In this document: positions 1 to 46,273 of the stretch, one piece after another
Numbering within the stretch: the first letter of the stretch is position 1
Layout of the letters: each line of letters opens with the position of its first letter
IMG/VR virus record: IMGVR_UViG_3300037589_000034
From: a virus
DNA: 46,273 bases
Reading direction: 5' to 3' (one strand)
The notes under the pieces: generated by a model
What the model saw: only the letters and a program-made list of their open reading frames with translations
What the model was told of the DNA's origin: nothing
Database searches by the model: none
Made by a program: the position numbers and the translations under genes

Positions 1-846
1 ATTGTATGCCCTTTGGATGGCCTGGAAATATGACAGCGGCCCGGCCTGGATCCGGTCCCTGGTTCCTGGTTCCTGGTTCCTGGTTCCTGGATCCGGTCCC
101 TGGTTCCCTGGTTCCTGGTTCCCTGGTATTAATATAGAGCTGCAGCGGCCCGGCCTGGATCCGGTCCCTGGTTCCTGGTTCCTGGTTCCTGGATCCGGTC
201 CCTGGTTCCCTGGTTCCTGGTTCCTGGTTCCTGGTTCCCTGGTTCCTGGTTCCCTGGTATTAATATAGAGCTGCAGCGGCCCGGCCTGGATCCGGTCCCT
301 GGTTCCTGGTTCCCTGGTTCCTGGTTCCTGGTTCCCTGGTTCCCTGGTTCCTGGTTCCCTGGTTCCTGGTTCCCTGGTTCCCTGGTTCCTGGTTCCCTGG
401 TTCCCTGGTTCCTGGTTCCCTGGTTCCTGGTTCCCTGGTTCCCTGGTTCCTGGTTCCCTGGTTCCTGGTTCCTGGTTCCCTGGTTCCTGGTTCCCTGGTA
501 TTAATATAGAGCTGCAGCGGCCCGGCCTGGATCCGGTCCCTGGTTCCTGGTTCCTGGTTCCTGGTTCCTGGTTCCTGGTTCCTGGTTCCCTGGTTCCTGG
601 TTCCTGGTTCCCTGGTTCCTGGTTCCCTGGTTCCTGGTTCCCTGGTATTAATATAGAGCTGCAGCGGCCCGGCCTGGATCCGGTCCCTGGTTCTTGGTTC
701 CTGGTTCCTGGATCCGGTCCCTGGTTCCCTGGTTCCTGGTTCCTGGTTCCTGGTTCCCTGGTTCCTGGTTCCTGGTTCCCTGGTTCCTGGTTCCCTGGTT
801 CCTGGTTCCCTGGTATTAATATAGAGCTGCAGCGGCCCGGCCTGGA
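1..846. repeat. Higher-order tandem array of 7/8-nt units (CCTGGTT / CCCTGGTT) punctuated by a 42-nt unit
   Basis: The 42-nt unit TATTAATATAGAGCTGCAGCGGCCCGGCCTGGATCCGGTCCC occurs at 127-168, 258-299, 499-540 and 646-687, with a truncated copy at 814-846. Between them are head-to-tail CCTGGTT/CCCTGGTT runs of unequal length (169-257, 300-498, 541-645, 688-813). Some runs carry an internal GGATCCGGTCCC. The array continues across the circular junction from about 46177. Confidence 0.95.
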
Positions 847-996
847 TATTTCAAAAAAATATTAAAATTTTTATCACTGAAAATCAGTGAGTTATAAAAA
901 AAAGTAAAAATATTTTTACAAAAATTTGCTTTTTAATTTCCGGCTGCTTTACTTTGGATCATCAAGTTTAAACAATCACAAAAAACAATCACAATC
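847..996 (+). promoter_or_regulatory. AT-rich region upstream of ardA; probable early promoter plus first copy of the conserved leader
   Basis: This is a very AT-rich 150 nt. It has a hairpin TCACTGA-AAA-TCAGTGA at 874-890 and the leader ATCAAGTTTAAACAATCACAAAAAACAATCACAATC at 961-996, directly 5' of the ATG. I could not identify an exact promoter consensus. Confidence 0.3.
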
Positions 997-1542
997 ATGA
1001 AAAATTTATCAATTCAATTAGATGAAATTCAGGTTTATGTAGGAACCTATCACAAGTACAATTCAGGATCATTGGCCGGGGATTGGGTTAATTTATCTCA
1101 ATTTTCAGATTTTGAGGAATTCCAGGAATTTATCAATGAATTGCACAGTGATGAGGATGATCCGGAGTTTATGTATCAAGACTTTGAATGTCCGGAATTG
1201 TTTAAATCAATGGAATTAATTTCTGAGTGCCATATTTCAGAAAATATTTTTGATGTCATTGAGGCACTTGAGGCCGCATATCTAGACATTGAAGTTTATT
1301 CTGCTTATGCTTCTCACACTGGATTTTCCGGAGATATTGAGGATCTAATTTCAGCAGCTGAGGAGGCCTATCAAGGGGAATTTGAATCTGATGAGGATTT
1401 TGCCCAAAATATGGCTGAGGATTTAGGATTGATCCAGGATAGGCCCGCATGGCCTCATTACTGCATAGATTGGGAATATGCCGCAAGGGAATTAATGTAT
1501 GATTATTTTGAGGAGTCCGGATATTATTTCAGGTCTCTATAA
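997..1542 (+). CDS. ardA: ArdA-like antirestriction protein (DNA mimic)
   Basis: 181 aa and very acidic. The segments VYVGTYHKYNSGSLAGDWVNLSQFSD..EF..ELHSDEDDPEFMYQDFE and C-terminal DWEYAARELMYDYFE match the ArdA family as I remember it, and the length is typical. Confidence 0.8.
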   Translation: MKNLSIQLDEIQVYVGTYHKYNSGSLAGDWVNLSQFSDFEEFQEFINELHSDEDDPEFMYQDFECPELFKSMELISECHISENIFDVIEALEAAYLDIEVYSAYASHTGFSGDIEDLISAAEEAYQGEFESDEDFAQNMAEDLGLIQDRPAWPHYCIDWEYAARELMYDYFEESGYYFRSL

Positions 1543-1621
1543 AAAATACCGGATCCAGGCCCGGCCTGGATCCACTCTAAAAAATCAAGTTTCACAATCA
1601 CAATTTTAAACAATCACAATC
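1543..1621 (+). repeat. Intergenic palindrome+leader unit, type 1
   Basis: A perfect 23-bp palindrome GGATCCAGGCC-C-GGCCTGGATCC lies at 1551-1573, followed by ACTCTAAAAAATCAAGTTTCACAATCACAATTTTAAACAATCACAATC and the ATG. The unit is 79/79 identical to 2696-2774. Confidence 0.95.
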
Positions 1622-1738
1622 ATGAAAAAATTAGCTCAAATTTTCCAGGCCTTATTTATTGTCTCATTTATTGCACTGGTTTTATATACCGGGTTCCACC
1701 TTTGCAAAGTTGAAATTAATCTATTCAGCGGCCTATAA
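1622..1738 (+). CDS. Small hydrophobic peptide (38 aa, one predicted TM segment)
   Basis: MKKLAQIFQALFIVSFIALVLYTGFHLCKVEINLFSGL. It is below the ORF-track cutoff, but it starts exactly after a type-1 leader and is followed by another unit. Confidence 0.55.
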   Translation: MKKLAQIFQALFIVSFIALVLYTGFHLCKVEINLFSGL

Positions 1739-1822
1739 TTAAGCCCGGCCCGGATCCAGGCCCGGCCTGGATCTACTCTAAAAAATCAAGTTTCACAATC
1801 ACAATTTTAAACAATCACAATC
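1739..1822 (+). repeat. Intergenic palindrome+leader unit, type 1
   Basis: GGATCCAGGCCCGGCCTGGATCT at 1752-1774 has one mismatch to the perfect palindrome. It carries the same leader as 1543-1621. Confidence 0.95.
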
Positions 1823-2695
1823 ATGAAAAAAGTACTAGAATTGACCACTGATATGATAGGATTTTCAAAAATCTGCAGCTATTGGGGCTATTTTTCAACT
1901 GAAAATATCATTGATTCATATACAATTAATGAGGATTTTGAGGCCGGATATTCAGATTTTAATTCTGAATATGCCCTTTATCACCTGGATGGATCCCGGA
2001 TTTTTGACAAAATTTCTGAATCAATAAATGAAATTTTGCCGGACCTGGTTTATGAATTGCAAGATTCAGGACTTAAATCGATTTTAGATATCACTCACTC
2101 CGGGTTTTCAAGTCCTAAATATTACAATTTTTCAGGTGATAGGTTTTATCTAGATTTTGAGGTCAATTGGCCAAAATTTCAAAAGCAGCTCAAAAAAATT
2201 GCTGCCAAAAATTCAGCTGAATTTTCAGATTTTCTCCGGGATAATTACAGCTCTAGAGATGGATTTATATCATTTACTGCAAATAATTTGGATCAATGGA
2301 TCCAGGATCTAGAGTCCGGAGATGTCACAGCTGCAGCAGCTTTTTTAACCTGGTTTATACATTCAAAAATAGATCTAGATTTTTCATTCCTGGTTTATGA
2401 AAATTTTTCTGAAAACTCATTTTATCCGGATTTTATAGATATGGATAGTCTAGAGGAGGCTATAAATGATATTAAGGCCGGGCAATATTTCAGCGGGATC
2501 TATCCAGGAATTGACCAGGATATGGAGTCTAATTTGATTATTAAATATCTAGACATTAATCCTGAATATATGCGGCCCGCTGCAGAAATAGCAGCTGAAT
2601 TGACCGAAAAATTTCCTGAAATAGAGATTGATTGGCTGCCAATAATTGAGAAAAAATTCCGGGATATTGATAGTCATACATTAAGCCTATTTTAA
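1823..2695 (+). CDS. Hypothetical acidic protein (290 aa)
   Basis: Long ORF starting right after the conserved leader and visibly rich in D/E. Motifs SPKYYNFSGDRFYLDF and SSRDGFISF are not assignable from memory. Confidence 0.7.
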   Translation: MKKVLELTTDMIGFSKICSYWGYFSTENIIDSYTINEDFEAGYSDFNSEYALYHLDGSRIFDKISESINEILPDLVYELQDSGLKSILDITHSGFSSPKYYNFSGDRFYLDFEVNWPKFQKQLKKIAAKNSAEFSDFLRDNYSSRDGFISFTANNLDQWIQDLESGDVTAAAAFLTWFIHSKIDLDFSFLVYENFSENSFYPDFIDMDSLEEAINDIKAGQYFSGIYPGIDQDMESNLIIKYLDINPEYMRPAAEIAAELTEKFPEIEIDWLPIIEKKFRDIDSHTLSLF

Positions 2696-2774
2696 AAAAT
2701 ACCGGATCCAGGCCCGGCCTGGATCCACTCTAAAAAATCAAGTTTCACAATCACAATTTTAAACAATCACAATC
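2696..2774 (+). repeat. Intergenic palindrome+leader unit, type 1
   Basis: Identical to 1543-1621. The palindrome lies at 2704-2726. Confidence 0.95.
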
Positions 2775-3377
2775 ATGAAAACTGTAGAAATTGAAATTTA
2801 TCAATTCAATGAATTAAGCCCAAAATCAAAGATTAAGGCACTAGAAAAATTTTCAGATATCAATGTAGATCATGGATGGTATGAATCAGTTTATGACTGG
2901 TTTATTGGCCGGGCCGCTGAGGCCGGATTTTCAGTAGATAGGATTTATTTTTCCGGGTTTTACTCTCAAGGTGATGGGGCTATGTTTGAATATTCAGATC
3001 CAGGAGATGATAAATTATTAAGGGAATTTATAGATACATTGGATCTATCACCTATGCGAAAATCTTGGCTATTGAGTCAAGTTTACTGCAGATATTCAGG
3101 CACTCATTCAGGCCATTATTATCATTCAGGCTGCTGCAGTCATTCAATCACTTTTGAGTCAAATTTTACCTGGTCTGCAGCTGAAAATTTTTCAGATTGG
3201 ATTGATAGTTTTCATTCAGATTTTGAGGAGTTTATTGAGTCAAAATATAGAGACCTTTGTGATGAGTTGTATGATAGTCTGCAGATTGATTATGAATATC
3301 TTACCTCAGAAGAGGCTATAATTGAGACAATTGAGGCCAATAATTACGAATTTTTTAGAGATGGATCTATCTATTAA
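2775..3377 (+). CDS. Hypothetical acidic protein (200 aa)
   Basis: ORF after the conserved leader. The motif IYFSGFYSQGDGAMFEY recalls conserved hypotheticals of mobile elements, but I cannot name a family. Confidence 0.7.
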   Translation: MKTVEIEIYQFNELSPKSKIKALEKFSDINVDHGWYESVYDWFIGRAAEAGFSVDRIYFSGFYSQGDGAMFEYSDPGDDKLLREFIDTLDLSPMRKSWLLSQVYCRYSGTHSGHYYHSGCCSHSITFESNFTWSAAENFSDWIDSFHSDFEEFIESKYRDLCDELYDSLQIDYEYLTSEEAIIETIEANNYEFFRDGSIY

Positions 3378-3452
3378 GCCCGGTCCGGATCCAGGTATTA
3401 AGGCCTGGATCCAGGCCTCAAAAAATCAAATTTCAAACAATCAAATTAAGCC
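3378..3452 (+). repeat. Intergenic palindrome+leader unit, type 2
   Basis: The hairpin GGATCCAGG-TATTAAGG-CCTGGATCC at 3387-3412 overlaps an 18-bp perfect palindrome AGGCCTGGATCCAGGCCT at 3401-3418. The leader is AAAAATCAAATTTCAAACAATCAAATTAAGCC followed by the ATG. Confidence 0.9.
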
Positions 3453-3647
3453 ATGAAAAATCAAGTTGAAAAAATTTTGTACGGAGTTAAAAAAGAAAAT
3501 CCGGACTATATGGAGGAAATAATCACTACTCATTCAGACCGGATTGAGGCTGCAAAAATTTGGGCCGCAAATAATGGGTTTAATCGATTTAGAGTAGCTG
3601 AAATAGATCTATCAATTAAGCCGGATTTTATTAAAACTATTCAATGA
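3453..3647 (+). CDS. Hypothetical protein (64 aa)
   Basis: ORF starting directly after a type-2 leader. Confidence 0.6.
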   Translation: MKNQVEKILYGVKKENPDYMEEIITTHSDRIEAAKIWAANNGFNRFRVAEIDLSIKPDFIKTIQ

Positions 3648-3724
3648 ATTAAGCCCGGCCCGGATCCAGGAATTAAGGCCTGGATCCGGACCTTAAAATC
3701 AAGTTTCAAACAATCAATTAAGCC
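3648..3724 (+). repeat. Intergenic palindrome+leader unit, type 2
   Basis: Hairpin GGATCCAGG-AATTAAGG-CCTGGATCC at 3662-3687. The 49 nt before the ATG are identical to those of the unit at 3890-3949. Confidence 0.9.
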
Positions 3725-3889
3725 ATGAATAATTTATCAGATATCGAAATTATAAATCTCCATGCTTTTGTTTTTTGGCCTGGAGTAGATATATCAATCC
3801 AGGCCATGAAAAAAGAATTAAGGAGTTTTTCCAGGTCCAGGAAAATATCAATCCAGGATATCATTAATGAAGAGAAAAATTTTCAATAA
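3725..3889 (+). CDS. Hypothetical protein (54 aa)
   Basis: MNNLSDIEIINLHAFVFWPG... It is below the ORF-track cutoff, but it is bracketed by two type-2 units and starts right after the leader. Confidence 0.5.
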   Translation: MNNLSDIEIINLHAFVFWPGVDISIQAMKKELRSFSRSRKISIQDIINEEKNFQ

Positions 3890-3949
3890 TAATCCAGGCC
3901 CGGCCTGGATCCGGACCTTAAAATCAAGTTTCAAACAATCAATTAAGCC
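3890..3949 (+). repeat. Intergenic palindrome+leader unit, type 2
   Basis: Palindrome ATCCAGGCC-C-GGCCTGGAT at 3892-3910, followed by the type-2 leader. Confidence 0.9.
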
Positions 3950-4384
3950 ATGAAAACTCAGTCAGTATCTCAGAAATTAGATAGCATATTTTTACCTATT
4001 GCTATTGATTCAAAATCACCGGAGGATTTTATTTTCCGGGCCCGGATCATTAAGTCAGTAGATCCGGAGATATCAAATTATTTTACCGAAAAATTTGGAT
4101 ATTCCGGAGGCAAAAAATTAAGCCTGAATCAAGCTGCAGAAAATTACTTAAATTATGCCATGGAAAAATCACAATCAAGGCCCGCAAAAAAACTAGATTC
4201 AGATCATCAAAGATTTAAGCAAATGATTAAGGCCATGGGAATGAGCTATAAATCATTAGCTGCAGATTTAGGCCTGGAGTACAATAGCCTCAAGTCTATG
4301 CTAGCCCCATCAAAGGAACTACCTAAATGGGCCATAAGCATGCTATTGGTTTATGAAAAAATGAATCAATCGGACCTGGATTAA
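3950..4384 (+). CDS. Hypothetical protein with C-terminal helix-turn-helix-like segment (144 aa)
   Basis: The C-terminal QMIKAMGMSYKSLAADLGLEYNSLKSMLAPSKELPKW looks like an XRE-type HTH. The N-terminal half is not recognised. Confidence 0.5.
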   Translation: MKTQSVSQKLDSIFLPIAIDSKSPEDFIFRARIIKSVDPEISNYFTEKFGYSGGKKLSLNQAAENYLNYAMEKSQSRPAKKLDSDHQRFKQMIKAMGMSYKSLAADLGLEYNSLKSMLAPSKELPKWAISMLLVYEKMNQSDLD

Positions 4385-4440
4385 GTCCAGGATCCGGACC
4401 TCAAAATCAAGTTTCACACAATTACAATCACAATTAAGCC
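4385..4440 (+). repeat. Intergenic palindrome+leader unit, type 3
   Basis: Degenerate palindrome GTCCAGGATCCGGAC at 4385-4399. The leader is CTCAAAATCAAGTTTCACACAATTACAATCACAATTAAGCC followed by the ATG. Confidence 0.85.
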
Positions 4441-4620
4441 ATGAAAAATTATAGCATAAATTACAACGTAGGATCCTCAAAGTATTTAGTCACTTTTTTT
4501 GATGGGATCAAGAAAAATAGAGATGGCAGTCATGCTGCAGATATTAGGATTTTTAAGAATAAAAAACTCCTAAAATCATTTATCTCAGATTTAGAAAATA
4601 AAGGTTTTAAAAAGAATTAA
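4441..4620 (+). CDS. Hypothetical protein (59 aa)
   Basis: MKNYSINYNVGSSKYLVTFFDGIKKNRDGSHAADIRIFKNKKLL... It starts right after a type-3 leader and is below the ORF-track cutoff. Confidence 0.55.
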   Translation: MKNYSINYNVGSSKYLVTFFDGIKKNRDGSHAADIRIFKNKKLLKSFISDLENKGFKKN

Positions 4621-4624
4621 GGCC

Positions 4625-4822
4625 ATGAGAGATCTATTCCTGGAGAAAATAATCAGTAAGGATATTATCATCAATAAAGGTGAAAATCTATCTATGTATT
4701 GTGGTCAAATAATGACTACAGAAGAGGCCTGGATCAAGGTGCATGAATTGATAAAATTAGGCCGGGCAAAAAAGGTCCTGGATAATGAGTACACTTTGCA
4801 ATATCACCTCCTGGATGATTAA
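4625..4822 (+). CDS. Hypothetical protein (65 aa)
   Basis: It starts 4 nt after the previous stop, in the context AATTAAGGCCATG. It forms a two-gene cassette with 4441-4620. Confidence 0.55.
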   Translation: MRDLFLEKIISKDIIINKGENLSMYCGQIMTTEEAWIKVHELIKLGRAKKVLDNEYTLQYHLLDD

Positions 4823-4873
4823 GTCCAGGATCTAAAATCAAAATCAAGTTTCAATCACAATCACAATTAAGCC
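4823..4873 (+). repeat. Intergenic leader unit, type 3 (palindrome truncated)
   Basis: GTCCAGGATCT followed by AAAATCAAAATCAAGTTTCAATCACAATCACAATTAAGCC and the ATG. Confidence 0.85.
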
Positions 4874-5050
4874 ATGAATCAATTAATCTATAGAATTCAC
4901 ACTGCAGACCGAAAAATCAAGTATGCAGGGACCGGACTAGACTCCTGGTTTACACTAGATCAAGCCCGGCAAAAAGTAGATCCATCAAGAGGAGAAAAAA
5001 TCTATCAATACTCCGGTCCTGGAGGAGATCCACTTTGGGAAATACTCTAA
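4874..5050 (+). CDS. Hypothetical protein (58 aa)
   Basis: MNQLIYRIHTADRKIKYAGTGLDSWFTLDQARQKVDPSRGEKIYQYSGPGGDPLWEIL. It starts right after a type-3 leader. Confidence 0.5.
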   Translation: MNQLIYRIHTADRKIKYAGTGLDSWFTLDQARQKVDPSRGEKIYQYSGPGGDPLWEIL

Positions 5051-5130
5051 ATAAATTAAGTCCGGATCCAATAATTAAGTCCAGGATCTGGACCTCAAAA
5101 TCAAGTTTCAATCACAATCACAATTAAGCC
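5051..5130 (+). repeat. Intergenic palindrome+leader unit, type 3
   Basis: GTCCGGATCC..GTCCAG-GAT-CTGGAC hairpin, followed by the leader CTCAAAATCAAGTTTCAATCACAATCACAATTAAGCC and the ATG. Confidence 0.85.
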
Positions 5131-5340
5131 ATGAAAAATCAAGTCAATCAATCTACAGATCTATTTCAATCCCTGGAATTATTGCCGGATACGGTCCAGG
5201 AGTGCATCAATCAATATGCTCAATCTGAGCAATTAAATTACCAGGAGTGTAAAGAATTCCAATCAAGGCTAGAATCAATGGGATATACTTTTGATTATTC
5301 CCTGGATGCCACTCCTTTCAATTTGAGAAAAATCAATTAA
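5131..5340 (+). CDS. Hypothetical acidic protein (69 aa)
   Basis: ORF starting right after a type-3 leader. Confidence 0.6.
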   Translation: MKNQVNQSTDLFQSLELLPDTVQECINQYAQSEQLNYQECKEFQSRLESMGYTFDYSLDATPFNLRKIN

Positions 5341-5370
5341 TCAAGTTTCAATCACAATCACAATTAAGCC
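5341..5370 (+). repeat. Leader-only unit, type 3
   Basis: TCAAGTTTCAATCACAATCACAATTAAGCC followed by the ATG, with no palindrome. Confidence 0.85.
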
Positions 5371-5781
5371 ATGAAAATTCAAGATCAAATCTCGAAAAAA
5401 ATTAAGTCACTCCAGGCCACAATTAAGGCCGGACATTGGCCAAAAGGATACCTGGACAATTGCAGATCTCAGGTAAATAGATATCAGACTCAGCTCGAAA
5501 TATTAGGCTATCCGGACCTAGATGGATTGAACCCTGTAGAGATCAATGAGCTCATCACAAAGTATCTCAATCGATTTGATGATTATGAGCAGCTCGCAAG
5601 TGATCAAGGAAAGTCCACTGCCATCATCACATTAGCCTATCACCGATTGGACCAGGAGAGATTCAAGATTAAGGCCGGACTGCCTCCTAATATCGAGCTG
5701 ATTAAGGCCTCCATTGAGCGAGCTCAGCAGCGGGCCATTGAGCTAGATCTCGAAAATTTGAGAGAGATCTTTGAGGCATAA
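5371..5781 (+). CDS. Hypothetical protein (136 aa), last gene of the cassette array
   Basis: ORF starting right after the leader. It is predicted helical, and I recognise no motif. Confidence 0.65.
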   Translation: MKIQDQISKKIKSLQATIKAGHWPKGYLDNCRSQVNRYQTQLEILGYPDLDGLNPVEINELITKYLNRFDDYEQLASDQGKSTAIITLAYHRLDQERFKIKAGLPPNIELIKASIERAQQRAIELDLENLREIFEA

Positions 5782-5788
5782 AAAAAAC

Positions 5789-5812
5789 CTCCGGGCAATC
5801 ACTCCCGGAGGC
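5789..5812 (+). other. Hairpin CCTCCGGG-CAATCACT-CCCGGAGG followed by a decayed leader copy
   Basis: An 8-bp stem preceded by an A-run, with no downstream T-run. It is followed by ATCAAGTTTCAACAATCTCGCCACAATCAC and a 5-codon ATG ORF, which looks like a vestigial cassette. Confidence 0.5.
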
Positions 5813-5916
5813 CATCAAGTTTCAACAATCTCGCCACAATCACGAAGCGAAAAAGTCAATGATCAAAGGTAAGTAAAAATATTACTACTTCGCAAATACA
5901 TTAAGTAACCAATCAC

Positions 5917-5948
5917 TCCCGGATCCATTAAGGTCCGGGATTTTTTTT
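5917..5948 (+). terminator. Rho-independent terminator closing the early cassette array
   Basis: TCCCGGA-(10 nt loop)-TCCGGGA followed by TTTTTTTT. Confidence 0.75.
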
Positions 5949-5969
5949 GCCCCATTAAGTCACTCCTGG

Positions 5970-5980
5970 TTTGTCCTTTC
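5970..5980 (+). promoter_or_regulatory. Late-motif copy 1 (TTTGTCCTTTC) upstream of the tail operon
   Basis: One of five intergenic copies of the consensus TGAtTTtGTCCTTTC. It lies 44 nt before the start at 6024. Confidence 0.5.
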
Positions 5981-6023
5981 TGGCAGGGAATAGCCTCAGT
6001 ACCTTCCTTAAAATTAATCCACA

Positions 6024-6398
6024 TTGGAAGAGCTGATCAAAAAAGAATTCATTTCACGCATTCTCCAGGAGCAGAGAGAGGATCTCGAAATAGACCAGGA
6101 GATAGCATTTAGAAAGTACCTGCAATTCAGGACCGGGAATACTTTCGCATCCCAAAAATTCGCAGTGGAAATGAGCCCGGCCTATATGTCTGGCAAGATC
6201 TCATACACTGCCAAAGCTCATGTCCGATTTCTGGATATCAAGCCATTCCGGAGAAAATCCGGATTCACCGATGGCAAAATCAGATACATATTCAATCGAA
6301 GGATCGAGCATGTCTATCTCCGCACTGCAGCCAGAATGATGTTTGGCCTCACTGAGGAGGTAGTCCAGGGGATCAAGCGAGGACTCAATACTAATTAA
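6024..6398 (+). CDS. Hypothetical protein (124 aa), first gene of the tail operon
   Basis: ORF with a TTG start, and no in-frame ATG until codon 50. It sits immediately upstream of the tape measure gene; the start is uncertain. Confidence 0.5.
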   Translation: MEELIKKEFISRILQEQREDLEIDQEIAFRKYLQFRTGNTFASQKFAVEMSPAYMSGKISYTAKAHVRFLDIKPFRRKSGFTDGKIRYIFNRRIEHVYLRTAARMMFGLTEEVVQGIKRGLNTN

Positions 6399-6406
6399 GT
6401 CACACT

Positions 6407-9400
6407 ATGGCAAAAAAGAAATTAAGGGATGAGGACCTGGTACTCAATATCATTGTCAATGGGGACCAAGGCAGAAAAGAAATCCTGGACCTGGAGAAGG
6501 CCATCAAGCAGACCAATAGAGAATTAAGGCAACTTGAGAGACAGCGAGAGGAGCTCATTAAGACTGGCAAAAAAGAGACTGCAGAATACAAGGCAGTCAC
6601 AGCGGCCATCGATCTAAAAAACTCCGCTCTCGATAAGGCTAGAGGCAGACTTGCACAATTAAGGCAGGGAATGGATCTCAATAGTAAGTCTGTATCTGAT
6701 CTCCGGAGAGAGATTACCAGGCTTACCAAGCTCCGCAATATAGCTCCTCCTATGACAGAGGAGTGGCATCGACACAATGAGCAGCTCCGGCTAGTCCAGG
6801 CTAGATATAATGAGCTCACAGGTAGAGCTCAAGGTTTGGGCAAGATGTTTTCCGGAGGCCTGGCAAAAGGCATCGGAGTAGCTGCAGCTGCAGTCACTTC
6901 TTTTGTGATCGCTGGTAGGCAAGTGATGAGAGTAGTGGATGATTTTGGCAGGTTTGATGATCTCCTGGCAGATGTCCGCAAGACTACCAATCTCACCTTT
7001 GGAGAGCTGGAGAATCTGAATGATGAGATTAAGTCAATCGATACCAGATCCTCACAGGAGGAGCTTCTCAAATTAGCCAGGACTGCAGGTAAGTTAGGGA
7101 TCGAAGGATCCGAGAATGTCCTGGGTTTTGTCAGAGCTGCAGACCAGATCGGAGTAGCTCTAGCAGAAGATCTCGGAGGAGATGTAGAGCAAGCTCTTCG
7201 CCAGGTAGGTAAGCTGGTAGATATATTCAATGTCCGGGAGGAGTTTGGCATCGAACAAGGCATGCTCAAGGTCGGATCTGTGATCAATGAGCTCGGGATC
7301 AATTCCACAGCTGCAGAGCAATACATGGTAGATTTTACCAAGCGATTGGCAGGTGTGGCTCCAGCTGCCAAGATCTCCATAGCCAATGTGATGGGATACT
7401 CATCCACACTGGATCAGCTCGGGCAGTCTGCAGAAGTAGCAGGGACCACCTTTGTCAATTTGATCCCGGATCTCTTTACCAATCCGAGCAAGTTTGCCAA
7501 GATTGCAGGGATCGAGGCTCAGGAGTTTTCTAGGATTCTGAATGAGGATGCTAATGAGGCATTGATCAAGCTCTTTGAGGGGATCAAAGGCAATGAATCA
7601 TCCATGACTGCCATGGCTCAGCGATTGGTCCAGCTAGGATTGGATGGAGCCAGAGCTACCAATGTAGTCTCAGCTCTTGCCAATAATACCGAGCTCCTAA
7701 GATCCGAGCAGGAGATAGCCAATAAGGCATTCAGAGAAGGGATCTCCCTGACCAATGAATTCAATATCAAGAATGAGACTCTCGCTGCCAATGTAGAAAA
7801 GATAGGAAGGTACTTCTACAATCTCTACATGAACTCCGAGCTCCGGGCCGGGATGAGGGATTTCTTTGGGGGAATAGCCGATTGGCTATACACTTCCAAT
7901 CAGGCCCTAAAGTCATTCCAGGAGCAGGATCAGGCAGTCCAGGCATTGGAGGCTAATGTCTCTCCACTCATCGCTAGATATGAGGAGCTGGAGACCAAGA
8001 CCAATAGATCTGCAGCTGAGAATGAGGAGCTCAAGACAGTGATCAATCAGATCGGAGCGGCCATCCCTGGAGCGATCACTCAGTTTGATGGCTATGGAAA
8101 TGCCATCGGGATCAGTACTGGTAAGGCTAAGGAGTTTATCGAAGCTCAAAGGCTCATGCTCAAGTATATGAATCGAGAGGCTATCGAGGATACTAAAGAG
8201 GGGCTGATCGACACAAAGGAGCAGATAGTTGATATTCTGCAGCAGCTCAATAGGAGAGATGCTGATGGAGATTTAGCTAAGCTGGTCAGTAGGCAATATG
8301 GATTTCAGATGATCACTGAGGAGGTGAAGCTCACTGCAGAAGAGATCGCAAATCTCCAGGCTAATCTAGCGGCTCTTCGTAAGCAGGAAAAAGACCAAGA
8401 GACACTCATCAAAGGTCTATCCGGAGAGATTGATCCTAATGAGGGATCCACCTCCGGCACAACTACCACTCCTCCTCCTACTCCAGAGCCAAAGACTGAG
8501 ACAGAAGAGGAGCGAAAGGCAAGAGAAGCTAGGGAAAAAGCTGCAGCTGCAGAGCGAGAGCGAGCTATCAAGGCAGCGCAAAAGCAAGCAGAGCAGGAGG
8601 CAGAGCTCCGGAGAAAATACATTATTGGTCAGCTGGACCTAGTGGCCCAGGAAAAGATCGCATACGAGGAGCGGCTCAAGGCAGCTGGCCTCTACTACCT
8701 ACGCAAGGATGAGATGAGTACCGAGCAGCTCCTTGCATACGAGGCTATGGAGGATGAGCACTTGCAAAAGCTAAATGATATCACCTCCAAGAGACTGGAT
8801 GAGAATCTCCAGACCAGAGAGGACCAGTACAAGGCAGATCTCCAGGCTCTCAAAACTCTTCACAATGAGGAGTATAAATCCTTTGAGACCATGGAGCAGA
8901 TCAAGTCATTTCTCCGGGACAAAGTTTCGAGAGAGACCTTGGATGGAATTACCAATATGCGCCAGGCTCAGATCGCATTGGATAAGCATTACCTGGCAGA
9001 GGAGGAGGAGCTCACCAGGCAGTATCTCAATGGATTGCTCCAGGACCTACAGATCCTGGCATCCACCGGACAGCTCGAAGGAGTGGACCTGGCAAATCAG
9101 ATCCTTTCACCAGAGCAAAAGGCAGAGCTGGAGGCTCGCATCGCTCAGATCAAGCTCATGCTATCAGAGCTCGGACTTGGATCCGGGACCGAGATCGAGG
9201 CAGATCGGGGAGAGCGGAGAAGAGATGTGGATGTCCTGGGATTCTCAGTAGATGATTGGCAGACATTCTTTGACAACCTGGACAAAGGCAAGGTAGGATT
9301 CAATGAAATGCTGATGGGAGTCCAGGCTCTGCAGGGAGTCTATGCGACCTATGCAGCCTATGTCTCTGCAGGAGAGCGAAAGCAGCTCCAGGAGTATGAG

Positions 9401-10213
9401 TCTGCCAATCGCAAAAAGCAAGACATCCTCAAAAAGCAATTGGATGCTGGTATAATTAACCAGGATCAATACAATAATCAGATCGAAAAGCTCAATGCAG
9501 ATCTGGACAAAAAGAAGGCAGTTTTTGATCGCAATGAGGCGAAGCGTGAGCGCAACATTGCCCTCATGACTGCCATCGTACAAGGAGCTGCAGCTGTAAA
9601 CTCAGCTCTCAAGCTCGGACCTGTTTTCGCTGCCATAGTAGGAGCTCTCGCTGCAGTACAAGTGGGCACTATCCTCAAGACTCCTCTCCCGGAAATTCCA
9701 GGAGCTGAGGATGGAGGATTTCTCCGGGATGTGGTCCGGGCCCAGGACAAAAAGATGTACCGGGCCAAGATGGATCCCGGCAAGCGAGGCTATGTGGATC
9801 GACCTACTGTCCTGGTAGGGGAGGGGAATAAGCGGGAGTTTGTAGCCTCAAATGAGGCAGTAGAAAATCCTACCATCGGTCCGGTACTGGATGCTATTGA
9901 TACAGCTCAGCGGCAAGGCAGGATCTCATCACTCAATCTATTCAAGGTCCTGGATCAGAATAAGCAGCTCATGGTCATGCCAGGCAGACAGCGAGGAGGC
10001 AGGATCTCCGATCAGTCAGCAGCTGGTAGATCCACTGCAGATGCACTCCTCCCAGACATGATGGATCTCCTACGCAAAAATGAGCGGACAATGGCTCAGC
10101 TCAATGCCAGGCTATCCAAGCCAATCAAATCGGATGTCTCACTCACAGGCAGAGGATCTCTCGAAGAGAAGCAGGATGAGCTCCAGGTAATAGAACAATC
10201 AGCCAATCTTTAA
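6407..10213 (+). CDS. Tail tape measure protein
   Basis: 1268 aa, with long coiled-coil stretches and hydrophobic G/A-rich segments. The core TTNLTFGELENLNDEIKSIDTRSSQEELLKLARTAGKLGIEG..VLGFVRAADQIGVAL resembles the TP901-type tape-measure core. Confidence 0.85.
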   Translation: MAKKKLRDEDLVLNIIVNGDQGRKEILDLEKAIKQTNRELRQLERQREELIKTGKKETAEYKAVTAAIDLKNSALDKARGRLAQLRQGMDLNSKSVSDLRREITRLTKLRNIAPPMTEEWHRHNEQLRLVQARYNELTGRAQGLGKMFSGGLAKGIGVAAAAVTSFVIAGRQVMRVVDDFGRFDDLLADVRKTTNLTFGELENLNDEIKSIDTRSSQEELLKLARTAGKLGIEGSENVLGFVRAADQIGVALAEDLGGDVEQALRQVGKLVDIFNVREEFGIEQGMLKVGSVINELGINSTAAEQYMVDFTKRLAGVAPAAKISIANVMGYSSTLDQLGQSAEVAGTTFVNLIPDLFTNPSKFAKIAGIEAQEFSRILNEDANEALIKLFEGIKGNESSMTAMAQRLVQLGLDGARATNVVSALANNTELLRSEQEIANKAFREGISLTNEFNIKNETLAANVEKIGRYFYNLYMNSELRAGMRDFFGGIADWLYTSNQALKSFQEQDQAVQALEANVSPLIARYEELETKTNRSAAENEELKTVINQIGAAIPGAITQFDGYGNAIGISTGKAKEFIEAQRLMLKYMNREAIEDTKEGLIDTKEQIVDILQQLNRRDADGDLAKLVSRQYGFQMITEEVKLTAEEIANLQANLAALRKQEKDQETLIKGLSGEIDPNEGSTSGTTTTPPPTPEPKTETEEERKAREAREKAAAAERERAIKAAQKQAEQEAELRRKYIIGQLDLVAQEKIAYEERLKAAGLYYLRKDEMSTEQLLAYEAMEDEHLQKLNDITSKRLDENLQTREDQYKADLQALKTLHNEEYKSFETMEQIKSFLRDKVSRETLDGITNMRQAQIALDKHYLAEEEELTRQYLNGLLQDLQILASTGQLEGVDLANQILSPEQKAELEARIAQIKLMLSELGLGSGTEIEADRGERRRDVDVLGFSVDDWQTFFDNLDKGKVGFNEMLMGVQALQGVYATYAAYVSAGERKQLQEYESANRKKQDILKKQLDAGIINQDQYNNQIEKLNADLDKKKAVFDRNEAKRERNIALMTAIVQGAAAVNSALKLGPVFAAIVGALAAVQVGTILKTPLPEIPGAEDGGFLRDVVRAQDKKMYRAKMDPGKRGYVDRPTVLVGEGNKREFVASNEAVENPTIGPVLDAIDTAQRQGRISSLNLFKVLDQNKQLMVMPGRQRGGRISDQSAAGRSTADALLPDMMDLLRKNERTMAQLNARLSKPIKSDVSLTGRGSLEEKQDELQVIEQSANL

Positions 10214-10219
10214 TCAGCC

Positions 10220-12430
10220 ATGTTTTACATTCAAATCAATGGAAAGCGAGTCAATCTAGGAGATGATTTCCGGATCGATCTGGTCATAGAGAATCCATTA
10301 TTTCTCACCGAGCGCATCCCTTTTCCCTATACTACCTCAGCGGATCTCCCCATGACTCCTGAGAATAAGCAGCTCCTCCAGCAAGCGCAGCGAGTCAATC
10401 TCACAGCAGCTGGCCGCAAGTGGGAATACGATGGGGCCATCCTTGGATTTGGAGCGAGGCCTCTTTTCTATGGCTTATTTATTATCCAGGAGATCCGGCA
10501 GAGATTCTCCTGGTCCTTCCAGGCCTCAGATGATTTGTCTCAGATCCGGTCCAATATGAATAAGATCGAATGGGGAGAGATCCTCTTTGGATCCGGGACC
10601 TATGCTATGCGCACAGATCCGGGATGGAATCCTACCGGAGGCACTACAGATATCCCATTGATCCTGTATCGCAATCAGTGGAATCTATCCAGGGATGGAG
10701 AGCTGCCATATACTACAGCTCCGATCAAGACATCTGATGCAGGGATCCCTACCAAGTTTACAGAGGATGATATCCTGGTCTATACCAATGGCCTATTCGC
10801 TCAGAATAATTTCTTTAATCCCTGGTCTAATATTGCCGGGAATCTAGTCCCGGTGGACTATGATCCGCTCACTACCATAGTGAGTAGGTATGCTCATTCT
10901 CCCATGTATCCACAGCTCCGGGCCTATTATGTATGCAAAAAACTATTGGGCCTGGCAGATGCAGACAATCCTTTTTACCAGGAGGATCTCTATCGTATCG
11001 TATTGACTAGCCACTATCATCCTAAGTTCCGGGATGATCTGATCCAGAAGTGGTCCGGGATCTTACTGGATAATGAATATCCATCCAATCTATCTCCTGC
11101 AGAGACTTGGATCCTCAAGCTCGCAAGCTATCAGCCAGCTCTATCCGCTGCAGAGGTCCTCAAGTCTCTACTCAATATCGTTGCTGGCACTGTTTTCAGA
11201 TACCAGGAACCAGGCCAGGCGATCTATAAGATCAAGATGGCTAAGGATATCATCGCAGATATGGATTTCCAGGATTGGGATAAATTATTGGGAACCAAGC
11301 TCTGGCTATCCAGGGAAAAAGGCCAGCCATACCTCTATGGATATGATGATTTTGATGAGGAGGATCCGGCCATCGATCCGGAGTTTGTGGTCAATACTAT
11401 AGCAGATCTACTCACAGCTCCTGTAGATCCGGAGACAAATGAGCGGCCATACTATGTCCAGACTACCAAGCAGATCATCCTCAAGAAGCTGGCTCCAAAG
11501 TTTGAGGCATCGGATCCGGATGTATTTGTCTATGAGGTCCGGCATTCTGGATTGGCCCGGCCACAGGCAGATACAGGATACCAGATCACCTCATCCCTAT
11601 CCCCTATGCCCATGCTGCCTACTGTCAATGTGGATCTATTTCATAGTACTCAGGCAGCTCCTAATACTATGGCCTATATGCCTATTTATTCGGGAGGCAA
11701 GTCAGTATCCTACAAGCCTCACTTGATGCAGTATTGGGGTAATATCGAGAATCCTCTCAATCCTCCATTTCAGATGCCTTACCTCAGCTATCACAATTAC
11801 ACAGCTGGAGGATCCAGGCTCGGAGATCTCTCCCTGCAGTGGGATGGACCGGATGGATTGCTGGAGCACTTTCACAAGGATTTCAAGCTATGGGTAGAGC
11901 GGGATAAGCTGGTAGGATATGGAGAGTTTATTTTCTCTCCTTATTTCCTGAGAGATATTGACCTGGCTAAAAAGATCCTGGTCCGAAATAGACTCTGGTG
12001 GATCAAAAAGATTGTGATCCCTATGTCAAAAAAGAAAATCAATCCTGCTCAAGTGGATCTGATCGAGTCTCAGGATCCACAGCCAGAACCAGGAGCTGGA
12101 TCATCTGGCCAGGGATCATCTCCGGATCTTGGATCATCTCCTACTCCAATGGATCCTACCGGGACCTGCTTTACCATCTCTATTGACAACCTGGTATTTG
12201 ATGATCAAGCAGATGATTTTGATATCCGTATCCAAAGACCCGGAGAGTCACTCATCACTCAGAATTACAATCTATTCCAGCAATTCGAGGATGGCTCTAC
12301 TACACTGATTCTAGTCTGCTCTGAGATATTCCCGGCATTTGTCCAGAATGGAGAGACAGTAGCCTCGGTCCCTGGAGTCTCGCTTGCTGCAGGAGGAGCT
12401 TGCACTATAGATGGAGACTGCTCGCTCTGA
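10220..12430 (+). CDS. Tail/baseplate structural protein (distal-tail or hub candidate)
   Basis: 736 aa, directly after the tape measure. A G/S/P-rich linker (EPGAGSSGQGSSPDLGSSPTP) precedes a C-terminal domain of about 100 aa. Confidence 0.5.
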   Translation: MFYIQINGKRVNLGDDFRIDLVIENPLFLTERIPFPYTTSADLPMTPENKQLLQQAQRVNLTAAGRKWEYDGAILGFGARPLFYGLFIIQEIRQRFSWSFQASDDLSQIRSNMNKIEWGEILFGSGTYAMRTDPGWNPTGGTTDIPLILYRNQWNLSRDGELPYTTAPIKTSDAGIPTKFTEDDILVYTNGLFAQNNFFNPWSNIAGNLVPVDYDPLTTIVSRYAHSPMYPQLRAYYVCKKLLGLADADNPFYQEDLYRIVLTSHYHPKFRDDLIQKWSGILLDNEYPSNLSPAETWILKLASYQPALSAAEVLKSLLNIVAGTVFRYQEPGQAIYKIKMAKDIIADMDFQDWDKLLGTKLWLSREKGQPYLYGYDDFDEEDPAIDPEFVVNTIADLLTAPVDPETNERPYYVQTTKQIILKKLAPKFEASDPDVFVYEVRHSGLARPQADTGYQITSSLSPMPMLPTVNVDLFHSTQAAPNTMAYMPIYSGGKSVSYKPHLMQYWGNIENPLNPPFQMPYLSYHNYTAGGSRLGDLSLQWDGPDGLLEHFHKDFKLWVERDKLVGYGEFIFSPYFLRDIDLAKKILVRNRLWWIKKIVIPMSKKKINPAQVDLIESQDPQPEPGAGSSGQGSSPDLGSSPTPMDPTGTCFTISIDNLVFDDQADDFDIRIQRPGESLITQNYNLFQQFEDGSTTLILVCSEIFPAFVQNGETVASVPGVSLAAGGACTIDGDCSL

Positions 12431-12441
12431 TTTGTCCTTTA
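12428..12441 (+). promoter_or_regulatory. Late-motif copy 2 (TGATTTGTCCTTTA) upstream of the lysis genes
   Basis: The TGA is the stop codon of the preceding gene. The motif lies 28 nt before the holin ATG. Confidence 0.5.
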
Positions 12442-12468
12442 CTAAAACTCACCACTAATCTACTTTAG

Positions 12469-12969
12469 ATGAAACTAGAAAAAACCATGTTGCAACCTAC
12501 TCAAGAACTGATGGATGAAAACCTAAGCCTGTGGCTAAAGACTGGCTTAATGACTTTCTTAGTAGCACTACAGATAGAGATCCAGCAGATTGGGTACTTA
12601 CTGGTATTAGTGTTTTTTGATAGTTTCTTTGGCTCTATGCGAGCGATCAAGCTCAAGGAGGGCTTTAGTATTGTCAAGCTCTGGTGGGGCATCCTGTCCA
12701 AGCTCTCGCTACTTTTTATCCCATTCTTACTCGCTGGATTTGGATTGGTATTCAAGATCAATCTCATCTGGACTGTAGAGTTTTTTATCATCGGGATTGC
12801 CATCAATGATCTCATCTCGATCATGGCCTCCATGGTATCTATGCGAAGAGGGAGGCTAGTCAAGTCACAGGACTACATCGATAAAATGATCACAGCTCTG
12901 ATGGGATTCTTTACAGATTTTCTCAAGACAAAAATTGATCAATTCAAAGGCCCGGAAAAAAATGAATAG
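12469..12969 (+). CDS. Holin candidate (multi-pass membrane protein)
   Basis: 166 aa with about four hydrophobic segments. LLVLVFFDSFFGSMRAIKLKEGFS..KLWWGILSKL resembles the phage_holin_4-type pattern, and its end overlaps the endolysin start. Confidence 0.65.
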   Translation: MKLEKTMLQPTQELMDENLSLWLKTGLMTFLVALQIEIQQIGYLLVLVFFDSFFGSMRAIKLKEGFSIVKLWWGILSKLSLLFIPFLLAGFGLVFKINLIWTVEFFIIGIAINDLISIMASMVSMRRGRLVKSQDYIDKMITALMGFFTDFLKTKIDQFKGPEKNE

Positions 12970-13588
12970 ATCCATCCACCTCCTCCAAAAAAAACTAGGG
13001 CTCAATGATGACGGAATCATTGGACCTATCACAGCTCGGGCTTTTGCTCAGGCTTATGGATTGTTTGCTATTCAGGCAGCGCATTTCCTGGGACAGTGCC
13101 ATCATGAGTCCATGGGATTCAAAAGGATGGAGGAGAATCTCAACTACTCTGCCACTCGACTCCTGCAGATATTTCCTAAATACTTTGACAAGATCCAGGC
13201 GAAGTACTACGCCAAAAATCCGGAAGCTATCGCAAATCGAGTCTATGCCAATCGCATGGGCAATGGTCCGGAGCAGAGCGGAGATGGATGGAGATATAGA
13301 GGTAGAGGCCCGCTGCAGCTCACAGGTAAGCACAATCAGCTGACATTTCTCCAAGAGTACCAAGCTCAGGATCCGGAGCTTATTTCCACTGATTTGGCTT
13401 TTGAGTCTGCTCTTTGGTTTTTCAATACCAATCGGATTTTCCCTCAGTGCAAAAATGTAAGTGAGCTCAATATCCTGCAGGTCAGTAGAGCGATCAATCT
13501 CGGAAACCCTAATTCACAATTGATGCCTCATGGACTAGATGATCGCATCAAGTGGACCAGATATTATTTCAACCTTCTAAAACAATAA
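12962..13588 (+). CDS. Endolysin: peptidoglycan-binding domain plus GH19 (chitinase-like) lysozyme
   Basis: The N-terminal LQKKLGLNDDGIIGPITARAF is PG_binding_1-like. AHFLGQCHHESMGF...ANRVYANRMGNGPEQSGDGWRYRGRGPLQLTG carries GH19 motifs. An alternative start at 12935 exists. Confidence 0.85.
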   Translation: MNRSIHLLQKKLGLNDDGIIGPITARAFAQAYGLFAIQAAHFLGQCHHESMGFKRMEENLNYSATRLLQIFPKYFDKIQAKYYAKNPEAIANRVYANRMGNGPEQSGDGWRYRGRGPLQLTGKHNQLTFLQEYQAQDPELISTDLAFESALWFFNTNRIFPQCKNVSELNILQVSRAINLGNPNSQLMPHGLDDRIKWTRYYFNLLKQ

Positions 13589-13590
13589 TT

Positions 13591-14034
13591 ATGAAAAAAA
13601 TCAAACAAGTACTCAATTGGATCGCTCGGATCTTTGGAATAGGATCCGGAGTAGTTCGAGATCACAGCTACTATGCAGTGATGTTTACCGAGAATCTCAA
13701 GAATGCCATCCGGTCCAAGGCTGCATTCAAGATAGTGGACCTGATCCCTGGAGATTGGGATAATGATCTCAGAGATAAGCTAGACTACAAGGTAGTCCCT
13801 ATCGCAGAGGAGATCGCCAAGTTTCTCCAGATCATCCAGGACAATCCCAAAAATTCAGATGCTATTGAGCAGATTCAATTGGCATTGATCGAGAAGTATC
13901 CACATCTGGAAGGAAATTTCTATGCTGATTTTGCAGGTAAGCTGAATTACTACCTGGCAGATGGCAAGCTGTCCGGATTTGAGGCATGGAAATCAGCACA
14001 AGATCTCTGGAAGTATTTATTCAAAAAGAAATGA
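13591..14034 (+). CDS. Hypothetical protein in the lysis cassette (147 aa)
   Basis: ATG at 13591, 3 nt after the endolysin stop. The track ORF begins at 13552, which is inside the endolysin. Confidence 0.55.
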   Translation: MKKIKQVLNWIARIFGIGSGVVRDHSYYAVMFTENLKNAIRSKAAFKIVDLIPGDWDNDLRDKLDYKVVPIAEEIAKFLQIIQDNPKNSDAIEQIQLALIEKYPHLEGNFYADFAGKLNYYLADGKLSGFEAWKSAQDLWKYLFKKK

Positions 14035-14543
14035 AAAGGCTACTGATTTTCCTATTCTTGATCGGATTGTCTGTAGGATGTAAGTCTGCAAAAAAGGCTA
14101 CATCTGACTCACGTAGCCAGGCAGATACTTTCGAGAATGTAGTGGCCACTGATACGGTATCCACTCAGATGAGCGAAGCGCAGAAGAGCATAGAGGAGGA
14201 GGAGATCATCGAAGAGATCCGGACATCATTTGTGCCGCTGGATAGTGCCGGGATTACGGTATTCAAGCCTGAGACTATTCAGGTCCGTAAGTCCCGGTCC
14301 ACTAGACAATCGGAGTCCAGTAGGGATACATCCAAGGCAGAGGCCAGCTCCTCAGATCACTTGATATTTGAGGCTGATCTTACTACTTCACAAGACCTAA
14401 ATAAGGAGATGGAGGCTCCAAAGGTGATAGAGCAGGGACTCTCTGCTCTATTCCCTAATTGGGCCAAGATTATCTCATCCCTCGCTGTGGTTCTGATCCC
14501 GGTAATTATCAAACTATTCAAATCAAAAAACCAAGCAGACTGA
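14031..14543 (+). CDS. Unimolecular spanin candidate (N-terminal lipoprotein signal plus C-terminal TM anchor)
   Basis: It shares an ATGA overlap with the previous gene. It has an MKRLLIFLFLIGLSVGC lipobox-like signal, an S/E-rich middle, and a C-terminal IISSLAVVLIPVIIKLF followed by KSKNQAD. Confidence 0.5.
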   Translation: MKRLLIFLFLIGLSVGCKSAKKATSDSRSQADTFENVVATDTVSTQMSEAQKSIEEEEIIEEIRTSFVPLDSAGITVFKPETIQVRKSRSTRQSESSRDTSKAEASSSDHLIFEADLTTSQDLNKEMEAPKVIEQGLSALFPNWAKIISSLAVVLIPVIIKLFKSKNQAD

Positions 14544-14713
14544 TGGAATTCCTATTTCACGATCCCTCAACTCATACCTATAAGCTGTATCATTCCCTCT
14601 CCAGGCTATGCAAAGACAATGGCATGGACCACAAGATGATCAGCAAAGACATGCTCCCGGTCAAGACTCCAAAAGGATTGATCATCGGGCTAGTACCAAA
14701 CACAAAAATCTAA
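14543..14713 (+). CDS. Hypothetical protein (56 aa)
   Basis: TGATG overlap with the preceding gene; internal start of the track ORF 14459-14713. Confidence 0.4.
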   Translation: MEFLFHDPSTHTYKLYHSLSRLCKDNGMDHKMISKDMLPVKTPKGLIIGLVPNTKI

Positions 14714-14730
14714 TCTTAAATATTCTCACC

Positions 14731-15111
14731 ATGAAAAATCTCATTACCAAGCTACTCTTGCTCCTATTCTTTATGGGAGCTGCATTCACTACAGAGGCTC
14801 AGATCTTTGCCAAGAAAAAGATGAAAGTAGGAGTCAAAACCTATTCATTCTTTGACGACAATTCCAAATTCGAAATGGAGTTCAAGGACTACAAAGGATC
14901 CCTGGACAAATACAATTTCTACAATCTGGATACCTCACTGAAAAACCAGGAAATCACTATCGTATTTGATCGCAAGACTAATGAATGGAGACTCCCACTT
15001 ACCTACAATGAGGCCATGGGAATTGCCGAAAAAGATGGAGATGAACCACTGCAGCGATTACAAGTACCAATGGGCATTATCAGTCCGGCTATCCGGGAAA
15101 AGATAGAGTGA
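14731..15111 (+). CDS. Secreted hypothetical protein (126 aa)
   Basis: MKNLITKLLLLLFFMGAAFTTEAQ is a signal peptide. This is an internal ATG of the track ORF 14608-15111. Confidence 0.55.
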   Translation: MKNLITKLLLLLFFMGAAFTTEAQIFAKKKMKVGVKTYSFFDDNSKFEMEFKDYKGSLDKYNFYNLDTSLKNQEITIVFDRKTNEWRLPLTYNEAMGIAEKDGDEPLQRLQVPMGIISPAIREKIE

Positions 15112-15123
15112 TTTTGTCCTTTC
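15109..15123 (+). promoter_or_regulatory. Late-motif copy 3 (TGATTTTGTCCTTTC) upstream of the fibre genes
   Basis: The TGA is the stop codon of the preceding gene. The motif lies 56 nt before the start at 15180. Confidence 0.5.
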
Positions 15124-15179
15124 TGCAGTGATCCTTATTGATCAAATTCGAGTATTCTAAATCCTAAATCGCATTCACT

Positions 15180-18100
15180 TTGGCTATCACCATCGTACAG
15201 CAGCCACAGGCTCTCACCTTTGTAGGAAATATCCCGGATCTCATCGTAGAGACCACCGGGCTAGGTATGACTGTCAATCTCAAGATAGGATCCACTGTGA
15301 TCCTATCGGAGTACTATGTAGCAGACAGCTCCGGGAGAGCCAGAGTGAATTTCCGGGATTTTATCGATGAGAGACTCTCCCTGGAGATCCCTACATCGGA
15401 CCTATTCGAGCAGACCAAATCATCCGAGACCTATACAGTAGAGATCACTGTAGGATCGGACTCTGATTCATTCAATTTCAAAGCAATCAAGGGAGGATCC
15501 AGTAAGCTAAATCTGGATTGCCCGGCCTTTCTCAAAGAGGCCTGGCTTACCTGGCAGACTCAGACCAAGCAAGTCCGAGACATAGATCCTGAGTGGCTCA
15601 GCTACTATGCTCAGACTGATGCAGTGGTCAAGGCCAAAGGCTGGTTTTCCGGAGGAGGATCTGAGACAGTGACTTTGCACAACCTGACAGCTGGCAAACA
15701 TTACTCGATCAATACGACCTTCTCCGATCTCCGGCTCTCCTTTGGTCCACAGCCTATATATATCGATCTGTGGGTAGAGAATGCAGCTGGAGTTTCTCCG
15801 GCCTATTCTACCTGGCAGATGAGATATGTATTATCTGAGGATCAATTTGATTATGACGACCTCTTTATTTTTATGAATGGATTGGGAGGTATTGATACCA
15901 TCCGATTCACAGGTGATAAGCGATCTGTCAATCCTATGGAAGTGGATGCAGCTCTATTTTTTGATGAGTATGAGGTAGATTACCTGGTCACTCCTCGATT
16001 GGCATTTGAGAAGAATACAGGATTTTTCAGATCTAAGGAGGCTATGCTATGGGCTCAGGATTTTTTTCTGAATAAGGCCCGATACATCTACCAGGAGGAG
16101 GAGCTGATCCCGATCCGATTGATCTCTCCGGAGCCAGTGACTCAGGATCACATCCTGCTCTCCTATGATTTCAAGTTTGGCTATACTCGCCAGACTAATT
16201 ACCTCGCACTCTTTAAAAAAAAAAGTCCCCTCATTGATCCAATAATCATCGGGCCTGGAGATGAGCCAAGTTATCTCCCTCCGGTGATTTCAGATTTTCC
16301 ACAGCAGACAGATCCATCGGGCCTACTTTTCCCGGTTCAAAAGCCAGGTACTCCAGGATGGTTTTTTATCACTTGGGAGAATCTCCAGGAGGAGATCCTT
16401 TCCAATATTCCAGTAGCTCAGCACAATGAGCTCCAAGGATTGCAGGGAGGTAAAGCTCTAGCTGGCCAGGATCCGGCAGAGTATTACCATCTCACTGAGG
16501 AGGAGTATCAAAAGATCCAGGATCTACAAGATCCAGCTGCAGTAGATGGAGTGTCTCAGACAGGTACTTTGGATTTCAATAGCCCTACTGATGTCGATCT
16601 CAATGGATGGAAATGGATCATCGGAGGAGTGGAATACATCGGAGGAGATCAGAATATTACCGGGATCACTGGCACTCCGGCTAATTTTAATCGAGTGGAT
16701 TATGCAGTGGGAGATGATAATGGCGATATTCTATGGATCTCCGGACCGGAGGATCCAGACCAGCTTATAGATCCTTCCATTCCTGCAGGAACCATATTAC
16801 TCGCTAGGGTAATTCGTACTCCTGCAGGTGACAATACATCGGAAGTAACTCCGGAGGACCTCACGGATTTTGTATCCAAATCTGCCTCTGGAAATCAGAC
16901 TATCCAATCATCTATCACACTATCCAGCTTATCAGATCCGGACAATCCTTCCAATCTGATCCAAGTAGATACCAATGGGAAAATAGTGATTGTCAGAGCT
17001 GACCGGATAGGATCATTTGCCACTAGAAATTTGGCTACAGGATTCTCCAGGTTGGCTAGGATCCGGACAGCGATTAGCGGAGGCACTGTGATCAGAGACT
17101 ACCAGTTTAAGCTAGACATCCTGGCTACTTTGGATAATGATGTCACGCAGCAAGGCCAGCTCTATTGTGCACTGATCAATGATGGGACCGGGCAGTATGT
17201 AAGCAGTATTTTGGAAGTATCCGGATCTCTGGATCCTGGAGTTTTCACCTTAGTAAAAGTTTCTGCTACGGAGTATGATTTGTTTTATGAGCATCTTGAT
17301 ACTACAGCTATTCTCATCTACAGGCCATTTGCACTAGGTCCAGCTGATCGATATGTTTTTTACAGAAGAGAAGTGATTATTCCTGCTTTACCTGCAGGGG
17401 ATCAGTATAGTTTTGTCCAAGACTTATTGCCTCAAGATGGCATATTTGAGCGAGGCACAATTACCTTTGATTCTCAGACATCTATTGATATAGATGGTTT
17501 TCAGTGGTACTACGATGGCACTCTGCAGACAGGAGGACTAGAAGAGAATAAGACCATACCAGGATCTCCTATTGATTACAATCGAATAGATGCACTGGTA
17601 GGGGATAATGCTGGAAATTATCACTGGATCCAGGGAGTAGAGGATGAGAGTATAGCAATAGAGCCAGCTATCCCGGCTGATCGAATATTATTGGAGTACA
17701 TTTTTCGTACTCCAGCAGGAGACAATACTGCTCAGCCTGTAGATCCAGACCTTTCCATTTATGTAGATAAAGTAAGTACTGGAAACCAGATTATACAATC
17801 AAACTTCGGGGCTGCTCCACTCGCTGGATCGTTCTTAGAGTCTTTATATACCGATGCCAATGGAGTTTTCCGAAAGATAAGAACTGACTATCATGGAGTT
17901 TATTCCACTGTAGAAGGAGTAGGGGCTAATGACTGGTCCAAGCTAGTCACTATAAATGTCATAGGAAGTCAGATCCGATACTATGTAGCCTTGGAATTTG
18001 CTGGAGTTTCTCCGGCTTATGAAAAAGGATTTATATGGATACAGTTTGAAACAAACTCCTCCGGAGATCTGACTGTAAATAAGCTGAAAGTATTTGGAGA

Positions 18101-19109
18101 GATTAATCCGGCAAAATTAAAGCTGGTCCGGATAGATACTTTTACCTATGCTGTTTTTGTCCACCACAATGAGCCCGGAGCATTCTTTAAATTCAGACCT
18201 CAGTTTAGTTTTGGATCAAGCTCAGTCTATACTTTCCATCACCAAGATGGCAGAAATCCGCTGCCTACAGGTGATCAGTATAATTTTTCAGTTTTCGGAG
18301 GATCAGATCAAAACAACCAAATCAGAATTATTGAAGTAGGCGAAGAAAATCTGCCTGTAAATTGGACAGACTCAGACCTTATTGATTATTTAAACACTCA
18401 AAGCATTGTTATAAGTGAATACGAAACTATTGGCATACAAATAAATCCTCCTCCTCCTCCTACTGGAGAAGTTCCTACAAATGGGCTTCTTGCTTACTAC
18501 AAATTTGAGGAGCTTTCTGGAGCATCCATTATCGAGGATAATTTTAGCACTTATAACGGTACAGTTGTAGGATCGCTTACTAATGGAATGCCCGGTAAAA
18601 TTTCAAATGGCATAAGGAGCAATGGTAGTCCTAACAATTATTTTGCATTTACAGGATGGGGATGGGGATCTGCAGGATCAGTTTCTTTCTGGATTAAATT
18701 AGATAATCATATACCTGCTAGTTTTGAAAATGCTCTTATGAATATTAATGGATTTGATTTTATGACTCACTATCCCTGGACAACAAACAGGATATTAATA
18801 AGCATTTTAAGAGGCAATAGAATTGATATCGGTACAGGAATAATTGAAGATAGGACAGTTTGGCACATGCTCACAGTAACAACCGACCTTACAGCTAATG
18901 AATATAAAGTCTATCAGAATGCCACAGAAATATATTCAGGGACTGCAGGGCCTTTAACAAATCCAATTGGCAACGAAATGCAAATTTTAAGAGGAGGAAC
19001 AAACAGAGGACTTAGAGGCATGATAGATGAACTTGGATTTTGGAATAGAGCATTGACACCAACTGAAATAACAGATCTTTACAATTCAGGAATAGGCAGA
19101 ACGCTATGA
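15180..19109 (+). CDS. Large tail fibre / receptor-binding protein with internal duplication and C-terminal LamG-like lectin domain
   Basis: 1309 aa with a TTG start. Residues 462-746 and 759-1038 are paralogous. A PPPPP linker precedes GLLAYYKFEE...SVSFWIKLD...WHMLTVT...IDELGFWNRALTPTEITDLYNSG, which is typical of LamG_3/concanavalin-like domains. Confidence 0.7.
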   Translation: MAITIVQQPQALTFVGNIPDLIVETTGLGMTVNLKIGSTVILSEYYVADSSGRARVNFRDFIDERLSLEIPTSDLFEQTKSSETYTVEITVGSDSDSFNFKAIKGGSSKLNLDCPAFLKEAWLTWQTQTKQVRDIDPEWLSYYAQTDAVVKAKGWFSGGGSETVTLHNLTAGKHYSINTTFSDLRLSFGPQPIYIDLWVENAAGVSPAYSTWQMRYVLSEDQFDYDDLFIFMNGLGGIDTIRFTGDKRSVNPMEVDAALFFDEYEVDYLVTPRLAFEKNTGFFRSKEAMLWAQDFFLNKARYIYQEEELIPIRLISPEPVTQDHILLSYDFKFGYTRQTNYLALFKKKSPLIDPIIIGPGDEPSYLPPVISDFPQQTDPSGLLFPVQKPGTPGWFFITWENLQEEILSNIPVAQHNELQGLQGGKALAGQDPAEYYHLTEEEYQKIQDLQDPAAVDGVSQTGTLDFNSPTDVDLNGWKWIIGGVEYIGGDQNITGITGTPANFNRVDYAVGDDNGDILWISGPEDPDQLIDPSIPAGTILLARVIRTPAGDNTSEVTPEDLTDFVSKSASGNQTIQSSITLSSLSDPDNPSNLIQVDTNGKIVIVRADRIGSFATRNLATGFSRLARIRTAISGGTVIRDYQFKLDILATLDNDVTQQGQLYCALINDGTGQYVSSILEVSGSLDPGVFTLVKVSATEYDLFYEHLDTTAILIYRPFALGPADRYVFYRREVIIPALPAGDQYSFVQDLLPQDGIFERGTITFDSQTSIDIDGFQWYYDGTLQTGGLEENKTIPGSPIDYNRIDALVGDNAGNYHWIQGVEDESIAIEPAIPADRILLEYIFRTPAGDNTAQPVDPDLSIYVDKVSTGNQIIQSNFGAAPLAGSFLESLYTDANGVFRKIRTDYHGVYSTVEGVGANDWSKLVTINVIGSQIRYYVALEFAGVSPAYEKGFIWIQFETNSSGDLTVNKLKVFGEINPAKLKLVRIDTFTYAVFVHHNEPGAFFKFRPQFSFGSSSVYTFHHQDGRNPLPTGDQYNFSVFGGSDQNNQIRIIEVGEENLPVNWTDSDLIDYLNTQSIVISEYETIGIQINPPPPPTGEVPTNGLLAYYKFEELSGASIIEDNFSTYNGTVVGSLTNGMPGKISNGIRSNGSPNNYFAFTGWGWGSAGSVSFWIKLDNHIPASFENALMNINGFDFMTHYPWTTNRILISILRGNRIDIGTGIIEDRTVWHMLTVTTDLTANEYKVYQNATEIYSGTAGPLTNPIGNEMQILRGGTNRGLRGMIDELGFWNRALTPTEITDLYNSGIGRTL
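16563..17417 (+). repeat. Intragenic duplicated module, copy 1 (aa 462-746)
   Basis: GTLDFNSPTDVDLNGWKW...NRVDYAVGDDNGDILWI...IRTPAGDNTSEV...PAGDQYSFV aligns with copy 2 along its whole length. Confidence 0.8.
17454..18293 (+). repeat. Intragenic duplicated module, copy 2 (aa 759-1038)
   Basis: GTITFDSQTSIDIDGFQW...NRIDALVGDNAGNYHWI...FRTPAGDNTAQP...PTGDQYNFSV. Its DNA is visibly more AT-rich than copy 1. Confidence 0.8.
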
Positions 19110-19975
19110 AATATTTATTGACAGGTATTGGTAAAGGGAATTACGGAAGCGGTGGAACTCCACTGAGCACATCAAATCTTTGGAAGATTAAAGAAGATCC
19201 AATATCGTTATCTAGCCTTGAGCGAGGAAACGCATCAAATGGGCAGGTTTTAAAATTCAATAATTCGACTCAGAGATGGGAGCCTGCAGATGAAGGAGGA
19301 GTAGTAGGGCTAACTATAAATAGGCTTTTAAAAGCGACAAGTCCTACAACCTTTGGAGATAGTGATATCGTGGAAGATGGAACGAAAGTAGATATCCAAA
19401 CAGGACTACAGGTTACTGGTCAAATTACAAACGATGTCCACTTAGTTTTAGGTGATAAAACGGCCAAACAAAGATTTTGCACTTTCCAGAATGGCTCAAA
19501 TATTCAATGGAGAGTAAATATGCAAGGGGATAACGTGACTAAAGATGTACCAACTGATCCTGCATACGCTATGGCTGTAGATTCCAGAGCTGGAGAAGAT
19601 GGCTTTTCAATATTTAGATGGCCAGTAGGATCCGGAACTTATAGAAGAATATTTGGCGTAAATGAAACATTATTTCGACTTGAGGATGTAAATGGTCAAG
19701 AGAATTTTAGAATCAATATGGCTAATGGGGATTTTGGATTTAGGGATGGTGCAAACTTATACTTTGGAACAAGTTTAGGAACAAGAATTGGATATGCCGA
19801 CAATCACAAATTAGCTTTTTGGGGCAAAACACCAGTAATTCAACAAAACACAACATCTGCAGCCGCAACCCTAGTTTCAAATACATCGGGTATAACAGAT
19901 GATACGGCCACTTTCGATGGATACACGATTGGACAAGTAATTAAAATATTAAGAACAATTGGATTATTACAATGA
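19106..19975 (+). CDS. Tail fibre protein
   Basis: 289 aa, with an ATGA overlap with the preceding gene. GQVLKFNNSTQRWEPA and the C-terminal KLAFWGKTPVIQQ...FDGYTIGQVIKILRTIGLL are motifs I associate with phage tail fibre proteins. Confidence 0.6.
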   Translation: MKYLLTGIGKGNYGSGGTPLSTSNLWKIKEDPISLSSLERGNASNGQVLKFNNSTQRWEPADEGGVVGLTINRLLKATSPTTFGDSDIVEDGTKVDIQTGLQVTGQITNDVHLVLGDKTAKQRFCTFQNGSNIQWRVNMQGDNVTKDVPTDPAYAMAVDSRAGEDGFSIFRWPVGSGTYRRIFGVNETLFRLEDVNGQENFRINMANGDFGFRDGANLYFGTSLGTRIGYADNHKLAFWGKTPVIQQNTTSAAATLVSNTSGITDDTATFDGYTIGQVIKILRTIGLLQ

Positions 19976-20307
19976 AAAACTTAACAGACTCACCTACAGG
20001 AATAAAAAGAAGGCTAAGAACTATTGGATTAACCAATTGGAGTGTTCAAAGCAGCGCAATTGAATTTCAATTTCAAATTGAAGCAATTGACTCAGAGGGT
20101 AAAATAATAAATGATAAATCTGTAAATGCTATAAGAATAGAGAGATACAGTATCAATAATTCTAATAAAGTAAATTCAGCATTTAATCCATCACCAGAAG
20201 GAATTGGCGAGTACGATTTTTTTATTGAATTCTTGAAAAAAACGCCATTTATCCAAGCTATAGGACTACTAGAGGATAAATTAATTGAAAGAGGATATTT
20301 TGACTGA
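19972..20307 (+). CDS. Hypothetical protein (111 aa), possible fibre accessory protein
   Basis: ATGA overlap with the tail fibre gene. The functional suggestion rests on position only. Confidence 0.45.
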   Translation: MKNLTDSPTGIKRRLRTIGLTNWSVQSSAIEFQFQIEAIDSEGKIINDKSVNAIRIERYSINNSNKVNSAFNPSPEGIGEYDFFIEFLKKTPFIQAIGLLEDKLIERGYFD

Positions 20308-20314
20308 TGCCAAT

Positions 20315-20470
20315 ATGATTGAGATAAACAAAAACTTAAAGGTTGAATTCTCTGCTGAGGAGCTAGCTATGGTTGTAAAAATCTTGAGCAAACTTCGTTA
20401 TAAGGATGTGGCTCCAGTAATCGATTTAATAAATGGCAGAGTATTGGAGCGATCAAATCAAAAAGAATAA
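20315..20470 (+). CDS. Hypothetical protein (51 aa)
   Basis: ATG at 20315, after the previous stop. The track ORF starts at a TTG at 20285. Confidence 0.4.
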   Translation: MIEINKNLKVEFSAEELAMVVKILSKLRYKDVAPVIDLINGRVLERSNQKE

Positions 20471-20590
20471 ATTTTAAGTCTTGAAATACAGATCTATGGT
20501 CCGATTTTTCCTTTAGCCATTTATCAAAAAAAGGAAACTAAATAGTACAATCATCGTATTTTAGGGTTTCAAATACCTTTTTATGTAAAA

Positions 20591-20845
20591 ATGAATTATT
20601 TAACCCCCATGGATGCAAGGAATCTTTTTACCAGATTGAGAGAATTAAACACTGAGAGTATTTCCCTAGAGCTGCAGCAGCTCCAGGATCTAGTAGTCAA
20701 GCACTACGATCCAGAGCTACCAGCCAAAAGCCTGATTGAAACTTACACTATGCTCTCCTCTATTGACAATCTGATCCGGGACCTTGCATTACTCGCATCT
20801 CAGATCGAAGGCGATCAAGATCTACATGAGAGTAAATCATCGTAG
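20591..20845 (+). CDS. Doubtful ORF (84 aa) converging on and overlapping the integrase 3' end
   Basis: The ORF is open, but 86 nt overlap the integrase on the opposite strand. It lies in the probable attP region. Confidence 0.25.
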   Translation: MNYLTPMDARNLFTRLRELNTESISLELQQLQDLVVKHYDPELPAKSLIETYTMLSSIDNLIRDLALLASQIEGDQDLHESKSS

Positions 20846-22040
20846 TGCTGATCTTGGAGTGGCCTAGTAGTTTCTGCAGGACTTCTATATGGCCTCCTCT
20901 CCGGAGAAATTCAGTTGCGAAAGTATGCCTGGCTACATGAGTGGTCAGGCATTTTCTTATTTCGGACCTCCCGGCTATATCCTTTAGGATCTCATTGTGA
21001 TTTTTCATGGTAGTGGTATCAAAGAGCTTTCCTTTTTTATTCTGGACCAGCGCAAAGGCATCCTCAGTGATCGGGACTGTCACTCGCTTTTCGATGCCTC
21101 TTGTCTTGTGTGGAATGAATATCAAGAGATCATCCTCGATCTCCTTCCAGGTGACTCGCTCGATATCCGAAAATCGGAGCCCGGTCAAAGTGGAAAACAA
21201 AAAGGCTCCCAGGACTCGCTTATGGGATGGCAGGATATCCTCTGACTGGTAGTAGTGCCACAGTTTTTTGAGCTCTGCAGGATTGCAATAGACTATCCTG
21301 CCATTGGTAGATGGCATCTTAAATTCTGCTATAGACTCCATATTTACTGCCATCCCTACCTTGCTCGCTCTCCGGGCCTGAGACTTGATGGTTTTTAAGA
21401 TGGACCAGGATCCATTGACAGATAGGCCTTCATTTTTCCTGAGCCAGGCATGCAGACTCTCCAGACTCTCCTCATTTAGCTCTGAGAATCTCCATTCACT
21501 TCTCCATCCTTGGACTCGCTTGATTTGACTCTTTAGGTTTTTGTAGGTCTGCAGCTCGATCTTACCTGCATGATATCGATCCTCGATGTCCTGATTAGAC
21601 CAGGCTAGGAAATCTTTTCGGAGGCCATAGCGGCCATATTCCCGGACAAACTCCTCAATGCTCAGCTCAAAGTCCGAGTGCCTGTAGAATAGAAATATAT
21701 CATTGATTTTGGCTAGCTCTTTTTGAGCAAGCAGATTGTAGTCAGTAGCGAGCTGATCTGTTTTGGTCCTGGGGAGAAACTGACCGGATCGATTGTCAAA
21801 TTTATCGATGGGCCAGCTGATTTTGAGTGGGATCTGAGTCCGGCTAGAATTGATCAGTACCTGGATGTAGATAGGAGCTAGTCCCTCCTTATTAGGCCTG
21901 TCTCTCCGGATCCTTACTGCAGCACTAGCTCGCATGTCTCCTTTTTTCGTGTGAAAAATTGGAGACATGCGCTTGCTTAAAGTGCCTGTTTTGGCCATTC
22001 TGGACATTTGTGTGAAATTTTGTGTGAAACCAAAATCCAC
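20760..22040 (-). CDS. int: Tyrosine recombinase / phage integrase
   Basis: The C-terminal HVARHTFATEFLRRGGHIEVLQKLLGHSKISTTMIYSHV carries the H-x-x-R ... Y catalytic pattern. LTGLRFSDI holds the R box. The N-terminal RIRRDRPNKEGLAPIYIQV arm-type domain is as in Bacteroidota integrases. The true start may be an internal Met (21935-22007). Confidence 0.9.
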   Translation of the reverse strand: MDFGFTQNFTQMSRMAKTGTLSKRMSPIFHTKKGDMRASAAVRIRRDRPNKEGLAPIYIQVLINSSRTQIPLKISWPIDKFDNRSGQFLPRTKTDQLATDYNLLAQKELAKINDIFLFYRHSDFELSIEEFVREYGRYGLRKDFLAWSNQDIEDRYHAGKIELQTYKNLKSQIKRVQGWRSEWRFSELNEESLESLHAWLRKNEGLSVNGSWSILKTIKSQARRASKVGMAVNMESIAEFKMPSTNGRIVYCNPAELKKLWHYYQSEDILPSHKRVLGAFLFSTLTGLRFSDIERVTWKEIEDDLLIFIPHKTRGIEKRVTVPITEDAFALVQNKKGKLFDTTTMKNHNEILKDIAGRSEIRKCLTTHVARHTFATEFLRRGGHIEVLQKLLGHSKISTTMIYSHVDLDRLRSEMRVMQGPGSDCQ

Positions 22041-22110
22041 TTCCAGAGATTGTACGAGGCATTTCTGCCTTTTTTTGTACCCAGAGCCGGAGTATTTTTA
22101 CTTTTGTAAT

Positions 22111-22127
22111 TGATTGAAATTCAATCA
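22111..22127. repeat. 17-bp perfect palindrome TGATTGAA-A-TTCAATCA between repressor and integrase
   Basis: Read directly from the sequence; function unknown. Confidence 0.6.
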
Positions 22128-22149
22128 TTTCTAAAAACTGTGTGAAAAT

Positions 22150-22572
22150 TCATTCTGGAGGCTCTTGATTTTTCAGCCTCTCCATTAATAGCTCATTGTG
22201 CCGCTCTAGCAGCTCTACATATTTCTTTCTCCAGTATTCTATTTTCTCCAGGAGACTTGTATCCTGCTCGGAGTCACTGGATCCTCTCTCCTCCATCGGA
22301 GCGATTAGCTCCCAATCCATGGCCAGCTCCGGGAATTCCTTCCGGAAATCGTAATTCATGGCCTTTCCCCAGCGGAGAATAATATGGTTCGGGAGATCAT
22401 CCTTCTCAAAATGCCTGTAGGGAGTACTCTGATCGTATCCTGCTTTTTTTGCCAAAGCTGTCAAGCTCAGGCCTTGCATATTGCAGTACCTGTATATGAC
22501 ATCTTTCAGTATTTTTCCTTTGTGAATCAGCACATTACAAAAAGACTGATATTTTTTATGAATAAATTCCAT
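22150..22572 (-). CDS. HTH (XRE-like) repressor candidate, CI-like
   Basis: The 140-aa version starts at MEFIHKKYQSF. The segment CNMQGLSLTALAKKAGYDQSTPYRHF is an HTH. The gene is divergent from the + strand early genes and co-oriented with int. The track ORF extends to 22722 across the operator region. Confidence 0.6.
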   Translation of the reverse strand: MEFIHKKYQSFCNVLIHKGKILKDVIYRYCNMQGLSLTALAKKAGYDQSTPYRHFEKDDLPNHIILRWGKAMNYDFRKEFPELAMDWELIAPMEERGSSDSEQDTSLLEKIEYWRKKYVELLERHNELLMERLKNQEPPE

Positions 22573-22676
22573 GAAAATATTTGTTTGGTTACTGTTTTTA
22601 CTGTAAGATTGCTGTATAGTTACTGCATAAGTACAGTAAATAATCATGTGACACAATACCAGTTTTCTACTAGACA
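22573..22676. promoter_or_regulatory. Divergent promoter/operator region of the lysis-lysogeny switch
   Basis: Four copies of TTACTG: direct at 22589, 22598 and 22620, and inverted (CAGTAA) at 22634. They sit in a 104-nt gap between divergent genes. Confidence 0.5.
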
Positions 22677-22901
22677 ATGATTTCAGAAAAAGAATTGACA
22701 GCCCTAAAATCCTCACTTCCAAGAGGATATTTCAAAAAAACTCTCCTTAAAACCTCCCTTTCCGAGAAAACAGTCTCAAACTTCTTCTCCGGAAAATCAT
22801 ACAACCTGGAGGTACATGAGGCCGCTCTTGAGGTCCTTAAAGAGGATCAGTTGCGGAAAAATGCAGTGATCAAGCAGCAAAACGAATTCATTCATGAATA
22901 A
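22677..22901 (+). CDS. Small early regulator candidate (Cro-like position, 74 aa)
   Basis: This is the first + strand gene divergent from the repressor. The call rests on position only. Confidence 0.4.
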   Translation: MISEKELTALKSSLPRGYFKKTLLKTSLSEKTVSNFFSGKSYNLEVHEAALEVLKEDQLRKNAVIKQQNEFIHE

Positions 22902-23487
22902 GAAAAAGCTCATCTCCGAAATGAAAAAATGTGTTCAAGGTCCAATCCCCTCCGGGATAGATGATGAGAACATCGAATTTTTTGCAAAGGGTGAGCTGGT
23001 CTATGCCATCATGAATCAAGAGATCATCCCCTCATACGAATGGCCTGAATGGCTCTTTGAGATTATCGAAAAAGATATGGAGGCTAATCCTGCAGCTGTA
23101 GAGTCCCTGGTCACACTTGGACTCGATGGCAGAAGAGAGATGATCGATCAATACATCCGATGCAGATATGGATCCCTGGACAATGATCCGGATCTAGTAG
23201 CTGGAGTCATGCAGGATACCGAGTACGTATCCTGTCACCTGAGAGGAAGCTGCCCATTTGAGGGGAAGTTGTGCGAGTTGTTTAAAGCTCCCTATGGGAC
23301 AATCACCCAAAGAGAGATCCAAGTACTCCGGCTGATACCAGAAGGCCTCCTGGACAAGGAGATCGCTGATCAGCTAGGGATCTCTCCTCTTACTGTAGAG
23401 GTCTATATGAAATCCCTCCGGGCTAAAACCGGATGTAAGAATAAAGCAGAACTGGTCCGATTTGCATTTAATCACAACCTGCTATGA
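22894..23487 (+). CDS. LuxR/GerE-type HTH transcription regulator
   Basis: The C-terminal ITQREIQVLRLIPEGLLDKEIADQLGISPLTVEVYMKSLRAKTGCKNKAELVRFA is a GerE-type HTH. The Cys-containing N-terminal 130 aa are not recognised. Confidence 0.75.
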   Translation: MNKKKLISEMKKCVQGPIPSGIDDENIEFFAKGELVYAIMNQEIIPSYEWPEWLFEIIEKDMEANPAAVESLVTLGLDGRREMIDQYIRCRYGSLDNDPDLVAGVMQDTEYVSCHLRGSCPFEGKLCELFKAPYGTITQREIQVLRLIPEGLLDKEIADQLGISPLTVEVYMKSLRAKTGCKNKAELVRFAFNHNLL

Positions 23488-23529
23488 GAATTACCGGATC
23501 GTTCTTTCCACTTCGAGATTGTACGGATA

Positions 23530-23611
23530 ACATCCTTTTAAAAATCCAGGCCTGTTCCGGTAGGGCCTGGATCTCATCTCGATTCAATCAATCACAAATC
23601 ACAATCACACC
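23530..23611 (+). repeat. Palindrome+leader unit, distant copy outside the cassette array
   Basis: Hairpin ATCCAGGCC-(11 nt)-GGCCTGGAT at 23535-23563, followed by CAATCAATCACAAATCACAATCACACC and the ATG. Confidence 0.75.
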
Positions 23612-23839
23612 ATGAATGACATCAATTGCAGCATCTCTCAGCTGCGAAAAGCTGAGGAGGCTCTATCCTACTACAGAGGAGAGCGCAAAAAGCTAGGGGA
23701 CCTTATTGTAGCTCCTAGACTGGATTGGATGATCTACAAGTTCACTCAGATCCGCAATACAAATTTTGAGCGAATCAGCTCCCAAATCGATCAAATTATT
23801 CCAACTGAAAAACTTTATCAAGATCTCTATGAATGCTAG
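23612..23839 (+). CDS. Hypothetical protein (75 aa)
   Basis: ORF starting directly after the CAATCACAA-type leader. Confidence 0.55.
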   Translation: MNDINCSISQLRKAEEALSYYRGERKKLGDLIVAPRLDWMIYKFTQIRNTNFERISSQIDQIIPTEKLYQDLYEC

Positions 23840-24062
23840 TACCATCAATCCAGAAATCAAGCTCCTGGAGTACCAGGATCAGCTTGCCTTTGTCCAGTCA
23901 GAGCTCATCGAGGATCGCTCTAAACTAGCTCGGGCTAAAAAGCAATTAGCGGATCCAGAAGAGATCCAGGCCATCGAGACTGACATCACTAACCTGGAGC
24001 TGGCAGTGGATAAAATCCAGGCTCAAATACTAATCCTTAAACACCAAATCCCTGAAAAATGA
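23829..24062 (+). CDS. Hypothetical coiled-coil protein (77 aa)
   Basis: Internal ATG of the track ORF 23766-24062, overlapping the previous gene by 11 nt. Confidence 0.5.
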   Translation: MNASTINPEIKLLEYQDQLAFVQSELIEDRSKLARAKKQLADPEEIQAIETDITNLELAVDKIQAQILILKHQIPEK

Positions 24063-24325
24063 AATTTGAATTTGTCAAAGTCACCGGAAAAATCACTCAT
24101 GAAACCTTTGGATGTGACAAGAAATATTTCGAGCAATTCATCAAGAATAAGCCACTACAAATCATCTACTCATCATCAAACCACTACATCCGTGTCAAAG
24201 ACCAAAACGAAGAGGAATGGGGCCTTTTTAAGGACCAATACAAAATCCAAACTGGACTTGGAACTTATGCAGCTCCCAAAGAAAGCCAAGCAGAGCAAAA
24301 GATACTATCTGAGAAAAAGACTTGA
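24059..24325 (+). CDS. Hypothetical protein (88 aa)
   Basis: ATGA overlap with the previous gene, and the sequence looks globular. Confidence 0.55.
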   Translation: MKFEFVKVTGKITHETFGCDKKYFEQFIKNKPLQIIYSSSNHYIRVKDQNEEEWGLFKDQYKIQTGLGTYAAPKESQAEQKILSEKKT

Positions 24326-24470
24326 GAAGGAGGGATATAAGGTGGATTCTCGCAAGATGGAGATTCACCTCCCGGTCTCATCGATCAATGAAATACCAGT
24401 AGGACCTAGATACTATGTCCGGATGATCTTGAGGCTAGGGTACAAAGCTCAATTAAATCTATTCCCCTAA
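24267..24470 (+). CDS. Hypothetical basic protein (67 aa), overlapping the previous gene by 59 nt in another frame
   Basis: Only the C-terminal part of the track ORF 24066-24470 looks protein-like (KRYYLRKRLEKEGYKVDSRKMEIHLP...). The start is uncertain. Confidence 0.3.
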   Translation: MQLPKKAKQSKRYYLRKRLEKEGYKVDSRKMEIHLPVSSINEIPVGPRYYVRMILRLGYKAQLNLFP

Positions 24471-24491
24471 CCACTCAGTCTTTTTTCCAGC

Positions 24492-27395
24492 ATGTTTATA
24501 GATCAGAAAACAATCCTCCAGGCCACAGATGGAGGCTTAAAAATTATTCTTCATTACTATCCTCAAGCGGATCGATGTCTGCAGAATTCCCGAAACAAAT
24601 TCAAGATCCGGGAATCTGAAAAAACAGCATCCGCTACACTCAAGCAGCTCTCCGATGGCAATTGGGTGGTCACTGATTTTGGAGGAGATCAAAAGCCCAA
24701 AAATGGGATCCTCATCTGCATGGAAGAGGAGCGAGTAGATTTCAAAGAGGCTCTTGAGATCCTGGCCTCCAGGTATGGCATCACCGGAGAATCATTCACT
24801 CCGGAGATCCTCAAGCCTGAATTTTCGGAGAGACCTGCAGAGCCAAATGAGAATGAAGGAGAGTGGTACTTCAATGTCAGAAAAGGGTTCACTGACCTGG
24901 ATATCCGGACAGTACTAGCAGAAAAAGCCATCCCCTATAAGATCAATGAGTCTGGTCAGAAAGTATTTGACCGGGATAAGATCGAGCGCATTTTCAGAAA
25001 GTATAATTTCTACTCCCTGGAGTCTTATTCAGTAGTCAAAAACAGAAAAGTAAACACCTTCGCTGCCACAGATAAGTATCCGATTTTCATGTGGGATGAG
25101 GGAAATTTCAAAAAGATCTATCAGCCTCTCTCACCGGATAAGTCCCGGAGATTCATGTACTATGGGGATCGCCCAAAAGATTTTCTCCATGGCTTATCCG
25201 CATGCTATCTGGCCTATGATCAGAATGTCCCAAAGGATGCCAAGGAGATTGTAGATGAGGAGTCTGGAGAAGTGGTCAAACCTGATCCAGAGAAACTTGA
25301 CCAGGTGATCTACTGCTCCGGAGGATCTGATGGAATGAATGTGGCCATGATCGGATATGAAGTAGTTTGGGGCAATTCCGAGACTGCCAAGATCTCGGAT
25401 AAGCAGTACAAGAGTCTCAAGAAAATCGCTGAAAAAGTGATGATCCTAGGAGATATCGATGAGACCGGGATCCGGGAGACTCACCGATTGGCCATGGAGT
25501 ACCTGGAGCTCTATACCATCGAGCTACCAGAGGAGCTCAAGCAGAGACCGGATCGGAGAGGCAATCCCTCCAAGGATGTCCGGGATTTTCTCAAACACTG
25601 GAATAGATGGGATTTTGACCTACTGATCAAGACAGCTCTCCCTTATCAGTTTTGGGAGGAGACATGGGTAGAGAATAAGAGGACCGGAAAGTGGAAACCT
25701 ACTTATGAGGTCCGAAATACCAGGATGTATAATTTCCTAAAGAAAAATGGATTTGCCCGGATCGAGCTGCAGAATGAAAAGGCCGGATACATCTACATCC
25801 AGATCCAGGACAATGTAGTAAAGCAGATCAAGGCTAATGAGGTCAAGAATTACATCAATGAGTTTCTGGCCAGCAGAGGGATGATGGAGCAGCTCCGGGA
25901 TACCTTCTACAGATCAAACCAGGTCAATGAGGGATCCATGTCCAATCTCCCGGTGATCGAGATCGATTTCTCAGACTATGACAAAGAGAATCAGTTTTTC
26001 TTTTTCGAGAATAGAATTATCCAAGTCAATGCCAAGCAAGTCCTGGAGCATAAGCCAGGAGCGATCAATCGATTTGTTTGGGAGGATGAGGTAATTCCAC
26101 ACAAAATCAAACTCCAGGATCCACACTTCAAAGTCACCTCCCGACCTGATGGCTCGCTTGATATCGATGTCCAGAAAAAGGACTGCGTTTTCCTCAACTA
26201 CCTGATCAATGCGAGTCGAGTATTTTGGAGAAAGGAGCTGGAGCAAGCCCTGGATGATATGAGTCCTAAAGAGCAGGAGGAGTATCGTGCCAGGCACAAA
26301 TTCGATATCGCTGGACCTATGCTCAGCGAGGAGGAGATCCGGGAGCAAAAGCAGCATCTGATCAATAAGATCTATTCCCTCGGATACTTGCTGCATCGCT
26401 ACAAGGATCCCTCCAGGCCATGGGCCATTTTTGCCATGGACCACAGGATCGGAGATGATGGAGAGTCCCATGGTGGATCCGGTAAATCGATCTGCTACAA
26501 GGCAGTGAGATCCTTCATGAAATCAGTCACTTTGGATGGCCGGAAATCAAAGCTCACAGAGGATCAATTTATCTATGAGAATGTCACTATTCACACAGAT
26601 TATATTCTGATCGATGATGCCAATCAGTATCTGGATTTCCAGTTTTTCTTTGCTCCTCTTACCGGAGATCTGACAGTCAATCCTAAAAACAATCAGCGAT
26701 TCATTATCCCATTCAAGGATGTGCCCAAGTTTGCGATCACTTCCAATTTCGTGGTCCGCAACCTGGACAGCTCCACCGAGCGGAGATTGCTCTATACGGT
26801 TTTCTCGGATTACTACCACAAAAACTCCAATGATTTCTACCGGGAGGATCGCACTGTCAAGGATGATTTTGGGATCAATATCCTGATGGATGATTTCCCG
26901 GAGAAGGACTGGAATGACTTCTACAATTTCATGATCCAGTGCTGCCAGTTCTACATGAATCATGAAAAGATCTCTCCTCCGATGGACAATGTAGAGCAGC
27001 GAAATCTCAAGTCAATCATGGGAGAGGCATTCCATGAGTGGGCAGATGTCTATTTCTCCGAGGAGGCTGGCAGAAGAGATGTACTCACTGAGAAGGTAGA
27101 GGCATTCGAGGACTTCAAGAGATCTACTCGATCTCAGTGGACCTCTCAGAAGTTTGGCAAGGCTCTCCATGCCTGGGTCAAGTACCATGGCTTTATCCTG
27201 GATCCAGAGGAGTTCAAAAATGCTCAAGGCCGCATCATTCGAAAGGTGGAAAAGGATGGATTCTCAAAATCTGCAGAGATGATCTACATCCGGACCAAGA
27301 AAGTAGATGCTGAGGAGCAAGACAGCTCCATCCCTGCAGAGCAGAAAAATATCCTAGACAATCTTACCGATGATCAAATAGACCTCGCATTCTAA
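24492..27395 (+). CDS. DNA primase (Toprim) fused to SF3 helicase (P4/D5-type primase-helicase)
   Basis: 967 aa. The Toprim-like segment is IYCSGGSDGMNVAMIGYEVVWGNSE...VMILGDIDETG. Walker A is GESHGGSGKS, Walker B is DYILIDDAN, and motif C is FAITSNF. Confidence 0.8.
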   Translation: MFIDQKTILQATDGGLKIILHYYPQADRCLQNSRNKFKIRESEKTASATLKQLSDGNWVVTDFGGDQKPKNGILICMEEERVDFKEALEILASRYGITGESFTPEILKPEFSERPAEPNENEGEWYFNVRKGFTDLDIRTVLAEKAIPYKINESGQKVFDRDKIERIFRKYNFYSLESYSVVKNRKVNTFAATDKYPIFMWDEGNFKKIYQPLSPDKSRRFMYYGDRPKDFLHGLSACYLAYDQNVPKDAKEIVDEESGEVVKPDPEKLDQVIYCSGGSDGMNVAMIGYEVVWGNSETAKISDKQYKSLKKIAEKVMILGDIDETGIRETHRLAMEYLELYTIELPEELKQRPDRRGNPSKDVRDFLKHWNRWDFDLLIKTALPYQFWEETWVENKRTGKWKPTYEVRNTRMYNFLKKNGFARIELQNEKAGYIYIQIQDNVVKQIKANEVKNYINEFLASRGMMEQLRDTFYRSNQVNEGSMSNLPVIEIDFSDYDKENQFFFFENRIIQVNAKQVLEHKPGAINRFVWEDEVIPHKIKLQDPHFKVTSRPDGSLDIDVQKKDCVFLNYLINASRVFWRKELEQALDDMSPKEQEEYRARHKFDIAGPMLSEEEIREQKQHLINKIYSLGYLLHRYKDPSRPWAIFAMDHRIGDDGESHGGSGKSICYKAVRSFMKSVTLDGRKSKLTEDQFIYENVTIHTDYILIDDANQYLDFQFFFAPLTGDLTVNPKNNQRFIIPFKDVPKFAITSNFVVRNLDSSTERRLLYTVFSDYYHKNSNDFYREDRTVKDDFGINILMDDFPEKDWNDFYNFMIQCCQFYMNHEKISPPMDNVEQRNLKSIMGEAFHEWADVYFSEEAGRRDVLTEKVEAFEDFKRSTRSQWTSQKFGKALHAWVKYHGFILDPEEFKNAQGRIIRKVEKDGFSKSAEMIYIRTKKVDAEEQDSSIPAEQKNILDNLTDDQIDLAF

Positions 27396-27628
27396 TGAAA
27401 ACAATCACAATCCAAACCGAGGCCAAGCTGGCCACAGATCTGAGAGAATTCATAGATCCTCTCAAAATGCGAAAAAGGATAGGCATGGTTTATTTCCAGG
27501 CTCTATCTGATGGTGGTCTCATCACTCGCACTATCAGCGATGAGACAGACAAAGAGTCCCTCCGGACCATGATCCGGGATCAAAAAATTTTCATTCCAAT
27601 CAAAACAATCACAGCAGAAAAATCATGA
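27395..27628 (+). CDS. Hypothetical protein (77 aa)
   Basis: TAATG overlap with the primase-helicase stop. Confidence 0.55.
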   Translation: MKTITIQTEAKLATDLREFIDPLKMRKRIGMVYFQALSDGGLITRTISDETDKESLRTMIRDQKIFIPIKTITAEKS

Positions 27629-27930
27629 AAAAATCAATCGAAGTACCAGAGTCATTTATCCGGCTCATCCGGGACACTAGAGAGGCTCAGAAGGCCTATT
27701 TCGAGGCCGCTCTGACAGCTCGCAAGACTAACCTGCCTCAAGCATGGGCAGCTAAAAAAGAGAAGCTCCTGGAGTCTAAAAACCTGGAAGCTCATCTGGA
27801 TCAGCAGACAGCTCACTACCTGGGAGAGATCTATGGATCTATCTCAGCTCAGAAAGCTATCGAGCAGCTCCGGCTAGATCTCGATGCTGATCTGCAGCAT
27901 GCCAGAAAGGAGGCATCCAGTGGGACCTAA
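27625..27930 (+). CDS. Hypothetical helical protein (101 aa)
   Basis: ATGA overlap with the previous gene. Confidence 0.55.
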   Translation: MKKSIEVPESFIRLIRDTREAQKAYFEAALTARKTNLPQAWAAKKEKLLESKNLEAHLDQQTAHYLGEIYGSISAQKAIEQLRLDLDADLQHARKEASSGT

Positions 27931-28016
27931 TATGATCCTGATCACAGTGCTGCTCTGCATCCTGGATCTCGCTCTATTCTACATCATTTATTTACTCAAC
28001 AAAACACAATCACAAC

Positions 28017-28346
28017 ATGAAAAAGACAACGATTTTACTCGCATCACTCCTGATTTTCCTACTCGCAAATCCCGAGACTACAGGGGAATCCCAAGTCAAT
28101 TCTTTAGAGACAGTGGCAGAGAGCCAAAAGATTGAGCTCCTGGCAGAGGAGGGACCTAAATACAATAGGAATAAGATCCATCGCCAAAACTCTCCCAAGC
28201 GCAAAAACAGGAGGGCCAAGAGGCTGCAGCGCAGAAATGGTATAGGTATGGCCTATCCGGCCCGGATCGAGTGGCTCCTGGTAGATGTCCAGCTGCCAAA
28301 GCCTCTTCTCGCTTATGAGCTCAGAAAGGAGGTGATCCGTGGATAA
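28017..28346 (+). CDS. Secreted, strongly basic hypothetical protein (109 aa)
   Basis: Signal peptide MKKTTILLASLLIFLLANPE, a CACAATCACAAC leader before the ATG, and a K/R-rich centre. Confidence 0.5.
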   Translation: MKKTTILLASLLIFLLANPETTGESQVNSLETVAESQKIELLAEEGPKYNRNKIHRQNSPKRKNRRAKRLQRRNGIGMAYPARIEWLLVDVQLPKPLLAYELRKEVIRG

Positions 28347-28392
28347 GTACTATCATGATCATGAGCAGGATGAGCGGGATTACTACGAGCAG

Positions 28393-28695
28393 ATGAGCTT
28401 TAAGCGATTAGATGGCTGCCTGTTTTCATTCAAGGCTTTCTTGATTGCCGGGATCATCTTTTTGCTCACCATGCTATTCGTAGGCTGCTCCTCAGCGAAG
28501 CTCCCGGCTACTGAGTCTATCGGTACGGTGATATCTGTGGATGGAGATAAGGTCCTGGTGGCTTTTGAGGTGGTCAGCGAGCAGCGAGGATCCCAGGCAT
28601 CTAATTGGTTTTATGTCCCCAGGCATAGCTACAGCAAAGGAGATCGATTTCCGGATCCATGCAAGGATCCTCAACTCCAAAAATTCTGTCAATGA
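28393..28695 (+). CDS. Lipoprotein candidate (100 aa)
   Basis: The version starting at MSFKRL.. carries FLLTMLFVGCSS, a lipobox-like signal. The track ORF starts at a GTG at 28339. Confidence 0.5.
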   Translation: MSFKRLDGCLFSFKAFLIAGIIFLLTMLFVGCSSAKLPATESIGTVISVDGDKVLVAFEVVSEQRGSQASNWFYVPRHSYSKGDRFPDPCKDPQLQKFCQ

Positions 28696-28796
28696 TACAC
28701 GAGATCATTTCATGGATCACCGGAGCTAGCATTGCTGGCCTGGTGATCTCCCTCATACTTAAAGAATTCTCCCCATTCAAACACAAGAAAAAATGA
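28692..28796 (+). CDS. Small membrane peptide (34 aa)
   Basis: MIHEIISWITGASIAGLVISLILKEFSPFKHKKK. It has an ATGA overlap upstream, and its stop overlaps the next gene's ATG. Confidence 0.4.
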   Translation: MIHEIISWITGASIAGLVISLILKEFSPFKHKKK

Positions 28797-29578
28797 AATT
28801 AAAACCTAATCAATTCGAGGCCCGGCCAGGACTGATCATCACAGAGCTCCCGCTACTATTCCAAACAGAGATGGTCCAGGCTATTCTCTCTGGCCGCAAG
28901 ACACAAACTCGCAGGATCAAAGGCCTCCAGGCTATCAATGATCCAGAATACTTTAAATCAGTCACATTGATGAGAATGGACCATGATATTGATAGAGAGT
29001 ACTGCCTCAAAGTATTTCGAAATTCTGATTACAGCAATTACACTAAAATTCGATCTCCCTATGGCCAGCCTGGAGACCTACTTTATGTCAGGGAAAAATT
29101 TACACCATTGCCATTCGACATGGTAAATCAAAAAACTGCATTACACTTCTCATATTTTTCTGATTGTGATGGAGATTCACTGGAGCTTGCTAAAGAATAT
29201 GGCTTTAAATGGAAACCATCCATCCACATGCCCAAGGATGCAGCCCGGATCTGGCTCATGTTAGAGGATATCCGGCCACAGAGACTCCAAGATATCACCG
29301 AGCAGGATGCTATTGCTGAGGGGATCTTACCTATTGACCAGCATGGACAATTGGTCTGGAAACGATACGATGAAAATGCTACAGTCACATCATCTCCCAT
29401 TGTCTCTTTTTGGTCTCTTTGGAGTTCCATCAATGGCGAGGATTCCTGGCAGCATAACCCATGGGTATGGGTGGTCAAGTTTCGAGTCCTGTCCACTACC
29501 GGGAGGCCATCCATCAAGCAGATCCTGGAGGCTCACACAGATATCACCAGCGAATGCAAGGAGGTGAGCCATGCCTAA
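28793..29578 (+). CDS. Conserved phage protein, possibly ASCH/PUA-like fold (261 aa)
   Basis: The N-terminal FQTEMVQAILSGRKTQTRR, then YGQPGDLLYVRE and WKPSIHMPKDAARIWL..RPQRLQDITEQDAIAEG, recur in many phage proteins I recall. The family name is uncertain. Confidence 0.4.
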   Translation: MKLKPNQFEARPGLIITELPLLFQTEMVQAILSGRKTQTRRIKGLQAINDPEYFKSVTLMRMDHDIDREYCLKVFRNSDYSNYTKIRSPYGQPGDLLYVREKFTPLPFDMVNQKTALHFSYFSDCDGDSLELAKEYGFKWKPSIHMPKDAARIWLMLEDIRPQRLQDITEQDAIAEGILPIDQHGQLVWKRYDENATVTSSPIVSFWSLWSSINGEDSWQHNPWVWVVKFRVLSTTGRPSIKQILEAHTDITSECKEVSHA

Positions 29579-29780
29579 GCTGAGCAAATCCTTCCACCTG
29601 GAGATCACTGTAGAGCAGTTTCTATCTGCTTGCTCACTCCTGGAGCTCCAAGAGATCGATCTCCTCATTGGTGCATACCTGCAGCGAGCAGAGAGAAGAT
29701 CTCCAGCTCCATTCCAAATCGAATTGGCAAAAGGCCTCCAGGAGGCCTCTGAATCACTTAATCACAAGTCAAATGAATAG
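29571..29780 (+). CDS. Hypothetical protein (69 aa)
   Basis: It overlaps the previous gene by 8 nt. Confidence 0.5.
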   Translation: MPKLSKSFHLEITVEQFLSACSLLELQEIDLLIGAYLQRAERRSPAPFQIELAKGLQEASESLNHKSNE

Positions 29781-30048
29781 TCAAGAATTAGATCAAAAGC
29801 TCCTGGATCTAGCCATCGAGCAGACAGCATATTTCCTGTCTATGGTCCCTGCTAGAGACTCCAATTTTATAGTCTCTGAGCTCTTTAAAAACACCTATGA
29901 GAAATTCCGGGAACACCAGCAGCGGCTCAACTCTCTCCAGATCCTGGAGATAGCTGATTGGGAATTTGAGGTCAAGGCCAATAGCCAGGCCCGAGCTACC
30001 TTATTAATCGAATTGAAATCCAATAAAAACCAAAATCCCAATGAGTAA
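29773..30048 (+). CDS. Hypothetical protein (91 aa)
   Basis: Internal ATG of the track ORF 29668-30048, overlapping the previous stop. Confidence 0.5.
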   Translation: MNSQELDQKLLDLAIEQTAYFLSMVPARDSNFIVSELFKNTYEKFREHQQRLNSLQILEIADWEFEVKANSQARATLLIELKSNKNQNPNE

Positions 30049-30331
30049 AGACCAGGAAAAATCCACAGCTGCAGATGAGCAGCCTCACATCGTATCCACC
30101 GGATGGAGAATGAAGGACCTCTCCCATGAGGAGCTCAAGGCCGCTCCGGATGATGTATTTGAGATCTACATGCAAATGAAAGCTGGCCAGGCTGTGGATC
30201 CACAGCAGCTCGCTACAGCGATCAGAGAGCATCGCAGATACTTTATCGGACCTAAAGCTCGCTATCAGAAGAGACCAAGGCCCAAGAGCTTTTCAGATCG
30301 ATTCAAAGAGTCTCTCAGAAATGGAAAATAA
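30041..30331 (+). CDS. Hypothetical protein (96 aa)
   Basis: It overlaps the previous gene by 8 nt. Confidence 0.55.
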   Translation: MSKDQEKSTAADEQPHIVSTGWRMKDLSHEELKAAPDDVFEIYMQMKAGQAVDPQQLATAIREHRRYFIGPKARYQKRPRPKSFSDRFKESLRNGK

Positions 30332-30434
30332 ACCAGAGATCCTCATCGAATATGACTCCTGCTATCGTGGCCAGATCGAGATCCATCGGCTGGCCACTAC
30401 CGGAGAGATCGTGTATATGAAAATCATTCGCTGA
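30321..30434 (+). CDS. Small ORF (37 aa)
   Basis: MENKPEILIEYDSCYRGQIEIHRLATTGEIVYMKIIR. It overlaps the previous stop, and its TGA lies in the first bases of the 41-bp repeat. Confidence 0.35.
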   Translation: MENKPEILIEYDSCYRGQIEIHRLATTGEIVYMKIIR

Positions 30435-30471
30435 CTCCCCAATCCCCTCAATAATTTGTATCAATCGTAAC
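30431..30471 (+). repeat. 41-bp direct repeat, copy 1
   Basis: CTGACTCCCCAATCCCCTCAATAATTTGTATCAATCGTAAC is identical to 31386-31426. Confidence 0.95.
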
Positions 30472-30479
30472 CTTGTATC

Positions 30480-31409
30480 ATGCCAGTTAAACTCATCGAT
30501 CACAATTATAAGCCATGGCTATCCAAGAAAAGACAAGAAAACGGAGCGGCCACTTATTCCTATGAATTGTGCCAGGATCAGATCCATACACTGATCCTCA
30601 CACTTGGTAAGCAGCATCCGGATAAGCGGATCCTGATCTCCTCAGCTCCTCCCTTGGACCAGGTATTACCGGAGGATAGATTTGATCCGGATCTCCTCAT
30701 CCAGTACTTGCATACCTATCCCTACAAAGATCCATTTGGACCACTGGATAAGATCTTGACATCCTATATGGCCACTCCCATGATCCTGGTCACTGCCTAC
30801 AAAAACTACTACCACAGGATCAATCTATGGATAGAGAAGTATGAGCTCCCGGTCCGGGTGATTTTCCTACCTATGTCAATCTCCATCCATCCTTTGGCTC
30901 AGATCAAGGATAGGACAGAGGATCCGGATCCAGCTGATAAAAGGATCATCTATTTTGGGAATTTATATCGAGCCAAAGCCACAGAATTTTACAGAGTAGT
31001 TGATCTTATCAAGTCACAAGGATGGACTGTAGATGTCATTTCCAAATCGAAATTCAATAACTCCGGAGAGATCCTAAACAGGGAGCAGATATGGGAGATC
31101 ATTCGAGGCTATAGCTATGGCATAGGAGTAGGGAGATGTGCACAGGAGATGTATGCGCTAGGCCTCAAGGTCCTGATATCCGGAGAGCATTGGGGAGGCC
31201 TCCTGATGGATCCAGAGGACTTGCAGACACAGCTCCGGTCAAATTTCAATGGTCGGATCATCACCGGGACCAGGGATCTTATCGAGGCACTGGAGCTGCT
31301 CCCATACTCTTACAGCCCGCAATTTGATTTCATTAAGGAAAAGCACTATCACTGGAACTTGATGAGAGCTGCAGCCAAAGAACTTCTGACTCCCCAATCC
31401 CCTCAATAA
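30480..31409 (+). CDS. Possible GT-B-fold glycosyltransferase-like protein (309 aa)
   Basis: KRIIYFGNLYRAKATEF...GIGVGRCAQEMYALGLKVLISGE resembles the C-terminal Rossmann half of GT1-type enzymes. This is weak, motif-level evidence only. The gene is flanked by the 41-bp repeats. Confidence 0.3.
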   Translation: MPVKLIDHNYKPWLSKKRQENGAATYSYELCQDQIHTLILTLGKQHPDKRILISSAPPLDQVLPEDRFDPDLLIQYLHTYPYKDPFGPLDKILTSYMATPMILVTAYKNYYHRINLWIEKYELPVRVIFLPMSISIHPLAQIKDRTEDPDPADKRIIYFGNLYRAKATEFYRVVDLIKSQGWTVDVISKSKFNNSGEILNREQIWEIIRGYSYGIGVGRCAQEMYALGLKVLISGEHWGGLLMDPEDLQTQLRSNFNGRIITGTRDLIEALELLPYSYSPQFDFIKEKHYHWNLMRAAAKELLTPQSPQ

Positions 31410-31426
31410 TTTGTATCAATCGTAAC
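31386..31426 (+). repeat. 41-bp direct repeat, copy 2
   Basis: Identical to 30431-30471. It encodes the last 8 codons and the stop of the preceding gene. Confidence 0.95.
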
Positions 31427-31435
31427 TATGTAACT

Positions 31436-31627
31436 ATGAGAAAATGGATAATCCTAAAAATGCTCCATCCGCTCCAATTTAAGATGGTGATCAATCAGAT
31501 CAATGAAATAGCAGTCTGCCATCCTAAATCCTCAATGCTCAAGGTATTTGATACCTTAGAGGAGGCGAGTAATTACCAGGAGGAGCATGGAATAAGTGGC
31601 CAATGCGTAGAGCTGCCTATTTACTAA
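31436..31627 (+). CDS. Hypothetical protein (63 aa)
   Basis: ORF 10 nt after repeat copy 2, followed by a terminator. Confidence 0.5.
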   Translation: MRKWIILKMLHPLQFKMVINQINEIAVCHPKSSMLKVFDTLEEASNYQEEHGISGQCVELPIY

Positions 31628-31648
31628 CCACAATCAAAGCCAAAATCC

Positions 31649-31684
31649 AGGGCCTGTACGATATTCAGTACAGGCTCTTTTCAT
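31649..31684 (+). terminator. Rho-independent terminator ending the early/replication operon
   Basis: GCCTGTAC-(8 nt)-GTACAGGC with flanking extra pairs, followed by TCTTTTC. Confidence 0.65.
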
Positions 31685-31817
31685 TTATGCGATTCTCAGG
31701 GCCTTTATTTTGCCCGCTGCAGCCTTTTCTCATCGTACTAAGACACAAAACCTATCCCGGATCCTCCGGTCCGGGATGCCGATCTTTTTATGGCCCTATG
31801 GCCAGTGGCTTTTGTTT

Positions 31818-31830
31818 TCCCCAATCCCCT
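31818..31830 (+). repeat. Third copy of the TCCCCAATCCCCT box
   Basis: A 13-nt exact match to the core of the 41-bp repeats, 10 nt upstream of a TTGACA hexamer. Confidence 0.8.
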
Positions 31831-31839
31831 ACTTATTTT

Positions 31840-31867
31840 TTGACAAATTTCTGTAACTCTGTATAAA
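31840..31867 (+). promoter_or_regulatory. Sigma70-like promoter (TTGACA-16 nt-TATAAA)
   Basis: TTGACA at 31840-31845 and TATAAA at 31862-31867, pointing toward the head module. A Bacteroidota host would use a different consensus, so this is tentative. Confidence 0.4.
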
Positions 31868-32206
31868 AGAAGAAATACAATAACAATACTCCAAGATTCT
31901 CAGGGACTTACAGAGATACAAAATCTACTTTTGATCTGTATCTGTTTTTGGGAGGATACAGAAATTCTGTAACCGGATTTCTGTCAGTTTTTTGGATACA
32001 AAAATTTGTACCTGATGATACAATTTGATTTTTTGATTTGTGTCAATACAACCTACTGTAAATCAATGAATTAAAATCTCAATGTTACAGAGATACAGGG
32101 ATACAGAAAAATACAGGAAAAATTGACCTACGATATAATACAGTAATCATGCAGTGGTATTGCAGTAGTCTCCAGAATACTGTATTTTCGGTAGAAACAG
32201 CCTACT
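31868..32206. repeat. Array of (G/A)ATACA(G/A) / TGTATC short repeats in a 340-nt non-coding region
   Basis: Hand count of at least 11 ATACA words, for example AGATACAAAA 31915, GGATACAGAAA 31955, GGATACAAAAA 31995, TGATACAAT 32018, AGATACAGGGATACAGAAAAATACAGG 32090-32116 and AATACAGTAA 32138. Inverted copies are CTGTATCTG at 31937 and AATACTGTATT at 32176. Confidence 0.8.
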
Positions 32207-32740
32207 ATGACAATCCACCTTTCGATCCGCAAGGAACTCTATCGAGACTACTTCATTCACCTTTTTCCAACTGATCCATCCGGAGCTCTGCAGATCACCA
32301 GGGACTCGGATCTAGGGAAGCTGATCTGTGCACTGGTCCGGTACTCAGATTTTCCGGTCAAAGATCAGATCCCGGAGGATGCTATCCAGATCAAGCTCCC
32401 GGCTACTAATTCACTACGGATCGCTCAGGATAGATTTCTTTTTCTCTCCAGGGAGGATCAGCTCCGGATCAATGATCTCATCGAAGTGTTTTTCAATATT
32501 GACTTTGACCGATACTATCTCAAAGGTCTCAAGATTGGCCTCCAGCAGAAGGAGATTATTGAGTCCTTCATTGTGACTCGAAAGCTGACTAGATTGATGA
32601 GTGATAATGAGACTCTGAAAAAAAGGCAGTATCGCCAAGAGCTGGACCTACTCAAAGAGCGAGTCGAGCAGCTGAGACAGCGGGCCTACTATCGCAATCA
32701 GAAAATCGAATTCGAGCCCGAAAAATATTTGATCAATTAA
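32207..32740 (+). CDS. Hypothetical protein (177 aa), first gene after the control region
   Basis: Long ORF with a basic coiled-coil C-terminus. A role as late regulator is suggested by position only. Confidence 0.5.
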   Translation: MTIHLSIRKELYRDYFIHLFPTDPSGALQITRDSDLGKLICALVRYSDFPVKDQIPEDAIQIKLPATNSLRIAQDRFLFLSREDQLRINDLIEVFFNIDFDRYYLKGLKIGLQQKEIIESFIVTRKLTRLMSDNETLKKRQYRQELDLLKERVEQLRQRAYYRNQKIEFEPEKYLIN

Positions 32741-32785
32741 TGAGAAAAATCTCGTTGAGATATTCCACAAATCATGTAAAAAACT

Positions 32786-33202
32786 ATGAATGAGCGCATT
32801 AATAATATTTGCAAAGTAGAAGTGGCCCGGATCTCGGAGGTGATTTCTTACTATGAGACTCCCACTGGACTTGCTATGATCTCAGCTCCATGGGCTCTTG
32901 TACCTATCGCTGGAAATGCCAGGGTAAATATCAATAAAGAAAATACCAGGTCTGGAGATAGATTTGATATTGCCTTCTCAAGTAACCTCAAGAGCAGCTT
33001 TCAAGTCAATGAGTTATGTCTGATCCGGATCACTTTTGCAGATGATCGGGATCCATTATTGATCGGATCTCCGGATTTCCCGGTCAAGCTCCGGGAGGAT
33101 CACTCCCTGGATGCTAAAAGATTGGATTTTTCTACCTCTTTTTGGAGGTATCCATTTAGAGCTCAAGATCCTCCAAGTGATCCAGGATCTGGATCAGTCT
33201 GA
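32786..33202 (+). CDS. Hypothetical protein (138 aa)
   Basis: ORF ending in DPPSDPGSGSV. Confidence 0.55.
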   Translation: MNERINNICKVEVARISEVISYYETPTGLAMISAPWALVPIAGNARVNINKENTRSGDRFDIAFSSNLKSSFQVNELCLIRITFADDRDPLLIGSPDFPVKLREDHSLDAKRLDFSTSFWRYPFRAQDPPSDPGSGSV

Positions 33203-33211
33203 TTTTTCAGC

Positions 33212-33228
33212 TGATTTTTAGTCCTTTC
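33212..33228 (+). promoter_or_regulatory. Late-motif copy 4 (TGATTTTTAGTCCTTTC) upstream of the head genes
   Basis: It lies in a 102-nt gap, 77 nt before the protease ATG. Confidence 0.5.
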
Positions 33229-33304
33229 TATGGCATTTGTGATGTAGTAAGATTGTATTGAGCAAATCTAATTTCTCGGATCATCCGGGATTAATTCAGA
33301 CTAC

Positions 33305-34252
33305 ATGACACAACTAGCGGCTAATTGGCCTTTCCTACTGGTAAATCAGATTGTCCGGGGTAAATTTTTTATCAAACCGGAGATCGCTGGAGCTATGGCT
33401 CCGCAGCTGGTGGACCTACTCCAGGGAAAGCACACCAAAGGAGACAAGCGAAATATCCGGATCGAGGTATTAGGCGATTCCATGTCTCAATCGAATTTTC
33501 GAAAAGCATACATCCTCGATGATGATGAGTCGGAAGCAGATGAGCGGGAGAGCAGCATCTATGACGAAGCTCCGGAGGGATCTGCAGCCATTATCCCGCT
33601 CAAGGGATCAATGATGAAGTATGGCTCTTGGTGCGAGTATGGCACAGCTGAAATCGCAGACATGCTTAGATCAGCTGCCTCTCATAAGAATGTAGCAGCC
33701 ATTGTACTGGATATCGATTCTGGAGGAGGAGCTGTAGATGCCATCGCTCCGATGGTAGATGCTATCAAATATGCCCGAGAGATGGGCAAGCCAGTAGTGG
33801 CCTCTGTGGACCTGTGTTGCTCTGCAGCGATGTGGGTAGCCTCAGAGTGTGACTACATCATGGCTGACAATGATGTATCAGCGGAGGTAGGATCTATAGG
33901 AGTCATGATGTCATTCATGGATATGAGAGCTTACTATGAGGAGAAGGGGATCAAGGTCCATGAGATCTACTCATCACTATCTGCCAATAAAAATCTCAGT
34001 TTCAGAGAGGCTAGAGATGGAGAATATGACAAAATCACCAGCGAGGAGCTAGATCCTCTCGCTGTATCCTTCCAGGAGGCCATCAAGAAAAATAGAGGTA
34101 CGAAACTGGACCTGTCCGATGAGGGGATCCTCTCCGGAAAAACCTATTTCGCCAAGGATGCACTACGATTGGGATTGATTGATCGAATAGGATCCCGATC
34201 CATGGCAGTCCAAGTGGCCATAGCAATGTCTCACGCAAAAAACTTAGTATAA
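33305..34252 (+). CDS. Prohead (head maturation) protease, S49/SppA (ClpP-fold) family
   Basis: IIPLKGSMMKYGS...NVAAIVLDIDSGGGAVDAIAPMVDAIKYAR..GKPVVASVDLCCSAAMWVASECDYIMA..SAEVGSIGV are characteristic S49 peptidase motifs. Confidence 0.85.
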   Translation: MTQLAANWPFLLVNQIVRGKFFIKPEIAGAMAPQLVDLLQGKHTKGDKRNIRIEVLGDSMSQSNFRKAYILDDDESEADERESSIYDEAPEGSAAIIPLKGSMMKYGSWCEYGTAEIADMLRSAASHKNVAAIVLDIDSGGGAVDAIAPMVDAIKYAREMGKPVVASVDLCCSAAMWVASECDYIMADNDVSAEVGSIGVMMSFMDMRAYYEEKGIKVHEIYSSLSANKNLSFREARDGEYDKITSEELDPLAVSFQEAIKKNRGTKLDLSDEGILSGKTYFAKDALRLGLIDRIGSRSMAVQVAIAMSHAKNLV

Positions 34253-34272
34253 ACCTTAACCAATTTCCAATC

Positions 34273-35850
34273 ATGAAAAAAAAATGGATGTCAGTTTTTC
34301 TTAGTTTCCTGGGAGTCCAGGAATTCGAGAAAAAAGACGGAAAGTCCTATCTGACTGATGATCAGAAAAAGGACTTAGAGATTGCCTTTGGGAATGATGT
34401 GGTATCGAAATTCGAGGCCGCACTTGCTCAAGAGGAGAGTGGAAATGCTGCAGAATCTGGAGAGGATCCGGCAGTTTCCCTTATTACTGGCCTGGCTAAT
34501 CAGCAGCGAGCTAATCAAGCGGCCATGCAAGAAAAGATCAATGAGCTGATCAAGAAGAATGGAGGTCTCCAGGCTACTGTAGCTCAGCTGATGGATCGAG
34601 ATGAGGAGGATGTGATTCCTGAGATGGATAAAACCATTGTCAGAAAAGCAGACGTTCCTACAGTCTTGAGAGTGGACATGAGAAAAGGCCACTATGCCAA
34701 AGTGGGAGAATTCCTAAAGACAGGCGTAAACTCTGCAGCTTACAATTCTACCACCATCGATGTGGCAGACTTGAGAGAGGAGTTCGGTACTTACCTGACT
34801 CAGCAGCGAAACTTGGACATCATTCGCCAGGTATTGACAGGGTTCACTACCTCGCAGTATATGACTACTGTTTTGGCAGTGACAGAGTGGAGAGCTACCA
34901 AGGCATTGATCACCTCTGTAGTCCAGCAGTTTACTCCAAAGTGGACTCCGCTAGGCAAGGGTAAATTCAAGCCTTTGACCATCAAAAACAGACGACACAA
35001 GATCAACTTTCCAATCATTCCTGCAGAGGTATTGGACAGCTACTTGTTCTATCTGTATGATGAGGGAATGGCTCCGGACCAGATGCCTATCACCAGATAC
35101 ATTACCGAGACACTTCTCAAGCCTCAAGTCCTACAGGATATCGAGCTGAGAATGGTAGCCAAGGGTAAGTATGTGGAGAAGGATTGGAATACTGTCAATA
35201 CCAATGATGCAGGTACTGCTCCGGAGGATGCAGTAGATGGATTTGAGACTATCCTAGTGGATTCCAAGGCATTGAAAGGAACTGCCAATGATACCGGGAT
35301 CAACTATTTCACTGAGACCATCGATTGGAAAACTGCCACTGATCAGCAGGTTTTGGATTTTGTCAATGCTTTTGTGGATTGGATCAATCCTCAGTATCAA
35401 AGCATGATGATGCCTGTATTCTGCTCTCTGGATGTGTATAAACGCTACAAGCGGGCATACAAGAAAATTTGGGGTGCTGGATCCGGTACTGAGAACACCA
35501 CTTTTGGAGCAGATCAGATTGACTACTCCATGAATGTCTTGACTCCGCTGGATTCCATGTATAAGTCTCCGATCTTATTCTCTACTCCAAAGCCAAACTT
35601 TGTGAAGTTGAGACATAAGAATGAGGCTCCAAACATCATCAATGATGTTCAGAAGCATGACTACGAAGTGAAGCTCTTCGGTGAGTTCTGGTTCGGAGTC
35701 GGATTTGCTATCGGTGATGCTGTCTTTGCATACGTGCCAGATGGATACAATCCTAAAGCTGCCATCAATGGCTCTTGGGGTGCTGCCACTGATTACCAGG
35801 AGTACATCATGAATGAAGGCGCAGACTCCGGAGCTGGAGGAGGCATCTAA
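34273..35850 (+). CDS. Major capsid protein candidate (with N-terminal scaffold-like coiled coil)
   Basis: 525 aa, immediately after the protease, with a helical/charged N-terminal region of about 120 aa. It ends in ADSGAGGGI. The call rests on position and size. Confidence 0.55.
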   Translation: MKKKWMSVFLSFLGVQEFEKKDGKSYLTDDQKKDLEIAFGNDVVSKFEAALAQEESGNAAESGEDPAVSLITGLANQQRANQAAMQEKINELIKKNGGLQATVAQLMDRDEEDVIPEMDKTIVRKADVPTVLRVDMRKGHYAKVGEFLKTGVNSAAYNSTTIDVADLREEFGTYLTQQRNLDIIRQVLTGFTTSQYMTTVLAVTEWRATKALITSVVQQFTPKWTPLGKGKFKPLTIKNRRHKINFPIIPAEVLDSYLFYLYDEGMAPDQMPITRYITETLLKPQVLQDIELRMVAKGKYVEKDWNTVNTNDAGTAPEDAVDGFETILVDSKALKGTANDTGINYFTETIDWKTATDQQVLDFVNAFVDWINPQYQSMMMPVFCSLDVYKRYKRAYKKIWGAGSGTENTTFGADQIDYSMNVLTPLDSMYKSPILFSTPKPNFVKLRHKNEAPNIINDVQKHDYEVKLFGEFWFGVGFAIGDAVFAYVPDGYNPKAAINGSWGAATDYQEYIMNEGADSGAGGGI

Positions 35851-35884
35851 GTTCAATTCGTAAACCTTAAATCCTAATCAAAAA

Positions 35885-36442
35885 ATGGCAAACGTATCTA
35901 TTCCAAAAATAAAGACCGGAGCAGGAGCTCCGGTCCCAAAGGAGCCAAATGTGATCTTTATCCTGGCATCTGATGTGGCCACTATGCCCTCCAAGAATGG
36001 AGTGGTATCCACCTCGGATCTACAGCTTAAAGATGGCAAAAAAGGCTATGCTGTGTACTTGACTCCTAAATCCATCAATCGATTTGACTCATCCGAGGGA
36101 GAGACATCCGATGAGATGGGAGGATTCCTTAGCAATTTTGCAGGAAATCGCCCAGGTGATGATGAGCACTTTTCTAATTGGATTCAAGAAAATCTCAATG
36201 AGGGTTTCTTGATCCTGTCGAAGGAGTGTGGAGACAATCTTGGAACCAGACTGCAGGGTACTCCTTGCAATCCGCTCTACATGAGTGTGACTGGTCAGGA
36301 TAATGCAGAAGGCAAGATGAGCGAGCTCAATTTTGTCTCTGGTCAGAGATCTAAGTTTAAGATGATTCACTACAGAGGAGCGGATCCAGCTGTCTATGAT
36401 GGACCAGTTGATTCCGGATCATCTGCAGGAGGAGGTATCTAA
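35885..36442 (+). CDS. Head-associated protein (decoration or minor capsid candidate, 185 aa)
   Basis: It follows the capsid gene and ends in DSGSSAGGGI, the same tail as the capsid candidate. Confidence 0.4.
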   Translation: MANVSIPKIKTGAGAPVPKEPNVIFILASDVATMPSKNGVVSTSDLQLKDGKKGYAVYLTPKSINRFDSSEGETSDEMGGFLSNFAGNRPGDDEHFSNWIQENLNEGFLILSKECGDNLGTRLQGTPCNPLYMSVTGQDNAEGKMSELNFVSGQRSKFKMIHYRGADPAVYDGPVDSGSSAGGGI

Positions 36443-36455
36443 TCCTTAATGTAAT

Positions 36456-37415
36456 ATGACAAACAAAAAAACAGCAGCTCCAGTCTCTGGAGCTGCTACT
36501 TCCACCCAAAAGAAAGCGGCTCCCAAGACTACTACCAAGTCTCCCGCTAGAAGAAAGCCTTCCACTCCAAAAAAAACGGCCCCAAAAGCCAAGGAAGAGG
36601 TCCTGGTCAATGTCCAGGAAGAAAGCACTGTATCAGCTACTGCAGCTCCAGAGGAGCAGCCATCCCGGCCAAAAGGCCATGTGGTAGTCATTCCCTACAT
36701 AGACTCTAAGGCAGCTGGAAAAGAGCTCCTATTTGCTCTACGTGCATGGGAAAATAACTTTGAGGATCTCGCTGGTATCGTAGTGGTAGGAGATCTACCA
36801 GAAGGAATATCCAGAGAGAAAGTGACTCATATTCCACACAGACCAGAGAGCAATAATCCTCAAGTGGATGTAGCTCAGAAGATGGCAGCAGCTATCGCAT
36901 CGGATCTGGTTCCAGAGGTATTTATCTGGTCCAATGATGATATCTATCCCATTGCTCCGGTATCTTTTGAAGATATCGCTGCCAAAAAATCCATAGGGAT
37001 TTTAAGATCCAAAGGAAAGCCTGGAGGAGTTTATCACCAAAACTCTATCCGGACCATGGAGGCCATCAAAAAGGCCGGACTAAAGAATCCAAAGGATTAT
37101 GCCACTCATACTCCGGTAGTATTCGAAAAGTCCAAGCTAGCCAAGACTATTGCAGATTTTGGAGCTACTAAAGAGGGATTGCTGGTGAGTACCTTGTATT
37201 TCAATCAGCACTATCCGCTATCCAGGCCTATTGTGACTAGCAATGGAGCTACTGGATCCATAGTGGCCTCTGTTTGGTCTGCCAATCCAAATAGGGATAT
37301 CCTGGAGAGAGTTTTCCAGGAGAGATCCTGGATCAATAACAACGATCTCGGATATCCGATTGTAGAGCCATATCTGATCAAATTATTCCCAAAAAAGTCG
37401 AGATTTGAAAAGTAA
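36456..37415 (+). CDS. Protein with K/P/T/A-rich histone-H1-like N-terminal tail and a GT-A-like (glycosyltransferase-like) body
   Basis: Residues 1-50 are TNKKTAAPVSGAATSTQKKAAPKTTTKSPARRKPSTPKKTAPKAKEE. The body has VVIPYIDSKAAGKELLFALRAWE...IVVVGD...IWSNDDIYP, that is a Rossmann start plus a DxD-like NDD. The function is tentative. Confidence 0.3.
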   Translation: MTNKKTAAPVSGAATSTQKKAAPKTTTKSPARRKPSTPKKTAPKAKEEVLVNVQEESTVSATAAPEEQPSRPKGHVVVIPYIDSKAAGKELLFALRAWENNFEDLAGIVVVGDLPEGISREKVTHIPHRPESNNPQVDVAQKMAAAIASDLVPEVFIWSNDDIYPIAPVSFEDIAAKKSIGILRSKGKPGGVYHQNSIRTMEAIKKAGLKNPKDYATHTPVVFEKSKLAKTIADFGATKEGLLVSTLYFNQHYPLSRPIVTSNGATGSIVASVWSANPNRDILERVFQERSWINNNDLGYPIVEPYLIKLFPKKSRFEK

Positions 37416-37418
37416 TTC

Positions 37419-38090
37419 ATGAGACTTGAAATACTAGGCTGGATCAAGTCGGGTGCATCCCTTGTGGAAGGTATCCGGCTTTTTTCATTATACAGCGGCA
37501 ATGACCATCCATTTCTCCGGATCCTACAGGCAGATCCGGATCGATGTCTCCCGATTCTCATCCAGGAGCTAGCGAGTCGAGCTGGACTGGACCTGGAGGA
37601 GATTGCCATCCGGCCCAAGTTTCGGGAGGAGTGGGGATTTCTCAATGAGCCAGGCTGTCCAAATGCCCTCAAGATCCTCGCTGCAGACAAGATCTCATCC
37701 TACCATCGCTATTGCCGGGCTCATAGCCTTCTGTTCGATTGTACCTCTCTGGAGGAGCAGAATAAGGTAGCTAAGGAGCTGATGGCAAACTACCTGGAGA
37801 ATCAAGCTATCACTGCAGAATTTCGATACTACCAAGAGCATGGCCATGTATTGGGTAAGCATCCGATTTTCAAGTGGGAAAAGGAAATGACAAAGCTCCG
37901 AAAGCTCGGCCCTATCGAATTGATGGAATTCAAGATCAAGCTGGAGCATAATATCTGGAGAGTCCAGTCAGAGCTAGATAAAAATGACAAGCCTCACCTC
38001 CGGACTCAGCGGGAGCAGCGGCTCCGGCTCAAGCAGATGCAATTGGTAGAAGTTCAGCGAATGATCGCAGATTTCAGTAGAATGCAGTAG
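37419..38090 (+). CDS. Hypothetical protein (223 aa)
   Basis: Long ORF 3 nt after the previous stop. Confidence 0.55.
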   Translation: MRLEILGWIKSGASLVEGIRLFSLYSGNDHPFLRILQADPDRCLPILIQELASRAGLDLEEIAIRPKFREEWGFLNEPGCPNALKILAADKISSYHRYCRAHSLLFDCTSLEEQNKVAKELMANYLENQAITAEFRYYQEHGHVLGKHPIFKWEKEMTKLRKLGPIELMEFKIKLEHNIWRVQSELDKNDKPHLRTQREQRLRLKQMQLVEVQRMIADFSRMQ

Positions 38091-38120
38091 TTATGCAGTA
38101 AATTTCAGTAAATTAACACC

Positions 38121-39050
38121 ATGACAGAATTATCATTCCCTTTGGATGAGCAGCGCATAGAGGAGCTGCAGAGACTAGCTGCTCTCGGATATTCTCCGGA
38201 GGACATGGCTCTGTATTTTGATGTAGATAAGATCTACTTTCTCCAGGCTGCCTTTGATGTCAATTCCAAGGTCTATTACTACATCGAGCGAGGCAAGTTC
38301 CTGGCCCGAGCCAAAGAGGAGATGGCTCTCCTGGAAGCTGCAGAAAAAGGAGAGGTCAAAGAATCTGAGCAGCTCAATAAGATCCGGAGAGACCGGGGAT
38401 GGCAGCTATCCAAGCTGGACATATTTGGTGGGTTTAAGGATAAGAAAATCATCCAACGGATCCAGGACCATATTCAGAATGGATCTACCAATGATCTCTC
38501 TACAGAGGAGTCTATCTGGCTCGATGCACTCACGCTGGCTCACTCGCTCTATCGAAAGTATGGCAGGAGAAATACAGTGGAATTTTTCATCAAGACTTAC
38601 CAGCTCAAGCATCGAAATGCCTCCGAGATAGTGGATGAGGCCCTATCTCTGTTCTATGTGGATCGAGGAGTGGAAAAGAAAGCTCTCCGGCATCTCTTTG
38701 CAGAGGAGATCCTGGAGGGATCCTTGGTGGTCCGGGACAATGCTGTATCAGCCAGGGATTGGGAAGTTTACACCAATATGAAAATGGCTGCAGCCAAGCT
38801 CCTGGAGCTTGACAAAGAGGATCCGGAAAAAGCAGATCCATCGCAATACCTCAAGCCTATCCGAGTCTATGCCTTGCAGACAGAGCACTTGGGACTACCG
38901 GATATCAATCGCCAAGATGTGGCCCGGCAAATCGAATCCCTTCCGATCCCTGAGCGGGACAAAGTGAGGCTCAGACAAGAGGCTCTACTCGAAAACATCA
39001 ACCTAGAAGATAGACTCAATGACTTGGAGGAAAAGTATCAAGCCAAATAA
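38121..39050 (+). CDS. terS: Terminase small subunit candidate
   Basis: It lies directly upstream of TerL and overlaps it by 32 nt. The N-terminal LQRLAALGYSPEDMALYFDVDK is HTH-like, followed by a charged helical region. Confidence 0.45.
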   Translation: MTELSFPLDEQRIEELQRLAALGYSPEDMALYFDVDKIYFLQAAFDVNSKVYYYIERGKFLARAKEEMALLEAAEKGEVKESEQLNKIRRDRGWQLSKLDIFGGFKDKKIIQRIQDHIQNGSTNDLSTEESIWLDALTLAHSLYRKYGRRNTVEFFIKTYQLKHRNASEIVDEALSLFYVDRGVEKKALRHLFAEEILEGSLVVRDNAVSARDWEVYTNMKMAAAKLLELDKEDPEKADPSQYLKPIRVYALQTEHLGLPDINRQDVARQIESLPIPERDKVRLRQEALLENINLEDRLNDLEEKYQAK

Positions 39051-40767
39051 TCCATCCGCTCAGACTGTATTTGCCAATTGGCTCTCGCAGCTCTGCATGA
39101 TGATCTTACCAAAAAACCTTTACATGGTAGCTGGCCGGGGATCAGCCAAGACTACTGATATCCAGGTAGAGCGATTGATCGAGATGGTCTATGACATGCC
39201 AGGAGCTCCGGTGGTATGGGTAGCTGATACCTATTCCAACCTGCAGAAAAACGTACTCCGGACAGTAGAAGAAGGTCTCAAGGCCAAAGGATTGATCGAA
39301 GGGATCCACTATGTAAAAGGCAGAAAACCTCCTGAATTCAGTGCATCGGAGATCCCGGACTTACCTCCTAATATCCGGGAGCATTTCTGGAAGCCTTACA
39401 ATAAGCTATCTACCTACCAGCATACACTTATTTTTTTTACCGGGCTCAATATCACCTTTGGATCCCTGGATAGACCTGCCTCGCTTGCTGGTGGTAACTA
39501 TGTCCATGTATTTGGGGATGAGGCTAAATATTTCCGAGAGGACCGGGTATTGAATCTACAGAAAGCTATCCGAGGCATGAGAGTCAAGTATGGCCACTCG
39601 GTATTTTATCGAGGCAGGACCTTTACCACAGACATGCCTAATACAGACAATATCGGAGAGCATGACTGGATATTGAAGCGATCTGAGGGAATGAATCACC
39701 AGGCCTTACTACTGGCTCTCAAATGCGCCATGATTACCAATGAAGCAGCTCAGGAATATATCGCTGCCTGTGAATCCGGAGACCGGGAAGAGATCACCAA
39801 GAAAAAGCGAGTCTGGATGAGATGGGTAGAGCGATGGGTAGCTGCCAGGACCTATAAGGAGGCGCATACCTTATTCTACATTGCTAGCTCGTATGTCAAT
39901 GTCGATATCTTGACTCCGGACTGGTTCAATGATGCCTTTACCGAGAACTTTATAGACTCCAAGACCACGGTGCTCTCACTCAAGCCAAAGCCAGAGCAGG
40001 GAGAGCTATTCTATGCGAATATGGGAGAGAGGCACTTCTACCAGGATGGAGCTGATCCTGCCTGGTCTATGAGATTTGGTCTGACTGATGAGGAGGATTG
40101 CCGGATCCTCAAGTATCACCAGCTCAATAGAGCCATCGATATCGGAGTGGATTTCGGCAATATGATTTCCATGTCTATGGCTCAGATGTGTGGGGAGGTC
40201 TATCGGATCCAGAAGTTTCTCTATACACTTTCTCCGGAGTGGATAAGGGAGATCGCTGATAAGTTCCTGGAATTCTATAGACCTCATCGGGAGAAAACGA
40301 TCAATTTCTACTATGACCGGGCAGCTAACAATTACAAGAAAGCTGGACAGGATCTGGCCACTCAGCTCAAGAAAGCTCTGGAAAAAGACAAGGATGGAAA
40401 GCCTACAGGATGGAAGGTGATCCTGATGTCAGAAGGCCAGGGAAATATTGGTCAGATGGAGGAGTTCAACTTCATGCAGGAGCTCTTCTCCGGGCATCAT
40501 AAGAAGCTCCCTAAAGTGATGATCGATTTCTACCACTGTAAGCCTCTCAGATCCTCTCTGGAGCTCGCTAAGATCCGCAAGAGGACTGACAGAGGGAAAA
40601 CCATCATCACCAAGGATAAGCGATCTGAGCAGCTCCCTATCCATCGATTGCCGCTCGAATCCACCAATCCATCGGACTCATTCAAATACCTGATGATGAG
40701 AAAGGTCTGGAGATCTCTGGTAAGAGGTGGAAAGGATGTCTATGTAGGACAGGTATCCATCCGGTAA
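39019..40767 (+). CDS. terL: Terminase large subunit
   Basis: Walker A is MVAGRGSAKTT and Walker B is VHVFGDEAKY. The size is 582 aa, with a C-terminal nuclease-sized domain. Confidence 0.85.
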   Translation: MTWRKSIKPNNPSAQTVFANWLSQLCMMILPKNLYMVAGRGSAKTTDIQVERLIEMVYDMPGAPVVWVADTYSNLQKNVLRTVEEGLKAKGLIEGIHYVKGRKPPEFSASEIPDLPPNIREHFWKPYNKLSTYQHTLIFFTGLNITFGSLDRPASLAGGNYVHVFGDEAKYFREDRVLNLQKAIRGMRVKYGHSVFYRGRTFTTDMPNTDNIGEHDWILKRSEGMNHQALLLALKCAMITNEAAQEYIAACESGDREEITKKKRVWMRWVERWVAARTYKEAHTLFYIASSYVNVDILTPDWFNDAFTENFIDSKTTVLSLKPKPEQGELFYANMGERHFYQDGADPAWSMRFGLTDEEDCRILKYHQLNRAIDIGVDFGNMISMSMAQMCGEVYRIQKFLYTLSPEWIREIADKFLEFYRPHREKTINFYYDRAANNYKKAGQDLATQLKKALEKDKDGKPTGWKVILMSEGQGNIGQMEEFNFMQELFSGHHKKLPKVMIDFYHCKPLRSSLELAKIRKRTDRGKTIITKDKRSEQLPIHRLPLESTNPSDSFKYLMMRKVWRSLVRGGKDVYVGQVSIR

Positions 40768-40807
40768 AATTCACTTATAAGTTAATTTCTCCATTCTCCA
40801 GGCTGAG

Positions 40808-40820
40808 TGATTGTCCTTTC
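40808..40820 (+). promoter_or_regulatory. Late-motif copy 5 (TGATTGTCCTTTC) upstream of the portal unit
   Basis: It lies in the 63-nt gap after terL, 10 nt before the ATG at 40831 and 31 nt before the ATG at 40852. Confidence 0.45.
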
Positions 40821-40830
40821 GATTTGGTAG

Positions 40831-41157
40831 ATGTCAGGCGATATTCGGATCATGAGTAACCTCACAGTGTATGCGGCAATTAAACAAATGCGAAGGCTGT
40901 CTCAAATGCGCCAGCCTTTCAGTTTCACCTTCATGTCCTGGTCTGAGACCAAGCAGAAATCCAATGGAATTGTCGAAGTCAGATCGGCTAGGGTTAAAAA
41001 CAGGACCAAGCAAGCAGACTTCCGAAATACAGATTTCATTGAGGAGTATATAGACCTCGATACCATGGAGCACAGAAGGTTCTACCAGCCACTGCTTATG
41101 ACTTTCAACGGACAAAAACTCGAATTGGCAAATGACCGATACAACCAAAATCAATAA
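40831..41157 (+). CDS. Hypothetical protein (108 aa; start may be 40852)
   Basis: I prefer this + strand ORF over the antisense ORF 40834-41181 because of operon polarity. Confidence 0.45.
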   Translation: MSGDIRIMSNLTVYAAIKQMRRLSQMRQPFSFTFMSWSETKQKSNGIVEVRSARVKNRTKQADFRNTDFIEEYIDLDTMEHRRFYQPLLMTFNGQKLELANDRYNQNQ

Positions 41158-42511
41158 CTCCAGGATCTTCCGGAGAGACAATAAGGCCTACATCATGGGC
41201 AGTTATCCCGGATACGATGCTTTTGATAGCTGGATCAAGCTGTCCAAAAATGTCGATTGGGAGGGAGATCCAGTCTATTTCAATGGTATTAAAATCGTAC
41301 CACATGGGGCCAATAATGACCTCCCGCAGGTCATACGTGACATCATGGATAAAAACAATCTCGCTCCGGGTATCCTGGAGAGGGAGATGGGACTCCTATA
41401 TGGTGATGGCCCCATGTTGTACGAGTTAAAATTTGAAAACGGATACATGGTCCGTGAATACAAAGAGGATCCCGAGATCCAGGAATGGCTCAGTACCTGG
41501 AACTACAAGCGATACATTGATATGGCGATTGTAGAGTTCAAGCACATGAAGGGGATCTTTGTCAAGCGCATCCGCAATCGTGCCGGGAGATTGAGCAGCG
41601 AGCAAGCTCGCATCAATCGGCTCGAAGTGATTCCGGCCACTGATGCTAGATTGGGATGGCCGGATACCGGAGCTCCTAAGCGATTGGAGTCTGTGAGATG
41701 GATCTATGTCGCTGACTATGAAAATTACGCACTCGATACCGGGATAAAAGGCTATCCGGTCTATGATCCTCAGAATCCTTTCAAGTATGGAGTTTCTGTA
41801 GGTTATCACAATAAATATTCCTTTGGGCGCAATTTCTACTCAGTGCCAAGTTTCTATGGATCGCTGAATTGGATCATGAGATCCTCCGATATTCCGGAGG
41901 TCCTACGATATCTCAGTGAGAATGGCATCACCTCAGCATTTCACATTCACTCTCCGGATATGTATTGGGAAAAGCGAATGGAATGGATCCAGAAAACCTA
42001 TCCTACTGAGACCGAGGCCCAATGGCAAAAGCGGCTAGATACTGTCAAGGATGAGCTGTTTTCTAAAATGACTGCCACACTGTCCGGCAATAAAAACGCT
42101 GGAAAATTCATTGAGACAGTAGATTTCATTGATGATATGGGCAATAAGCATGAGTGGAAAATCGAGGCCATTGATCAAAAGATCAAGGACTTTATCGAGG
42201 CTCAGATCAAGATCTCCGAAAAGGCAGATTCCGCTACTACATCCGGCATGGGATTGCATCCATCCCTATCCAATATCATTGTAGGAGGCCAGCTCTCATC
42301 CGGATCTCAAATGCTCTATGCGCTCAAGCTCTACTTAGCCTCTGATACTACGATCCCGGAGGAGGTAGTCATGGAGCCAATCAATCAAGCTATCCAGGCT
42401 AATTTCCCTGGAAAAAAGCTCCGGATGGGATTCTATCACAATACAGTACAGCGGGAGGAGAATGTCTCTCCTTCTAATCGTGTCAATCAAACTGCAGAAG
42501 CTGAGAAATAA
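41132..42511 (+). CDS. Portal protein candidate
   Basis: 459 aa, just downstream of terL. The call rests on position and size; I recognise no motif. Confidence 0.55.
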   Translation: MTDTTKINNSRIFRRDNKAYIMGSYPGYDAFDSWIKLSKNVDWEGDPVYFNGIKIVPHGANNDLPQVIRDIMDKNNLAPGILEREMGLLYGDGPMLYELKFENGYMVREYKEDPEIQEWLSTWNYKRYIDMAIVEFKHMKGIFVKRIRNRAGRLSSEQARINRLEVIPATDARLGWPDTGAPKRLESVRWIYVADYENYALDTGIKGYPVYDPQNPFKYGVSVGYHNKYSFGRNFYSVPSFYGSLNWIMRSSDIPEVLRYLSENGITSAFHIHSPDMYWEKRMEWIQKTYPTETEAQWQKRLDTVKDELFSKMTATLSGNKNAGKFIETVDFIDDMGNKHEWKIEAIDQKIKDFIEAQIKISEKADSATTSGMGLHPSLSNIIVGGQLSSGSQMLYALKLYLASDTTIPEEVVMEPINQAIQANFPGKKLRMGFYHNTVQREENVSPSNRVNQTAEAEK

Positions 42512-43539
42512 TGCTATTCAACAAAGCCAATAATGGAGCAGCGGAGCTCAAGGAGCTGACCTCCTCCTACTACAAAAACAATAAATTCGATGCCATCACC
42601 ACTCAGATCGAGATCGAGGAGGAGGCAATGATCAAGCTAGTAGGTCAGGATCTCTATGACCGGGCATTGAATCATTATCAGTCTGCATCATTTCGAAAGC
42701 AGACAGGAGCTAGCGCACTAGAAAAGATCAATGATCAGCTGGTGGATAAGCTCCGGAGACCGATTGCTTACAAGGCTACATTGAGGTACTACCACCTCAA
42801 TCTCATCTCTCATGAGGACACAGGCCGCAAGGTCAAGATTGACCGGGATCATGAGGTCCTGCCATGGGAGTGGATGGTGGATCGGGATGATGAGGCTCAG
42901 AATAGATTGGCTAATGAGACCACTGATCTACTGATCAATTGGCTCGAAAAAAAGCAAATTACCGAGTGGATCTCCTCACCTAATCGAGCAGCTGTCCGGG
43001 ATCTTTTTGTCAATTCTGCAGAGATCTTCCATGATGCCTATCCGATCAATCTCTCTAGTCGATTTTTCTATACTGTAGTGCCATTTATCCGGGAGGTCCA
43101 GACCATTCGCATGAAGAAGGCACTCGGAGCTCAATACGAGCCATTATTGGCCTATTGGAAGGGATTGGGTATCCAGGACTCAGGATCTGGCTCAGCTGGA
43201 GGAGGGATCCCAAGTGAAAGCAATGAGACATTCGATGAGCTGCTCCCCATGATCCAGCGAGTGATCCCGCTCTACGTGATGCAGATGGCATCCAAGAGAC
43301 TGTCTATTCAGATGATGCCTGATGGAGTGGTCCAGCATTTCAAGTCCATGTTCCAAGGTCGAGATGCTACTACCATGCCTCCAGAGGAGATGATCCGGAG
43401 ATACGGAGTATTGATGGAGGGAGAGGCTACTTACATCCTAGATGATATCAAGCGGATCATCCAGGATCTGTCTCCGGATACTAGGGACTATCTATTGATC
43501 CCTGAAAACAAAGTAGAAAATAAATATTTCCGCACATGA
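42511..43539 (+). CDS. Head-tail adaptor / minor head protein candidate (342 aa)
   Basis: ATAATG junction with the portal gene. The N-terminal ..ITTQIEIEEEAMIKLVGQDLYDRAL is reminiscent of gp6-like connector proteins. It has an internal DSGSGSAGGGI at 43177-43209. Confidence 0.35.
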   Translation: MLFNKANNGAAELKELTSSYYKNNKFDAITTQIEIEEEAMIKLVGQDLYDRALNHYQSASFRKQTGASALEKINDQLVDKLRRPIAYKATLRYYHLNLISHEDTGRKVKIDRDHEVLPWEWMVDRDDEAQNRLANETTDLLINWLEKKQITEWISSPNRAAVRDLFVNSAEIFHDAYPINLSSRFFYTVVPFIREVQTIRMKKALGAQYEPLLAYWKGLGIQDSGSGSAGGGIPSESNETFDELLPMIQRVIPLYVMQMASKRLSIQMMPDGVVQHFKSMFQGRDATTMPPEEMIRRYGVLMEGEATYILDDIKRIIQDLSPDTRDYLLIPENKVENKYFRT

Positions 43540-44447
43540 ATTTGGTCGAGATACCAGAGGCCGGATTTAAGGCAGAGATCCCCTCTCATTGGGATGAAAT
43601 GACTCAAGAGCAAGTAGAGTACTGCCTCAAGCAAGCTGTATTTGCTAGTCGAGGGATAGTGGATGAGGTCGAGGCTCAGGTAAGATGTCTCTACCATGTC
43701 CTGGACATCGAGCGAGACTGGAAATCTGAGTATTGGGAGCGAGTGAATTCCAAGGATGATGTAGATCACAAAAACTCCCAAGCGATCATCCTGGCAGAGC
43801 AGCTATTTTCCTGGATATTCAAGATCAATGAGCGAGAGCTCCTGGAGGTCCAGTACAATACACTCACCAATCATTTCCCAAAACTCAGATCCGGAAAGGT
43901 CCAGCTCCATGGTCCAGCGGATATGCTGACTGATCTCACCTTTGGAGAGTTCAGAGCAGCTATAGAGGAGATGAATGAGTATTTCAAGACTAGATCCTCC
44001 AAGTCACTCTCCAGGTTCCTGGCATGCCTATACAGGCCAGCTCATCCGGATATAGAGCAGCTCCGAAAAGCGATTGATTGGAATGGGATTGTCCGGGAGC
44101 CATTCAATCCGGCCAGACTGGACATCAATGCACAGCTCACCGATAAGCTGTCCACAGTGCATCGGACCGGGATCCTGCTCTGGTTTACTTTCTGTATCGA
44201 ATTCATTCAGAAAAATGAGCTGATCATCGGAGGTCAAGAGATCAATTTCAATGTACTATTCTCCGGTGGAGAAGGTGGATCTGGATCCGGATGGACAGGC
44301 GTACTCCATGCAGTGGCAGAGAAGCAGATCTTTGGTACTGCAGACCAGGTGGACCAGAAAAATATATTCGATCTCTTGGTCTATATGTATGACAAAGAGA
44401 TGGAAAATAAAAAGATCAAATCGAAACTAAGATCCAAAAAGGCATGA
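43536..44447 (+). CDS. Hypothetical structural-module protein (303 aa)
   Basis: ATGA overlap with the previous gene. Confidence 0.5.
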   Translation: MNLVEIPEAGFKAEIPSHWDEMTQEQVEYCLKQAVFASRGIVDEVEAQVRCLYHVLDIERDWKSEYWERVNSKDDVDHKNSQAIILAEQLFSWIFKINERELLEVQYNTLTNHFPKLRSGKVQLHGPADMLTDLTFGEFRAAIEEMNEYFKTRSSKSLSRFLACLYRPAHPDIEQLRKAIDWNGIVREPFNPARLDINAQLTDKLSTVHRTGILLWFTFCIEFIQKNELIIGGQEINFNVLFSGGEGGSGSGWTGVLHAVAEKQIFGTADQVDQKNIFDLLVYMYDKEMENKKIKSKLRSKKA

Positions 44448-44869
44448 TAACTATCACCCAATTTGACCAAGCTATCCAGGCTATTGTCGATCACATAGGA
44501 GCCACTGATTTTGTCAGAGCTGCCAATGATGAGCATGTCACCAGGAGACTTGCAGACAAGTCCGGAGACATCGTAGTGGCCTCCCTCCCCACCTTCTCTC
44601 AGCGAGGTATGTCTGAGAATCCATCGGAGCAGCATGCAGCTTTCCTATGGATCCTAAGCAAGCCTGGAGCTGATGATACAGAGCAGGATGAGCGGGACAA
44701 TTACGAGCGCATGCAGCAGCTGATCCTCCAGGCTAAGGAGTTTATCCGAGAGCAGCAGGAGGATGGCTGCTCGATCTGGTGGAGACTGGAGGTCAGCTCG
44801 ATTATCATCGAGCCAGAGTACAATCTTTGGGGAGGATGGAATGGATGGCACATGACTTTACTATTCTGA
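44444..44869 (+). CDS. Hypothetical structural-module protein (141 aa)
   Basis: ATGA overlap with the previous gene. Confidence 0.5.
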   Translation: MITITQFDQAIQAIVDHIGATDFVRAANDEHVTRRLADKSGDIVVASLPTFSQRGMSENPSEQHAAFLWILSKPGADDTEQDERDNYERMQQLILQAKEFIREQQEDGCSIWWRLEVSSIIIEPEYNLWGGWNGWHMTLLF

Positions 44870-44997
44870 TGGATTGTGTAGTTTTTTCCCTTTTGTTATT
44901 AGGCCTGTCATTCATTGTATTGATCGCTTATATAGGTATCTCTTCTAGGGATTCTCCAGGATTTTCAAAACTTCCTAGATCCCCAAAAAATAGGTAG
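44869..44997 (+). CDS. Small membrane peptide (42 aa)
   Basis: TGATG overlap. MDCVVFSLLLLGLSFIVLIAYIGISS contains a TM segment. This is an internal start of the track ORF 44779-44997. Confidence 0.35.
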   Translation: MDCVVFSLLLLGLSFIVLIAYIGISSRDSPGFSKLPRSPKNR

Positions 44998-45015
44998 AAT
45001 TTTTTCATAGGGTGA

Positions 45016-45050
45016 CAGCTGGAGGAGGGGAGGCCTCCGGCTGATTTTTT
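45016..45050 (+). terminator. Rho-independent terminator ending the head operon
   Basis: CAGCTGGAGG-(8 nt)-CCTCCGGCTG, a 10-bp stem with one G-U pair, followed by ATTTTTT. Confidence 0.65.
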
Positions 45051-45075
45051 GCCTGATATTCACTATATTAGAGCC

Positions 45076-45366
45076 ATGACAGCAATACAAAAAACACTCG
45101 CCCACACCTATCAGACAATCACTGCAGTAAACGCTCTGATACGCATCAAGGCATTGATATTTCATAGCCCTCTCCAGGCTGATATCATGCCGGATCTCCT
45201 CCCTTCTGATCCGATCAAGAGGAGTACCTATTTCATCAATCTATACAAGTATGCCAGGCTCAAGCTCCTGCTCAAGGAAGGAATGAAATTCCAGATCAAT
45301 GACATGGAGACCGGAAAGCCTCTTGCATTTGTACTCAAAGGAAAAGTCTCATATCCTGCAGAATAG
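45076..45366 (+). CDS. Hypothetical protein (96 aa), moron-like
   Basis: ATG after the terminator; the TTG start at 45049 would lie inside the terminator. A second terminator follows the gene. Confidence 0.45.
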   Translation: MTAIQKTLAHTYQTITAVNALIRIKALIFHSPLQADIMPDLLPSDPIKRSTYFINLYKYARLKLLLKEGMKFQINDMETGKPLAFVLKGKVSYPAE

Positions 45367-45418
45367 GCCTAGTTTTTGATCTAGGTATATTCCCTTATAG
45401 GTTTGGTGCTAGACAGTA

Positions 45419-45455
45419 GGCTCGGGTTCACTTTTGGTGGATCCGAGCTTTTTTT
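45419..45455 (+). terminator. Terminator candidate
   Basis: GCTCGG-(16 nt)-CCGAGC followed by TTTTTTTT. Confidence 0.45.
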
Positions 45456-45490
45456 TGATCTTTAACGAGCTATTTAAAACTACTCCTCCT

Positions 45491-45856
45491 ATGAAAAAAG
45501 TAATGATCTTAATGCTATTGATTGTAGCATCCTCCTGCAGCTATCTGGATATAGAGCTGAAAGGAAAGTGGTATATGGATTTTCACGATGCTGCCTACGA
45601 AGGAGATGGCCTCCAGCAGATCGCCCACTCCAAGCCATTTGATTTCATCGAATTCAATTTTGGGGATGTCATTATTGATGGTAAAAAGACTACCTATCAG
45701 AAGCTAGATGGAGACTACATCTCGATTGATATCGATGGTCAGAGCTATAAGTTTTTTGTCAGTACTACGACCTATAATGGCAAAAAAATGCTCATGCTCA
45801 CCAGTCTGGAATACACTCCAAAAGATATCTCAGCATACTACCTGGTCAAGACTTAA
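45491..45856 (+). CDS. Lipoprotein (121 aa), moron-like
   Basis: MKKVMILMLLIVASSCS is a lipobox-like signal. The gene is bracketed by terminators. Confidence 0.55.
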   Translation: MKKVMILMLLIVASSCSYLDIELKGKWYMDFHDAAYEGDGLQQIAHSKPFDFIEFNFGDVIIDGKKTTYQKLDGDYISIDIDGQSYKFFVSTTTYNGKKMLMLTSLEYTPKDISAYYLVKT

Positions 45857-45880
45857 CACCTTTCATCTGACCACCAACCG

Positions 45881-45904
45881 AGGCCCTATTTAGGGCCTTT
45901 TTTA
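45881..45904 (+). terminator. Rho-independent terminator
   Basis: AGGCCCT-ATTT-AGGGCCT followed by TTTTTTATT. Confidence 0.75.
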
Positions 45905-45984
45905 TTGTCTAAATTCCTGCTTTTCACCACCTACTTCCAATCAGAAAACCCCTCAAATTCCACCGTATTTGCAATTTATTATCG

Positions 45985-46096
45985 AAAAATCGCCCAAAAT
46001 TCACCTAGAAAAAGCTGAAAAAGACATAGAATTACAGATAAAAAATCGCTAAGTATCTGATAATCAAGCGAAGAGGGTCAAGTATCCAAAAATCGC
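45985..46096 (+). repeat. Three direct AAAAATCGC words in the non-coding region before the tandem array
   Basis: Copies at 45985-45993, 46041-46049 and 46088-46096. They are short, so chance cannot be excluded. Confidence 0.35.
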
Positions 46097-46146
46097 ATAT
46101 AAGTGCCTATGAATCGACCCCCGGTCCGCCCTCCCGGCCAAATGCA

Positions 46147-46273
46147 ATTGTATGCCCTTTGGATGGCCTGGAAATATGACAGCGGCCCGGCCTGGATCCG
46201 GTCCCTGGTTCCTGGTTCCTGGTTCCTGGTTCCTGGATCCGGTCCCTGGTTCCCTGGTTCCTGGTTCCCTGGT
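46147..46273. repeat. 127-nt terminal overlap identical to 1-127 (circular contig closure)
   Basis: I compared the two ends base by base and they are identical. Confidence 0.9.

Follow-up and report, generated by a model that had tools for sequence, protein, structure and literature searches.

Arrays recognised by the omega protein consist of about 7–10 heptads of the form WATCACW, in direct and inverted orientation. The parS sites of plasmid pSM19035 are short heptad arrays that work with at least four contiguous repeats (PMC9499535). The DNA analysed here (the window) is the whole 46,273-nt stretch of virus record IMGVR_UViG_3300037589_000034. It carries an array which resembles those of omega in that units of ~7 bp follow each other contiguously and head to tail in non-coding DNA upstream of genes. 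The arrays of pSM19035, however, are short and occur on a plasmid together with a cognate ribbon-helix-helix (RHH) protein and ParA, whereas here 71 strictly direct units, of 7 and 8 bp in a ratio of 40:31, are broken up by interrupters of 12 and 45 nt. The search for RHH and ParA found neither, the phage has an integrative lifestyle, and a relative does not keep the unit.

Short repeats are also known from terminal regions: T7 has arrays by its terminal repetition ahead of gene 0.3, herpesviruses have the DR arrays of the 'a' sequence, and poxviruses have sub-telomeric repeats. The heptamers of T7 are spaced, not contiguous. Our locus shares with these systems a non-coding short-unit array beside a conserved cis element, followed by a first-expressed anti-restriction gene. 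It differs in that the virion ends are putative and that relatives keep the conserved element without an array.

In Haemophilus influenzae, the (ATCTTTC)n repeat upstream of hmw1A tunes transcription by slippage; the hmw1A/hmw2A repeat, with tens of copies in the 5'-UTR, differs among strains as well as within them and works through a hairpin cleaved by RNase III (PMC12721329, PMC2424069). What corresponds is a pure 7-nt tandem repeat ahead of an operon's first gene, generated (here presumably) by slippage and of a length that could in principle tune expression. In contrast to hmw, the present array is a higher-order repeat of 0.8 kb that precedes the predicted promoter; it does not differ between two samples and has no hairpin partner.

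The tandem repeats of Borgs are near-perfect and fast-evolving; they have arisen independently in related mobile elements and hardly occur in the host genome (PMC9879509). The present array is alike in these respects. Borg repeats, however, pervade a giant archaeal element and are often found in genes, where they make disordered protein regions (PMC9879509), whereas here a single intergenic higher-order array is found in a 46-kb phage. Finally, conjugative plasmids have anti-defence islands in their leading region, which rely on single-strand promoters (Frpo) and on the order of entry during conjugation (PMC11541004). The phage locus resembles these in having an ArdA-led cluster of small genes, repeated non-coding boundary elements, and a hotspot that holds ArdC-N and RadC in relatives, but it belongs to a phage and no Frpo-like element was identified.

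The phage and the integrity of its array

The element is a temperate siphovirus of a Cyclobacteriaceae-like host (Cytophagales, Bacteroidota) that integrates into a tRNA-Leu gene. It encodes a tyrosine integrase and was seen integrated at tRNA-Leu, with host genes on both sides and an att core (22074–22093) that corresponds to the 3' end of the tRNA-Leu gene. The genes for TerL (39019–40767) and portal (41132–42511) are located 3.6–5.4 kb upstream of the array and the conserved element beside it (TerL 5.4 kb). Array and ArdA island sit between this block and the tape-measure block, and three intrinsic terminators lie ahead of the array region. The only replication gene identified is primase/helicase-like (24492–27395) and is ~20 kb away from the array. 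Scans for tRNA and tmRNA genes in the window and its relatives detected none, and PDB sequence searches with three large ORFs gave no match.

The window ends with a duplication that results from circular assembly:

46147–46273, + strand: assembly overlap, an exact copy of positions 1–127, no additional DNA

The unique circle thus comprises 46,146 bp, linearised at an arbitrary point that forms the junction. In the first-pass annotation, about 100 nt across the junction had been taken as additional array DNA; these belong to the duplicate. An independent JGI contig of 623,102 nt (L225, sample 3300076194) carries the same phage and is identical to the window over 13,380 of 13,380 nt, through the junction and the whole array, with the same 1,286-nt gap between the lipoprotein gene and ardA. 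The array is also identical between contigs of JGI samples 3300037590 and 3300076194, two samples which possibly contain the same strain. Because of the identity through the junction within the 623-kb contig, the array is neither an assembly artefact nor an att site; an attP at the array was rejected, given the att core at 22074–22093 and the location of the array inside the integrated prophage. An assembly artefact had been named as a danger beforehand, and two observations would fit a collapsed or inflated repeat: short-k Logan contigs end at the first array unit, and the window is a circular assembly with an overlap that extends into the array. On the evidence of the assemblies, we nevertheless consider this practically excluded, as the independent contig shows the same array and gap and as every 127-mer within positions 1–900 is unique, the longest internal exact repeat being 120 nt. 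The array is genuine and currently stable. As a practical warning, it breaks short-k assemblies right at the island boundary.

Organisation of the array and the ArdA island

The array is a higher-order repeat, with a 7/8-nt microsatellite nested in a minisatellite of 131–241 nt. In the unit patterns listed below, 8 stands for CCCTGGTT and 7 for CCTGGTT.

34–846, + strand: whole higher-order array, beginning with the first CAGCGGCCCGGCCTGGATCCGGT and ending with the truncated final punctuation unit; same in L225
57–85, + strand: unit run 1, pattern 8777
98–120, + strand: unit run 2, pattern 887
166–187, + strand: unit run 3, pattern 877
200–251, + strand: unit run 4, pattern 8877787
297–492, + strand: unit run 5, 26 units, pattern 87877887878878878788787787
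538–639, + strand: unit run 6, 14 units, pattern 87777778778787
685–706, + strand: unit run 7, an 8, then the sole variant CTTGGTT, then a 7
719–807, + strand: unit run 8, 12 units, pattern 887778778787
121–165, + strand: punctuation copy 1, CCCTGGTATTAATATAGAGCTGCAGCGGCCCGGCCTGGATCCGGT
252–296, + strand: punctuation copy 2
493–537, + strand: punctuation copy 3
640–684, + strand: punctuation copy 4
808–846, + strand: punctuation copy 5, cut after GGAT where the AT-rich promoter/leader region starts
86–97, 188–199 and 707–718, + strand: secondary interrupter CCTGGATCCGGT, 12 nt

The 7- and 8-nt units that had been noticed from the sequence were recovered as 40 exact copies of CCTGGTT and 31 exact copies of CCCTGGTT, all on the + strand and grouped in eight runs. 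With the single variant, 71 of 72 units are exact. TRF scored positions 45–814 at period 7 with 104.9 copies. The claim of a long unit recurring five times was reproduced exactly, including the start-to-start distances of 131, 241, 147, and 168 nt (starts at 121, 252, 493, 640, and 808). As delimited here, this punctuation unit has 45 nt rather than 42 nt; copies 1–4 are identical in full and copy 5 as far as its truncation point. The 12-nt secondary interrupter is an addition to the first-pass annotation. The proposed kinship with the palindromes of the adjacent cassettes also holds, since the 16-mer GGCCCGGCCTGGATCC in each punctuation unit is the right half of GGATCCAGGCCCGGCCTGGATCC. A further sequence, CAGCGGCCCGGCCTGGATCCGGTCCCTGGTT, is common to the punctuation units and the junction between conserved element and array. 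The unit runs are devoid of A on the + strand, and TTTG and CAAA are absent throughout the array.

The array is flanked by the following features:

46111–46146, + strand: conserved element, left part with GC-rich box GAATCGACCCCCGGTCCGCCCTCCCGGCC; kept in L230, L231, L235, and L227 (see below)
1–33, + strand: conserved element, right part, with the right end of near-palindrome TGCAATTGTA, CCCTTTG, and GGAAATATGA
847–996, + strand: AT-rich region from array to ardA, with hairpin TCACTGAaaaTCAGTGA, promoter-like TTTG...TACTTTG, and first-cassette leader ATCATCAAGTTTAAACAATCACAA
997–1542, + strand: ArdA anti-restriction gene, first of the island (PHROG 2059, 5.7e-28; PF07275)
997–5781, + strand: accessory cassette island, comprising ArdA and ~12 small ORFs, all of which have a conserved leader
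1551–1573, 1752–1774, 2704–2726 and 3890–3912, no strand assigned: cassette palindrome GGATCCAGGCCCGGCCTGGATCC
2044–2051, 2349, 2389, 4944 and 5965, + strand: dispersed copies of CCTGGTTT

As had been proposed, the array lies in non-coding DNA (1,286 nt from the lipoprotein stop at 45856 to the ArdA ATG at 997), directly upstream of the ArdA-led genes, and both PHROG 2059 and PF07275 back the ArdA assignment. A coding role was rejected, as no reading frame is kept through a mixture of 7- and 8-nt units; an ORF (2–268) and a JGI-called gene there exist solely because the unit runs lack A. A CRISPR array was rejected, as the "spacers" would be low-complexity heptad runs totalling 64–196 nt between successive punctuation units; cas genes were not found and Rfam gave no match. 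Iterons are ~17–22 bp long and lie beside an AT-rich unwinding region and an initiator gene. AT-rich flanks are present around the array. However, its units have 7 or 8 bp and the sole replication gene identified is ~20 kb off, so that an iteron-type origin was rejected and the origin option of the first-pass annotation finds no support.

The island has a G+C content of ~35%, compared to ~46% elsewhere, and is absent from the related prophages L230 and L231. The array is the upstream boundary of this horizontally exchanged, ~6-kb ArdA-led anti-restriction cassette island. For the cassette palindrome, the chance expectation is 0.00; a T-run follows it on the minus strand only.

The conserved element and relatives of the array

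The non-coding element of ~70 nt spans the window junction (46111–46146 and 1–33), with array and island immediately downstream; its near-palindrome begins at 46144. It is conserved in prophages of Mongoliitalea (L230) and Cyclobacterium (L231), in UViG L235, and in relative L227. Homology with the relatives ends after position 33, where the array begins (alignment; tblastx). In L230 and L231, the element is located ~270–290 nt from the genes for a 124-aa protein and the tape-measure protein (TMP), while in the window the distance is ~5.98 kb, with array and island in between. This comparison shows the array plus the ArdA-led cassettes to be an insertion of ~6 kb just downstream of the conserved element. 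L230, L231, and L235 keep the element without a tandem array beside it, and L230 and L231 carry RadC and ArdC-N at the hotspot.

The element might be a cos or pac site and the array the first DNA beside a virion end, which we regard as rather improbable. The array could then be an exonuclease buffer, a terminase or ejection-control region, or a means to place ArdA at the entering end. This would agree with the conservation of the element, but not of its flanks, across genera, and with its phased A-tracts, GC-rich box, and palindrome. The function of the element is independent of the distance to the tail genes, since the island is inserted between them. Anti-restriction-type genes on either side (ArdA here, RadC and ArdC-N in L230 and L231) are transcribed away from it, and the terminal repeat of Caulobacter phage CcrSC holds a homologue of a 200-aa island protein. 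The contigs of five assemblies end within ~80 nt of the element, clustered near 46110–46147. These ends, however, are scattered rather than fixed at one nucleotide, contigs from three samples read through the element, and the repeats themselves break assemblies of integrated prophages (L232, L099), which at least partly explains the clustering. TerL and portal genes are not adjacent. The array itself is not needed for packaging, since those relatives that keep the element and lack the island have none.

The relative L232 has cassettes of the same leader type, and its 124-aa protein is 73% identical. Its contig begins inside an array at the orthologous position, and the 150-nt flank following the array (847–996 in the window, 296–480 in L232) shows 78% column identity. 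The punctuation unit of L232, CTGGTATCAATACAATG, is homologous to CTGGTATTAATATAGAG of the window. The amplified seed, however, is TGGTG/TGGGTG, with CCTGGTT found just once per super-repeat of 41–57 nt, and the island of L232 is without dispersed copies of its own amplified unit. Among the relatives, in which a search for the same heptad had been advised, only this one has an orthologous array, and it amplifies a different unit.

No comparable upstream array was found at 72 genome loci and 20 viral loci with ArdA relatives (at most 45% identity over the full length and up to 68% over short partial matches), and none among IMG/VR homologues of the 200-aa island protein. An IMG/VR scan for the 7-8-7 unit motif and a blastn search of phage GenBank sequences with bases 1–1000 gave no match. 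The cassette-leader pattern retrieved from IMG/VR only L233, which is the L232 contig, and one chance match (L234). Scanning metagenomes for three consecutive units gave at least 120 unrelated short runs of 3–11 units of 7 nt; among the matches listed, L175 is a degenerate 8-mer satellite, eukaryote-like in appearance.

Origin and possible roles of the array

Our best, still tentative explanation is that the array is a fast-evolving junction minisatellite, generated by slippage and unequal recombination at the island edge. It may have been built from the junction's own sequence. Each punctuation unit contains, in diverged form, the final bases of the element (AATAT-GA...CAGC), and after these the palindrome right half and a TGGAT motif. 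Inside each super-repeat, a short seed (CCTGGTT or CCCTGGTT) could have been amplified by replication slippage, and the super-repeats may have been multiplied by unequal recombination or crossing-over. The array is not a plasmid-type centromere, and it probably represents neither a known protein-binding site nor an origin or a genome end.

The purity of the repeat speaks against this explanation. Decay would be expected of a neutral by-product, so that 71 of 72 exact units and the identity of the punctuation copies point to very recent or ongoing homogenisation; yet two samples (maybe of the same strain) show no length difference. Likewise, the retention of 0.8 kb of apparently useless DNA in a size-limited genome, together with an array kept in a relative, hints at selection. 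Neither array strand has a Bacteroidota promoter core, and promoters within the punctuation units were rejected, as TTTG is absent on either strand. The RNA folds of both strands have only 2-bp helices in a diffuse ensemble, which lends no support to a structured RNA or DNA, and Rfam at gathering and E-value thresholds gave nothing relevant. Because the array lacks a gene, a promoter core, and a defined RNA fold, any function would most likely be exerted in cis and be largely independent of the exact unit sequence. It could be a spacer or insulator of ~0.8 kb that parts the promoter/leader region (847–996) from the conserved element and the strongly terminated late genes upstream. Another option would be a low-specificity multi-site platform for an island regulator. 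The array thus possibly serves the island as a cis spacer or binding platform.

A more specific version, which we consider unlikely, is that a phage or island protein binds CCTGGTT/CCCTGGTT cooperatively, with the array controlling the ArdA island as an operator, as a site of silencer nucleation, or as a protein sink. In favour of this, the units adjoin one another, share one orientation, and hardly vary, and they lie roughly at −100 to −930 from the predicted island promoter. Five extra copies of CCTGGTTT in the same orientation are all found between the array and the 124-aa gene, with none on the + strand in the other 40 kb; such dispersed, co-oriented copies would fit a sequence-specific ligand. 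Their excess, however, is modest once the general enrichment of CCTGG is allowed for (P ~0.002). Candidate binders are an HTH-like island ORF (3950–4384), a GerE/LuxR protein (22894–23487), and a repressor-like ORF (22150–22722), and precedents exist in heptads (PMC9499535) and in mycobacteriophage stoperators (PMC9283540). On the other hand, the spacing is irregular (7 or 8 bp), 71 units are far above any known operator, and L232 amplifies a different unit that is not dispersed in its island. Known repeat-binding domains were not encountered: Pfam and PHROGs detected no RHH, ParA, ParB, or Rep domain in the ~65 ORFs scanned and no Arc, MetJ, or CopG domain in the same ORFs, although very small or novel folds could escape. 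The analogy to an omega-type RHH operator or centromere, drawn in the first-pass annotation, is therefore unsupported, as the unit also changed in L232, and a centromere is dispensable for an element with a tRNA-Leu gene as its integration site. A chi-like role is unsupported as well: in 17 kb of host flank CCTGGTT has a strand bias of 4:0, but so have 167 other 7-mers.

A contingency locus or rheostat, in which slippage in unit number tunes transcription of the ArdA operon, had also been envisaged. This has precedents (PMC12721329, PMC2424069) and would fit a simple repeat of pure heptad type that precedes the first gene, with unit and length turned over between related phages. Rapid copy-number switching, in contrast, is disfavoured, as the array is identical in two samples or assemblies (possibly the same strain) and as the clean, determinate k=127 assembly implies little heterogeneity within the population. 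Moreover, the array is upstream of the predicted promoter and leader and ends ~150 nt before the ATG, so that it would not be between promoter and gene. Known contingency repeats are also far smaller than this higher-order array of 0.8 kb. We find this account quite improbable.

We give even less credence to a repeat RNA, a long leader or ncRNA with ~70 CCUGGUU motifs that would start from a promoter in the conserved element. It might act as a regulatory leader, or as a sponge for an RNA-binding factor which also recognises CCUGGUUU in island mRNAs. Consistent with this, the array is co-oriented with all neighbouring genes, its unit runs, being without A, contain neither start nor stop codons, the dispersed copies all have one orientation in the island transcripts, and the conserved element has TTTG boxes. 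The spacing of these boxes, however, misfits the Bacteroidota −33/−7 promoter, three intrinsic terminators precede the region, neither a defined fold nor an Rfam match was obtained, no cognate RNA-binding protein is known, and the unit differs in L232.

It is also conceivable, though improbable in our view, that the array is a functional cis partner of the anti-defence island, acting as a platform for nucleation or as a decoy of high copy number, in the form of DNA or RNA. It would either titrate a host factor (defence sensor, nuclease, or silencer) recognising a TGGT-containing motif or load a phage regulator over the island. The different units (CCTGGTT here, TGGTG in L232) might then reflect co-evolution with that factor. 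If true, phages would have a novel type of non-coding element that serves anti-defence or regulation.

To our knowledge, long pure non-coding tandem arrays are rare in the genomes of tailed phages, which are compact. The array is of interest because it is reproducible, is tied to an exchangeable anti-restriction island, and is matched in a related phage by an array of another unit at the orthologous position. If functional, it would be a new cis element of phage anti-defence islands; if functionless, it is a clean case in nature of how a minisatellite is born at a recombination junction.

A separate observation concerns the palindromes of the phage genome. Among the 64 six-base palindromes, 28 are absent, and three (GGATCC, TCCGGA, and CTGCAG) are enriched ~tenfold at the DNA level. 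This combination of avoidance and enrichment shows the genome to be an unusually extreme record of restriction pressure, and it may be a more valuable lead than the array.

Structure and authenticity of the array

The array at positions 34-846 is a non-coding higher-order tandem repeat, which here bounds an anti-restriction island of a phage. Reading of the sequence (1-2400 and 44800-46273) combined with a greedy parse yielded 40 exact copies of CCTGGTT and 31 of CCCTGGTT, all on the + strand and grouped in eight runs. The sole variant unit is CTTGGTT at 693. TRF assigns the region a period of 7 with 104.9 copies. Two further units occur in the array, one of which shares sequence with a palindrome of the adjacent cassettes.

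Repeat units and the related palindrome
starts 121, 252, 493, 640, 808, + strand: punctuation unit CCCTGGTATTAATATAGAGCTGCAGCGGCCCGGCCTGGATCCGGT, five copies between runs
starts 86, 188, 707, + strand: 12-nt unit CCTGGATCCGGT, three copies
1551, 1752, 2704, 3890: palindrome GGATCCAGGCCCGGCCTGGATCC (0.00 copies expected by chance)

The fifth punctuation copy ends early, after GGAT. The start-to-start distances of 131, 241, 147 and 168 nt listed in the first-pass annotation were reproduced by the parse. Its link between punctuation and cassette palindrome also holds: all punctuation units contain the 16-mer GGCCCGGCCTGGATCC, which equals the right half of GGATCCAGGCCCGGCCTGGATCC. While the array itself is real, the additional 100 nt which that annotation placed across the junction are the same DNA counted twice, because the window ends with 127 nt that exactly duplicate 1-127. 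Without this duplicate the circle measures 46,146 bp, and its opening at the junction is arbitrary.

An assembly artefact, considered in the first-pass annotation, can be dismissed with near certainty. The longest exact repeat inside the array region is 120 nt and no 127-mer within 1-900 occurs twice, so that the array is free of ambiguity in a k=127 graph. This phage is also carried by a 623,102-nt contig of another JGI sample (3300076194, Ga0645789_00029), which is identical at 13,380 of 13,380 positions, from window position 35132 across the junction and the entire array to 2365; the array is likewise identical in a JGI contig of sample 3300037590. Short-k Logan contigs of this phage end precisely at the first array unit, which is the behaviour expected of a genuine repeat. 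Identity of the array in two samples also argues against an hmw-type contingency locus (PMC12721329), as does its placement upstream of the predicted promoter; that the array acts as a copy-number rheostat is improbable.

A coding reading is ruled out by the mixed 7/8-nt phase. That a repeat RNA is made from the array is more doubtful still: Rfam has no family for it, no tRNA or tmRNA was found in it, and folding of both strands gave only 2-bp CC/GG helices in a diffuse ensemble with no defined fold. The unit runs have no A on the + strand, and the array is devoid of a Bacteroidota promoter core since neither TTTG nor CAAA occurs within it.

The carrier phage and its palindrome profile

The element carrying the array is a temperate tailed phage.

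Phage features
6407-10213: tape-measure protein
20760-22040, - strand: tyrosine integrase (Bacteroidota-type arm-binding and SAM-like domains)
22074-22093: attP core TTTGTACCCAGAGCCGGAGT, equal to the 3' end of a host tRNA-Leu gene (prophage junctions in contigs L096 and L102)
33305-34252: S49 head protease
39019-40767: TerL, 582 aa (matches the terminase annotated in Bacteroides phage BT-TP2 at 37% identity, E = 2e-113)
41132-42511: portal, 459 aa (homologous to annotated portal proteins)

SRA sample SRR7051019 shows the phage as a prophage flanked on either side by host genes; the array is internal to it, ~22 kb from the att site. TerL and portal were not identified by Pfam, PHROG annotation or PDB sequence searches, their identity coming solely from annotated Bacteroidota phages. 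Relatives of the portal protein number in the hundreds; those with names come mostly from Cyclobacteriaceae such as Mongoliitalea, Cyclobacterium and Mariniradius. The late-gene order in 33305-44869 is unusual (S49 protease, 525-aa protein, several ORFs, TerL, portal, three ORFs); the accessory hotspot and then the tape-measure gene follow the three post-portal ORFs.

Palindrome usage outside the array (861-46146) is extreme. Of the 64 six-base palindromes, 28 are missing altogether where 5-13 copies of each are expected, and CGCG (0 observed vs 108 expected) and ACGT (11 vs 172) are depleted. TCCGGA, CTGCAG and GGATCC have 94, 85 and 82 copies (8.4 expected each) and GATC has 604 (172 expected). 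The bias is much milder in the host flanks. Relatives also avoid palindromes, albeit other ones (CTGCAG has 0 copies in L228, GGATCC 0 in L232). GGATCC and TCCGGA occur evenly in all three codon phases, pointing to an effect at the level of DNA. None of the genome-absent palindromes is present in the array with its punctuation, the six-base palindromes of which are the enriched GGATCC and CTGCAG plus ATTAAT (about its expected rate).

The conserved element and the inserted island

Two prophages, those of Mongoliitalea lutea (L230) and Cyclobacterium xiamenense (L231), share synteny with the window as far as the 141-aa gene (to 44869); synteny resumes from the 124-aa gene (6024) on, tape-measure gene included. 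A non-coding element, which in the window and both prophages lies between these blocks, is present in the IMG/VR provirus L235 too.

Features around the insertion site
45076-45366: small gene upstream of the array, followed by a canonical intrinsic terminator
45491-45856: lipoprotein-like gene upstream of the array, likewise followed by a canonical intrinsic terminator
45985-45993, 46041-46049, 46088-46096: AAAAATCGC in three direct copies, with spacings of 56 and 47 nt
46111-46146 and 1-33: conserved element, ~70 nt (L230 16740-16830; L231 17555-17650; L235, minus strand, 1060-1150)
997-1542: ArdA, downstream of the array (PHROG 2059, 5.7e-28; PF07275)
2775-3377: 200-aa island protein (PHROG 5162), homologues in jumbo and large lytic phages
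L230 16751 and 16925; L235 (reverse complement) 41 and 230: GC-rich box and inverted partner
L230 15341-16436; L231 13929-17270, - strand: hotspot with RadC, ArdC-N and HicAB

The element is preceded by phased A-tracts and consists of a GC-rich box, the palindrome TGCAATTGCA (window: TGCAATTGTA) and GGATATATGA (window: GGAAATATGA). Two relatives repeat the box CCGACTCCG in inverted form (CGGAGTCGG) ~175-190 nt further downstream; the window does not. The AAAAATCGC copies lie in an AT-rich stretch just left of the element, and similar A-tract/GC motifs occur at that place in relatives. Across several genera the element is located between the portal and tape-measure blocks; it is possibly a cos/pac site, an operator or a promoter.

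The distance from the element to the 124-aa gene is 270-290 nt in L230/L231 vs 5.98 kb in the window, and homology ends exactly at the array start. Array and ArdA cassettes therefore represent one insertion directly 3' of the element. In L230/L231 the same hotspot has RadC, ArdC-N and HicA/HicB-type genes (minus strand) on the other side of the element. Accessory and anti-restriction genes have been inserted at either side. This two-sidedness in different phages, together with a clustering of contig ends near the element, would fit sub-terminal or packaging-associated repeats, yet L230/L231 have no tandem array beside the element, TerL is 5.4 kb away and the repeats themselves break assemblies; we regard such a function as distinctly unlikely.

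Within the island, some twelve small ORFs follow ArdA. A conserved leader stands ahead of every one of them (CAATCACAAT, 15 occurrences, + strand only), and the palindrome comes after several; the G+C content of the block is ~35% vs ~46% elsewhere. The cassette palindromes (1550-1574, 2703-2727, 3896-3918, 5786-5813) score as intrinsic terminators on the - strand only, since a T-run follows them there and an A-run precedes them on the + strand; the genes preceding them are on the + strand. One homologue of the 200-aa protein sits within the terminal repeat of Caulobacter phage CcrSC, a location consistent with an early or host-takeover role.

On the + strand outside the array, CCTGGTT occurs only at 2044, 2349, 2389, 4944 and 5965, each time in the stretch from the array to the 124-aa gene and each time reading CCTGGTTT[A/G][T/C]. 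These five copies lend some weight to a sequence-specific binding array; 0.04 are expected by a zero-order model and ~0.9 given the local CCTGG excess. Once the general excess is considered the enrichment is modest, and this reading is unlikely, though less so than a packaging function. The specific analogy drawn in the first-pass annotation, to ribbon-helix-helix (RHH) proteins at centromere-like sites, is not supported: ~65 ORFs were scanned and gave no RHH, ParA, ParB or Rep domain, and the array differs from omega/pSM19035 (PMC9499535) in partner protein, lifestyle, unit number and orientation. The other options listed there (origin, packaging, contingency) are weak candidates.

A positional counterpart and the origin of the array

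L232 (JGI 3300037300) is a closer relative, with a 73% identical 124-aa protein and the same leader-type cassettes. Its contig starts within an array whose super-repeats number six or more, measure 41-57 nt and follow the scheme TGGATCTGGTATCAATACAA + (TGGTG/TGGGTG)n + CCTGGTTCA. The 150 nt between this array and the first ATG align at 78% with window 847-996, and its punctuation CTGGTATCAATACAATG is homologous to CTGGTATTAATATAGAG of the window. CCTGGTT, amplified in the window, occurs once per super-repeat in L232, where TGGTG is the amplified unit; position and architecture of the array are thus conserved, but its unit sequence is not. Arrays occur in 2/2 phages with this island type and 0/3 without, a count which leaves out a third relative (contigs L227 and L228 end at the element). 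This positional orthologue and the restriction-avoidance signature of the genome somewhat raise the interest of the array.

The first copy, located where the element meets the array, has the 31 nt CAGCGGCCCGGCCTGGATCCGGTCCCTGGTT in common with all punctuation units, and the AATATGA ahead of this stretch resembles AATATAGA of the punctuation. By reading, CAGCGGCC...CGGCCTGGATC can also be matched, if an internal deletion is allowed for, to the 3' end of the 38-aa cassette and its palindrome. The super-repeat may have been born by duplication of the element/array junction, and the short 7/8-nt units would then have arisen by slippage within it. We tentatively favour, at somewhat less than even odds, that the array is a junction minisatellite of the island with at most a sequence-independent role in cis (spacer, insulator or loose binding platform). 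The main arguments against a purely neutral array are its high repeat purity and its persistence in a compact genome.

Tandem arrays occur in other phage genomes too. The 18-nt arrays which flank ArdA on both sides in a Prevotella prophage (L063 9505-9808 and 13408-13905; L075 8305-8626 and 12225-12722) have a period of six codons, which suggests coding hexapeptide repeats; they are probably unrelated to the window array. The irregular TGGTG/TGGGTG units at 1-320 of L232/L233 resemble yeast telomeric TG1-3 repeats in look, and ~10 kb downstream L233 has a separate 7-nt array (ACTGCCA x 9.6, 9955-10021).

Follow-up and report, generated by a model that had tools for sequence, protein, structure and literature searches.

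The window analysed here is the whole 46,273-nucleotide stretch of the virus record IMGVR_UViG_3300037589_000034. Close to its start, between a 141-aa gene (p141) and a 124-aa gene (p124) just upstream of the tape-measure gene, lies a block in which, in agreement with the preliminary description, twelve plus-strand ORFs (997-5781) are present with reiterated units between them. The features of the block and of its surroundings are the following.

About 44870-46146 plus 1-6023 of the circular genome: accessory insertion, ~7.3 kb
45049-45856, plus strand: left part of the insertion with two ORFs, one of 105 aa and one lipoprotein-like (ATG at 45491)
45-835, plus strand: CCTGGTT/CCCTGGTT repeated about 105 times in tandem, immediately 5' to the island promoter
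925-956, plus strand: candidate host promoter of the array (Bacteroidota sigma-A type), TTTG, 20 nt, TTACTTTG
997-1542, plus strand: ORF1, ArdA anti-restriction protein, 181 aa, pI 4.05, net charge -37
1543-1621, plus strand: type-1 unit (hairpin, A-run and leader), with further copies at 1739-1822 and 2696-2774
1622-1738, plus strand: o38, small hydrophobic peptide with a single transmembrane segment
1823-2695, plus strand: o290, acidic protein, pI 4.26
2775-3377, plus strand: o200, acidic protein, pI 4.36
3378-3452, 3648-3724 and 3890-3949, plus strand: type-2 units
3453-5781, plus strand: eight cassette ORFs, o64, o54, o144, o59 and o65 (one two-gene cassette), o58, o69 and o136
4385-4440, 4823-4873, 5051-5130 and 5341-5370, plus strand: type-3 units
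5780-5858, minus strand: candidate ~79-nt antisense "anti-leader" small RNA
5864-5896, minus strand: candidate promoter of this RNA, TTTG, 21 nt, TACCTTTG, a perfect two-box match
5917-5948, plus strand: canonical intrinsic terminator closing the array
5971-5979, plus strand: TTGTCCTTT, candidate late-operon promoter or regulatory motif at the right edge of the insertion
23530-23611, plus strand: related, non-identical element, a hairpin and CAATCA/CACAATCAC leader preceding an early ORF of 75 aa

ORF1 matched both PF07275 (E=3.2e-21, 77 bits; curated cut-off 27) and phrog_2059 (E=6e-28), confirming that the first gene is ArdA-like, and the acidity described for several products was also found (pI 4.05 for ArdA, 4.26 for o290, 4.36 for o200 and 4.32 for o69). 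The C-terminus of o38 shares 65% identity with the gene that opens the L025 island, and a family search with o38 gave no match. The designation of the block as an anti-defence island is borne out for ArdA alone; o200 and o290 are members of large uncharacterised families with no fold or family match. Protein o200 matched phrog_5162 (E=2e-31) and has more than 370 homologues, all without a name; its AF2 model (pLDDT 90.8) gave no fold match in the PDB, and in BFVD it matched uncharacterised phage proteins only. The profile search with o290 recovered 3431 representatives at E<=0.001, many of about 200 aa, with Pfam matches in none of ten tested members and no PDB match for the AF2 model (pLDDT 68). 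The helix-turn-helix attributed to one ORF corresponds to a C-terminal HTH_26 match in o144, which is weak (E=0.0016-0.012) and below the cut-off. The related island of L088 carries a PAPS-reductase cassette, which is suggestive at most for anti-defence.

Homologues of p141 and p124 lie 12-340 bp apart in 15 distant island-free relatives, including prophages in Prolixibacteraceae, Draconibacterium and Labilibaculum MAGs, and the block is therefore read as an insertion; by this comparison it makes up most of a ~7.3-kb accessory insertion that sits within the tail-gene operon of a temperate Bacteroidota siphovirus. The GC content is 35% in the island versus about 46% elsewhere, and the same phage was also seen integrated, adjoining host genes. 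On the left side, the lipoprotein-like ORF has its own perfect TTTG-N19-TAGGTTTG promoter match (box at 45398) and its own predicted terminator (about 45876-45905), and neither this ORF nor the 105-aa ORF gave a tblastn match in any compared locus. On the right side, TTGTCCTTT is present in four copies in the window, all on the plus strand (5971, 12432, 15114 and 40811), those at 12432 and 40811 lying within about 40 nt of ORF starts; it also precedes p124 in L025, L088 and L099 and the p108 homologue in L077. The block thus appears to behave like a moron, an autonomous gene block between phage late genes. Morons of temperate phages, as described by Hendrix and colleagues, are autonomous promoter-gene-terminator insertions between late genes, and the island resembles them in its insertion between genes that are adjacent in relatives, its own predicted promoter and terminator and its deviant GC. 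However, morons consist of one or two genes, whereas the island holds about 12 cassettes, repeats a leader internally, has a tandem array upstream and includes a candidate antisense RNA. The tandem array (>100 copies of CCTGGTT) is organised as five to six higher-order units bounded by GGTATTAATATAGAGCTGCAGCGGCCCGGCCTGGATCCGGTCC, and the palindromes between the genes have its boundary motif GGCCCGGCCTGGAT as their core. Tandem arrays of other sequence occupy the equivalent position in L025, L099 and L102.

Comparison with four relatives (L025/L098, L088, L099 and L102, the last compared by sequence reading, outside the BLASTP set) revealed the same architecture with largely different genes, as expected for the modular, hypervariable cassette array that had been proposed. 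BLASTP among four of the islands gave no more than six cassette homologies, and shared cassettes occur in differing combinations among the five. The N-terminus of o144 is 61% identical to L088 x155, o69 is 59% identical to L088 x74, and o136 is weakly similar to L088 x104 (29% over 76 aa); in L102, an o200 homologue directly follows ArdA, and a 53-aa protein of that island resembles o64 on reading by eye. Homology of shared cassettes begins at the ATTAAGCCATG start context and stops at the stop codon. Some breakpoints lie inside ORFs, at the level of domains and outside the units (o144 versus L088 x155).

The arrangement of the leaders in blocks of three subtypes was confirmed. Two units reported as identical over 79 positions are in fact identical over a longer stretch (89/89; 1540-1628 versus 2693-2781), and a third copy of the type-1 unit (1741-1829) is 90% identical. 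With at most one mismatch, the leader core ATCAAGTTTCA occurs 12 times on the plus strand between 961 and 5824 and 14 times in all, against 1.76 expected and with no shuffle reaching 14; there is no exact copy elsewhere in the window. Each leader runs from ATCAAGTTTCA through (CA)CAATCAC repeats to ATC or ATTAAGCC and then ATG, and is unpaired in all predicted folds. Across the 44 genes of the five islands, which come from independent samples, the leader recurs with an ATCAA[GAT]T core upstream of 33 and CAATCR upstream of 32, and between the window and L088 the leaders are 97% identical, compared with 70-73% for the shared ORFs and 74% for the p124 region, which points to selection on the leader. 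The additional unit claimed at 23530-23611 does have a hairpin and a CAATCAC-type leader, but it lacks the ATCAAGTTTCA core. The motif ATTAAG occurs 33 times on the plus strand and never on the minus strand.

The 23-bp palindrome GGATCCAGGCC-C-GGCCTGGATCC is present at 1551-1573 and 2704-2726 as described, and six of the nine inter-cassette hairpins are strong (-16 to -26 kcal/mol). Its status as a necessary part of the unit could not be upheld, the palindrome being absent at most junctions of the relatives and its words being enriched genome-wide (GGATCC, CCWGG, CCGG and GATC are over-represented beyond this block). The "palindromes" at 4385-4440 and 4823-4873 barely fold, and in the five islands hairpins folding at <= -10 kcal/mol are found in 15/44 gene-upstream regions. 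The leader, not the palindrome, is thus what stays constant in the unit. U-tracts are absent, in line with the earlier view that the palindromes are not terminators on the coding strand; three of the inter-cassette hairpins would act as terminators on the minus strand and would there stop antisense transcription. The GC-rich hairpins are best seen as optional additions, predicted to be non-terminating on the coding strand and most likely RNA 3'-end protectors or processing boundaries.

In T7, the ocr gene is followed by RNase III sites. We considered whether the hairpins are instead the functional core, serving as sites at which RNase III or another endonuclease cuts an early polycistronic RNA into stable monocistronic mRNAs with standard 5' ends. 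The T7 parallel speaks for such processing: a DNA-mimic anti-restriction gene comes first, hairpins separate the small genes that follow, and one host-transcribed operon is predicted here. In addition, the hairpins fold strongly, are not terminators and lie between A-rich single-stranded stretches, and the internal leaders repeat the predicted 5' end of the primary transcript. RNase III substrates, however, typically have roughly two helical turns, while the stems here are too short at 8-14 bp, and they are irregularly present, a stable hairpin being absent in two units of the window and at most junctions of the relatives. The phage also differs from T7 in being temperate and in having its block away from a genome end. 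Processing as the main function is unlikely, but it would be compatible with a leader-based array as a secondary role.

Returning to the leader, the type-1 copies carry A at -3, -6, -12 and -13, which were measured as positive translation determinants in Flavobacterium johnsoniae (PMC6847099), whereas type-2 and type-3 leaders, with their final ATTAAGCC, have G at -3 and T at -6 and mismatch the known A-rich determinants. Genes outside the array are likewise without Shine-Dalgarno sequences. At 27-38 nt, the leaders agree in length with the median 5' UTR of Bacteroides (32 nt; PMC7366714), which we counted in favour of a role in translation start. Most likely, the leader is both a Shine-Dalgarno-free translation start region and a recombination substrate.

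Scanning with the Bacteroidota promoter consensus (PMC7366714) identified the candidate promoter at 925-956, which has one mismatch to the motif; the equivalent island-start sites of L099 (TACCTTTG) and L102 (TACATTTG) are perfect TAnnTTTG boxes with an upstream TTTG. The leader core ATCAAGTTTAA begins at 961, 4 nt downstream of the candidate promoter, and in all four islands with a visible start the core begins 3-4 nt after the -7 box, so that it is read as transcribed sequence. None of the internal units contains the -33/-7 motif, whether as TAnnTTTG or as a relaxed box, and the proper terminator described at 5917-5948 proved to be the only plus-strand terminator-like site closing the array; equivalent hairpin and T-run sequences close the islands of L088, L025 and L099. 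Since the internal units lack both a Bacteroidota promoter motif and a U-tract, we read the array as one predicted operon, extending from the single host-type promoter (925-956) to the single terminator (5917-5948). The insertion, its variable content, the conservation of the leader and the lack of internal promoter and terminator motifs are all directly apparent from comparing the sequences.

The PeSL cassettes in the hyperplastic regions of T4-type phages (Arbiol 2010, PMC2839356; Comeau 2014, PMC4122927) offer another model, in which each unit would be a terminator and promoter composite and each cassette its own transcription unit. The layout is alike, with a stem-loop and then conserved sequence before small ORFs, short reiterated motifs framing small unknown ORFs in a hypervariable region, and motif-bounded gene gain, loss and replacement between close relatives; a non-sigma-A promoter, read for example by an ECF sigma factor or a phage-modified polymerase, would be missed by the motif scan, and the core CAAGTTTC, read by eye, fits four of the six fixed positions of TAnnTTTG. 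Nevertheless, the analogy made in the preliminary description fails on the defining promoter, as the -33/-7 motif is found in no internal unit and sigma-70-like matches are at chance level (20 found versus 18.9 expected). The coding-strand hairpins are without U-tracts and missing at most relatives' junctions, the position of the core just after the upstream -7 box makes it transcribed sequence, and some L088 cassettes (1114, 1335) overlap or are joined by just ATTAAGYCATG, leaving no promoter space. While PeSLs are terminator and early-promoter composites of lytic myoviruses, we find a transcribed 5' leader without promoter motif and an optional, non-terminating stem-loop in a temperate Bacteroidota siphovirus, and independent transcription units are accordingly distinctly improbable.

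The sequence previously taken for a decayed leader is conserved in all five islands and not decayed. A candidate minus-strand promoter and terminator at this position had been overlooked. In the candidate RNA, an unpaired linker (AUUGUUGAAACUUGAU) joins stem-loop 1, whose loop reads CGUGAUUG, to a hairpin with loop AGUGAUUG that, together with the U8 tract behind it, forms a canonical minus-strand terminator; the promoter box ends 5 nt before the start of the RNA model. A covariance model finds the element in 5/5 islands, with 78.6 bits in L102, which was outside the training set. Conserved structure is evident: 89% of cells are paired versus 70% in shuffles (0/500) and 10/17 pairs change on both sides, as judged from only five related sequences, whose alignment was fitted to the model, and the element folds more stably on the minus strand than on the plus strand, by 2-12 kcal/mol. 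A -7 box stands at the aligned position in every island (TACCTTTG, TACATTTG, TAATTTTG, TAGTTTTG and TACCTTAG). In L099 a 62-aa gene has this element as its working leader. Taken together, the distal element is probably a ~79-nt antisense RNA complementary to the leaders, a complementarity that would follow automatically from its being a leader paralogue. Phage and plasmid antisense RNAs such as P22 sar and hok/Sok mask a translation start region, and the candidate is similar in its small size, its own predicted promoter and intrinsic terminator, and its complementarity to the leader of an mRNA; it differs in that one predicted RNA would match the leaders of 11/12 array genes instead of one target.

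It is very improbable that the repeats have no function and reflect only recent tandem duplication and gene conversion, with the distal element a dead leader beside a chance promoter-like sequence. Near-identical subtype blocks, including the 89/89 match, are what local duplication or conversion produces, and the two-box promoter motif is not enriched in the genome (6 with TTG at -33 versus 3.0 +/- 1.7 expected). Yet the leader recurs in five islands and shows 97% identity between phages that share about 70% in their genes, and the -7 box, the U-tract and, through compensatory changes, the stems of the distal element are preserved in 5/5 while its flanks diverge. Finally, an integron-like system, in which a site-specific recombinase would capture and excise cassettes at the palindromes and ATTAAG-type cores, is hardly tenable, for although promoterless cassettes in a single orientation lie behind one promoter with palindromes between some of them, and ATTAAG[CGT]C at cassette borders resembles the attC core GTTRRRY, this earlier analogy fails on the integrase and on attC structure: there is no IntI, attI or attC architecture, the sole recombinase, about 15 kb away, is a phage integrase of the Bacteroidota type (Arm-DNA-bind_5, SAM_5, Phage_integrase), the palindromes are short, perfect, unlike attC and dispensable, being absent at most relatives' junctions, and ATTAAG is also found 14 times inside ORFs and in hairpin loops.

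We consider it reasonably probable, as a whole, that the island is an inserted single operon of shared-leader cassettes with a distal antisense RNA, a model in which we infer transcription, translation, recombination, antisense control and any anti-defence role beyond ArdA. ArdA comes first, two of the next three genes encode large acidic proteins and all four carry the best leader subtype, which fits an early anti-restriction or host-takeover role for the array. Similarly, the anti-defence leading regions of conjugative plasmids (PMC11541004), with their translational adaptation (PMC13478746), combine ArdA with many small unknown genes in one orientation and sequence that appears tuned for fast expression, although the island lies mid-genome in a dsDNA phage and not at a defined entry end, and single-strand promoter hairpins were not identified here, without a dedicated search. 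In the proposed model, one host-type promoter would drive a polycistronic RNA through about 12 promoterless cassettes, each with a copy of the conserved 5' leader, CA/A-rich and unstructured, which would act as the Shine-Dalgarno-independent translation start region these hosts require and would give newly acquired genes immediate, uniform translation. Because the leader is nearly identical at all junctions, it would also be the homology for cassette duplication, swap and loss. The distal minus-strand mini-gene probably makes a ~79-nt RNA, the linker and both loops of which are complementary to the leader, so that it could regulate all cassettes together.

The preliminary description of the array as twelve plus-strand ORFs separated by repeated units, with ArdA as the first gene, was mostly right. 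The window was assembled as a circle, with identical first and last 127 nt, and a 46,173-bp JGI metagenome contig is 100% identical to it. The spacer units between the ORFs consist of a GC-rich palindrome, an A-run and a CA-rich leader, and they include an exact 89-nt duplicate (1540-1628 and 2693-2781) with a third copy that is 90% identical. The leader core ATCAAGTTTCA, allowing at most one mismatch, occurs 12 times on the plus strand between 961 and 5824 and 14 times in the whole window, where 1.76 matches are expected, and no exact copy lies outside the array. These repeats are far above chance, and the array is a real feature. A megablast search of positions 900-6000 against 50,697 phage records returned no match. 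The features referred to below are:

44444-44869, left flanking gene p141 (141 aa)
45491, ATG of a lipoprotein-like ORF that begins MKKVMILMLLIVASSC
925-956, promoter-like site of the array, predicted in silico
997-5781, plus strand, cassette array of twelve ORFs
5917-5948, terminator of the array, predicted in silico
upstream of p124, motif TGTCCTTTC at the right edge of the island
6024-6398, right flanking gene p124 (124 aa)
20760-22040, integrase with Bacteroidota phage-integrase domains, the only one in the window

Judged by genome comparison, the block is a large moron-type insertion, an autonomous block between late genes, within the tail-gene operon, since p141 and p124 are adjacent in relatives and about 7.3 kb apart in the window, and since its GC content deviates. 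In 15 relatives the two homologues are separated by 12-340 bp and followed by the tape-measure gene; the stretch of about 7.3 kb in the window holds a 105-aa ORF, the lipoprotein-like ORF, a noncoding stretch, a CCTGGTT tandem array, an AT-rich zone and the cassette array, the last with a GC content of 35% compared to about 46% elsewhere. All moron properties that were tested were found, namely insertion between genes adjacent in relatives, a predicted promoter and terminator of its own, and a deviant base composition. The island belongs with known kinds of element, the moron and the hyperplastic cassette region, while this variant of them is new. When genomes and metagenomes were scanned with a p124 profile, all phages found were distant (29-39% identity), with p141 and p124 adjacent and the island absent. 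Most structural genes of the window lack a family assignment, and distant relatives of the flanking ones occur in uncultured viral contigs, in metagenome contigs and in Bacteroidota MAGs (Prolixibacteraceae, Draconibacterium, Labilibaculum). The phage is temperate, as shown by its Bacteroidota-type integrase and by a Logan contig in which it is integrated beside host genes.

Several further observations concern the surroundings of the block. The same phage is integrated in locus L095 (12347-20336), with host genes (ABM, SAM hydroxide adenosyltransferase, PhoH, ComEC, RecQ) following the integrase, and a 623-kb host contig also carries phage proteins. The lipoprotein-like ORF forms a single-gene moron (45398-45905) with a perfect TTTG-N19-TAGGTTTG promoter and a canonical terminator. 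Between this terminator and the tandem array, AAAAATCGC occurs three times on the plus strand in noncoding sequence (45985, 46041 and 46088), about 50 bp apart. In the distant relatives L071 (1509-5889) and L077 (242-5809), as well as L072 and L075, the island is absent and another variable block of 4-5.5 kb with unrelated small genes lies between homologues of p582 and p108, which in the window are direct neighbours. The motif TTGTCCTTT occurs four times, always on the plus strand (5971, 12432, 15114 and 40811), near the starts of late operons (p124-TMP, p166, a 1309-aa gene and p108); it is conserved ahead of p124 in L025, L088 and L099, and ahead of the p108 homologue in L077, a distant relative. 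It is a candidate for a late promoter or an activator site.

Islands of this kind were found in four other phages (loci L025/L098, L088, L099 and L102), the last located via the closest homologue of the cassette protein o200, while p124 of the others is 73% (L025/L098), 84% (L088) and 63% (L099) identical to that of the window. Where the contigs reach, the order is a tandem array, an AT-rich promoter zone, small plus-strand genes with the leader, a distal element, a terminator and the p124 motif. The predicted promoter in the AT-rich zone is of the Bacteroidota type (TTTG-N19/20-TAnnTTTG) and perfect in L099 and L102. Scanning IMG/VR for the leader pattern gave four single hits, about the estimated chance number, of which only L003 (the same contig as L025) is a true relative, and a locus search based on ArdA found only relatives with at most 43% identity over the full length.

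The upstream tandem arrays differ in sequence from island to island. That of the window (45-835, wrapping to 46190-46273) comprises about 105 copies of CCTGGTT/CCCTGGTT in higher-order units of variable length, with a 147-bp period over part of it and an AT-rich core, TATTAATATAGAG, in each; the arrays at the same position in L025, L099 and L102 are GGTGTG-rich with units of about 30-61 bp. An AT-rich zone of about 150 bp always follows, and the contigs of all four relatives break in the array. The arrays could represent iterons with an unwinding element, serve to bind a regulator, or have another role.

Gene content differs largely between the islands. BLASTP comparison of four of them (L102 being outside this set) identified only six cassette homologies, and shared cassettes have different neighbours; L102 begins with a 64-aa gene, ArdA and the o200 homologue, followed by ten further genes. 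The proposal of modular, exchangeable cassettes is supported by this variable content and by the homology between o69 and x74 of L088, which runs from ATTAAGCCATG to the stop codon, but o144 and x155 of L088 share one domain only, so that this breakpoint lies inside an ORF, at domain level, rather than in a spacer unit.

ArdA proteins are inhibitors of type I restriction-modification enzymes. The identification of the first ORF (997-1542) as ArdA-like was confirmed by a full-domain match to PF07275 above the curated threshold (77 bits, cut-off 27, residues 13-177 of 181), a match to phrog_2059 and the highly acidic composition of a DNA mimic (pI 4.05; 43 D+E, 6 K+R). The note that several of the products are acidic also held, strongly so for ArdA, o290, o200 and o69. 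Small HTH autoregulator genes are part of anti-defence operons of the acr-aca type. The HTH reported for o144 corresponds to a C-terminal HTH_26 match that is weak (E=0.0016) and under the curated cut-off; weak HTH candidates occur in three islands, among them a 62-aa protein of L099 with Xre-like and phrog_638 matches, all under curated cut-offs. Within o144, ATTAAGGCCATGGGAATG (4226-4237) is conserved at the nucleotide level in the L102 homologue (~3305-3316) and has the start context of the cassette leaders; its product would be the HTH domain of ~50 aa alone, the portion matching phrog_8898.

The o200 family has more than 370 homologues, and its confident AlphaFold model (pLDDT 90.8) matched no fold in the PDB and only uncharacterised phage proteins in BFVD. 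The family (~200 aa; 2775-3377 in the window) has invariant W35, H117, C121, H123 and C162 and a GFxSQGDGAMF motif, and its members sit in early-gene arrays of unrelated phages, for example near an SNF2 helicase in L100; in L102, the homologue directly follows ArdA. For the N-terminal domain of o290, the family comprises 3431 representatives and has no Pfam model. No function for o200 or o290 emerged from searches of Pfam, NCBIfam, PHROGs and PDB sequences, from two AlphaFold models or from three fold searches. A relationship between these two was rejected by hhalign, and a Hok-like toxin nature of o38 was dropped for want of support. The L088 island carries a PAPS-reductase/DndC-like gene. 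Because ArdA is the only identified cassette, an anti-defence role is shown for one gene only; for the island as a whole this label is plausible.

A comparison of the regions upstream of 44 genes in the five islands indicated that the leader is the constant part of the unit and the palindromes are secondary; the initial emphasis on the palindrome was misplaced. The core ATCAA[GAT]T precedes 33 of the 44 genes, CAATCR 32 and TTAAG[CGT]C beside the ATG 19, whereas a hairpin of -10 kcal/mol or stronger was predicted in only 15, and the palindrome words GGATCC, CCWGG, CCGG and GATC are over-represented genome-wide, about 8-fold (GATC 3.6-fold). A concentration of restriction-type palindromic sites in the array was dropped for the same reason. 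Over the genome, GATC is 3.6-fold and GGATCC, TCCGGA and CTGCAG are 8- to 10-fold in excess, CGTC (0, 114 expected), GACG (7, 140 expected) and CGCG (0) are depleted, and the dinucleotides AC, GT and CG are at about 0.5-0.6 of expectation.

The leader comprises the ATCAAGTTTCA core, CAATCAC repeats and ATTAAGCC. Leaders of the window and of L088 share 97% identity over 39-42 nt, compared to 70-73% for shared ORFs and 74% for the p124 region. The leader resembles a translation start region. In every predicted fold the leaders stay unpaired, and their lengths of 27-38 nt agree with those of Bacteroides 5' UTRs (PMC7366714). The type-1 leaders, before ArdA, o38, o290 and o200, have A at -3, -6, -12 and -13, which are positive initiation determinants measured in F. 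johnsoniae (PMC6847099). Shine-Dalgarno sequences are absent also at genes outside the array, as expected for Bacteroidia (PMC6847099), and ACAATCAC is found just upstream of the ATG at a few early genes elsewhere in the phage. Some junctions consist of ATTAAGYCATG only, and some cassette genes overlap. In all four islands with a visible start, the -7 box of the upstream promoter is followed after 3-4 nt by the leader core, and the internal leaders therefore appear to reproduce the primary transcript's 5' end. The array would thus be a single operon, starting at one host promoter and ending with the terminator at 5917-5948, in which each cassette would have its own standard Shine-Dalgarno-free translation leader, and the leader may double as homology for cassette shuffling.

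The ATTAAG motif occurs 33 times on the plus strand and never on the minus strand of the array (997-5948; 3.2 expected), 19 versus 0 times in the L088 island (1-2600) and 7 versus 4 times in the other 39 kb of the window. Its consensus is A-TTAAG-[CGT]-C, and it is located at stop codons, beside start codons, in hairpin loops and, in two frames, inside ORFs.

T7-type RNase III sites are long (about 20 bp or more), irregular hairpins between cistrons. Six of the palindromes fold strongly, with inter-cassette stems of 8-14 bp, shorter than such sites; processing of this type is possible as a secondary role of the hairpins. That they are not coding-strand terminators was borne out, as none has a U-tract on this strand, while three would terminate minus-strand transcription. 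GGCCCGGCCTGGAT is a motif common to the palindromes and the tandem array. In functional terms, the island comes closest to the modular shuffling mediated by PeSL in T4-type phages (PMC2839356, PMC4122927), which it resembles in indels and replacements bounded by a motif (o69/x74). However, the PeSL unit has an early host-sigma promoter, and here the analogy fails: the Bacteroidota -7/-33 motif (-7 box TAnnTTTG), also in relaxed form, is absent from every internal unit, and sigma-70 promoters were dropped since sigma-70-like sites are at chance level. The stem-loop of PeSL is moreover a terminator, unlike the island hairpins, which are missing at most junctions. Plasmid leading regions have in common with the island ArdA, small genes of unknown function and translational tuning (PMC11541004, PMC13478746).

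The integron analogy fails as well. Integron attC sites are imperfect palindromes of 57-141 bp with RYYYAAC...GTTRRRY cores that follow each cassette, whereas the palindromes of the island are 23-36 bp, perfect or nearly so, and absent at most junctions; no attC was found, nor IntI or attI beside the array, the sole integrase being of the Bacteroidota phage type, and no recombinase gene was called in any of the five islands, where most ORFs are small and lack annotation.

The segment 5780-5858 had been taken for a decayed leader, but this distal element is conserved in all five islands with a -7 box, helices and a minus-strand terminator. A covariance model built on four islands finds the fifth, L102, at 78.6 bits and nothing comparable in 45 other loci, so that over the 50 loci the element is confined to island-bearing phages; a weak match in L077 proved to be an ordinary terminator. 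Rfam (E<=1) gave no match on positions 1-6500. Upstream of the element, the minus strand carries a perfect TTTG-N21-TACCTTTG promoter match. The -7 box is at the aligned position in all five islands (TACCTTTG, TACATTTG, TAATTTTG, TAGTTTTG and TACCTTAG; four perfect), with variation at its two free positions and diverging flanks, and the TTTG/-7 motif is not enriched genome-wide. The element ends, on the minus strand, in a canonical hairpin with a U7-8 tract. In silico, it thus has what an antisense RNA has, an own promoter and an intrinsic terminator on the strand opposite its target.

Two helices show compensatory changes, 10 of 17 pairs being altered on both sides in what are only five sequences; 89% of cells are paired compared to 70% in shuffles (0 of 500 reaching the observed value) and 34-56% when partners are slid. 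The minus-strand fold is favoured in all four islands tested (minus/plus, -30.9/-19.7, -31.1/-19.1, -26.1/-18.6 and -29.2/-27.0 kcal/mol), by 7-12 kcal/mol in three, because of G-U pairs. In the predicted RNA of ~79 nt, AUUGUUGAAACUUGAU is exposed between the two hairpins and GUGAUUG in either loop, and these stretches are complementary to the leader sequences ATCAAGTTTCA and CAATCAC. Predicted duplexes reach -19.5 to -32 kcal/mol with 11 of the 12 array genes (-16.3 +/- 3.8 for 35 other gene starts), a complementarity that comes automatically with being a paralogue of the leader. In L099, the distal element is also the real leader of the 62-aa HTH-like gene.

A tentative reading, which we regard as rather more doubtful than probable, is that one ~79-nt antisense RNA (5858-5780, minus strand) may act as master regulator of the array, pairing with the common leader via its linker and the two GUGAUUG loops. 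Genes entering the array would then automatically gain both efficient Shine-Dalgarno-free translation and a shared off-switch, and the one-stranded ATTAAG[CGT]C (33:0) would be a further RNA-level signal. Such an RNA would resemble P22 sar and Sok, with the whole cassette array as its target.

Bacteroidota do not use Shine-Dalgarno sequences, and to our knowledge the regulation of their phages is poorly known. Of most interest in the island are its common leader, which is under selection, the candidate anti-leader RNA and the one-stranded ATTAAG motif. The five islands provide about 40 small proteins as candidates for assays against defence systems, including the two large uncharacterised families o200 and o290 that travel with ArdA. 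If the model is true, the island would work as a plug-and-play platform for expressing accessory genes, probably of anti-defence function, in Bacteroidota phages, and the leader could serve Bacteroidota genetics directly, as a portable element for starting translation. One antisense RNA matched to the shared leader would then provide a simple, testable way of controlling an ever-changing gene set as one unit.
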